Assembly (NCBI GenBank): GCA_037134915.1 | Contig: JBAXLJ010000004.1 | Coordinates: forward strand, 1-38,701 | Reading direction: 5' to 3' | Source: Candidatus Falkowbacteria bacterium | GTDB taxonomy: Bacteria; Patescibacteriota; Patescibacteriia; Patescibacteriales; UBA12465 | Length of the DNA: 38,701 nt | Shown here: positions 1 to 38,701 of the stretch, piece after piece | How positions within the stretch are numbered: position 1 is the first letter of the stretch | Layout: every line of letters starts with the position of its first letter | The notes under the pieces: model-generated | What the model was told of the DNA's origin: nothing | Databases searched by the model: none | The model's input: only the letters and a program-made list of their open reading frames with translations | Made by a program: the position numbers and the translations under genes

Positions 1-178
1 AAATTGTGGTTCCGATGGTTGTGGTGGCACCTGCGGAACTAATGCAGGTAGTTGTGCCGCTGGTCAAACTTGCAACACTTCCGGTGTCTGTGTGTCTACT
101 TGTATCCCTAGTTGTGCTGGAAAAAATTGTGGTTCCGATGGTTGTGGTGGCACCTGCGGAACTAATGCAGGTAGTTGT
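1..178 (+). repeat. Identical 55-bp intragenic direct repeat (1-55 and 124-178), period 123 bp / 41 aa
   Basis: AAATTGTGGTTCCGATGG...GCAGGTAGTTGT occurs twice exactly. Confidence 0.95.
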
Positions 179-802
179 ACCGGAAATGATACTTGTATTT
201 CGGGCGTTTGTCAGTGTGTCCCTAATTGTACGGGCAATGTTTGTGGCGGCGATGATGGCTGTAGCGGTAAGTGCACGGTAAATAATTTTGGATCCGATTC
301 TTGCGCGGCTCGTGGTTTCTATTCCGGCCAGCTATCTTGTGCTAATGCCACTATTAATTCAACTGCTTGTACTGGTAAATGTGGTGATGGGGTTATTGAC
401 ACTAGCTATGGTGAAGAATGCGATGGTACTAATTTAAATGGCAAGGATTGTTCAAATATGAATCCAAACTTTGGTATTTACGGCTTGTCTTGTAGCTCGG
501 CTTGTAAATTTGTCACTAGTGGTTGCTATTATAAAGCCTGTCACCTTCAAAGTACTTGCGTTAATGGTTACACTTGTAAACCGTCTACGGGCCCAATCAA
601 TTATTATTGTACCGGTTGGGAGGGGTCCCATAGTTGTACTTCTCCGGTCAGCGGGGTTAATTGTTATAATATTCCAGTTACCGATTATTATTATTCTTCT
701 TGTCAGACCGCTTGTAACAAGTTAAAAGCGGTAACTATTAATGGCGTTGCTAACTCTGGTTATTGCACCTGGAGTATACAAAATGGTTTATGTCAGCCAT
801 AG
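2..802 (+). CDS. Cysteine-rich repeat surface/secreted protein, 5'-truncated by the window edge
   Basis: Frame is open from base 2 (NCGSDGCGGTCG...). Contains repeated CGSDGCGGTCG units and a CGDGVID..EECDG motif of the Myxococcus-type Cys-rich repeat class. Confidence 0.75.
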   Translation, partial: NCGSDGCGGTCGTNAGSCAAGQTCNTSGVCVSTCIPSCAGKNCGSDGCGGTCGTNAGSCTGNDTCISGVCQCVPNCTGNVCGGDDGCSGKCTVNNFGSDSCAARGFYSGQLSCANATINSTACTGKCGDGVIDTSYGEECDGTNLNGKDCSNMNPNFGIYGLSCSSACKFVTSGCYYKACHLQSTCVNGYTCKPSTGPINYYCTGWEGSHSCTSPVSGVNCYNIPVTDYYYSSCQTACNKLKAVTINGVANSGYCTWSIQNGLCQP

Positions 803-846
803 GTTGGTATAAATTAGTCGTCAAAAATTTAAATTAATTTTTTTAT

Positions 847-1104
847 ATGATACAATTAGACAATAAGAAGAAAGGTATAATTTTAGCGTTGATTATCCTG
901 TTAATCATCACTGTATTTTTCTTTTTCTGGGGAATTAGAAAAAATATCAGTAATAATTTACCCCTGGGCGGCCAAAAAAATACTTTTCAGCCCCGAGCCA
1001 TGACAGAATCAGAAAAAATTACTAAAGTTGGAATTGACCCCTCGCAAAAGGCTGAGGTGGTAAATGATCAAAATGGTTTATATATTTATCGTATTAAAAA
1101 GTAG
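847..1104 (+). CDS. Small single-TM hypothetical protein
   Basis: 85-aa ORF with N-terminal hydrophobic helix, co-directional with neighbours. Confidence 0.7.
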   Translation: MIQLDNKKKGIILALIILLIITVFFFFWGIRKNISNNLPLGGQKNTFQPRAMTESEKITKVGIDPSQKAEVVNDQNGLYIYRIKK

Positions 1105-1131
1105 GAGATAAAAAATTAAAATATTGATTTT

Positions 1132-1974
1132 ATGTTTAATGATTTAAATTCAACAGGTAATAATAATTCTCAGGCACCGGTTGATGATATTTTTGCCGAA
1201 ACTGATAAAACCGCTGAAGCTAAAAAGTTTTCTGGTTATTATTCAAGTGCCACCGTTAAGCCTGTTGCGGCTAGCTCAGCTGATATTGAAACTCAAAAAG
1301 CTGGTTTATCAAGCGCTGAAGAAATGCCCTCTAACAAAGGCAATCTTTTAAAAATTATTTTAGTTATTCTACTAGTGTTTTTATTGCTTGGTTTAGGCTA
1401 CTTGGTCTATGCTAAGTTTTTAGCCGGAAAGACAGCGAGCCAGAATTTAAATCAAGAACCGGTCAGTGCTAATAAAGGGTTGGCCACTGCTACTAATCCT
1501 GTAAAAACAGTCAGTAATTCGGGTAATGCTTTTGGCCAGGATTTATTGGCCACGCCAGTAGCGACACAGACCGTTCCGGTAAGTGAAGAGGTGACAAATG
1601 TGCCTTCGGTTCCACTTGGGACAACAACGCCACCGATTTCTTTAGTAGATACTGACGGTGATGGTTTAGCTGATCAGGAAGAGGCTGTTTTAGGAACCGA
1701 CCCTAACCTTAAAGATACAGATGGCGATGGTTTATCTGATTATGAAGAAGTAAAAATTTATAATACCGATCCTAAAAAATCGGACACGGACGGTGATGGT
1801 TTATCTGATTATGAAGAAGTAAAAATATATCATACCGATCCACTTAAAACTGACACCGATGGTGATGGTTATTCAGATGGAGCTGAAGTTAAAAGCGGTT
1901 ATAATCCGTTGGGCGCTGGTAAGATGAGTGATGCTCAAAAAAATACAGCCACTTCAACAGTTCCAGGTCTATAA
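1132..1974 (+). CDS. Membrane-anchored protein with Ca-binding thrombospondin type 3-like (DTDGDGLSD) repeats
   Basis: One TM helix, a Thr/Pro-rich linker and four DxDGDG(L/Y)xD repeats. A 32-bp exact DNA repeat lies at 1726-1757 and 1795-1826. Confidence 0.8.
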
Positions 1975-1977
1975 AAT

Positions 1978-2181
1978 ATGAATAATATTGATTCGATAAA
2001 TAAGTTTAAAGGAAAATCGTCCGGTCTTTTTTCTCAGAAAAAACCAGAAAAAAAAGTTTCCTTAAGTCTTCATATCATGCCGCGAGGCCATGAATCTAAG
2101 GATGTCCGTGTTTTTAGTTGGCTTATCGCTGGCTTGTTAATTGTTTCTAGTTTGATTATTTTTTTAATGATGTATGTTTAA
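1978..2181 (+). CDS. Small membrane hypothetical protein
   Basis: 67 aa with a C-terminal TM helix; tightly packed between neighbours. Confidence 0.6.
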   Translation: MNNIDSINKFKGKSSGLFSQKKPEKKVSLSLHIMPRGHESKDVRVFSWLIAGLLIVSSLIIFLMMYV

Positions 2182-3187
2182 AGGTTTGCAAAAGACCAGC
2201 GCTAAATCAGGTGATGTTAAAAAAATTGAAGACAAAGTCAGTTCTGATTTTGTGACCCACAACATGCCAGAACCAAATCGTTTTTCTGGGCAGACTTTTG
2301 CTGATCCCGCTTCAAGAAATTCTAAAAAGACCGGTAACCTTAAAAATGTTGAAAGTCACCATAAAGTTGGCTTGGTAATTATTGGCGCTGGTTTAATTTT
2401 AATTGGATCTCTTCTTTACTTTGGTTATGTTTATTTGATAAAACCATACGTTAAGCCTAATGAACCCAATGTTGTCAGTCAGCCGGCAAAGTCTAACGTA
2501 GCCACCACCTCTCAACCCGACGAGCCCATAGTCCCAGTAATAATTGCTACTAGTAGTCCGATAGTTAGTACCTCTACTACCGTTGAGGCGACTTCAACCA
2601 GTTTAATGCCTGAAGAAACACCGGTAGTAATTCCTCCGATGGTGGTTTCAACTGTTGATTCGGACGCTGATGGTTTAACTGATGCTGAAGAAAAGATAAT
2701 CGGGACTGATCCTAATAAAGCTGATACCGATAATGACGGTTATTTAGATTTAGCTGAACTTAAAAGCGGTTATGACCCCCTGGTTCCTGGTAAAAAAAGC
2801 TCCGAAACCTCAACTATGCTAAATTATCAAATCGACCCCAAAACCTCAGTTATTTACCCTGCTACCTGGGATGTCACTAAAAGCGACACCAATCAAGCCG
2901 TAGTCTTTGCTGATTCAGATAAGGCCTTTATTCAAGTGACTTACCAAGCTAATCCGGGCAAGACAACTCCTCAAGCTTGGCTGGCCGGGCAGCCGACTAA
3001 TTTAAAAATTGGCGAGATGGTAAATGGACAAAATTGGCAGGGCTTTTATTCGGCCGACGGTTTGTCCGCCTATATATTTAATAAAGATCTGTCGAAAATT
3101 TATAGTTTTTCTTGCTCGCCCCTAACATCAGACACTGGTAGTGTCACCGTCTTTCATTTGATGATTAAAACCCTAACGATAAAGTAA
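2174..3187 (+). CDS. Membrane-anchored TSP3-like repeat protein
   Basis: TM helix, S/T/P linker, DSDADGLTD and DTDNDGYLD repeats, and a C-terminal globular domain. Confidence 0.75.
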   Translation: MFKGLQKTSAKSGDVKKIEDKVSSDFVTHNMPEPNRFSGQTFADPASRNSKKTGNLKNVESHHKVGLVIIGAGLILIGSLLYFGYVYLIKPYVKPNEPNVVSQPAKSNVATTSQPDEPIVPVIIATSSPIVSTSTTVEATSTSLMPEETPVVIPPMVVSTVDSDADGLTDAEEKIIGTDPNKADTDNDGYLDLAELKSGYDPLVPGKKSSETSTMLNYQIDPKTSVIYPATWDVTKSDTNQAVVFADSDKAFIQVTYQANPGKTTPQAWLAGQPTNLKIGEMVNGQNWQGFYSADGLSAYIFNKDLSKIYSFSCSPLTSDTGSVTVFHLMIKTLTIK

Positions 3188-3194
3188 CCCTATT

Positions 3195-3228
3195 AAAAAA
3201 GACTCCAGAGTGTTTAGGAGTCTTTTTT
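3195..3228. terminator. Bidirectional intrinsic terminator
   Basis: AAAAAAGACTCC-loop-GGAGTCTTTTTT between convergent genes. Confidence 0.85.
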
Positions 3229-3233
3229 GTTTT

Positions 3234-3815
3234 TTATTGATTCTTTAAAACCGTATCAATTAAACCATATTTTTTAGCTTCTTCAGCTGACATCCAGTTA
3301 TCTCGATCACTGTCGTGCTCCACTTTGTCCGCTTTTTGCCCGGTGTGTAAGGCGAGAATTTTATTTAGTTTTTCTTTAGTTTTTAATATATGTTCGGCTT
3401 GGATTTTAATATCTGAAGCCTGACCCTCGGCGCCGCCCATTACTTGATGAATCATTACTTCGCTGTTAGGTAGGGCCATTCTTTTGCCTTTAGCTCCAGC
3501 TGAAAGAAGTAGCGAGGCCATTGAAGCCGCAGTGCCGACACAAATAGTAGCCACGTCAGCTTTGATGTATTGCATTGTGTCGTAAATAGCTAAGCCAGCA
3601 GCGACAGATCCGCCCGGAGAGTTGATGTAGAATTTTATATCTTTAGTTTTGTCTTCGGCATCTAAAAATAGTAATTGGGCAATGATTATATTGGCGACAT
3701 GGTCATCAATAGCTTCGCCTAAAAAAATTATTCGATCTTTAAGTAAACGAGAATAAATATCATAGGCTCTCTCCATTTGACCCTCTTTTTCAATGACAGT
3801 CGGAATTAACGGCAT
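3234..3815 (-). CDS. clpP: ATP-dependent Clp protease proteolytic subunit
   Basis: [28 protein letters not shown] (catalytic Ser), MIHQ and DRD motifs. Confidence 0.98.
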
Positions 3816-4030
3816 ATTTTTTGATTATAAGGTAAATTTTAACAGTTTTCCTTATTTATTATTATAATAACTCTAATCAATTATAGTTAAAAGCGACGAT
3901 TTTGTAAAGATACCGGGCAAACGCCTTTTTAAATAAGTTTTTCCCCATTGATTTTTTATGGAGTTTATTCTAAGATTTAAAAGCAAAACGCTGTAATTTT
4001 TTCGTTTCGCTTTTTAATTTATAAACTTAT

Positions 4031-5626
4031 ATGCAAAAGCAGTCAAAAAGCTTGTTTTCTTCAAAAAGGGCTCGTTTACGTTTTACTCTATTTTTAATTT
4101 TAATTTTTGCGATCGTTTCCTTTTTAGGCAGCGCTGGTAATTATTACAATCGTTTTTCTAGTACTTTGGCTAAGGCAACTCATAATGTGGTTATTCTGCC
4201 GCCAACCAAGGAGATTCCTTTTGTTTTAGGGCTTGATTTACAAGGAGGTACTCAGCTGACTTATGAAGCTAACGTAAATAATATCCCCGAAGCCGACCGA
4301 GCCTCTTCTTTAGAGGGTGTTCGCGACGTTATCGAGCGCCGGGTTAACTCTACTGGTGTTAGTGAGCCAGTAATCCAAGTTAATCGCAGTATCTCTGGTG
4401 ATTATCGAGTCATTGTGGAACTCGCTGGCATTAAGAATGTAAATGATGCTATTAAGATGATTGGTGAAACTCCGCTTTTAGAATTTAAAGAAACTACGGT
4501 TGTACCGGCGGATAATATTAAAATAACAACTCCGACAATTACTAGTTCCGGAACATCAAGCGTGGCGGCAATCGTGGCTACGAGTACAGTTCCAGAAGCA
4601 CAATTAGCTTGGAAAAATACAGAATTAACCGGAAAAAATTTAAAGAGTGCCACTTTAAAGTTTAATCCTAATGATGGTACTCCAGAGGTGGCTTTAAAAT
4701 TCGATACTGAGGGCTCAAAAATGTTTGAAGATATTACTGGTCGCAATGTCAATAAACAGGTAGCGATTGTTTTGGATGGTTACACAATTAGCGCGCCAAC
4801 TGTCAGTCAGAAAATTTCTGGTGGAGAAGCGGTTATTTCTGGTAAATTTACTGTGACCGAAGCTAAGCTTTTAGTCCAAAGACTTAATACCGGCGCTTTA
4901 CCTGTGCCGATTAATTTAATTGGTCAGCAGACTGTTGAGGCTAGTCTTGGTCAGCAGTCGATTGATAACAGTTTTAAAGCCGGTATCGTTGGTTTCTTGC
5001 TGGTTGCTTTATTTATGATTCTTTATTACCGCTTCCCAGGCTTAATTTCGGTTGTCTGTCTAGGAATCTATGTCCTAGCAGTTTTGGCTATCTTCAAAAT
5101 CATGCCTTGGTGGATGACGGTAGTTTTCTTGTTATCATTATTTACTCTGTTCCTGTCAGTCTTTAGGGAACTAAAAATCTTCGACGGCTTTTTATCGGTG
5201 GCCATGTTCTTAATTGTTTTTGTCTTCTTGGGTTATTATGCTCATGCTTCGGTAACTTTAACTTTAGCTGGCATTACTGGTTTTATTCTGTCTATCGGTA
5301 TGGCAGTTGATGCCAACATTTTGATTTTCGAGCGTATGAAAGAGGAACTTCTAAATGGTAAGCCACTGGATATTGCCATCGATGAAGGCTTTAAGCGTGC
5401 TTGGCCGTCAATTCGTGATGGCAACACCACTACAATTCTCGCCTGTTTTGTTTTAATGAGTTTTGGAACGGGTTTAGTTAAGGGTTTTGGAGCCACCTTA
5501 TTCCTAGGTGTTTCTATTTCAATGTTAAGTAGCATTGTTATTACTAGCAGTTTAATGAGAATATTTGTTGGTAAATTTTTAGCTCGTCATCCTTGGTGGT
5601 TGGGTGTTAAAAAAATTAATAACTAA
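4031..5626 (+). CDS. secD: Protein translocase subunit SecD
   Basis: LGLDLQGG, GVSEP, GALP and IGMAVDANILIFER motifs. Confidence 0.97.
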   Translation: MQKQSKSLFSSKRARLRFTLFLILIFAIVSFLGSAGNYYNRFSSTLAKATHNVVILPPTKEIPFVLGLDLQGGTQLTYEANVNNIPEADRASSLEGVRDVIERRVNSTGVSEPVIQVNRSISGDYRVIVELAGIKNVNDAIKMIGETPLLEFKETTVVPADNIKITTPTITSSGTSSVAAIVATSTVPEAQLAWKNTELTGKNLKSATLKFNPNDGTPEVALKFDTEGSKMFEDITGRNVNKQVAIVLDGYTISAPTVSQKISGGEAVISGKFTVTEAKLLVQRLNTGALPVPINLIGQQTVEASLGQQSIDNSFKAGIVGFLLVALFMILYYRFPGLISVVCLGIYVLAVLAIFKIMPWWMTVVFLLSLFTLFLSVFRELKIFDGFLSVAMFLIVFVFLGYYAHASVTLTLAGITGFILSIGMAVDANILIFERMKEELLNGKPLDIAIDEGFKRAWPSIRDGNTTTILACFVLMSFGTGLVKGFGATLFLGVSISMLSSIVITSSLMRIFVGKFLARHPWWLGVKKINN

Positions 5627-5649
5627 GCATCATATATTATTCTAACTTT

Positions 5650-6555
5650 ATGGTTAATTATAAAATTATTAAATATCGTAAGTTGTGGTTGTTAATTTCA
5701 GCGGGTATGGTGGTTGTTTCCATCGCCGCCTTGCTTATTTGGGGATTAAGAGCGGGCTTAGATTTTACCGGCGGTAGTCTACTAGAGATTAAATTTGCCG
5801 GCGGGCAACCAACTGTTACCGAAATTCAAAATAGTCTAAATGGGATTGGCGTTAGTAGTTTAGTAGTTCAGCCAACTGGCAGCGATTCAATTATTTTGCG
5901 TTTTCAGGAAACCTCTCAAGATAAGCATTTAGCGGTTGTTGAAGCTTTAAAAAAGATGGAGGTGGCCAAGAGTGGCCTTACCGAAATTCGTTTTGAGTCA
6001 ATCGGGGCTTCGGTCGGCGCTGAGTTGCGTAGTAAATCATTTTGGGTGATGTTTTTAGTTCTAATGGTTATTATTCTTTATATTTCCGTGGCTTTTAGTA
6101 AGGTTTCTAAACCAGTGGCTTCGTGGAAATATGGTTTAATCGCGGTTGTGGCTTTGTTTCACGATATTATAATTACTGCCGGTATCTTCGCTATCTTGGG
6201 TCATTACTTTGCGGTTGAAGTTAATACCCCGTTTGTCGTCGCTTTACTAACAGTTTTAGGTTACAGTGTTCACGACACTATCGTGGTGTTTGACCGAACT
6301 AGAGAGAACCTACCTAAGAGTCATGATAGTTTTGCGGAAACCGTTAGTCATAGTTTAAATCAAACTTTTGTGAGATCAGTTAATACTGTTATTACCGTGC
6401 TTTTATCTTTACTGGCCGTTCTGGTTTTTGGCGGGTCATCAATTCGTGATTTTGTTTTGGCTCTAATGGTTGGTATTTTCTGTGGAGCTTATAGTTCCTT
6501 ATTCGTCGCTAGTCCGTTATTGGTTTATTTTGAACAGTGGCAGAGAAGGAAATAA
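5650..6555 (+). CDS. secF: Protein translocase subunit SecF
   Basis: GLDFTGG and LGYSVHDTIVVFDR motifs; follows secD. Confidence 0.97.
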   Translation: MVNYKIIKYRKLWLLISAGMVVVSIAALLIWGLRAGLDFTGGSLLEIKFAGGQPTVTEIQNSLNGIGVSSLVVQPTGSDSIILRFQETSQDKHLAVVEALKKMEVAKSGLTEIRFESIGASVGAELRSKSFWVMFLVLMVIILYISVAFSKVSKPVASWKYGLIAVVALFHDIIITAGIFAILGHYFAVEVNTPFVVALLTVLGYSVHDTIVVFDRTRENLPKSHDSFAETVSHSLNQTFVRSVNTVITVLLSLLAVLVFGGSSIRDFVLALMVGIFCGAYSSLFVASPLLVYFEQWQRRK

Positions 6556-6573
6556 TTTAAATTAGAAGTATTT

Positions 6574-6606
6574 AAAAAGGGCTCCGTTTAAATAGGAGCC
6601 CTTTTT
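6574..6606 (+). terminator. Intrinsic terminator of secDF
   Basis: AAAAAGGGCTCC/GGAGCCCTTTTT hairpin. Confidence 0.85.
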
Positions 6607-6627
6607 GATTTATGATATAATTTTATT

Positions 6628-8580
6628 ATGAAAAAATTTATTATTAATTCGGGGGCGAGTTGGTTATCGGAACTAGCGGTTCTAATTATCATTGGTCTGA
6701 CGCCGGTATTTTTTAATTATTTTTCTCCAACTAATATTGATTTAAACAAATTAGTTATTTTTAAAGTTTTTACCTTGCTTTTATTATTCGCTACGGTTTG
6801 GCGTTTCTCAGAATTTAAATTAAACAGAATTCAAAATCTTTGGTTTCGTTTGCTACCATTTTTAATTTTATTTGGTTTTTTGGTCCTTAGCTTAGTTTTT
6901 TCGACGGATTTAGTTAGCTCTTGGTTTGGTTCTTATGACCGGCACGAAGGCCTGGTCTCTTGGCTCTTTTATGGTTTGTGGGCTATTCTAATCGCTTTGC
7001 ATCTGGAGTCTGGTTCAGAGACTGAAAAAAATCAAAAAATTCGCCGTCTACTTGCGGTGGCCTCCGGTTCTAGTTTTTTAGTTTCAGTTTATGCTATTTT
7101 ACAGGTTTTTGGTTGGGATTTTATGACTTGGTCGGAATCACCGGCATTTACTGGACGGGCGGTTTCTTTCCTGGGTCAGCCTAACTATTTAGCTTGTTGG
7201 CTAATAATTGTTTTGCCACTGAGCGCCTACTTGTTTCAGACGGCTAAGAATAATTTAGGTCGTTTCATTTGGGGCGTATCTTTTATAGTTGGTTTAGGGG
7301 GCTTATTGGCCACGGGTAGTCGAGCGGCTTTTCTGGTTTTTTTGATAGTTTCAATTTTATGGAGTTTGTGGTTTTTAGCTAGTCAGAAAATATTATCGCA
7401 ACGTAAAATTGCGCTAATCTTCTTATCGGGCTTAACGGCAGTGGTTTTGTTCGGAATCTTCCTGGCTTTTAGTAATCATAGTCGTTTTGAAGAGTTTACG
7501 GATATAAAAAAGGGCAGCGCCTATGTCCGTTTAGAATTATGGCAGAGCGGCTTTCAGGCCTATCTTAAAAAACCATTTTTAGGTTATGGCCTGGAAAATC
7601 AAACCGAAGCCTATGCGCCTTATTATAAGATTGACTGGGCGATTTATGCCCGTCCTAATACTTATTCTGATAGGGCACATAACTTAATTCTAGATACTTT
7701 GTTAACTGGCGGCCTATTTGGGTTAATGGTTTTGGTCTACTTTTTATGGTGGGTTTATAACAATTTATTCAAGGCTTTAAGAAATAAAGAAAATTCAAAA
7801 TTAGCCGCTTTTTTGATTTGGTCATTGTCCGCATACTTAATTTCTTTGTTGTTTAATTTTTCAGTTACCGTGACTAATATTTATTTCTGGTTAATTGTTG
7901 GCTTGTCTCTAGCTACTAGCGGCGGATCGCTAGTTACGTGGTCAGATAAAAAAAATTCTGAACTGGCTCGTTTAATAATTATTATTAGCACCGCTGCTTT
8001 ATTCTTTTATGGCGCGGTATCGGAAATAAATCGTTTGACGGCAGATTATTATTTTAATCAGGCTTTAGAGGCTACGACAAAATCAGAATATTTTACTGCC
8101 CTGGTTTTGAATGATTATTTGGATAAAACTCATCCCGATTTAGTCTCAAAATCTTTTTATAGTCAAGGTTTATCTTTGAGATTGCTGGAAAGCTTGCCGA
8201 GTATTCAAGACAAATCTAGCATTTTTGCGATTAATAAGTATTTAAAAAGTAACCAGCAGATAATTACTGGTAATAATTTTGAGAGTCGTTTTGTTAGGGC
8301 TTTTATTTTGGGAATTATTGGTCCACGCCGAGAATCGGACGCCCTATTTAAAAGTCTGGCCTCTCTGAGTCCGGAAATGCCTAAAATATATTTGGCCTGG
8401 GGCGACACCTTATTTTTTAATCAAGATTATTTAGGGGCTAAAATAAAATTTAGCAAAGCTCTAAGTTTATTACCAGATATTAATAATAAATATTTGAATA
8501 ATCAGCAACGCTATTTTTTAAATATTTATCTAAATCAAATAAACACTCGTCTTATCAAAACTGAGTCACTTATTAAATAA
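6628..8580 (+). CDS. O-antigen ligase (Wzy_C) family membrane protein with TPR-like C-terminus
   Basis: Many TM helices; GQPNYLA, TGSRAA, RLELW, GYGLEN and RAHN motifs. Confidence 0.85.
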   Translation: MKKFIINSGASWLSELAVLIIIGLTPVFFNYFSPTNIDLNKLVIFKVFTLLLLFATVWRFSEFKLNRIQNLWFRLLPFLILFGFLVLSLVFSTDLVSSWFGSYDRHEGLVSWLFYGLWAILIALHLESGSETEKNQKIRRLLAVASGSSFLVSVYAILQVFGWDFMTWSESPAFTGRAVSFLGQPNYLACWLIIVLPLSAYLFQTAKNNLGRFIWGVSFIVGLGGLLATGSRAAFLVFLIVSILWSLWFLASQKILSQRKIALIFLSGLTAVVLFGIFLAFSNHSRFEEFTDIKKGSAYVRLELWQSGFQAYLKKPFLGYGLENQTEAYAPYYKIDWAIYARPNTYSDRAHNLILDTLLTGGLFGLMVLVYFLWWVYNNLFKALRNKENSKLAAFLIWSLSAYLISLLFNFSVTVTNIYFWLIVGLSLATSGGSLVTWSDKKNSELARLIIIISTAALFFYGAVSEINRLTADYYFNQALEATTKSEYFTALVLNDYLDKTHPDLVSKSFYSQGLSLRLLESLPSIQDKSSIFAINKYLKSNQQIITGNNFESRFVRAFILGIIGPRRESDALFKSLASLSPEMPKIYLAWGDTLFFNQDYLGAKIKFSKALSLLPDINNKYLNNQQRYFLNIYLNQINTRLIKTESLIK

Positions 8581-8584
8581 TTAT

Positions 8585-9364
8585 ATGAATGAATATTTAC
8601 TTTTAGGGCCGCTTTTTTCTCTTATTTTTGGACTTTTAATCGGCAGCTTTCTTAACTGTTTGGCTTGGCGATTATATAAGGAAGAGACTATTTTTGGTCG
8701 CTCCCATTGCCCTAAATGTTTAAAACAGATTGAATGGTACGATAACATTCCGCTCTTAAGTTTTATTAGATTAAAAGGCAAGTGTCGTCACTGTTTTCAA
8801 AAAATATCTTGGCAATATCCTTTAGTCGAATTGGCGACAGGGTTATTATTTTATTTTGCTTTTTTAAATTTTGGCGCCTCACCTCTGATGCTACTAAAAA
8901 TTTTTATAGCCATTGCCGTCTTAATTTTAGTTTTTATTTTTGATTTTCGTTGGTACTTAATTCCGGTTTCCGCCTTGATTTGGAGCGGTCTTGTAATTAT
9001 TGTCTTAGGGGCTTTAGTTTACCCTTACAATATTGGCTATTATATTTTTTCTTTAGTGGTGGCGATGGCTCTTGCCGCTTTGTTTTTTGGGGCTCAATAT
9101 CTAATTACTAAGGGGCGGGGTTTAGGTGAAGGCGATATCTGGTTGGGCTTGTTTTTAGGCGCCCTATTTCCTAATTTAAGGGGTCTCTTGGTGGCTATTT
9201 TAGGAGCTTATTTTATTGGTTCCTTGGTCGGCATATTCTTTATGATAAGTAAACAAAAAAAGTGGGGCAGTAAATTACCTTTGGGAGTTTTTTTGACTAT
9301 TGGGGCGCTAATTTCTATATTTTGGGGACAAGGGATTGCGGCCTGGTACTTAGGGCTTTTTTAG
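8585..9364 (+). CDS. pilD: Prepilin peptidase (A24)
   Basis: GSFLN, RSHCPKC...GKCRHC zinc motif, YPLVE and GEGD catalytic Asp. Confidence 0.93.
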   Translation: MNEYLLLGPLFSLIFGLLIGSFLNCLAWRLYKEETIFGRSHCPKCLKQIEWYDNIPLLSFIRLKGKCRHCFQKISWQYPLVELATGLLFYFAFLNFGASPLMLLKIFIAIAVLILVFIFDFRWYLIPVSALIWSGLVIIVLGALVYPYNIGYYIFSLVVAMALAALFFGAQYLITKGRGLGEGDIWLGLFLGALFPNLRGLLVAILGAYFIGSLVGIFFMISKQKKWGSKLPLGVFLTIGALISIFWGQGIAAWYLGLF

Positions 9365-9502
9365 TTTTAAAATTGGTTGCCCAAAAAATCAAAATCTAGT
9401 ATAATAAACTTGAACAAGTAATACTTTTTTTGGCTAGGCGGATATTGCTAAAATTCGTTTTTTTCTAGGTTTTGTAGCTTAGCTTACATTTATAAATTAT
9501 TT

Positions 9503-10759
9503 ATGAGAGACGAAATCATTGCTGGTTTAGATGTTGGTTCAACGGCTATTCGTTTAGTAATTGGCCAAAAAATAGAAACTCCATCGGGAGATGAGCTGCA
9601 AATTATTGGCGCGGTTTCTTCGCCGACAGCGGGAGTTAATAAGGGGGTGGTGACCAGCATTGAAGAAACAACTTCTTCAATTTCGGCTTGTCTTGAAAAA
9701 GCGGAACGTTTAATTGGTGTACCCATTACTAATGTCTGGGTAAGTATTAATGATCCTCATGTTAAATGCGAACGTAGCAAAGGAGTAGTTGCTGTTTCTA
9801 AAAGTGACGGCGAGATTAATGAAGCGGATGTTAATCGGGCAATTGAAGCGGCTCGAGCTTTAGCGGTTCCGGTCAATTATGAGATTTTGCATGTTATTCC
9901 GGTTAAGTTTTCCGTTGACAATCAAACCGATATTAAAGATCCAATTGGCATGAGTGGTATTCGTTTAGAAGTGGAAACCTTGATTATTCAGGGGCTATCC
10001 ACCCAAATTAAAAATTTAACTAAGGCTATATATCGCACGGGGCTAGAAATCGAAGATTTAGTTTTGGCGCCACTAGCAGCCGCTGAATCAGTCTTAACGC
10101 CAAAACAGAAAGAGTTGGGTGTAGCTTTAATTAATATCGGCTCAGCGACCACTTCACTGGCGGTTTATGAGGAAAGAAATTTGCTACACACGGCTATTTT
10201 GCCGATTGGTTCGGAGCATATTACGGCAGACATTGCGATTGGTCTTCGTTGCCCAATTAATTTGGCTGAGAGAATTAAACGAGAGTTTGGCAATTGTAAT
10301 CCGTCTGAAGTTGATCGGGAAGAAGAAGTTGACGTGCGAGAATTAGTTAAAGAAGAAGATGTTAATGATGATATTGAAACGGTTTCGTCTCATTACGTAG
10401 CGGAAATAATTGAAGCTCGAGTAGAAGAAATTTTAGATAAAATAGATAGTGAATTTAAAAAGATTGATCGTTCTGGTATGCTTCCAGCGGGTATCGTTTT
10501 TGTCGGTAGTGGCGCCGAACTCAGTGGCTTAGTGGATTTAACGAAGCGCAAATTAAGGTTGCCGGCTTGTATTGGTATGTCTCGCAATGTTAGTGTAGTC
10601 ATTGATAAGGTTAAGACTCCGGAATTTTTAACCTCCCTGGGCCTAGTTATTTGGGGAAACCATAACAGCGCTGAGAGCAACAATAATAATTTACGAAAGA
10701 ATTTGGAAGGAGCCTTTGGAAAAGCAAGAAATTTTTTTCAAAGAATTATTCCAAAATAA
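9503..10759 (+). CDS. ftsA: Cell division protein FtsA
   Basis: GLDVGS actin-like motif and DPIGMSGIRLE; immediately upstream of ftsZ. Confidence 0.97.
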   Translation: MRDEIIAGLDVGSTAIRLVIGQKIETPSGDELQIIGAVSSPTAGVNKGVVTSIEETTSSISACLEKAERLIGVPITNVWVSINDPHVKCERSKGVVAVSKSDGEINEADVNRAIEAARALAVPVNYEILHVIPVKFSVDNQTDIKDPIGMSGIRLEVETLIIQGLSTQIKNLTKAIYRTGLEIEDLVLAPLAAAESVLTPKQKELGVALINIGSATTSLAVYEERNLLHTAILPIGSEHITADIAIGLRCPINLAERIKREFGNCNPSEVDREEEVDVRELVKEEDVNDDIETVSSHYVAEIIEARVEEILDKIDSEFKKIDRSGMLPAGIVFVGSGAELSGLVDLTKRKLRLPACIGMSRNVSVVIDKVKTPEFLTSLGLVIWGNHNSAESNNNNLRKNLEGAFGKARNFFQRIIPK

Positions 10760-10839
10760 TAAATATTAAAATACGAAGGATGAGGCGTTTGGCGGGTAAA
10801 ATGATAATTCAACGCTTTTAATTTTTTGTGAAAAGTTAT

Positions 10840-12045
10840 ATGGCCGAAATTAAACCAGAAATTGAAACTTTTGCTAAGATAAAAGTCGTCGGTGTCGGCG
10901 GCGGCGGCGGTAGCGCGATTAACCGAATGGTAAATAGCGGTATTAAAGGTGTGGAATTTGTGGCGGTTAATACTGATATTCAGGCTCTTCATTATAATAA
11001 AGCTAGTGAAAAAATTCATATTGGTAAGACAGTTACTCGCGGTTTAGGAGCAGGAATGAATCCGGAATTAGGTAAAGCAGCGGCGGAAGAATCGGAAAAT
11101 GAAATTAGGGAAGCTTTAAAAGGTTGCGATATGGTTTTTATTACTTGCGGCATGGGTGGCGGAACTGGTTCCGGAGCTTCGCCAATTGTGGCTAAAATTT
11201 CTCGTGAGCTTGGGGCTTTAACGGTGGCGGTCGTCACTAAACCTTTTGCCTTTGAGGGCGGACAACGAAAAAATATTGCTGACCGGGCTTTTTCGGAGCT
11301 GGCTGATAAAGTTGACACAATTATTACTATTTCTAATGACAAGTTACTGCAAGTAATTGATAAAAAGACTTCATTACTAGACGCTTTTAACATTGCTGAT
11401 GATGTGCTGCGCCAAGGGGTGCAGGGAATTGCCGAAATTATTACCGTTCCTGGTATTATTAATGCCGATTTCGCCGATGTTAAGGCGGTTATGTCTAATG
11501 CCGGCAGTGCTCTTATGGGCATTGGTCAGGCAACCGGTGAAAATAAAGCGATTGATGCGGCCAAGGCAGCAATTAACTCTAGCTTATTAGATATGTCAAT
11601 TGACGGGGCAAGAGGCATCGTCTTTACAATTACCGGTGGTGCTGATTTATCGATGAATGAGGTAAGTGAGGCGGCTAAGGTGATTACTGCTGCCGCTGAT
11701 GATGAAGCGAAGATTATTTTTGGTGCGGTGATTGATGAGAATTTGAAAGATGAGATTAAGATTACGGTTGTGGCCACGGGCTTTGACGGTAAGGGAAGCA
11801 ATACTATTAAAAATGAGGTTGTTAAAAATAGCTATACCCAGAATTCCTTTATTGAAGAGACTGAAAGAGAGAGTGTGCCCAGTTCCTCTTCTTGGGCTGA
11901 TAAAACTAAAACTAAACTCTCAGTCTTTAAGAATACCCCAATTAAGCCAATAATTGAAAAGAAAATGGAACAGCCGGCCACCAGTAATAATTCAGAGGAA
12001 GACGACTTAAGCGTCCCCGCTTTTATTCGGAAGAAGATGCTCTAA
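10840..12045 (+). CDS. ftsZ: Cell division protein FtsZ (ATG 10840 preferred over GTG 10828)
   Basis: VGVGGGG, GMGGGTGSG tubulin signature, NADFAD and C-terminal VPAFIRK. Confidence 0.99.
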   Translation: MAEIKPEIETFAKIKVVGVGGGGGSAINRMVNSGIKGVEFVAVNTDIQALHYNKASEKIHIGKTVTRGLGAGMNPELGKAAAEESENEIREALKGCDMVFITCGMGGGTGSGASPIVAKISRELGALTVAVVTKPFAFEGGQRKNIADRAFSELADKVDTIITISNDKLLQVIDKKTSLLDAFNIADDVLRQGVQGIAEIITVPGIINADFADVKAVMSNAGSALMGIGQATGENKAIDAAKAAINSSLLDMSIDGARGIVFTITGGADLSMNEVSEAAKVITAAADDEAKIIFGAVIDENLKDEIKITVVATGFDGKGSNTIKNEVVKNSYTQNSFIEETERESVPSSSSWADKTKTKLSVFKNTPIKPIIEKKMEQPATSNNSEEDDLSVPAFIRKKML

Positions 12046-12065
12046 AATTTTTTAAAAATACTTCT

Positions 12066-12095
12066 AAACTGACCCTGTAGGGTCAGTTTTTTTTT
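12066..12095 (+). terminator. Intrinsic terminator after ftsZ
   Basis: AAACTGACCCT/AGGGTCAGTTT followed by a T-run. Confidence 0.88.
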
Positions 12096-12236
12096 GTGTT
12101 AAAAGTCGGGGGTTTAAAGTTGTCTTCTTAAAAAGTTAAAGTGAAATTGAAAAATAATGTGAAATTTTTTAGGCCCATGAAGATTGGCTAATAATTTGTT
12201 CAGACTTTTTTAATCCCGTCTTTATTATTTTTTAGA

Positions 12237-12256
12237 TTCCCCACGATTTATCCACA
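12237..12256 (+). promoter_or_regulatory. DnaA box (perfect TTATCCACA at 12248-12256) with an adjacent degenerate box (TTCCCCACG)
   Basis: Match to the DnaA consensus upstream of the nrd operon. Confidence 0.6.
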
Positions 12257-12342
12257 GTGCCTAGGTAAGCGTCAATATTGTTATTTTTTCCTTAAAAATG
12301 AGCTATTTCATTTTTTGGCCGCTTAGTTTACAATAAGGATAC

Positions 12343-12391
12343 ATACAAGATGTAGTGGGATAAACAAAAAGACACCCACTAAATATTGTTA
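12343..12391 (+). promoter_or_regulatory. Tandem NrdR boxes (12343-12358, 12376-12391)
   Basis: ATACAAGATGTAGTGG and CCACTAAATATTGTTA resemble acaCwAtATaTwGtgt. They are 33 bp apart, directly upstream of nrdR-nrdD. Confidence 0.75.
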
Positions 12392-12437
12392 TCACTCCTC
12401 TTGACGAATTTCGGCTCTTTGAGTGATTAAGACTTTT

Positions 12438-12896
12438 ATGAAATGTCCAATTTGCTATTTTGATGACACTAAAGTCGTTGATTCCCGGGTGGCCACTGAT
12501 GGCTTATCCATTCGCCGGCGCCGTGAATGTCTAAAATGTGGTTTTCGTTTTTCAACTTATGAAGAGGTGGAAATTTTAGATCTAAGTATCGTTAAAAGGG
12601 ATGGACGGCGCGAATCTTACAGCCGTGAGAAATTAGTCAGTGGTCTCAAAAAGTCTTTGGAGAAGCGAGCAGTGACTGATGATAAATTTAAACAACTGGT
12701 TCACGGGATCGAGCGTGATTTACAAAAGTTAAAAAAGAGTGAAATCACTTCTCGTCAAGTGGGGCAAATGGTAATGAAACAACTTAAGAAAGTTGATCAG
12801 GTGGCTTACATTAGATATGCCTCGGTTTATGAGCAGTTTAAGGATGCTAATGAATTTAGAAAAGAGCTTAATAAATTAATCAAAGAGAAAAAATAA
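12438..12896 (+). CDS. nrdR: Transcriptional repressor NrdR (ATG 12438)
   Basis: MKCPIC...VVDSR...IRRRRECLKCGFRFSTYE, ATP-cone and VAYIRYASVY. Confidence 0.98.
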   Translation: MKCPICYFDDTKVVDSRVATDGLSIRRRRECLKCGFRFSTYEEVEILDLSIVKRDGRRESYSREKLVSGLKKSLEKRAVTDDKFKQLVHGIERDLQKLKKSEITSRQVGQMVMKQLKKVDQVAYIRYASVYEQFKDANEFRKELNKLIKEKK

Positions 12897-12968
12897 TTAA
12901 TTAAAGTTTTAAAGATTTTAGGCGGGACTCCTGGCCTTAATTAATCTCTAAAGCGTTAGCAATTTAGT

Positions 12969-15026
12969 ATGCCCGAAATCATCACTCAAATTCGTAAGCG
13001 GTCCGGAGACATTGTTAGTTTTGATCAGAATAAAATCACTAAAGCAATCAAAAATGCTCAAGAAGCGATTGATGCCCCGGATGATAAATTGGCCGAAGAA
13101 CTGAGTGCGGAAATTGCTCAGCGAATTGCTAAACACTTTCATCATAATACTATTCCTGCCGTGGAAGAAGTTCAGGATATTGTTGAAGAAACTTTAATTG
13201 AAAAAAAACAGATTGCCCTAGCTAAGACTTATATTATTTATCGTGATCAACACCGACAAATAAGAGACATTAATAAAGGGACTTCGGATGAAAAGTTAAT
13301 GCAGGATTATTTGGGCCGAGCTGATTGGCGCCTCAAAGAGAACAGCAATATGAGCTTTTCGGTTCAAGGTTTAAATAACTATATTGCCTCAGCGGTTTCG
13401 GCTCGTTACTGGCTTAATAAACTTTACCCAGAAAACATCAGGGCTGCTCATGTGAGCGCTGATTTACATATTCATGATTTAGGATTGCTCGCTCCTTATT
13501 GCTGTGGCTGGGACCTTAAAGACTTGCTGATCAAAGGTTTTTGCGGAGTCTCTGAAAAAGTTCAAAGCAAGCCACCAAAACATTTCCGTAGCGCTTTGGG
13601 TCAAATTGTTAATTTTTTCTATACGATGCAGGGCGAAGCCGCTGGGGCTCAAGCTTTTTCTAATTTTGATACTTATTTATCACCCTTTATCCGCTACGAT
13701 CATTTAACTTACAAAGAGGTGAAGCAAAGCCTTCAGGAATTCATGTTTAATGTTAATGTGCCGACTCGGGTTGGTTTTCAGACTCCGTTTACTAACGTCA
13801 CTTTAGACGTTACGCCATCTAAATTAATTGGTGAAGAGAATGTGGTTATTGGCGGCGCGACGATGCCTGAACAGTATAAAGATTTTCAAGCGGAAATGGA
13901 TATCTTTAATCAAGCTTTTGCCGAGGTGATGCTTGAAGGTGATTCGACTGGGAGAGTTTTTGGCTTCCCAATTCCCACCTATCAGATTGATAAGAAATTT
14001 GACTGGGACCGGGAATGTTTAAAACCAATGTGGGAGATGACTGCTAAATATGGGGTTCCTTATTTTTCCAATTTTGTTAATTCGGACATGGACCGCGATG
14101 ATGCAAGATCGATGTGTTGTCGTTTAAGACTTGATAACCGTGAACTTAGAAAACGTGGCGGTGGTTTATTTGGCGCTAATCCTTTAACTGGTTCTTTGGG
14201 TGTTGTAACTATTAATTTAGCTCGCTTAGGCTACTTATCTGAAAATAAAGATGACTTTAAGAAGCGCTTAACTAACTTGATGGAAATTGCGAAAGAGAGT
14301 TTAGAAATTAAGCGTAAAGTGGTGGAAAAATTTACTGACGACGGACTCTATCCTTATTCTCGATTTTATTTGCACGATATCAAGGAGCGCTTTGGTTCTT
14401 ATTGGCAGAATCACTTTAACACTATCGGTATAAATGGCATGAATGAGGCGGTTCTTAATTTACTGGGCCACGACATTTCAACTCCCGAGGGTCATGATTT
14501 TGCAGCGGAGATTTTGGAATATATGAGAGACAAGATGTTAGAATTTCAAGAGGCCAGTGGCAGTCTATACAACCTAGAAGCAACTCCTGGTGAAGGCTGC
14601 ACCTATCGTTTCGCTAAAAAAGATAAAGAAGTTTATCCAGAAATTATTTGTGCAAACGATAAAGCTTTTAAAGAAAGTGGCACTCCGCCTTATTACACTA
14701 ATTCCAGTCACTTGCCAGTGGGCTTTACTAATGATATTTTTACCGCCTTGGATTTACAAGATGATTTGCAAGTTAAATATACCGGCGGCACCGTGCTCCA
14801 TGGTTTCTTGGGTGAAAGAATTAAGGATGGCGAAGCGACTAAGAAATTAGTTCATAAGATTATCGATAATTATAAATTGCCATACTTTACCATCACGCCA
14901 ACTTTTTCGGTCTGTCCTAAACACGGATACTTATCAGGGGAACATAAGTATTGCCCGAAGTGTGATGAAGAAATAGGTTTTTCTCCAGAAAACGATGTGA
15001 TGGTTCAGCGATTAGCCAATACTTAA
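12969..15026 (+). CDS. nrdD: Anaerobic (class III) ribonucleoside-triphosphate reductase, large part lacking the glycyl-radical loop
   Basis: N-terminal ATP-cone, HIHDL, YCCGW, SMCCRL, EATPGEG, YTGGT and CPKHGY..CPKC zinc site; no RVxG motif before the stop. Confidence 0.93.
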   Translation: MPEIITQIRKRSGDIVSFDQNKITKAIKNAQEAIDAPDDKLAEELSAEIAQRIAKHFHHNTIPAVEEVQDIVEETLIEKKQIALAKTYIIYRDQHRQIRDINKGTSDEKLMQDYLGRADWRLKENSNMSFSVQGLNNYIASAVSARYWLNKLYPENIRAAHVSADLHIHDLGLLAPYCCGWDLKDLLIKGFCGVSEKVQSKPPKHFRSALGQIVNFFYTMQGEAAGAQAFSNFDTYLSPFIRYDHLTYKEVKQSLQEFMFNVNVPTRVGFQTPFTNVTLDVTPSKLIGEENVVIGGATMPEQYKDFQAEMDIFNQAFAEVMLEGDSTGRVFGFPIPTYQIDKKFDWDRECLKPMWEMTAKYGVPYFSNFVNSDMDRDDARSMCCRLRLDNRELRKRGGGLFGANPLTGSLGVVTINLARLGYLSENKDDFKKRLTNLMEIAKESLEIKRKVVEKFTDDGLYPYSRFYLHDIKERFGSYWQNHFNTIGINGMNEAVLNLLGHDISTPEGHDFAAEILEYMRDKMLEFQEASGSLYNLEATPGEGCTYRFAKKDKEVYPEIICANDKAFKESGTPPYYTNSSHLPVGFTNDIFTALDLQDDLQVKYTGGTVLHGFLGERIKDGEATKKLVHKIIDNYKLPYFTITPTFSVCPKHGYLSGEHKYCPKCDEEIGFSPENDVMVQRLANT

Positions 15027-15067
15027 AAATAATTAATAAATATATAATAAATTTAAATACAAATAAT

Positions 15068-15214
15068 ATGAGCCCAATCCAAACTCAAAGACAGGAGTGC
15101 ATTGTTTATAGCCGCGTAGTTGGCTGGCTAACTCCAGTTAGAAATTTTAATCCAGGAAAAACTTCAGAATATGGCGATCGTTTAACTTATAAAGTTGAGG
15201 AAGAAAATTGTTAA
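15068..15214 (+). CDS. Stand-alone NrdD C-terminal glycyl-radical peptide (48 aa, absent from the ORF track)
   Basis: Translates to MSPIQTQRQECIVYSRVVGWLTPVRNFNPGKTSEYGDRLTYKVEEENC, the YSRxxG..P...N.GK..E..DR NrdD tail. Confidence 0.9.
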   Translation: MSPIQTQRQECIVYSRVVGWLTPVRNFNPGKTSEYGDRLTYKVEEENC

Positions 15215-15304
15215 TAAATAGTTAAGGAATCCGAAGACAAGCGAAGAGCCTTCTTCGCTTTAGAAGCCGCTTTAGTTTGTCCCCGTCTCCACAAGTTTAA
15301 ACAT

Positions 15305-16024
15305 ATGTTAATTGGCGGACTTGAAAAAATGACTTTGATCGATTACCCCGATCAATTAGCGGCCATAGTTTTTACTAAAGGCTGTAACTTCCGTTGCCAC
15401 TTTTGCTATAACCCCCTGCTTGTCTGGCCCGAGAGGGAAACAGACGAAAAAAAATATGAGAAAACTTGTCCTACGATTTCGGAGGATGAGTTTTTTCTTT
15501 TTTTGCGTAGCCGCGTGGGAAAATTAGATGGAGTGGTTATCACTGGTGGTGAACCAACTATGCATCATGACTTACCGGAATTTATAAAAAAAATTAGAAC
15601 ACTGGGTTATAAGATAAAATTAGACACTAATGGGACTAATCCTAAAATGTTAGCCAGATTACTCGCGGAAAATTTGTTAGATTATATCGCCATGGATTTA
15701 AAAGCGCCCTTGTCTAAATATGAGCGTGTTGTGGGTGTTAAGATAAACTGTCAGGATTTAGAAAATAGTGTTAAAATGATATCTGAAAGTGGTTTACCCT
15801 TTGAATTTCGCACCACTGTGGTCCCTGGTTTACTAGAGTTAGCTGATTTTGAATCAATGGGGCAAACTATCAAAGGAGCCGATGCTTGGTACTTACAGAA
15901 ATTTAAATCAGATACCCCCCTAGTTGATAGGGAGCTTGAAAAAAACTTGCCATTTTCTGATCAGGAAATGAAGGCTATGGTGGAAATCGGCCGGCGTTAT
16001 GTAAAAATTTGTGAATTAAGATAA
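15305..16024 (+). CDS. nrdG: Anaerobic RNR activating radical-SAM protein
   Basis: GCNFRCHFC (CxxxCxxC), ITGGEPT and LDTNG; follows nrdD. Confidence 0.93.
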   Translation: MLIGGLEKMTLIDYPDQLAAIVFTKGCNFRCHFCYNPLLVWPERETDEKKYEKTCPTISEDEFFLFLRSRVGKLDGVVITGGEPTMHHDLPEFIKKIRTLGYKIKLDTNGTNPKMLARLLAENLLDYIAMDLKAPLSKYERVVGVKINCQDLENSVKMISESGLPFEFRTTVVPGLLELADFESMGQTIKGADAWYLQKFKSDTPLVDRELEKNLPFSDQEMKAMVEIGRRYVKICELR

Positions 16025-16028
16025 AAAT

Positions 16029-16286
16029 ATGGATAGTGAAATAAAAGCCAATAGCCGCGACCTTGACCTAATGGACCAGCAAAATAAGTTGTTGCAACAT
16101 AATTTAGAGTTAAGTCAAGAAATCTTGGAGAAAACTGAGGCGATTCGGATTTATATTAAATGGCAGAAAATTTGGTCAACTGTTAGAATGCTAATTATTA
16201 TTATTCCTTTAGTCATTGGTTTTATATATTTGCCACCACTGATTAAAGACTATCTGACTAAAATTTCTTCTTTATACAATAAATAA
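16029..16286 (+). CDS. Small single-TM hypothetical protein
   Basis: Coiled-coil followed by a TM helix; operonic spacing. Confidence 0.7.
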   Translation: MDSEIKANSRDLDLMDQQNKLLQHNLELSQEILEKTEAIRIYIKWQKIWSTVRMLIIIIPLVIGFIYLPPLIKDYLTKISSLYNK

Positions 16287-16289
16287 AAT

Positions 16290-18281
16290 ATGAGTAACGA
16301 GAATATAGCAGCTTTTGCTCAGACAACATTTCGGAACGAGTTTAAAAAATTCGGCATTAAAACTGACGACAGACGTCGGCATATGTATTTGATTGGTAAA
16401 ACCGGTATGGGGAAGTCAACGGTTTTAGAAAACATGATAATTGACGATATCAGAGCGGGTCGTGGTGTGGCTGTTGTTGATCCTCATGGCGATTTGGCTG
16501 AAAAAATCATGCAATACATTCCGGCAGACCGAGTTAAGGATGTAATATATTTTAATCCGGCGGATATGGAGTATCCGATTGCGTTTAACGTGGTTGAGCA
16601 AGTAGAGCATCACTTACAACACTTAGTGGCCTCGGGTCTTATTGGCGTCTTTCAGAAATTATGGGCTGATTCTTGGGGGCCTCGTTTGGAATATATTTTA
16701 CGTAACGCTATTTTAGCGATTTTAGATTTTCCCGGTTCAACTTTACTTGGAGTCGTGAGAATGTTAAGCGACAAAGCTTATCGAAAAAGAGTGGTGGCCA
16801 ACATTAAAGACCCGGTCGTTAAAGCCTTCTGGGAGAAGGAGTTTGCTAGTTATGCTGATAAATTTGCTTCTGAAGCCGTATCGCCAATTCAGAATAAGGT
16901 GGGTCAATTCTTGTCGAGCGCTTTAATGAGAAATATTGTCGGTCAAGTTAAATCATCCATTGATTTGCGTGACATTATGGATAATGGCAAAATTCTGATA
17001 ATGAACCTTTCAAAGGGCAGAATTGGAGAAGACAACTCCGCTTTGCTCGGGGCGATGATGATTACTAAAATTCAATTGGCGGCCATGAGCCGGGTTGATA
17101 TTCCAGAAAAGGAACGTCGCGATTTTTATCTTTACATCGATGAGTTCCAAAATTTTTCAACTGATTCCTTTGCCAATATTTTATCGGAGGCCAGAAAATA
17201 TCGTTTAGATTTAATTCTAGCTCATCAATACATTGAACAATTGACTGAAAAAGTGAAGCCGGCGGTTTTTGGTAATGTCGGCACTATGATTGCTTTTCGA
17301 GTCGGGGCCGCTGATGCTGAAGAACTGGCTAAAGAATTCATGCCGACTTTTAATGAAGAAGATTTGGTTAATTTACCGAAGTACGAAATGTACTTGAAAC
17401 TTATGATTGATGGGATTACGTCGGCGCCATTTTCAGCTCGGGGGTTGCCACCTTTAACTGAGGCCGAGAGAACCGGGCAAGAAGAAAAAACTATTAGATT
17501 TTCTAGAGAAAAATATGCCACTCCTCGAAGCATTGTGGAGGAGAAGATTATGAGCTGGCATGAAAGTTCTGATGAGGGTGATAAACGCGTGGAACGCCCG
17601 TTAACGGTTAGTATCCCTTCAGCTAGTGGTAATAATACAAATAGCCAAATTATACCAGCAGCGCGTACTTATGAACCCCAGGGCGGCGAAGGTTATCGAA
17701 CTAATTGTGCTCTGTGTGGTAACGTTACTTTTACCCCCTTTGAGCCTGATGGTGTTCGACCCGTTTTTTGTAAACAATGTTTAAGTAAGAAGAAAGAGGA
17801 GCGAAAAATAGAAATGGAGGGGCGACAGGGAATTAAAACGGTGACTACAAATCAGCCAGCCGCTCAAATTGTAACTTCAATTAATAAACCTTTGGCTAAA
17901 GTTGAGGTGCCAGTTGTTTTAACTCCAACTCCAACTCCGATTCTAAAAGCAACGCCTATAGTAACTAGACCTAATAATCCAGTTGTTAGGCAAAATACGC
18001 CGGTTAAAATGCCAAATATTGTAAAACCACAGCCTTTTAGACCTTCAAGTATGGCGACTTTTGAAGTTCCTCAGGCACCAGTTTCAACTTTATCTTTAGG
18101 AGATTTGAGCTCGGCGCAGCCTTTAAATTTTAAGGGGCGGCCTGACACTATTAAATCTGAAAAGAAAAACTTAGATATTTCTGAAAAAGAAAGTGACGGC
18201 GAAACTTTAAGAAATTGGCCGACTGGCGATGAAAATTGGTCAGAAGGTGAAGAGATTGATTTAAAAAACCAAGATAAATAA
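16290..18281 (+). CDS. VirD4/TraD/TrwB-like (T4SS DNA-binding domain) ATPase with CxxC-x17-CxxC zinc domain
   Basis: Walker A GKTGMGKS, DPHGD, LYIDEFQN, SEARKY, AHQY; CALC...PFEPDGVRPVFCKQC; disordered tail. Confidence 0.88.
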   Translation: MSNENIAAFAQTTFRNEFKKFGIKTDDRRRHMYLIGKTGMGKSTVLENMIIDDIRAGRGVAVVDPHGDLAEKIMQYIPADRVKDVIYFNPADMEYPIAFNVVEQVEHHLQHLVASGLIGVFQKLWADSWGPRLEYILRNAILAILDFPGSTLLGVVRMLSDKAYRKRVVANIKDPVVKAFWEKEFASYADKFASEAVSPIQNKVGQFLSSALMRNIVGQVKSSIDLRDIMDNGKILIMNLSKGRIGEDNSALLGAMMITKIQLAAMSRVDIPEKERRDFYLYIDEFQNFSTDSFANILSEARKYRLDLILAHQYIEQLTEKVKPAVFGNVGTMIAFRVGAADAEELAKEFMPTFNEEDLVNLPKYEMYLKLMIDGITSAPFSARGLPPLTEAERTGQEEKTIRFSREKYATPRSIVEEKIMSWHESSDEGDKRVERPLTVSIPSASGNNTNSQIIPAARTYEPQGGEGYRTNCALCGNVTFTPFEPDGVRPVFCKQCLSKKKEERKIEMEGRQGIKTVTTNQPAAQIVTSINKPLAKVEVPVVLTPTPTPILKATPIVTRPNNPVVRQNTPVKMPNIVKPQPFRPSSMATFEVPQAPVSTLSLGDLSSAQPLNFKGRPDTIKSEKKNLDISEKESDGETLRNWPTGDENWSEGEEIDLKNQDK

Positions 18282-18334
18282 GAAATTGCTGTTTATTGTT
18301 TGTTCTTCAAAGTAGATCAGCAAGTGATAATTTT

Positions 18335-18907
18335 ATGTATTTATTTTTTGATACTGAGACCACCGGTTTGCCGCGTGATTATAAAGCCCCAGCTTCTGAT
18401 TCGGCTAATTGGCCGCGACTAGTTCAGATTGCCTGGAGTTGGTATGACGAGAACGGTAACGTTTGGGACAGTTATAGTTACGTGATTAAACCTAATGGTT
18501 TTGTAATACCTGAAGAAGTGGCCAAGATTCACCGGGTAACTCAGCAGCGCGCTGAAGCTGAGGGGCTTGATTTAGAAGTCGTTTTAAAGCAGTTTTCTCA
18601 GGAAATTAAAAAGGCAGAATTTATTGTCGCGCATAATATTGATTTCGATGATAAAATAATTAGTGCGGAATTATATCGTTTAAATTTAGAAAATGTTTTA
18701 GAATCCGCTCGTAAGATTTGTACCATGAAGAGTAGCGTTGATTTTTGTCGTATCCCTAATGCCTATGGACGTTATAAATGGCCTAATTTGGATGAATTGC
18801 ATAATTGTTTATTTGGTGTAGGCTTTCCCGATGCCCATGATGCCTTAATCGATGTTAATGCTTGCGCTAAATGCTTTTTTGAGCTAAAAAATAGAAACGT
18901 ACTATAA
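18335..18907 (+). CDS. DEDDh 3'-5' exonuclease (DnaQ-like); ATG 18335
   Basis: FDTETTG, AHNIDFD and AHDALID motifs. Confidence 0.92.
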   Translation: MYLFFDTETTGLPRDYKAPASDSANWPRLVQIAWSWYDENGNVWDSYSYVIKPNGFVIPEEVAKIHRVTQQRAEAEGLDLEVVLKQFSQEIKKAEFIVAHNIDFDDKIISAELYRLNLENVLESARKICTMKSSVDFCRIPNAYGRYKWPNLDELHNCLFGVGFPDAHDALIDVNACAKCFFELKNRNVL

Positions 18908-18926
18908 ACGTTTTTATTTTAAATAA

Positions 18927-20507
18927 ATGACAGATTATCTTAAAATTGGCAAGGCGACAGAACTCACGGGTTATGATCGCAAATTGTACCGTGGACTAGA
19001 AATGGTGCCAGGCATTTTATCGCTCGGGACTCTTCTTATTTTAATTATATTTTCTTACTTTAAGCCAGTTTGGGTGGCCTATTTTTTAATTGCCTTTGAT
19101 GTCTATTGGTTGCTTCAAGTGATTTATTTAGCCTTGTATCTGGTCTCTTCTTATCGCAAGGTGCGCAAGAATGTTAAAGTGAATTGGCAGGAGCGCTGTC
19201 TCTTTCTAACACCTGATTCTAATCTGCCAACCGACTGTTTAACCAGACAGGGTTTAAAATGGTCGGAGCTACAGCAACTGATTATTCTGCCCACTTATAA
19301 TGAGGACGTAGAAATAATTCGCACCGCGCTCAATTCTTTGCTAGATGACGGCTTTCCGCCCGAGCAGATGATAGTGGCCGTGGCCATGGAAGAGCGAGCC
19401 GGCGCCGAAGCCCAGGTCCGTGCTAAATTAATTACCGCTGAATTTGCCTCTAAGTTTCGTCGCTTTATTATTACTTTTCACCCAGATGGCATTACTGGGG
19501 AACTAAAAGGTAAAGGAGCGAACCAGTCTTGGTGTGGTAAGCAAGTAAAAAGAGAAATTATTGATCCCGAAAGCATTCCTTATGATAAGATTTTGGTATC
19601 AGTTTTTGATATTGATACCGTTGTTCGACCTGGTTATTTTTTTGCACTGTCTTATAAATTTTTAACAATTTCTAATCCTTACCGGGCTTCTTATCAGCCG
19701 GTGCCGGTTTATCACAATAACGTTTGGGGGGCACCATTTTTTTCTCGAGTCGCCGCCGCCTCTAATACTTTTTGGCAGATGATGATGCAAATTCGCCAAG
19801 AAAAATTAGTCACTTATTCTTCTCATTCGATGACATTTAAAGCTCTAGTTGATATTGGTTTTTGGTCAACTAAAATGGTCAGCGAAGATTCTCGAATATT
19901 TTTTCACTGTTTAGTTTATTACAAAGGTGATTATAGAGTTGAACCTTTGTATGTTATGGTTTCAATGGATGCGACAACCGATAAAAGTTTCTTAAGAACA
20001 GCCCGTAGTTTATATAAGCAACAGCGTCGTTGGGCTTGGGGCGCCGAGAATGTCGCTTATCTCATTTTTAATTATTTAAAAATGAAACGGGAGCCCGGCG
20101 ATAATAAAAAAAGAGTTTTTAATCATATATTAATTCAGCTCTATGGTTTTCATTCTTGGGGAACAAGCGCTTTAATTATTGCGGTCATTGGTTGGCTGCC
20201 AATGTTACTCGGTGGTGATCGTTTTAATTCCACAGTGCTTTCGGGAAATTTACCAGCTATCTCTACTAACTTAATGAATTTGGCGATGATCGGCATGATC
20301 TTGTCAGCTATTGTTTCTAATTTGTTATTGCCTAAACGGCCCAAGAAATATTCTATTTGGAAGAGCGTGGCGATGGTGGTGGAATGGGTTTTTGTGCCAG
20401 TGACAATTGTGATTTTTGGTGCCATTCCTTGTCTGGACGCGCAAATTCGTTTGATGTTCGGTAAGTATATGGGGTTTTGGGTGACACCAAAAGAACGACA
20501 CGAATAA
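18927..20507 (+). CDS. Processive-type glycosyltransferase family 2 membrane protein
   Basis: LPTYNE, KG, DID (DxD), SED and QQRRW (QxxRW); flanking TM helices. Confidence 0.88.
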   Translation: MTDYLKIGKATELTGYDRKLYRGLEMVPGILSLGTLLILIIFSYFKPVWVAYFLIAFDVYWLLQVIYLALYLVSSYRKVRKNVKVNWQERCLFLTPDSNLPTDCLTRQGLKWSELQQLIILPTYNEDVEIIRTALNSLLDDGFPPEQMIVAVAMEERAGAEAQVRAKLITAEFASKFRRFIITFHPDGITGELKGKGANQSWCGKQVKREIIDPESIPYDKILVSVFDIDTVVRPGYFFALSYKFLTISNPYRASYQPVPVYHNNVWGAPFFSRVAAASNTFWQMMMQIRQEKLVTYSSHSMTFKALVDIGFWSTKMVSEDSRIFFHCLVYYKGDYRVEPLYVMVSMDATTDKSFLRTARSLYKQQRRWAWGAENVAYLIFNYLKMKREPGDNKKRVFNHILIQLYGFHSWGTSALIIAVIGWLPMLLGGDRFNSTVLSGNLPAISTNLMNLAMIGMILSAIVSNLLLPKRPKKYSIWKSVAMVVEWVFVPVTIVIFGAIPCLDAQIRLMFGKYMGFWVTPKERHE

Positions 20508-20570
20508 AGTTAGAATTTTTTCTTCGAGTCTGCTATATTATAAGTAGCTTTTTAATTTAAATTATCTAAA

Positions 20571-20996
20571 ATGGTTAACCGTTCTTATGGCCTTAGTCCG
20601 GCCGATAGAAGACAAAGCAATCAGCCTTTTTGGCAACGCTTTTTTATGAGTCAGCGTTTTTTGGCTATCGTTTTTTTGTTGATTATTGTTGCCATTTCCT
20701 TTCCTTTGGTGCGTAGTACTAGTCAGCGGAAAATGATTGAGCAGGAAATCTCTGATATCAAAAAAGATAACGAAGCTTATCGTAACAAGAGTCAGGATTT
20801 GAAGAATATGATTGATTATTTACAATCAGATATTTCTCTTGAGGAGCAAGCTAGGCTTAATTTAGGACTTAAAAAACCTAATGAAGCCGTGATTGTCATT
20901 AACCAGGTTAAGAGCACAGAGGTGGCTAGTTCAACTGTTCCTGAGGAAAGTCGCGTGACTAATTGGCGTTTATGGCTACATTATTTTTTCAAATAA
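20571..20996 (+). CDS. Septum formation initiator (FtsB/DivIC-like)
   Basis: TM helix, coiled coil and EEQARLNLGLKKPNE motif. Confidence 0.85.
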   Translation: MVNRSYGLSPADRRQSNQPFWQRFFMSQRFLAIVFLLIIVAISFPLVRSTSQRKMIEQEISDIKKDNEAYRNKSQDLKNMIDYLQSDISLEEQARLNLGLKKPNEAVIVINQVKSTEVASSTVPEESRVTNWRLWLHYFFK

Positions 20997-21030
20997 AAAA
21001 ACCAAGTCTTTTTTAGGAACTTGGTTTTTT
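20996..21030. terminator. Bidirectional terminator between the FtsB-like gene and the tRNAs
   Basis: AAAAAACCAAGT/ACTTGGTTTTTT. Confidence 0.8.
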
Positions 21031-21033
21031 ATA

Positions 21034-21109
21034 TGGAGCCGAGAATGGGAGTCGAACCCACGACCTACACGTTACGAGTGTGTTGCTCTACCAACTGAGC
21101 TATCTCGGC
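21034..21109 (-). tRNA. tRNA-Thr(CGU), CCA encoded
   Basis: Reverse complement GCCGAGATAGCTCAGTTGGTAGAGC...CT-CGT-AA...GGTTCGACTCCC..CTCGGCTCCA forms a cloverleaf. Confidence 0.95.
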
Positions 21110-21122
21110 AATTGTATCTTAG

Positions 21123-21194
21123 AGCGGGTAAGCAGAATCGAACTGCCATCTTCAGCTTGGGAAGCTGACATAATAACCACTATACGATACCCGC
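21123..21194 (-). tRNA. tRNA-Gly(CCC), CCA not encoded
   Basis: Reverse complement GCGGGTATCGTATAGTGG...TCAGC-TTCCCAA-GCTGA...GTTCGATTC..ACCCGCT. Confidence 0.95.
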
Positions 21195-21215
21195 TAACTT
21201 ATTTTAATCCTTCTA

Positions 21216-21245
21216 ATTATAGGTGTAACACCTGATTAAAGTCAA
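21216..21245 (-). promoter_or_regulatory. sigma70 promoter for tRNA-Gly/Thr
   Basis: TTGACT-18bp-TATAAT on the minus strand. Confidence 0.75.
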
Positions 21246-21249
21246 CAAA

Positions 21250-22713
21250 ATGAAAAAATCTATCTACAAAATAATCGCTATTTCTTTATTTGTTAGTATT
21301 TTTAGTTTGCAAACTGTTCGAGCGGCCGATTCTTCGCCAGTCCAGTCTAAACTTCCGGTTCAGGCCACTGTTCTCGAGGCGGTAGTAACCCCACCTTGGG
21401 ATTATGAGGCTCTAACTCCGATGTATCAGATTAGTTTGGATCCGGGACAACTAAATAAAGGTAAAACTTTTTCAGCGGACATCTATTATTCAAAAACTAA
21501 CAACAACTATAAAAAAGTTTTTTATTTTGATTCCAAGAAAAATGTTTGGCAACCGCTACCCACCAAGGATGATCCTAAAAATAAAAAAGTAAGCGTGGAA
21601 ATTCCTTTTTCAGATGTCCGTTTGGCTGTTTTTGCTTCAAGTAATATTTTAACCGTCGGTCGAGCCAGTTGGTATACTCACAAGAATGGTTTATTTGCCG
21701 CTTCACCGGATTTTGCTAAAGGTAGTGTTTTGCGAGTTTATAATTTAGCTAACGGAAAATTTGTCGATGTAACAATTAATGACTATGGCCCAGAAAGAAA
21801 TACTCATCCTGACCGAGTAGTTGATTTAGATAAAGTAGCGTTTAAAAAGATCGCGGCTCTAGGGGCGGGAACTATTAATGTTAAAATTGAAATCATTAAA
21901 TCGGTTAGTCCTAATTTAAATCAAGCGCTGTCTCCGGCGACCGAACCAGTAATCTCCGCTTCAGCGGCGGTGATTATGAGTGAAACCAGTGGCAAAATAT
22001 TATGGAACAAAAATGGCGAGCAAGTTTCTCCGCTCGCTAGCTTAACTAAAATTATCGCTGCTCAAGTATTTTTAGACACTAAACCAACTTTAAGTCGGGT
22101 GGTAGTTTATAAGAAACAAGATGAGGATTATAACTATAAATATTGTAAGCCAGGAGAGTCCGCTAAATTGAAGGTTAAAGACGGTGAGACAATGACACTT
22201 TCCGATTTGCTCTACGCCGCTCTAGTCGGCTCAGCTAATAATGCCGTAGAGTCGTTAGTTAGAAATAGTGGCTTAACTCGTGACGAATTTATTTCCAGGA
22301 TGAATGATAAAGTAGTTTCTTGGGGAGCCACCTCAACTTCGTTTATTGAACCCACGGGACTTTCCGAAAAAAATGTGAGTTCTCCGCATGACTATGCTAT
22401 AATAGCTAGAGGAGCTTATGCTAATCCGATTATTAAGAAAATCAGTACTACGTCGAGTTATTCTTTTTCAACCGTTAACACTAAAGTAAAACATACTATT
22501 AAGAATACTGATAAGTTAATCGCCGCTAATAAATTTAACATTATTGGCTCTAAGACAGGATACTTGAATGAAGCTGGTTATTGTTTAATGACCAGAATAA
22601 AAACTAATAACGGTAATCTAATCGTTGTTAATTTTAATTCTAGCAGTAAGGCTAATAATTTTTTAGACAATGAAAAATTAATTAGCTACGGAATGAAAAT
22701 TTTAAAAAAATAG
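21250..22713 (+). CDS. Secreted RlpA-like (DPBB) domain fused to D-Ala-D-Ala carboxypeptidase (peptidase S11)
   Basis: Signal peptide; GRASWY..INDYGP..VDL (RlpA); ASLTK (SxxK), SAN (SxN) and KTG. Confidence 0.85.
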   Translation: MKKSIYKIIAISLFVSIFSLQTVRAADSSPVQSKLPVQATVLEAVVTPPWDYEALTPMYQISLDPGQLNKGKTFSADIYYSKTNNNYKKVFYFDSKKNVWQPLPTKDDPKNKKVSVEIPFSDVRLAVFASSNILTVGRASWYTHKNGLFAASPDFAKGSVLRVYNLANGKFVDVTINDYGPERNTHPDRVVDLDKVAFKKIAALGAGTINVKIEIIKSVSPNLNQALSPATEPVISASAAVIMSETSGKILWNKNGEQVSPLASLTKIIAAQVFLDTKPTLSRVVVYKKQDEDYNYKYCKPGESAKLKVKDGETMTLSDLLYAALVGSANNAVESLVRNSGLTRDEFISRMNDKVVSWGATSTSFIEPTGLSEKNVSSPHDYAIIARGAYANPIIKKISTTSSYSFSTVNTKVKHTIKNTDKLIAANKFNIIGSKTGYLNEAGYCLMTRIKTNNGNLIVVNFNSSSKANNFLDNEKLISYGMKILKK

Positions 22714-22716
22714 GAT

Positions 22717-23397
22717 ATGATAAAATTTCAAAACGTTTCCAAGTCATACGCAAATAAGATAAAAATTTTACGCGGAATTAATTTACACGTTAAAGTGGGC
22801 GAGTTTGTTTCGATTGTTGGTCAATCCGGAGCTGGAAAAACTACTTTAGTTAAAGTTCTAATCGGCGAAGAACGGGTTAGCGAGGGGCAAATTGTCATTG
22901 GTGATTGGGATATTACTAAAATCCGCCGTCATGATGTGCCTTTTCTGCGCCGTCAGATTGGTGTTATTTTTCAAGATTTCAAATTATTACCTAAAAAAAC
23001 TTTAAAAGAAAACATTTCTTTTGCTCTAGAGGTTTGTGGTGCCCCATCGGCCAAAATAAAAAAAATTGTGCCGAGTGTTTTAAAAATCGTTGGTTTAGAG
23101 GACAAGGGTGATAGGTACCCACGTGAAGTGTCTGGTGGCGAACAACAAAGAGCGGCTATTGCTAGAGCACTGGTTCATCAACCAAAAATATTATTAGCTG
23201 ATGAGCCGACTGGAAATTTAGATGCGATTAATGCTGATGAAATTATTGATTTACTTCTGAGAATCAATAAGTTTGGTACCACTGTAATTTTAGTAACTCA
23301 TAATAAGGATATTGTTAATCGTTTAAATCGCCGTGTAGTGACTATGGATAAAGGCGTTATTATCAGCGACAAAGAACACGGTAAATATTTGCTCTAA
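22717..23397 (+). CDS. ftsE: Cell division ATP-binding protein FtsE
   Basis: GQSGAGKT, LRRQIGVIFQDFKLL, SGGEQQR and ADEPTGNLD. Confidence 0.95.
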   Translation: MIKFQNVSKSYANKIKILRGINLHVKVGEFVSIVGQSGAGKTTLVKVLIGEERVSEGQIVIGDWDITKIRRHDVPFLRRQIGVIFQDFKLLPKKTLKENISFALEVCGAPSAKIKKIVPSVLKIVGLEDKGDRYPREVSGGEQQRAAIARALVHQPKILLADEPTGNLDAINADEIIDLLLRINKFGTTVILVTHNKDIVNRLNRRVVTMDKGVIISDKEHGKYLL

Positions 23398-23420
23398 GCT
23401 ATATAAATTAAGAATTTTTT

Positions 23421-24329
23421 ATGCTTTCTTTCTTACGCATCATCAAATTTAGTTTTCAAGATATCGTTCGTAACATCTGGTTGTCTATCGTTACGATTAC
23501 GATTCTGATTCTAGCCCTTTTTTCAATTAACATGTTGTTGACGGTAAAACTGGTTAGTCAAAATGCGGTTGAGGCTGTTAAGGAAAAAATAAATATCAGT
23601 TTGTATTTTAACGCCGACGCTTCTGAGGCCACCATTTTGGATGTTCGTCAGAAAGTGGAAGCGATGCCGGATGTTAAAGAAGCAGTTTTTATTTCCAAAA
23701 ATGCCGCTTTAGAGAATTTCAGAAACAATAATAAGAATAATCCGGAAATTCTTAATGCCTTAAAAGAATTAGGCAAAAATCCTTTGTCGCCTTCACTGAT
23801 TATCACCCCTAAAGATTTTGATAACTCCTCTAGATTAATTACTTCTTTAAAAGTGCTAGAAAGTGACGCAATTGAGTCTCGAGATTTTTCAGATAACTCT
23901 ACTATTTTAGAAAAAATAAATTTTATCACCGCCAGAGTTAATGAGATTGGTTTATTTTTAATTTTAATTTTTGTTTTAACCAGCTTATTGGTGGTCTATA
24001 ACGCCATTCGAGTGGCTATTTATACTCATCGGCAGGAGATTGAAATTATGAGGCTAGTGGGCGCCTCTAACTTCTTCATCTATATGCCTTATTTGTTCTC
24101 AGCTTTTATTTATGCTTTGGTTTCCATCTTTATTATTATTATTTCTTTTTATCCATTTTTGACTATTCTACAACCCTATCTGGAGGTGTTCTTTACCGGC
24201 TATAGTGTTAATATTTTAACTTACTATGTGAACAATTTTGGGACCATATTTGGCTTGCAATTCTTAGCAGTTTTTGGAATTACTTTGATTGCCAGCTTAC
24301 TAGCAGCCAGAAAATACGCTAAGGTTTAA
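23421..24329 (+). CDS. ftsX: Cell division permease FtsX
   Basis: 4-TM layout, NPL and EIEIMRLVGAS motifs; follows ftsE. Confidence 0.93.
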   Translation: MLSFLRIIKFSFQDIVRNIWLSIVTITILILALFSINMLLTVKLVSQNAVEAVKEKINISLYFNADASEATILDVRQKVEAMPDVKEAVFISKNAALENFRNNNKNNPEILNALKELGKNPLSPSLIITPKDFDNSSRLITSLKVLESDAIESRDFSDNSTILEKINFITARVNEIGLFLILIFVLTSLLVVYNAIRVAIYTHRQEIEIMRLVGASNFFIYMPYLFSAFIYALVSIFIIIISFYPFLTILQPYLEVFFTGYSVNILTYYVNNFGTIFGLQFLAVFGITLIASLLAARKYAKV

Positions 24330-24335
24330 GCTCGT

Positions 24336-24364
24336 TTGACTTGTTATAAAAAATGCCATATTAT
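24336..24364 (+). promoter_or_regulatory. sigma70 promoter for tRNA-Gln
   Basis: TTGACT-17bp-TATTAT. Confidence 0.7.
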
Positions 24365-24404
24365 AAAGGCAGTTTTCTAAACTGTCTTTTAATTAAGATA
24401 ATAT

Positions 24405-24475
24405 TCGGGGATCGTCTAATGGTAGGACAGCGGCCTTTGAAGCCGTCGATCTAGGTTCGAATCCTGGTCCCCGAG
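24405..24475 (+). tRNA. tRNA-Gln(UUG), CCA not encoded; anchor of the cassette array
   Basis: TCGGGGA/TCCCCGA acceptor stem, GCGGC-CTTTGAA-GCCGT anticodon arm and GGTTCGAATCC T-arm. Confidence 0.96.
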
Positions 24476-24480
24476 CAAAT

Positions 24481-24513
24481 AAAAAATAACGCTAATTTTA
24501 GCGTTATTTTTTT
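24481..24513 (+). terminator. tRNA-Gln terminator
   Basis: AAAAAATAACGCTAA/TTAGCGTTATTTTTTT. Confidence 0.85.
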
Positions 24514-24650
24514 ATATAATTTTTGACAACCCGAACCAATTTTAATATATATTAAAATCAAACTTTATTTAATTGACACAATGACTTACTTGGTGCTAAT
24601 TTTTGTTTATAAAATAGTAATATTAACAAATTAATATAGGAGGAATAATA

Positions 24651-26408
24651 ATGAAACAAGGAATTTTTGAAGTTTTTAGTTTTGGAGATCTTGGACTGAA
24701 AGCTAACGATTTAAATCGTTACTCTAACCTAATTACTGGTCTAGACATGATAATTCCAGAAGGGGTTGTAATTGCGACTGGTATTTTTGATCTGTTGCTG
24801 GAAAGAATTGACTTTGAAAAACCAGTTGAAGAAATTAAAAAAAATGCTTGTCCGATTTTTCTGCGTCCTATCAATGAAAATATTTTAGATAATTTGGAAA
24901 TCGGTGTTCCTTATGCTATTCGTTCTTCGGCTCTTTCAGAACGTGGTGGAACTGGTATTTATAAAACGGTATTTTTGGTACTAACTGGAAACAGGGAAAC
25001 TGATTTACTAAATCTTTGGCATTGTGAACTATTAGTTTATGCCAGTGAGTTTACCGGTGATGCTAAAGCGTGGAGAGCGAAAGATAATGCTCCAATTGGT
25101 ATGGCTATTCTTATTCAACAAGTTATTGGTTTTAATCTTGATAGTAATTTCTTGCCACCACTGTCTGGGACTGCTTATACTTCATATAACGGTTTGCCAA
25201 CAGTTAGAGCCGTCATTGGTCTAGGAACTAAAGCCGTGGATGGTAGTGGTCTTATATTTAATTATTCGCCAGAAGAGTGGCTTCATTTTCAAAGAGAAAT
25301 GTGGGATCAAGAATTTGCCGATGCTATTTCCGCGGAAAGTGCAATATCTAAAATTAATACTCATTATGAAGATATTCAAAGTAGGGTTTTTTATCAATTC
25401 GAAACATTTATAAGTCTGTTTGATAAATTAACTGAGCTTAAAAAAGAAGGTGAATTTTATTTGGAATGGGTGATTTTTGAGAACAAAATTTATATTGTTC
25501 AATGTGCCTCTTTTGAAGATCGTCTTCCTGGAGATGTCACCTTTAACAATACCGATTACTTCCTTCTTCTTAGTGGAGGGGATGTTTTAAATTCTGGTAA
25601 TGCCACGTGTAAATGTATTGTTTACGCTCATGAGTGGACACCAGATGTATCTCGATCAATAGAGGATTTAAACAGAACTAATTTAGACTATCTTTTAGTT
25701 GTTCCTCAAGATGCCCTGTCACTCGTTGCTGATATTAATAACCCAGGGCAGAGACTTGCTTTCCGACATTTTAGCAATGCTCTGGCCGTCGTAGAAAAAC
25801 AAAGGACTTATTCTCAGAATCAAGTTGCTATGATGTTACAGCTTGGCAAAAGCTTGGCTGACCATTCTTTTGGAACGGGTGCTTCTCATTTTTCCCAGCT
25901 TTGTAATAGGGCAAAAACCCTCTTTATTGGAGGAGAATTTGATGAAACACCTTTGTTTACTTTGCCAGGTGGAATGAGCTATCGCGATAACATTGGTATA
26001 ACTATTTGGAATACCACCGCAGAGGTGGTAGTTAATGCTGTTAAAAAGGAAGGCTTTGTTTATATTTCCAAGAAGTCTAAGAAAAATAATTACTCTCTTA
26101 GTGAAATAAAAATTTGGACTAATCTGTTAAGACAAGCAGCTAGCGTTCTTGAATCAGAAAAATCATTAATGGCCAATGATTTTTATGTCATTCATTATGC
26201 TATTATTCCACCAATGAATTTAACTGAATTTGATCCTTTAAAAGTAGATCAAGAAATTATTGAAGAGTTTGGTGGTATGCCTGAAATTATTAGGAGCTTG
26301 CAATTTGTAATTACGAATGGAAGAACATATATCGACTTTTATACTTGGAGCAATGGTTTAAAGGTCTATCTTGAAGAATTGCTTTTGAGTCTTACTCAGA
26401 GTAAATAA
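24651..26408 (+). CDS. Cassette 1: PEP/pyruvate-binding (PPDK_N ATP-grasp)-like protein
   Basis: AIRSSALSE, GIYKT, MAILIQQ, SGTAYT, GLGTKAVDG and EWVI..IYIVQC motifs; AGGAGG RBS; TTGACA at 24573. Confidence 0.75.
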   Translation: MKQGIFEVFSFGDLGLKANDLNRYSNLITGLDMIIPEGVVIATGIFDLLLERIDFEKPVEEIKKNACPIFLRPINENILDNLEIGVPYAIRSSALSERGGTGIYKTVFLVLTGNRETDLLNLWHCELLVYASEFTGDAKAWRAKDNAPIGMAILIQQVIGFNLDSNFLPPLSGTAYTSYNGLPTVRAVIGLGTKAVDGSGLIFNYSPEEWLHFQREMWDQEFADAISAESAISKINTHYEDIQSRVFYQFETFISLFDKLTELKKEGEFYLEWVIFENKIYIVQCASFEDRLPGDVTFNNTDYFLLLSGGDVLNSGNATCKCIVYAHEWTPDVSRSIEDLNRTNLDYLLVVPQDALSLVADINNPGQRLAFRHFSNALAVVEKQRTYSQNQVAMMLQLGKSLADHSFGTGASHFSQLCNRAKTLFIGGEFDETPLFTLPGGMSYRDNIGITIWNTTAEVVVNAVKKEGFVYISKKSKKNNYSLSEIKIWTNLLRQAASVLESEKSLMANDFYVIHYAIIPPMNLTEFDPLKVDQEIIEEFGGMPEIIRSLQFVITNGRTYIDFYTWSNGLKVYLEELLLSLTQSK

Positions 26409-26422
26409 CCTTATTAAATTAG

Positions 26423-26454
26423 AACTGCCGTTGATAATAATGGCAGTTTTTTTT
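26423..26454 (+). terminator. Cassette 1 terminator
   Basis: AACTGCC...GGCAGTT followed by a T-run. Confidence 0.8.
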
Positions 26455-26501
26455 ATTTATCAAATTTGGGTACAAAAACATTACTATTTAAAACAAAATA
26501 A

Positions 26502-26529
26502 GTTCGCATTTCCTCCTTTAACCCGAGCA
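26502..26529 (+). repeat. Array repeat R1 (most divergent)
   Basis: GTTCGCATTTCCTCCTTTAACCCGAGCA, same length and flanks as the other repeats; TTGACA at 26533. Confidence 0.7.
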
Positions 26530-26602
26530 GTATTGACAAAAAGTATGCCTTATGGTATACTTTTTGTTGTAAAAGAACTTTAAAAATTCACAAGATAAAT
26601 TT

Positions 26603-26702
26603 GTCACAGCCAAAAGATGGCTAATATTTAGCCATTTCCTGACTGTGACCAATGATGGCCATAGTTCCCACTTACGGACAGTAAGTACAAACTGGGCTAT
26701 CA
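26603..26702 (+). ncRNA. Candidate structured 5' leader RNA (two long hairpins)
   Basis: Pairings GTCACAG/CTGTGAC enclosing ATGGCTAA/TTAGCCAT, and TGATGGCC/GGCTATCA enclosing ACTTAC/GTAAGT. Confidence 0.45.
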
Positions 26703-26721
26703 GCTCATAATAATTTAAGTC

Positions 26722-27330
26722 ATGAAGTATAATAAAGTAAGTTTCGGAACTTCCGAAGCAGTTTTCAACAAATTAGGCGGGGAGCGAGGAATAACAGATT
26801 TTCTCTCGGGAAAAACGCAGGTGGTAAAATCAGACAAAAACTTTCCAACACTGATGACCATAGAAGTGGGATTATATGACGAAAATGATTTGATTAAAAT
26901 TATCAAAAAAGATAAAAAGATCAAAACTGATGAATCAAATAATATACTTGATTGGCCGCCATTGTTTGATTTTGACGAAAGGACAAGTCTTGAACTCGTT
27001 GTTGTTACTCCGGAAGAACTTGGTTTTGAGCCAATGTTTGAATCTTGTGCTAATTATGAAAATATTTGCGAAAGAGCAAATAGATATGGGTTAGATGAAT
27101 GTCCTTCTGAACTCGGAATGTTACTATCTTTGCCACAATATGGATTAAAAAATAAATTTTATATTGTAGCATCTAAAATTTTAAGGGATCAGAAAGGGAA
27201 AAAACATTTATTAGTTCCATGGTTTGAAGAAGATGGTAAATGTGAACTTAAGGCATGGGAAGTTGAACAAGGTAAAAGCTTCCATACAGGTTTTCATTTT
27301 ATATTTGTTCGACATAACGTTCAAATTTAA
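26722..27330 (+). CDS. Cassette 2: hypothetical protein
   Basis: 202-aa ORF between promoter and terminator (GGCTGTTAGT/ACTAACAGCC-T6, 27349-27380). Confidence 0.8.
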   Translation: MKYNKVSFGTSEAVFNKLGGERGITDFLSGKTQVVKSDKNFPTLMTIEVGLYDENDLIKIIKKDKKIKTDESNNILDWPPLFDFDERTSLELVVVTPEELGFEPMFESCANYENICERANRYGLDECPSELGMLLSLPQYGLKNKFYIVASKILRDQKGKKHLLVPWFEEDGKCELKAWEVEQGKSFHTGFHFIFVRHNVQI

Positions 27331-27391
27331 AAGATTTATTATTCATTTGGCTGTTAGTTTTATTACTAACAGCCTTTTTTCTTACAAAAAA

Positions 27392-27419
27392 GTTCCAATC
27401 TTATCCCGGTCTCCGAGCA
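27392..27419 (+). repeat. Array repeat R2
   Basis: GTTCCAATCTTATCCCGGTCTCCGAGCA; TTGACA at 27422. Confidence 0.95.
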
Positions 27420-27497
27420 CGTTGACAAAAAACATACCTTGTGGTATGTTTTTTGATAGTTAAACATATTGTAGAACTTTAAAAAATAAATAAAACC

Positions 27498-27671
27498 ATG
27501 GACGCTTTTTTAAATTTTTTAGATTTGCATCACGCAATTATCATCGCAGTTTTGTTTGGATTACAAGGATTTGCTTTAATTATGCAGGGTATTTACCTTA
27601 TTCAGTTTGGAAGACTCTTAAAAAAACCAAAGAAATATCTTCATTCTAAACAAATTTTACGAACATGGTAA
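27498..27671 (+). CDS. Cassette 3: 57-aa membrane peptide (absent from the ORF track)
   Basis: MDAFLNFLDLHHAIIIAVLFGLQGFALIMQGIYLIQFGRLLKKPKKYLHSKQILRTW. Lies between the cassette promoter and a GCAA-loop terminator (27718-27749). Confidence 0.65.
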   Translation: MDAFLNFLDLHHAIIIAVLFGLQGFALIMQGIYLIQFGRLLKKPKKYLHSKQILRTW

Positions 27672-27760
27672 TTCGTAAAAATTTATTTAAAAGAATTCTA
27701 ATGACAAAAATCTATCCAAAGGGCTTGGTTGCAAAATCAAGTCTTTTTTCTTACAGAAAA

Positions 27761-27788
27761 GTTCCAATCTTATCCCAGTCCCCGAGTA
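27761..27788 (+). repeat. Array repeat R3
   Basis: GTTCCAATCTTATCCCAGTCCCCGAGTA; TTGACA at 27791. Confidence 0.95.
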
Positions 27789-27871
27789 CGTTGACAAAAT
27801 AGCACATTTGGTGCTATTTTTGTTTTATTAAATGGTAATATTAACAATTTAAAGTACAGGAGGATATAATT

Positions 27872-28072
27872 ATGGCAAAACCAGTTGTTAAAAGTTTTAA
27901 CGAAATTGTAGTAAATTTGGAATGGCTTCGTGAAGTTGTTGAGATGGTAGACAGAAAGTCGTATTCTTGTGGTGGTCTATGCACTTGCGTGAACGGTCAA
28001 GATGCAATGAACAAGCTAACATCAAAAATATTGACAATGGATGTTGATGAGCTTAAAAAAGAGGCTCGTTAA
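27872..28072 (+). CDS. Cassette 4: 66-aa hypothetical protein
   Basis: AGGAGG RBS, CGGLCTC cluster and terminator at 28090-28115. Confidence 0.75.
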   Translation: MAKPVVKSFNEIVVNLEWLREVVEMVDRKSYSCGGLCTCVNGQDAMNKLTSKILTMDVDELKKEAR

Positions 28073-28126
28073 CGTCTAAGTTTAGTAAGAAGTGAATCAG
28101 ACGATTCACTTTTTTATTACAAAAAA

Positions 28127-28154
28127 GTTCCAATCTTATCCCAGTCTCCGAGCA
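28127..28154 (+). repeat. Array repeat R4
   Basis: GTTCCAATCTTATCCCAGTCTCCGAGCA, followed by hairpin AAACAGCCCT/AGGGCTGTTTTT (28160-28186). Confidence 0.95.
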
Positions 28155-28248
28155 GTTTTAAACAGCCCTTTTTCAGGGCTGTTTTTAATAGGTGGTTTAT
28201 GACTTTGGAGCTGTATGTTATAATCAAATAACATTTAAACAACAATTT

Positions 28249-28698
28249 ATGTATAATCCAATAAAAAATAACTTAATTATTGAGTTGCACGTCCCCGATT
28301 TAGACTTGGTAAAATCTTTTTATTCAAAACTGGGTTTTAAGATTTCCTTGGACGACAATCTCGACGAGAAAAATCTTGGTTATTTAACTATGACCAGGGA
28401 AGATAGTCTGGGAAATACTATGCTTAATTTTTATGGTGGAGACAAAAGAATTTACGACCAATCATTTTTTAAGAAATTCCCTCAAGACACAAATAGAGGT
28501 TATGCCACGGAAATAACTATAACTACTAGCGATATTGATAGATTATATAAAGTTGCTTCCGAAAATTTAAAAACCAACATAGTTCGTGATTTAAAAGAGT
28601 TAGAAGACCATGGCCATATTTGGAAAGATTTTCGCATGGTGGACCCATTTGGTTTTTATATAAGGTTTACAGAGCTAATTGATTGGGGGCAAAAGTAA
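28249..28698 (+). CDS. Cassette 5: VOC/glyoxalase-bleomycin resistance family protein (ATG 28249)
   Basis: IELHVPDLD...FYSKLGF and DFRMVDPFGFYIRF motifs; TGtTATAAT upstream. Confidence 0.85.
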   Translation: MYNPIKNNLIIELHVPDLDLVKSFYSKLGFKISLDDNLDEKNLGYLTMTREDSLGNTMLNFYGGDKRIYDQSFFKKFPQDTNRGYATEITITTSDIDRLYKVASENLKTNIVRDLKELEDHGHIWKDFRMVDPFGFYIRFTELIDWGQK

Positions 28699-28702
28699 GC
28701 TT

Positions 28703-28730
28703 GTTCCAATTTTATCCCGGTTTCCGAGCA
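28703..28730 (+). repeat. Array repeat R5
   Basis: GTTCCAATTTTATCCCGGTTTCCGAGCA, 4 bp after the VOC stop; TTGACA at 28734. Confidence 0.95.
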
Positions 28731-28812
28731 ATGTTGACAAAAAATATACTAATGAGGTATATTTTTTTATTGATCTTTAAAATACATTATTTAATTCTAA
28801 AACATTATATAA

Positions 28813-29421
28813 ATGGAAGATGATAAAAAGGATGTTTCTGAAATCCTAAATAAGCATAAAGCGCTCATGATTAAAAATGGTATGGCCGAGGAGGCAGCCG
28901 AAGAAATTCTAGTTTCATTTAAGGCTAGATTAGAAATCATTCCGCCTAATTATCCAATACCAAAGTGCAGCGATTCGGTATATAATGACCCAGTTCTGGA
29001 CTGGATTAATCAATATGCTTTATCGTCCGCAACAGCAAATAGACAGTATACAGTTTTTACTTCTGTTGAAGATTTAAAAAAGGTAGTTGAATGTGGACTA
29101 GGGAAAAAATGTTATGTCCGTGATTACTCTGGTTATCTCGTTCAAGATGGTACAATTTTCTTTATTTTTGTTTATTGTGCAGATTTTAAACAGATGAACA
29201 ATCAGAGCTATAAAATTATTTTTTCATCTTCCCAGCAATCTCAGGACATATTTATCCAAGGTCAAGCATTCAGTGGTTCATATTTTGTTGATGTCGATGC
29301 AATTAGATTGAATAAATTTTTAAAAGTAAAAGAGCTTATTATTGATGATTTTGATTTTGATTTTGAGGTTAGAAAATCATGGGAAGAAGCGTTGATGATA
29401 TTTAGGAGTTTATTTGTTTAA
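28813..29421 (+). CDS. Cassette 6: hypothetical protein
   Basis: 202-aa ORF; terminator GGTCGC/GCGACC-T6 at 29436-29465. Confidence 0.8.
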   Translation: MEDDKKDVSEILNKHKALMIKNGMAEEAAEEILVSFKARLEIIPPNYPIPKCSDSVYNDPVLDWINQYALSSATANRQYTVFTSVEDLKKVVECGLGKKCYVRDYSGYLVQDGTIFFIFVYCADFKQMNNQSYKIIFSSSQQSQDIFIQGQAFSGSYFVDVDAIRLNKFLKVKELIIDDFDFDFEVRKSWEEALMIFRSLFV

Positions 29422-29479
29422 GCATGAGTTCTTATGGTCGCCGAATTAAGTAAGCGACCTTTTTTATTATCCAAAAACC

Positions 29480-29507
29480 GTTCCAATCTTATCTCATTCT
29501 CCGAGCA
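29480..29507 (+). repeat. Array repeat R6
   Basis: GTTCCAATCTTATCTCATTCTCCGAGCA; TTGACA at 29510. Confidence 0.93.
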
Positions 29508-29583
29508 TATTGACAAAAAACATACCTTATGGTATGTTTTTTAATAGTTAAAATTTTATTGTCGAACCTTAAAATAAAGTATA

Positions 29584-29883
29584 ATGAAATCAATTCAATT
29601 AATTGTAAAGAATAGTGATAACTCTTGTTGGATAACATTTGAAAAGGAAGACACCTTGCTATTTTTATTACCACTAGGAACAATTTTTGAAGCCGTGGAA
29701 AATTACTGTGGTGCAGTGGTAAGTCATTATTACAACGAGAAAGACTCCAAATTCGTCACAAATATCGAAGTTACCAGTATTTTGCGCTTTCAGCTGGAGT
29801 ATTTTAGAGAAGAGCTCTTAAAAAATGGCTGGGTGATTAAATACGAAGACAAATATTTAATCTTTCGTGATGGATGCAAATAA
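29584..29883 (+). CDS. Cassette 7: hypothetical protein
   Basis: 99-aa ORF; terminator AAACCCTGA/TCAGGGTTT at 29902-29934. Confidence 0.75.
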   Translation: MKSIQLIVKNSDNSCWITFEKEDTLLFLLPLGTIFEAVENYCGAVVSHYYNEKDSKFVTNIEVTSILRFQLEYFREELLKNGWVIKYEDKYLIFRDGCK

Positions 29884-29947
29884 TACAATCATTTTTTAAT
29901 TAAACCCTGAGACAAAATAGTTTCAGGGTTTTTTATTTATTAAAAAA

Positions 29948-29975
29948 GTTTTAATCTTATCCCAGTCTCCGAGCA
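29948..29975 (+). repeat. Array repeat R7
   Basis: GTTTTAATCTTATCCCAGTCTCCGAGCA, followed by hairpin AAATAGACTAA/TTAGTCTATTT (29983-30009). Confidence 0.93.
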
Positions 29976-30096
29976 CACACATAAATAGACTAATTTTAGT
30001 CTATTTTTTGCTATAATATTGACTCTATTACCATCTAATGTTAAGGTTTTTTCTCCAGTGAACAGATGATCTGGGTCTTTAAAAATTACATAACTA

Positions 30097-30774
30097 ATGA
30101 AAGCATTATTAGAAACATGTACACCTGGTCAGGTAAAACGAATTATGTCTATAATGGCCGATTCAATACCGACGAAATTGCCTAAAGAAGTGGCCACAAT
30201 GTTAATTGAAGTTCAATTAAAAAAAATGTTGGGCAAACTTTGGGAAGAGGCAGAAAAAGAATTATGGAAGTCTCTAATGAAAACCTTTGACGTAGTTTTT
30301 GTCGCAGAGATGGAGCTTAACGGGAATTTTTCATTTAATGATTATGTGGCAGAAGATCAGGGAAAGTTGATTGGCATACAATGGTCGAGTTCTCGTGTTT
30401 CCGGCTACCCTAAGGCGGAAATTTTCGGAAAGAAGCAGGCTGTCATGGCGAAAGTCACTAAGACATCTTCTGTGGAAGAATTTTGTCTGCACGTGGCTTT
30501 AAATAGAGGATATTTACCAGGCAGAGAAGGGCTAATTCAATTTTATAATACATACTCAGAAAAGATTTCAGAATTAGTTCCGTCGTTTGGTTGGTTGGTG
30601 GCACCCGTGCAAAGTCATAAAGTGCCTTCTTCATTGAATGATGATAATTTTGGTATTATTCCTACTATGCATAAGGAAATTTCCGATGGACAGGGGTTTA
30701 TTATGACAAGTACTATTCAATTGTTGCAACGCGGGCAGTTTGTCCTTTTTTTTACGGATGCTGTAAAAAAGTAG
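30097..30774 (+). CDS. Cassette 8: hypothetical protein
   Basis: 225-aa ORF; terminator at 30793-30822. Confidence 0.8.
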   Translation: MKALLETCTPGQVKRIMSIMADSIPTKLPKEVATMLIEVQLKKMLGKLWEEAEKELWKSLMKTFDVVFVAEMELNGNFSFNDYVAEDQGKLIGIQWSSSRVSGYPKAEIFGKKQAVMAKVTKTSSVEEFCLHVALNRGYLPGREGLIQFYNTYSEKISELVPSFGWLVAPVQSHKVPSSLNDDNFGIIPTMHKEISDGQGFIMTSTIQLLQRGQFVLFFTDAVKK

Positions 30775-30833
30775 AATTACAGATTAATTAAGAAAGCTCA
30801 ATTAAAAAAGTTGGGCTTTTTTCTTATAAAAGA

Positions 30834-30860
30834 GTTTTAATCTTATCCCGGCCCCGAGTA
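30834..30860 (+). repeat. Array repeat R8 (27 bp)
   Basis: GTTTTAATCTTATCCCGGCCCCGAGTA; TTGACA at 30863. Confidence 0.92.
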
Positions 30861-30935
30861 TGTTGACAAAAAAGTATATTTAGTGCTATTTTTGTTTTAT
30901 AAAATAGTAATATTAACAACTTAAACATATAGCAA

Positions 30936-31514
30936 ATGGAAGCAAGTTATGACACGAAGGAAGGGATTGCTAAATCCATTGGAAGTTTAGAAGAATTGGC
31001 AAAACTTTTAACAAAGAGACGTTATGGATATTTTTGGAAAGACGAAGAACTGAAAGAATTTTTTATTCTTGGGAGATATCGGTTGGATAAAAGAGGGAAT
31101 ATAGACAGGCTAACCGGAAAGATACCGAAAGAAATATTTCCAGATTTCCCCGACGTGATGACAAGTGAAGATCTAATTGACTATATTGAGAATAACCCAG
31201 GAGGGATAACAAGAGACGATTTTAAATATGGTACTTTTAAATATGAAAGCATGGTAATAGAATCGGGCTTAAAATGTCCTTCATGCGGGTTAGTTTGGGA
31301 TATAAGCAACGTTCATGAAGCCTTGATATACCGAAATTGTGAATGGATTTCGTTAGATAACTTTGTCGGACAAACTTTAGATGAAGTTATTAAAAAGTTA
31401 AACGAAAAGCATGATGGTATATACGACTTTGGTCCATCTGATCATGGAGACGGTGAAGTTATCGCCCAGCCCAATCAGTCATTATTGACTTCAATAATCA
31501 GACTTTCTCATTAG
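30936..31514 (+). CDS. Cassette 9a: hypothetical protein with one CxxC
   Basis: 192-aa ORF containing CPSC. Confidence 0.75.
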   Translation: MEASYDTKEGIAKSIGSLEELAKLLTKRRYGYFWKDEELKEFFILGRYRLDKRGNIDRLTGKIPKEIFPDFPDVMTSEDLIDYIENNPGGITRDDFKYGTFKYESMVIESGLKCPSCGLVWDISNVHEALIYRNCEWISLDNFVGQTLDEVIKKLNEKHDGIYDFGPSDHGDGEVIAQPNQSLLTSIIRLSH

Positions 31515-31539
31515 AAGTAAATCTCCAAATTAACATATA

Positions 31540-32175
31540 ATGAAAATAAAAAAAGGAACTACCCGCACAACCTTTATTTTTGATTACGTGGTTGTTAAAA
31601 TTCCAGCAATTAACTTTATAATAGTATTTAAAGAAATTTATTATTCACTAAAACTGGCCATGCCCGTAATTAGAAAACAAGGCTTCAAGAAATATTATCT
31701 AAAAAAGAAAGCAATAAAAAGAAGAGCGACGGAAAAAGAAAAAGCCCATATACAAAAAGAATCAGAAGAGTTGGGCTTAGAACTTATCCCTTGTAAGTCT
31801 TACGAGATTTTTAGTATAAAATACTTGATGTTTTCTGGAATTATGGCCAATTGGAATGAATATCTTTTCTACAGAGAAACTAAAAATTTATTTGTACTAC
31901 CAACCTATTTATCTATATTTGGTCTAATTAATTTTCAAAAAAGAGGGAAAGAGATATATTTTTGGAATAGCGACGAGATTAGAGAGTATATTTGTATTAA
32001 TTCTGTTGATGAAGATCAGATTTTTTGTGATTCTCACACCTTCGCCAAAAAAGAGAACTTCTGTTTAGATGGTGATAAGCTAAAAATGCTTGATTATGGC
32101 AGTAGACATGTTCACAATTTCTTAAGATTAAATGGCGACAAGCTATTTAATAACTTCATAAAACCACCAGTGTAA
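31540..32175 (+). CDS. Cassette 9b: putative minimal protein-kinase-like protein
   Basis: GTTR..VVVKIP, N..E, DSH..KENF and MLDYG appear in kinase motif order; terminator 32161-32190 overlaps the stop. Confidence 0.55.
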   Translation: MKIKKGTTRTTFIFDYVVVKIPAINFIIVFKEIYYSLKLAMPVIRKQGFKKYYLKKKAIKRRATEKEKAHIQKESEELGLELIPCKSYEIFSIKYLMFSGIMANWNEYLFYRETKNLFVLPTYLSIFGLINFQKRGKEIYFWNSDEIREYICINSVDEDQIFCDSHTFAKKENFCLDGDKLKMLDYGSRHVHNFLRLNGDKLFNNFIKPPV

Positions 32176-32201
32176 AATTGGTGGTTTTTTAATACAAAAA
32201 A

Positions 32202-32229
32202 GTTCCAATTTTATCCCAATCTCCGAGCA
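32202..32229 (+). repeat. Array repeat R9
   Basis: GTTCCAATTTTATCCCAATCTCCGAGCA; TTGACA at 32232. Confidence 0.93.
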
Positions 32230-32304
32230 TGTTGACAAAATAGCACATTTAGTGATATTTTTTGTTTATTAATTAGTAGTATTCACAATTTAAAAAAATA
32301 GAGA

Positions 32305-32670
32305 ATGAGAAATCTAGTTGAAAGCTTCAACCCCGAGAACCTTGACCCCCAGATTAATTGGCTAAACGATTTGTTGGCAGAATTTTTGAAAGTCAACTTA
32401 ACCCTAAAAATGGCCTTTGATGATTATTTTATTGCCCGCGAGGCTGAAAGCTATGAAGAAGGCGTTAAGAAGTTTAATTTAGAGCGCTGGAGTAGTTGCG
32501 GTAGCGACAGCAACCCAACCTTAGAAATAGTTGAGATAAAAGGGGAGCTAAAATTTGCTTATTCTGCTTACGGCACGCTGGGGCCATTAAAATCCAAAGA
32601 TTATAATCGCGCCATGATAAAAAGTATTGTGGCAAAATTCTTTGCCGAGCCACTTTCTTTTTTTAAGTGA
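32305..32670 (+). CDS. Cassette 10: hypothetical protein
   Basis: 121-aa ORF; terminator at 32691-32720. Confidence 0.78.
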   Translation: MRNLVESFNPENLDPQINWLNDLLAEFLKVNLTLKMAFDDYFIAREAESYEEGVKKFNLERWSSCGSDSNPTLEIVEIKGELKFAYSAYGTLGPLKSKDYNRAMIKSIVAKFFAEPLSFFK

Positions 32671-32764
32671 TTATAAAAATGTTTCACAAGAACCGCCAGT
32701 GTAAAATTGGTGGTTTTTTTATATTATTTAAAATTATTTGAGATATGATAGTCATATAAAAATT

Positions 32765-32798
32765 AAAAACCCACAGTCTTTTTGACTGCGGGTTTTTT
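32765..32798 (-). terminator. Terminator for the convergent gene 32815-33246
   Basis: AAAAACCCACAGTC/GACTGCGGGTTTTT. Confidence 0.75.
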
Positions 32799-32814
32799 AA
32801 AATCAAATTTGATA

Positions 32815-33246
32815 TTAAAAGGGGAGGTAATCTTCAAAGAATTTCTCTAGTCCAGTCGGGAGAAAAAATTCTTCAGATATCGGTGTTAGCAAGCACCTAA
32901 CAGCCCCTTTACCAACTGCTGGACCAAAATAAGAACCAATCCAGGCATCTTCATCCTTCTTAAGTTCATAAGAGATAATGTCGCTCCTTCGTTCGTATTT
33001 CTTTTTAAAGCGGATGATGTTTCCTTCAAGGGACACATCTGTGAGCACTGAAGGGCCGTAATTATCAGATAAAGCGCCTACGCCATCATAAAAATTGTCA
33101 GTAAATTTAATTACTCCGGCAAACATTGTTCGAAAGGTTGCTGGTTGAATCTCAGCTCTTTCGCCAATTTCTGAGTCAAGGCTAATCCCAAGCATAAGGT
33201 TGTTTTGAAAGAAAATTCCATGAACAAGGTAAAGTCTGGTTTTCAT
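32815..33246 (-). CDS. Hypothetical protein
   Basis: 143-aa ORF with an upstream TTGACT and a cassette-like leader. Confidence 0.75.
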   Translation of the reverse strand: MKTRLYLVHGIFFQNNLMLGISLDSEIGERAEIQPATFRTMFAGVIKFTDNFYDGVGALSDNYGPSVLTDVSLEGNIIRFKKKYERRSDIISYELKKDEDAWIGSYFGPAVGKGAVRCLLTPISEEFFLPTGLEKFFEDYLPF

Positions 33247-33371
33247 TCTTTTGTTTTTAAAGGTTCGACAATCTATTTAACTGTGCTTATACTAAAATAA
33301 AACATTGATTTAGTCAATTAAAGATCAATTATCATGTTTTCGCAAATTAAAGTATGTTATAGTGTTCGTGT

Positions 33372-34103
33372 ATGAACAAAACAAAATTAAAAACAGTGAC
33401 CCTGCTAGGGATAGACTGTCTTGATGTTAAAAGACTGTGTTTGGCAATGGAAATTTGCCAAACTAATTTTGAGTTTGCGGATGTCAAAATATTAACTTCT
33501 TTAAATCCTGGTAGTAGTGAAAATATTATAAAAATTAAAGCTATTAACTCTACTGAAGAATATTCCCATTTTATTATAAATGATTTATATAAATACGTTG
33601 ACACGGAGCAGGTCTTAATAGTTCAGTATGATGGTTTTATTCTTAATCCAAATGCCTGGACTGATGAATATTTAAAATATGATTATATTGGCGCGCCTTG
33701 GTTGGTAGCTGATTGGTCAGTGAATAATTTTGACTTTCCGGCGGAATTATTAGGAAAGTTTGTGGTCGGTAACGGTGGATTTAGTTTGCGGAGTAAAAAA
33801 TTACTTAACCTTACCGCCAAGTTGTCCCAAGACGATGAAATCAAAAGATATCACCCTGAAGACGTATCGATTTGTGTGTATTATCGTAAATTGCTTGAAG
33901 ATAATGGAATTAAATTTGCTCCAACAATCCTAGCTAAACAGTTTAGTTTTGAATCCGAGGATATGGAGAATTATTCCTGGGATAATCAATTCGGGTTTCA
34001 TGGGCTTAATTGGACAGATATTTCTAAATGGAGTAAGTCTCATCCCGAGTATAAAATAGATAATCCCGCCACCAAAAAAACTGAAAGATTAAAGTGGCTT
34101 TAG
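33372..34103 (+). CDS. DUF5672-family (glycosyltransferase-like) protein
   Basis: QYDG, YDYIGAPW, GNGGFSLRS, PED, FSFE and FGFH motifs. Confidence 0.82.
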   Translation: MNKTKLKTVTLLGIDCLDVKRLCLAMEICQTNFEFADVKILTSLNPGSSENIIKIKAINSTEEYSHFIINDLYKYVDTEQVLIVQYDGFILNPNAWTDEYLKYDYIGAPWLVADWSVNNFDFPAELLGKFVVGNGGFSLRSKKLLNLTAKLSQDDEIKRYHPEDVSICVYYRKLLEDNGIKFAPTILAKQFSFESEDMENYSWDNQFGFHGLNWTDISKWSKSHPEYKIDNPATKKTERLKWL

Positions 34104-34191
34104 TTTTTATATAGCCAATCATTCTCTCTAGGAAAATTTACAAAATAGCATTTTTATGCTATTTTTGTTGTATATAATTAATTATAAATTT

Positions 34192-34584
34192 ATGAATAAA
34201 GTTACACATTTTGAATTTCCTTGGGATGATAAGGAACGAGCTAAATCTTTTTACCAAAATGTTTTCGGATGGAAGCCTTTTGAGTGGGAACAATTTGGTT
34301 ATACTAGTTGGCAAACGGGTCCGGTTAATGAAAAGATGCAACCAACTGAAACAGGGTTTATTAATGGCGGTTCCAGCAAGCGCGACCCCGAGATGCCTTA
34401 TCCAATGTTCTATATCGATGTCGAAGATATAGATGTGGCGCTTGAAAAGATTGTTGCTCAAGGAGGAGTGATTGCCCGTCAAAAAACCCCACTCGGAGAA
34501 AATGGCGAAATGGGATTTTTGGCTTGGTTTAAAGATTCGGAAGGGAATATCCTGGGTTTATCTCAATATAAAAAATCGGTTTAA
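34192..34584 (+). CDS. VOC/glyoxalase family protein (ATG 34192)
   Basis: VTHFEF...FYQNVFGW, INGG, YIDVEDID and FKDSEGNILGL. Confidence 0.9.
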   Translation: MNKVTHFEFPWDDKERAKSFYQNVFGWKPFEWEQFGYTSWQTGPVNEKMQPTETGFINGGSSKRDPEMPYPMFYIDVEDIDVALEKIVAQGGVIARQKTPLGENGEMGFLAWFKDSEGNILGLSQYKKSV

Positions 34585-34673
34585 CAACCAAGTTTTTGGT
34601 CGCAAGCTTTAGAATTTTTCGGCTTCTGTCTTTAGGGTGATATATGTTATATTAAATTCACAACTGAATAATC

Positions 34674-34780
34674 TTTTTATAAAGAGTGTAGCGAGGGAAC
34701 TAGCCCTAAGACCTGCCAGCAACCCCAAAAGAATCCATTTGGAAGGTGCTACTTCTAGCCCAATAAGGGAAAGATAAAGG
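34674..34780 (+). ncRNA. SAM-I (S-box) riboswitch
   Basis: TTAT.AAGAG..GAGGGAACTAGCCC..GA..CAGCAACC..AAGGTGCTA.TTC..GAAAGATAA matches the S-box consensus in order. Confidence 0.85.
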
Positions 34781-34800
34781 CCGATTTTCTATCTCTAAAT

Positions 34801-34835
34801 AAAAACTCTTTCCTTTTTTGGGAAGAGTTTTTTTT
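34801..34835. terminator. Riboswitch expression-platform terminator (bidirectional)
   Basis: AAAAACTCTTTCC/GGGAAGAGTTTTT; the 5' arm can alternatively pair with GGGAAAGA (34767-34774). Confidence 0.85.
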
Positions 34836-34873
34836 ATTATTAATTAAATTATAAAATTATATTAGAAACAGTT

Positions 34874-35233
34874 TTAGGTTAATTTATTTTCGACGTCTTT
34901 TTTTAGATTTTCGGTAATTTCTAGAGCCTTGTCATACTCTCCACTTCGCGCTGCGATTCGGGCGCTAATAAAGTCATTAAAAGCCGCTTCGTTAATTACA
35001 TGACTTACTTTATTGTTTTGACCAATTATCTTTTTCCAGGCCTGGTAGTCACTATTTTCGAAAGTGCTTAAAAGTTTTTCCTGTTTTTCTTGGGACTCTC
35101 TAGAAGCTTTTTTATTATTTAAATTCAATTCAAAATCCTGATCGGAATCTGAGAAATAATTAGTCATTATTCCGGCTGATAAAATCATTGTCAAGAAAGC
35201 AATATTTATCGCCACCTTTTTGTATTTCTGCAT
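34874..35233 (-). CDS. Hypothetical exported/membrane-anchored protein (ATG 35233 preferred)
   Basis: N-terminal basic and hydrophobic segment followed by a helical domain. Confidence 0.72.
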   Translation of the reverse strand: MQKYKKVAINIAFLTMILSAGIMTNYFSDSDQDFELNLNNKKASRESQEKQEKLLSTFENSDYQAWKKIIGQNNKVSHVINEAAFNDFISARIAARSGEYDKALEITENLKKDVENKLT

Positions 35234-35371
35234 AATTATTTTTTTAATTCTACTTAGTACAGGGTAATACGTTAGAAAATAATATTTCTTCACGTCCTAA
35301 TCTTGGTATTCGTTTTTTATTTAATAAGAGGTATAATTTAAAAGTATTCCGAAAAATAAAGTAATAATTTT

Positions 35372-35806
35372 ATGACCGACTTAAAAAATGATTTAAAAAC
35401 TATTGAACCAACTTGGCACGAAAAGCACGTGGTAGCTTCCACTGTGGGTGAAAAAATAGCTGATAAAACGGCTAGTTTAATGGGTTCTTGGAAATTTATT
35501 ATCTTTCAAACTATCTTTGTGATTCTGTGGATGTCTTTAAATGTGGTTGGTTTTATTAATCATTGGGACGCCTATCCTTTTATTTTGCTTAATTTAATTT
35601 TCTCGACTCAAGCGGCTTACGCGGCGCCAATCATTATGATGGCCCAAAACCGTCAGAACGATCGTGACCGTTATCAAGCTAGAGAGGATTATTACACCAA
35701 TGTTAAGGCAAAAAAAGAAATAGAGGCGCTGCAGAAATCTTTAACTAGAATTGAGATTGATAAATTAGATAAAATCATTGATTTGTTGAGTAACTACTCA
35801 AAATAG
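35372..35806 (+). CDS. DUF1003 family membrane protein
   Basis: GSWKFI, DAYPFILLNL and QAAYAAPIIMMAQNRQ. Confidence 0.92.
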   Translation: MTDLKNDLKTIEPTWHEKHVVASTVGEKIADKTASLMGSWKFIIFQTIFVILWMSLNVVGFINHWDAYPFILLNLIFSTQAAYAAPIIMMAQNRQNDRDRYQAREDYYTNVKAKKEIEALQKSLTRIEIDKLDKIIDLLSNYSK

Positions 35807-35898
35807 ACCGACTAGTAATTAAAGCTTATAAGTTGACAAAACAAAGATAATTGTGTTAAATTTCGTTTAGACTATACGAACCTTAAAAATAAAAAGCC

Positions 35899-36486
35899 AT
35901 GAGAAAATTACAGTCGTCTGCGCCTGAATATCGGAAGATATGTCAGGAGTTTGTTTTTTTAATTAGGGAAGCCTTAAAAAAGGCCCCTAAAAAAGGTGAT
36001 CAGAATTTTTATAGCCACTTAGCTAATAACTATTTGGTTAATAGTGATTTAAAAATAATGCGTCCTTTAGCTAAAGAGAATTGGCCGGTGGAATTCAGTT
36101 GGCTTTCGGCTAGCCCGGGACTTTATTGGCCGGTCATGACTAGAAGTCTTTATGTTAGAAGTATTTTTGATTCGCCTTTTATCGCGACGCCACTTTATTT
36201 TGGCTATGCAGTGGTCTCTGGCGAGCTTAAGCGCACCGCTTTTTATGTTGCTGAATTACTGTTTAATCAGAGTCAGGTCGTAATCGATCCTTTAGCCTAT
36301 CTTAATGAGGTTAAACCGGATTATTATCTTGGTTGCCGGGTTGACAAAAAAGATTTGGAAAAATATCTACGCGAAAATGTTGATCCTCTGGAATCCTTGG
36401 CTAGTCGAAGGAGTTTTAGTCGGTGGGAGCTTCGTCATAAAGCCTCCCATCACGCTTCTTTTATGGATTATGATCTGGGTTGGTAG
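35899..36486 (+). CDS. Hypothetical protein
   Basis: 195-aa ORF with its own TTGACA promoter and terminator (36492-36524). Confidence 0.72.
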   Translation: MRKLQSSAPEYRKICQEFVFLIREALKKAPKKGDQNFYSHLANNYLVNSDLKIMRPLAKENWPVEFSWLSASPGLYWPVMTRSLYVRSIFDSPFIATPLYFGYAVVSGELKRTAFYVAELLFNQSQVVIDPLAYLNEVKPDYYLGCRVDKKDLEKYLRENVDPLESLASRRSFSRWELRHKASHHASFMDYDLGW

Positions 36487-36570
36487 AAAATAAACGTGGT
36501 CTTATAACTAGACCACGTTTTTTTGTGACTCTTTATCATATTTTATTTTTATGCTATTATCATCAGTAAT

Positions 36571-37689
36571 ATGCCAAAATATCAGTATCTAATTGAAAAT
36601 AGTGATTCTAGCACTCCAGGCTCTTTAATCCTTATTTTAAGGCCTAAAAGTGCTCAGGATGTCTTTAATTTTAAGCCGGGCCAATACGCCATGCTGTCTT
36701 TTTATAATCAAAAAGGTAAGTTTTTTATTAACCATCCTTTTTCAATTGCCAGCTCGCCTAATCAAAATGGTTTTTTAATGTTTGGTATTAAAATTTTAGG
36801 TAATTTCACTCAGAATATACAAAAATTAACGGTCGGTAGTCAAGTTGATGTGATGGGACCGTTTGGTGATTTTGTTTTTGAAGAACAAAAACATCAAGAA
36901 GCGGTTTTTTTAGCCGGCGGCGTGGGGATTACGCCTTTTATTAGTGCGAGTGAATATGCAACCTATCGCCATTTAAGTAATCGCCTAACTTTGCTTTATA
37001 GCTGCCGAACTGTTAAAGAGGCCCTGTTCTATGATTATATTAAAAAATTAGCCGGTGCTAATTCTAATTTTACAGCCAAATTAAAAATTACTCAGGAGAC
37101 CCTAAATAGTAATTTTGAATATTGTGAGAATGGTTATATAACCCCTGAAGTCATTTTAGAAAACGTCGGTTCAGTGGTTGGAAAAGATTTTTTTATCTGT
37201 GGCCCTGGCGCCTTTATGACCGCGATGGAAACCAATCTCTTGTCTTTGGGTGTTTCTCGGCAGAAAATACATCAAGAAGCCTTTAGCGTGGTGCCTAATT
37301 TATCGTTTAGAAAAAATTTCAAGAATATATTTCTGGTTTATGGTTTAGCGGTTATTTTATTTCTATTTTTTCTAAGCTTTATTAGAGTCAGTGCTACGGT
37401 CACCGCCAAGAAAACTTCGGACGATACGGTAGATATCGAAGAAAGTGAGGCTACCTCGACTAAGAGTGAGGTCTCCAGTAAAAAAGTGGAATCAAAAATC
37501 ACTACACCAAAAACAAACAATTTAAGGAAAACTACTGTGCCAGTTACTCCTAAGATTGTTGCGCCTCAGGCAACTGTTCCGGCTGTTGTCACGCCGACGG
37601 TGTCGCTTCCGACAGTCGTTGTTCCGCCTGTTAGCCAACCGATTTATACTCCGGCACCGGCGCCTACCCCCAGAACCAGAACCTCCTAA
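36571..37689 (+). CDS. FNR-like FAD/NAD(P)H oxidoreductase with C-terminal TM helix and Pro/Thr-rich tail
   Basis: FKPGQY, HPFSIAS, GPFGDF, AGGVGITPF, FICGP and EAF; TM helix; tail ends ...PTPRTRTS. Confidence 0.88.
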   Translation: MPKYQYLIENSDSSTPGSLILILRPKSAQDVFNFKPGQYAMLSFYNQKGKFFINHPFSIASSPNQNGFLMFGIKILGNFTQNIQKLTVGSQVDVMGPFGDFVFEEQKHQEAVFLAGGVGITPFISASEYATYRHLSNRLTLLYSCRTVKEALFYDYIKKLAGANSNFTAKLKITQETLNSNFEYCENGYITPEVILENVGSVVGKDFFICGPGAFMTAMETNLLSLGVSRQKIHQEAFSVVPNLSFRKNFKNIFLVYGLAVILFLFFLSFIRVSATVTAKKTSDDTVDIEESEATSTKSEVSSKKVESKITTPKTNNLRKTTVPVTPKIVAPQATVPAVVTPTVSLPTVVVPPVSQPIYTPAPAPTPRTRTS

Positions 37690-37692
37690 GAT

Positions 37693-38631
37693 ATGATAAC
37701 TTATAAAAAAATTAAAGCTCTCGGAACAGAAATTGAATTTTGTTTGCAATCAAATATCAACCGTAATTTCGAATATGATTTAAAAGAGCTGGAATTTTTT
37801 ATTGTTAATTTTGAAAAAAGATTTAGTCGTTTTTTAACTAGCAGTGAACTTAGTCTTTTAAATCGAGCCGGCGGCGCCTTTAAGGCCAGCTCAGAACTTA
37901 TTGATCTATTATCACTGGCTCAAGATTTTTATAAAACTACTAAAGGAATTTTTGACCCGACGATTCTTAAAACTCTGGAAAAAAAGGGCTATGACAAAAG
38001 TTTTGATTCAGCCGACTTTAATCATGATATAATTAAAGAGGATAAATATTTAGGAGTCATTGATTTTAGTCAGGTCGAAATTGACTTAGCGCACAAACTA
38101 ATTACTTTGCCATCAGGACTAGCCATAGATTTAGGAGGAATCGGTAAAGGCTATTTAGTCGATTTATTAGTCACTAAGATAAAGGCCAAAGGCTATCGTG
38201 ATTTTTGGATTTCTGCTGGCGGTGATATGTATTTATCAGGCTTAAATCAGGACCAAAAGCCTTATCAAGTCGCCGTTCAAAACCCTAAAAAATTAGCTGA
38301 AGATATCTTCAATCTAACTATTATCAATCGGGAGCTGGCAGTGGCCACTTCGGGAGTCGCTAAGAGGCAATGGTTAAATAATGGTAAACAATATAACCAT
38401 ATTATAGATCCGCGAACCGGCCTGTCAGTTGATAATAATCTATTAGCGGTAACGGTGGTATCAGACCAAGCAGTTAAAGCGGATATTTATGCTAAGACAA
38501 TTTTAATTTTAGGCGTAGAGCAAGGTTTAGCTTTTATTAATAGGCAAGCCAATTCGGAAGCTTTAATTATCGGTAGTAATCTGGAACTTAGTTTATCAAA
38601 AAACATGAATAATTATTTAACAAAAATCTAA
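37693..38631 (+). CDS. apbE: FAD:protein FMN transferase (ApbE family)
   Basis: LGT, FSRF..SELS, FDPT, DLGGIGKG, AGGD, ATSG, HIIDPRTG and AD motifs. Confidence 0.93.
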   Translation: MITYKKIKALGTEIEFCLQSNINRNFEYDLKELEFFIVNFEKRFSRFLTSSELSLLNRAGGAFKASSELIDLLSLAQDFYKTTKGIFDPTILKTLEKKGYDKSFDSADFNHDIIKEDKYLGVIDFSQVEIDLAHKLITLPSGLAIDLGGIGKGYLVDLLVTKIKAKGYRDFWISAGGDMYLSGLNQDQKPYQVAVQNPKKLAEDIFNLTIINRELAVATSGVAKRQWLNNGKQYNHIIDPRTGLSVDNNLLAVTVVSDQAVKADIYAKTILILGVEQGLAFINRQANSEALIIGSNLELSLSKNMNNYLTKI

Positions 38632-38701
38632 TGTCTAAAGCTATTAAAGTTTTAATTACCTGTGGACTTTTTATCCTCGCCTTGTTCATCTTTTTTTGGG
38701 C
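38631..38701 (+). CDS. Start of a membrane/exported protein, 3'-truncated
   Basis: ATG overlaps the apbE stop (TAATG); MSKAIKVLITCGLFILALFIFFW... Confidence 0.6.
   Translation, partial: MSKAIKVLITCGLFILALFIFFW

Follow-up and report, generated by a model that had tools for sequence, protein, structure and literature searches.

What built the run of small, repeat-separated genes behind the tRNA-Gln(TTG) gene of this Falkowbacteria-like CPR bacterium? The window, the whole stretch of DNA that was analysed, comprises 38,701 nucleotides. Downstream of the tRNA, nine 28-nt direct repeats (R1 to R9) delimit ten co-oriented, mostly single-gene cassettes (Table 1). A search for the 28-mer with up to 3 mismatches returned seven copies (R2 to R7 and R9) versus 0 in 100 shuffles, and the degenerate copies R1 and R8, the latter with a 1-nt deletion, were recovered by repeat finding and nhmmer. 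These searches agreed with the original prediction on the number, starts and plus-strand placement of the repeats. The ORF positions also bore out its self-contained plus-strand units, each with one ORF apart from the unit between R8 and R9, which holds two. The array is not an assembly artefact, a doubt that the prediction had itself raised. The region is spanned by a single 65.9-kb contig at a depth of 40 (probable source run), and low-depth contigs of three further studies cross the tRNA/cassette 1 junction and R1, R4, R7 and R8 with no differences.

Table 1. Features of the tRNA-Gln array and the adjoining island (window positions; plus strand unless stated)
Feature	Position	Strand	Evidence or remarks
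tRNA-Gln(TTG), array anchor	24405..24476	+	ARAGORN; Rfam RF00005, 64.4 bits
Proposed attB-type left half-site GTTCGAATCCTGGTCCCCGAGCA, 23 nt, T-loop to 3' end plus CA	24455..24477	+	length comparison; LSR fusion at same position in relatives
Terminator-like hairpin after tRNA	24481..24512	+	terminator scan, repeat finding; form as in repeat right arms
Cassette 1	24513..26501	+	promoter-like module 24573-24634, ORF 24651-26408, terminator 26421-26450
Cassette 1 ORF product	24651-26408	+	585 aa, PPDK_N ATP-grasp-like
Repeat R1, degenerate core GTTCGCATTTCCTCCTTTAACCCGAGCA	26502..26529	+	repeat finding; nhmmer E=4.6e-12
Cassette 2	26530..27391	+	ORF 26722-27330 (202 aa, no Pfam match), terminator 27349-27374
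Cassette 2 promoter-like site TTGACA-17-TATACT	26533-26561	+
Repeat R2, consensus core GTTCCAATCTTATCCCGGTCTCCGAGCA	27392..27419	+	0 mismatches
Cassette 3, hairpin/promoter arm	27420..27760	+	ORF 27498-27671 (57 aa, membrane-like); arm fold -12.6 kcal/mol, z -6.8
Repeat R3	27761..27788	+	3 mismatches
Cassette 4	27789..28126	+	ORF 27872-28072 (66 aa)
Repeat R4	28127..28154	+	1 mismatch
Cassette 5, GC-rich hairpin arm	28155..28702	+	ORF 28249-28698 (149 aa); weak glyoxalase/bleomycin-resistance-like match, E 8e-4, under Pfam cut-off
Repeat R5	28703..28730	+	2 mismatches
Cassette 6	28731..29479	+	ORF 28813-29421 (202 aa)
Repeat R6	29480..29507	+	3 mismatches
Cassette 7	29508..29947	+	ORF 29584-29883 (99 aa)
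Repeat R7	29948..29975	+	3 mismatches
Cassette 8	29976..30833	+	ORF 30097-30774 (225 aa)
Repeat R8, 27 nt, one base missing	30834..30860	+	profile search
Cassette 9, two ORFs	30861..32201	+	30936-31514 (192 aa); 31540-32175 (211 aa)
Repeat R9	32202..32229	+	3 mismatches
Unit 10, without repeat behind it	32230..32723	+	ORF 32305-32670 (121 aa), terminator 32688-32718
Remainder of variable island	32724..36570	.	ORFs, riboswitch; synteny comparison
143-aa ORF in island remainder	32815-33246	-
DUF5672-type gene in island remainder	33372-34103		paralogue directly after tRNA-Gln(CTG), contig 2
142-aa ORF in island remainder	34156-34584		homologue behind type-1 repeat in G013
SAM riboswitch in island remainder	34674-34780

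The full repeat unit is longer than 28 nt and runs from a terminator T-run through CTTACAAAAAA to the core, followed by an A-rich stretch, a hairpin and a T-run. A perfect TTGACA, 16-18 nt from a -10-like hexamer, is present in 7 of the 9 right arms and absent from those of R4 and R7. The original prediction gave each unit its own promoter and usually a terminator. Terminator-like sites number 16 vs 4.8+-2.2 in shuffles; for promoter-like sites as a whole the enrichment is mild (47 vs 34.6+-6.4).

Each repeat corresponds to the 3' end of the anchor tRNA, except that exactly 5 additional bases separate the T-loop motif (GTTCSAA) from the T-stem/acceptor part. As already noted in the original prediction, R2 agrees with the tRNA end at 15/17 positions over its last 17 nt, and GTTC.AAT aligns given a 5-nt insertion. 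Across 2.68 Mb of the same genome and related loci, Gln-type sites measured either 23 nt (14 distinct tRNA ends) or 28 nt (27 distinct cores), and none measured 24-27 nt. Seven distinct Ser-type sites had 28 nt, two had 23 nt (one tRNA-Ser end and one likely chance match), and one each had 27, 29, 32 and 38 nt. In the available part of the work of Rutherford et al. (2013; PMC3783163), the zinc-ribbon-domain motif lies 5 bp nearer the crossover in attB than in attP. Judged by sequence, the 23 vs 28 nt matches this published half-site geometry of large serine recombinases (LSRs).

Conservation is confined to the left 28 nt; the right arms differ in sequence, and the bases directly after GCA vary among copies. 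Folding analysis of the core detected no hairpin or dyad, and neither dyad symmetry nor a right-hand zinc-ribbon motif was found in the repeats. In a canonical LSR site, both half-sites can be recognised. The core varies with its anchor: a tRNA-Gln ending in ...GCAGCA is accompanied by cores ending in ...CCAGCA (L144, L156). An exact 26-mer of the core is present in another genome of the genus (G003) and in one of another genus (G029), and between genera the cores (28 nt) are much better conserved than the cassette genes, suggesting that the site is under selection or has spread recently. Rather than displaced tRNA fragments of tyrosine-integrase att sites, the repeats form a distinct class of sites, with the fixed +5-bp spacing to be expected of attP-type LSR half-sites and a physical link to LSR genes in relatives.

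The array is not unique to this locus. Four further arrays bring the total in the 0.98 Mb genome to five: one lies behind the other tRNA-Gln, and three have a parallel repeat in imitation of the tRNA-Ser 3' end. The postulated link to tRNA-Gln holds insofar as a profile scan confined the Gln-type repeat to the two tRNA-Gln loci of the genome (12/12 copies), but it is not special to this tRNA-Gln. Core type (Gln or Ser) follows the anchor, and the flanking arms are common to both types, an identical right arm being found behind a Gln core and a Ser core. Arms are also mosaic: at C2:255080, an R6 left arm is paired with an R7 right arm. All cassette ORFs are oriented like the tRNA, and no LSR or Rep remnants were found at the 27 repeat junctions of the five arrays. 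The description as a tRNA-anchored array of small non-autonomous cassettes, bordered by repeats resembling the tRNA 3' end and with no recombinase inside, was thus accurate.

Around the array, FtsE-FtsX-tRNA-Gln synteny is conserved, the tRNA was called in 67 of 80 metagenome loci, and genus-level synteny picks up again at 36571. Cassette content, however, shows complete turnover between species. In the congeneric loci L104-L109 the island content is entirely different, homology to L104 ending 10 nt past the tRNA, and this comparison confirmed that cassette content and order vary among relatives. Four window cassette genes were found again at other positions in other genomes. The cassette 6 homologue is the first cassette behind tRNA-Gln in G009 (72.5% nt identity), and the G003 array holds two homologues of the cassette 7 ORF as well as one of the first ORF of cassette 9 (83.7% nt identity over 30855 to 31511).

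LSRs are the main tRNA integrases in the host's family. They occur in 28 of its 41 genomes, with up to 6 per ~1 Mb, and of 27 LSR ORFs inspected, 17 lie convergent to a tRNA gene that they overlap or abut. In one lineage, 49% identical to LSR2 of the window's own genome, the 3' end of the LSR is fused to ...CCCCGAGCA|TTGAAGAAAAATCGC. The left partner at this junction is a genuine tRNA-Gln in three loci (L164, L129, L170) and a 28-nt core in G013 and G030, whose elements contain a Rep gene and have a core as their right end. Such complete, core-bounded LSR-plus-Rep elements measure 6-8 kb. A second LSR of G013 likewise abuts a core, the G013 core is 28/28 identical to a core of the window's own genome (C2:253791), and a type-2 partial tRNA-Gln repeat marks the end of an LSR in G001. 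LSR1 and LSR2 of the window's genome have Resolvase, Recombinase and Zn-ribbon domains, with CcrB and XisF as best NCBIfam matches, below cut-offs. Both map to a methyltransferase-rich region, 4.6 and 15 kb away from tRNA-Ser(GCT), and neither abuts a core. No LSR was found beside the window's own core subtype, nor a predicted far-end core (attR) up to ~9.8 kb downstream of LSRs at tRNA-Gln (L150, L114, L148). The original prediction had called for a recombinase that co-varies with such arrays; LSR presence follows the Gln pattern weakly, an LSR being present in 10/11 Gln-pattern-positive vs 12/20 pattern-negative genomes, which are related and not independent.

With moderate confidence, we favour an SCC-like and integron-like array of recombinase-less cassettes that LSRs mobilise in trans, the tRNA end serving as attB. 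Such LSRs most likely built the array and may still reshuffle its cassettes. The tRNA-Gln 3' end would act as an attB-type left half-site and the 28-nt core at each cassette end as an attP-type left half-site, the core sharing with the tRNA end the distal GTTCSAA and the proximal T-stem/acceptor/GCA part, spaced 5 bp wider. Strand exchange would take place at the right end of the core, inside or beside GAGCA. The DNA to the right of this junction (A-rich, hairpin, T-run, often TTGACA/-10) would terminate the upstream gene or tRNA and probably promote the next gene, so that a cassette would consist of terminator/promoter arm, gene, terminator and core, in this order. We infer that LSRs recognise the cores and that single cassettes move as circles; integration at the tRNA would regenerate a usable attB, so that arrays would grow from the tRNA side. 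The most degenerate repeat is the tRNA-proximal R1, a misfit with simple newest-first growth. To our knowledge, canonical LSRs do not recombine attL-type sites, as serial insertion at a tRNA would require. For serial capture, as originally proposed, no excision, circle or empty-site junctions were seen, the other runs representing the same strain with the same junctions.

Several other explanations were weighed against mobilisation by LSRs. The cores might be fossil attR sites and the units decayed complete LSR (or other) elements once integrated at the tRNA, single cassettes never having been mobile. We regard this as unlikely. It would agree with the core-bordered complete elements of G013 and G030, with the degeneration of R1 and R8 and with no mobility having been seen, but not with junctions free of LSR or Rep remnants, very regular one-gene units that each have their own arm and terminator, or cores kept across genera better than the genes. 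Homologous recombination only, in which ~90-nt units (terminator, core, promoter arm) serve as portable homology or insulator blocks for RecA-type swaps that follow DNA uptake, with no site-specific enzyme acting on the cores at present, seems quite unlikely. It would account for the mosaic arms, for one right arm following both core types, and for conservation limited to the core, with arms that resemble plain terminators and promoters. However, 28 nt interrupted by mismatches offer little length for RecA-dependent exchange, and such swaps do not explain why two independent tRNA families show the +5-bp design so exactly, why core and anchor tRNA co-vary, or why LSR genes meet cores and tRNA ends at the same base.

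Some genomes of the family do encode 380-395-aa integrases; of 14 integrase loci retrieved, 10 have a tRNA gene no more than ~300 nt from the match to the catalytic domain, and an element at tRNA-Ser(TGA) in G009 has integrase, xis-like and Rep-like genes. A further possibility is that tyrosine integrases which target tRNAs, provided in trans by phage-like elements, use the repeats as att sites, as in tycheposons, which the available part of their description presents as tandem elements parted by partial tRNAs (10.1101/2020.12.28.424599). This is very unlikely, given that the G009 element is bordered by a 21-nt perfect repeat that lacks the +5 design and that no tyrosine recombinase matched in 154 loci (1.36 Mb) around arrays. 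The single tyrosine recombinase of the window's genome is Xer-like, the Xer-like enzyme is the only tyrosine recombinase in array-bearing G000, G013, G015, G028, G029 and G031, and the core has neither dyad symmetry nor hairpin. A purely regulatory role, the core being an operator or UP-like site upstream of the -35 box that co-regulates an accessory regulon, is extremely improbable. The perfect TTGACA does start 1-3 nt past the core in the seven copies that have it, but R4 and R7 lack it, cores are restricted to tRNA-anchored arrays whose anchor they mimic and follow, and in relatives they are joined to LSR gene ends, not to promoters.

Mobilisation of recombinase-less cassettes by LSRs has known counterparts, and the initial view that this is not a described system went too far: in staphylococci, LSRs have built SCC arrays of tandem cassettes behind a housekeeping gene, and some of these cassettes are recombinase-less. 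In the accessible part of one account of SCC/SCCmec, which use the LSRs CcrAB or CcrC, recombinase-less cassettes are mobilised in trans (PMC11470126). As far as these elements are described there, the likeness extends to LSR-type recombinases (compare the CcrB and XisF matches above), insertion at the 3' end of a conserved housekeeping gene, and tandem cassettes between which direct repeats copy the integration site. Within the same limits, the arrays differ in being anchored at tRNA genes (five loci, two tRNA identities) rather than rlmH, in their cassettes of 0.34-2 kb with mostly one gene rather than tens of kb, and in repeats that are attP-type mimics with +5-bp spacing rather than plain target copies. 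The host, moreover, is a CPR bacterium with a genome of ~1 Mb, and the mobility of its cassettes is putative.

Integrons and CALINs (attC clusters without integrase) likewise consist of ordered, small, co-oriented cassettes, most with a single gene, whose functions are accessory or unknown. Each cassette is closed by a recombination-site-like repeat, and the arrays lie beside one fixed site and can exist without an adjacent recombinase. In contrast to integrons, there is no IntI here, the repeats are conserved in sequence and not as the structure that defines attC, and the cassettes bring their own promoter-like and terminator elements. Prochlorococcus tycheposon islands and other tRNA-anchored islands are also hypervariable, located behind tRNA genes and found in streamlined genomes. 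In the available part of their description, tycheposons have integration and replication modules and a minority carry LSRs; they are multi-kb, with their own, mostly tyrosine, recombinase and plain partial-tRNA repeats, unlike the small recombinase-less cassettes here, and one-gene cassettes with a +5-bp site mimic are not mentioned there (10.1101/2020.12.28.424599). The A118/LI integrase model, as far as available, places the shared distal motif 5 bp nearer the crossover in attB, as seen here, but shifts it in both half-sites (PMC3783163), whereas in the present repeats conservation is limited to the left half, with a variable terminator-like arm as the right half. The LSR-site geometry of the repeats suggests integron-like gene capture based on another enzyme in a tiny-genome bacterium.

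All nine direct repeats of the original prediction (R1-R9) are present on the + strand downstream of tRNA-Gln(TTG), in a genome of 980,682 bp in nine contigs with about 37.5% G+C, of which contig 4 (bases 1-38701) provides the window. In the window, the 28-mer GTTCCAATCTTATCCCGGTCTCCGAGCA was found in 7 copies at up to 3 mismatches, against 0 in 100 shuffles, and the degenerate copies at 26502 and 30834 were picked up by a repeat search and an nhmmer profile. ORF calling returned the predicted cassette layout as well, with one + strand ORF per interval and two in one interval. The array is not an artefact of assembly: it is spanned by one contig of the probable source run, and contigs of three other studies bridge five of its junctions (tRNA/cassette-1, R1, R4, R7 and R8). 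The array structure is real and well supported.

The 28-nt core is part of a longer repeat unit. A terminator T-run and then CTTACAAAAAA precede it, and 1-3 nt, an A-rich stretch (often TTGACAAAA), a sequence-variable hairpin and another T-run follow it in this order. The repeats copy the T-loop motif and the last 17 nt of the tRNA 3' end, and the arrays begin at such an end, of tRNA-Gln or tRNA-Ser. The core is strongly conserved, and only these left 28 nt are kept across 36 distinct junctions. To the right, nothing is conserved past the A-rich stretch (often TTGAMRAAAA), the bases following GCA differ among copies, and an inverted GTTCSAA was not found at the expected distance. The right arms have a generic terminator form, which is also present after 53 genuine tRNA-Gln genes.

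Several candidate identities of the repeat were discarded. Rfam families gave no match to the repeats at E<=1 and only tRNAs in the other arrays, and the reading as an RNA element was dropped after this search; folding of three cores with their flanks gave no gain over shuffled sequence (z 0.6 to 1.0). An origin from a retro-element or a tRNA primer was set aside as the repeats retain the genomic ...G-CA, not CCA. Xer/dif-like use of the 28-mer was rejected since the core, judged by eye, has no 11-6-11 dyad, and the idea of a MITE with inverted GTTCCAA/GAACTTT ends came down to a match of 7 nt in AT-rich DNA. The exact degenerate core occurred in 0 stretches of viral contigs, and therefore no phage attP was identified.

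A scan of the genome with the repeat profile showed that the Gln-type repeat is confined to two tRNA-Gln loci and not scattered, with 9 copies in the window, 3 after the other tRNA-Gln and none elsewhere. A parallel repeat family (consensus GTTCCAACTACGTCCCACTCTCCCCGCA) makes up three further arrays with 15 copies in all; two of these arrays directly follow tRNA-Ser(TGA) and tRNA-Ser(GGA). The layout is common to both families: GTTCSAAY, 5 nt, T-stem 3' strand, acceptor 3' strand, discriminator G and CA. It reproduces the end of the anchor tRNA gene, which in the genome reads ...GCA and not CCA, and adds 5 bases behind the T-loop motif. In a core these added bases read CTTAT. Gln and Ser arrays have left-arm and right-arm types in common, and the acceptor part tracks the anchor; in two fetched loci where the tRNA-Gln ends ...TCTCGCAGCA (L144, L156), the cores end ...CCAGCA or ...TCAGCA, not ...CCGAGCA. 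Every cassette ORF of the five arrays lies on the tRNA strand, and about 3% of the genome's DNA falls within the arrays, as estimated from their coordinates.

Two side observations concern sequences common to different arrays. A pair of DUF5672-type paralogues (73.6% nucleotide identity) lies directly after tRNA-Gln(CTG) on contig 2 and past the array in the window. One Ser-type-array cassette and one Gln-type-array cassette have a leader of about 300 nt in common (85.7% identical), which reaches the start codons of different 149-aa ORFs; part of it is also found in the related genome G013 (L193), and it has no Rfam match.

Coordinates of features in the window, in other contigs of the same genome and in related genomes
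Feature	Location	Strand	Remark
tRNA-Gln(TTG)	window 24405-24476	+	ARAGORN
Repeats R1-R9 (starts)	window 26502, 27392, 27761, 28127, 28703, 29480, 29948, 30834, 32202	+	
Gene	window 28813-29421		first cassette in G009
Gene	window 29584-29883		recurs in G003
Gene	window 30936-31514		recurs in G003
DUF5672-type gene	window 33372-34103		
Gene	window 34156-34584		directly after a core in G013 (different genus), 81.9% nucleotide identity
SAM riboswitch	window 34674-34780	+	RF00162, 62.4 bits
tRNA-Val(TAC)	contig 1: 29212-29286	-	
Methyltransferase-rich region	contig 1: 208463-225029		holds LSR1 and LSR2 (LSR2 at 223542-225029)
Leader of about 300 nt	contig 1: 228583-228889		
LSR1-like fragment	contig 2: 171087-171600	-	two pieces
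tRNA-Gln(CTG)	contig 2: 252201-252272		3 Gln-type repeat copies after it
DUF5672-type gene	contig 2: 252462-253193		
Antisense match to 16 C-terminal LSR codons	contig 2: 253781-253828		
Core	contig 2: 253791		28/28 match to G013 core
Leader of about 300 nt	contig 2: 254266-254568		
tRNA-Tyr	contig 3: 173014-173098	-	
Integrative element at tRNA-Ser(TGA)	G009 contig 54 (L090, reversed 7465-13303)		about 5.7 kb
Three piled-up LSR elements	G013 contig 1: 352410-378294 (L195, L204, L039)		

The Gln-type pattern was detected in 12 of 36 same-family genomes searched and in 0 of 24 genomes from other families of the order. A tRNA-Gln precedes the repeats, in the same orientation, in G003, G009, G013, G015, G028, G029 and G031. 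With FtsX, the gene just upstream, as an anchor, 80 metagenome loci were collected. A tRNA-Gln(TTG) was called in 67 of them. Repeats, one or more per locus, follow it in at least 15 of these 67, a lower bound because many of the loci are short. Every listed repeat in the FtsX loci is on the tRNA strand. We also note three copies of the core pattern in a contig titled Saccharimonadales (L088) and two in one titled Absconditabacterales (L059), which could reflect a wider spread among Patescibacteria or mis-binning.

Cassette content is replaced completely between relatives. In the metagenome locus L104, FtsX is 98% identical to that of the window at the protein level (DNA identity 84.6%), and homology ends 10 nt past the tRNA and resumes only at the SAM riboswitch. 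Window cassette proteins were not found in the islands of L104-L109; repeats are present in the island of L106 and absent in L104, L108 and L109. A few window cassette genes reappear elsewhere, at other positions (table). Cassette order is thus not identical among relatives. Since content turns over and the Gln-type repeats of this genome occur only after tRNA-Gln, neither a fixed order nor genome-wide scatter speaks against the serial capture of cassettes that the original prediction had put forward. Around the SAM riboswitch, 190 nt match L104 at 93% identity; no other DNA downstream of tRNA-Gln is kept between L104 and the window. About 600 nt separate the riboswitch from the start of the next + strand ORF.

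At Pfam cut-offs of E<=0.01 for the window set and E<=0.001 for the other arrays, 18 of 40 array ORFs had a match and 22 had none. The matches were PPDK_N, glyoxalase/Ble-like (weak), DUF5672, two weak nucleotidyltransferase-like, MazG (twice), DUF4202/HD, aldo-keto reductase, histidine phosphatase, DUF2178, SDR, NUDIX, GNAT, DUF397 and YrbL (weak). Most cassettes thus encode either orphans or small modifying enzymes, the latter comprising MazG, NUDIX, GNAT, SDR, aldo-keto reductase, nucleotidyltransferase-like and glyoxalase-like proteins, and they offer a defined niche-gene pool for study. Each was expected to have its own promoter and usually a terminator. The terminator part of this expectation agrees with an enrichment of terminator-like sites in the window (16 versus 4.8 ± 2.2 in shuffles) and with terminator-like hairpins that delimit the cassettes. 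As to promoters, 7 of 9 right arms contain a perfect TTGACA with a -10-like hexamer, but the overall excess of promoter-like sites is mild (47 versus 34.6 ± 6.4).

A census of site lengths in 2.68 Mb, comprising the window genome and all fetched loci, placed 14 distinct tRNA ends of the Gln type at 23 nt and 27 distinct cores of this type at 28 nt, with none at 24-27 nt and one, a probable chance match, at 37 nt. Ser-type sites were found at 23 nt (2 distinct, one tRNA-Ser end and one likely chance match), at 28 nt (7 distinct), and once each at 27, 29, 32 and 38 nt. Rutherford et al., 2013 (PMC3783163) showed for serine integrases that, relative to attP, attB has the motif for the zinc-ribbon domain 5 bp closer to the crossover. 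The same shift separates 23 from 28 nt, and the two lengths follow this rule. Because of this fit, both may be read as left half-sites, the tRNA end of attB type and the cores of attP type.

Of 41 family genomes, 28 encode large serine recombinases (LSRs), and a single genome may have as many as six. A tRNA gene is overlapped or abutted by 17 of 27 LSR ORFs examined (Ala four times, Ser five times, Glu and Gln twice each, and Arg, Tyr, Asn and His once each), and tblastn located LSRs, convergent with tRNA-Gln, in 13 of the 80 FtsX loci. The ends of LSR genes meet cores or tRNA-Gln ends at the same base. In L164, L129 and L170 the junction reads tRNA-Gln...CCCCGAGCA/TTGAAGAAAAATCGC..., its right side being the 3' end of the LSR gene; in G013 and G030, the same LSR arm follows the 28-nt core GTTCGAAC(T/A)TCGT(C/T)C(A/G)CGACCCCGAGCA. 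A second LSR in G013 likewise abuts a core, and a contig-2 core of the window genome is identical to the G013 core (table). The G013 and G030 elements contain a Rep gene (REP_ORF2-G2P), and their right end is another core. Downstream of 12 LSRs beside tRNA-Gln, of which three had about 9.8 kb searchable and the rest were short, no copy of a core or tRNA end (attR) was found. In G001, of the same genus, one LSR (L196) ends, in sense, in a second type of partial-tRNA repeat (GGATTCGAAGTTTATGC...GGTAAATCC plus the exact tRNA-Gln end), which is seen too in arrays of other genomes and in 88-nt duplications behind the window genome's own tRNA-Val and tRNA-Tyr.

These two tRNAs each have an exact copy of at least their last 17 nt about 88 nt downstream, preceded in both cases by the motif AGAGGGATTCGAAGTTTATGC...GGTAAATCC; a different LSR lineage probably left these copies as relics or empty units. 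In G013, tRNA-Asn(GTT) is followed by three LSR elements piled one behind the other, the first with its LSR overlapping the tRNA. A Gln-type core precedes each of the other two LSRs, with no tRNA-Gln nearby.

The window genome's own two enzymes, LSR1 and LSR2, have Resolvase, Recombinase and Zn_ribbon_recom domains, and their best NCBIfam models are CcrB and XisF, under the equivalog cut-offs. Both lie between tRNA-Ser(GCT) and a Ser-type array, in a region that also holds two ORFs of about 860 aa and, by eye, C5- and N6/N4-DNA methyltransferase-like ORFs; this region probably represents a restriction-modification or defence island borne by LSR elements. A contig-2 fragment resembling LSR1 residues 280-449 (44-58% identity) is likely an LSR pseudogene. 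At the 3' end of LSR2, the likeness to the Ser-type junction (about 15 nt, CCCGCA/GATTGTCAA) is too weak to assign a target. An LSR origin of a cassette left arm, suggested by 16 C-terminal LSR codons in antisense on contig 2, was withdrawn because the match reflects the shared core and neighbouring bases.

Tyrosine recombinases were considered as the array enzyme and set aside: they target tRNAs in this family, yet without a link to the 28-nt cores. The sole tyrosine recombinase of the genome, on contig 3 beside an FtsQ-like gene, is Xer-like by NCBIfam and scores 78.9 bits with the integron-integrase model (cut-off 265 bits); an Xer-like protein is present in all 41 family genomes sampled. 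An extra integrase of 380-395 aa, of the classical tRNA-adjacent type, is found in some family genomes only and is absent from array-bearing G000, G013, G015, G028, G029 and G031. Around the arrays, tblastn of 154 loci (1.36 Mb) found no tyrosine recombinase. An adjacent integrase and exact partial-tRNA repeats, the marks of a tyrosine-integrase tRNA island, are missing in the window and present in an element of G009. That classical element is bounded by the exact 21-nt repeat TTCGAATCCCTCCCTCTCCGC, without the 5 added bases, and encodes a 394-aa tyrosine integrase together with, as judged by eye, 83-aa excisionase-like and 250-aa Rep-like ORFs. Simple decay of full LSR elements would be another route to such arrays; no LSR or Rep remnants were found in this genome's arrays, which argues against it.

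Contig joints are evidence neither for nor against cassette mobility. In contigs of four sequence sets of the same strain, three of them of low depth, no supported excision or circle joints were seen. A handful of joints run backwards or skip ahead; these are shallow in coverage, short on a side, or attributable to the paralogous array on contig 2. The three low-depth sets carry the same strain with identical junctions.

Judged from sequence, movement of the cassettes by LSRs is plausible, and we lean towards it. Strand exchange would take place at the right end of the core, because alternative left partners meet one LSR arm at the same base and because attL-like/attR-like pairs retain their own core variants. 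A cassette would then consist of arm, gene, terminator and core, and its insertion at the tRNA would yield tRNA/arm...core/previous arm, which is what the arrays look like. It is possible, if doubtful, that the arrays are the serine-recombinase counterpart of the integron. The tRNA 3' ends of Falkowbacteria-like CPR bacteria would then be permanent attB sites in the role of attI, and free one-gene cassettes with an attP-type half-site (+5-bp spacing), in the role of attC, would bring their own terminator and promoter. Each insertion would regenerate attB because the left half-site alone would define site identity, and arrays would gain and lose units on the tRNA side through LSRs encoded elsewhere, a gene-capture platform in genomes of about 1 Mb. 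Canonical serine integrases are not known to reuse an attL-type junction, as serial insertion at the tRNA would require.

CPR bacteria (Patescibacteria) have tiny genomes, and their routes of gene gain are little known. The site design offers a concrete, testable mechanism in which attB is the tRNA end and attP a mimic of it with 5 bp of extra spacing. If true, these would be natural serine-integrase sites whose attP/attB identity rests on one half-site and which are retargetable among tRNAs, of interest to the understanding and possibly the use of serine integrases. If LSRs move the cassettes, they would constitute a second, independently evolved cassette-capture system beside integrons, and the principle of the staphylococcal cassette chromosome (SCC), which is made by Ccr LSRs, would reach tRNA anchors and single genes.

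Literature searches of the full text of papers found no description of such arrays. Integrons have IntI beside the array, whereas this genome has no IntI and a single Xer-like tyrosine recombinase on another contig. Their attC sites are imperfect palindromes that form hairpins and conserve structure; here sequence is conserved, and there are no hairpin attC sites. Integron cassettes are mostly promoterless and depend on a common Pc promoter, in contrast to the promoter-like sites in 7 of 9 arms and the terminator-like hairpins that delimit the cassettes here. Because there is no IntI and no hairpin attC, and cassettes have their own signals, the array is not an integron. Closest in working are SCC arrays, in which, according to PMC11470126, LSRs place cassettes behind a housekeeping gene and recombinase-less cassettes between site repeats are moved in trans. 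The present arrays likewise sit at the 3' end of a conserved gene, direct repeats of the integration site delimit their cassettes, and Ccr/XisF-type LSRs are available in the genome and lineage. The tRNA islands built by tycheposons, elements of Prochlorococcus, are also alike. Set against SCC and tycheposons, the arrays stand apart by anchors of two tRNA identities, their one-gene scale, the +5-bp mimic repeats and a CPR host.
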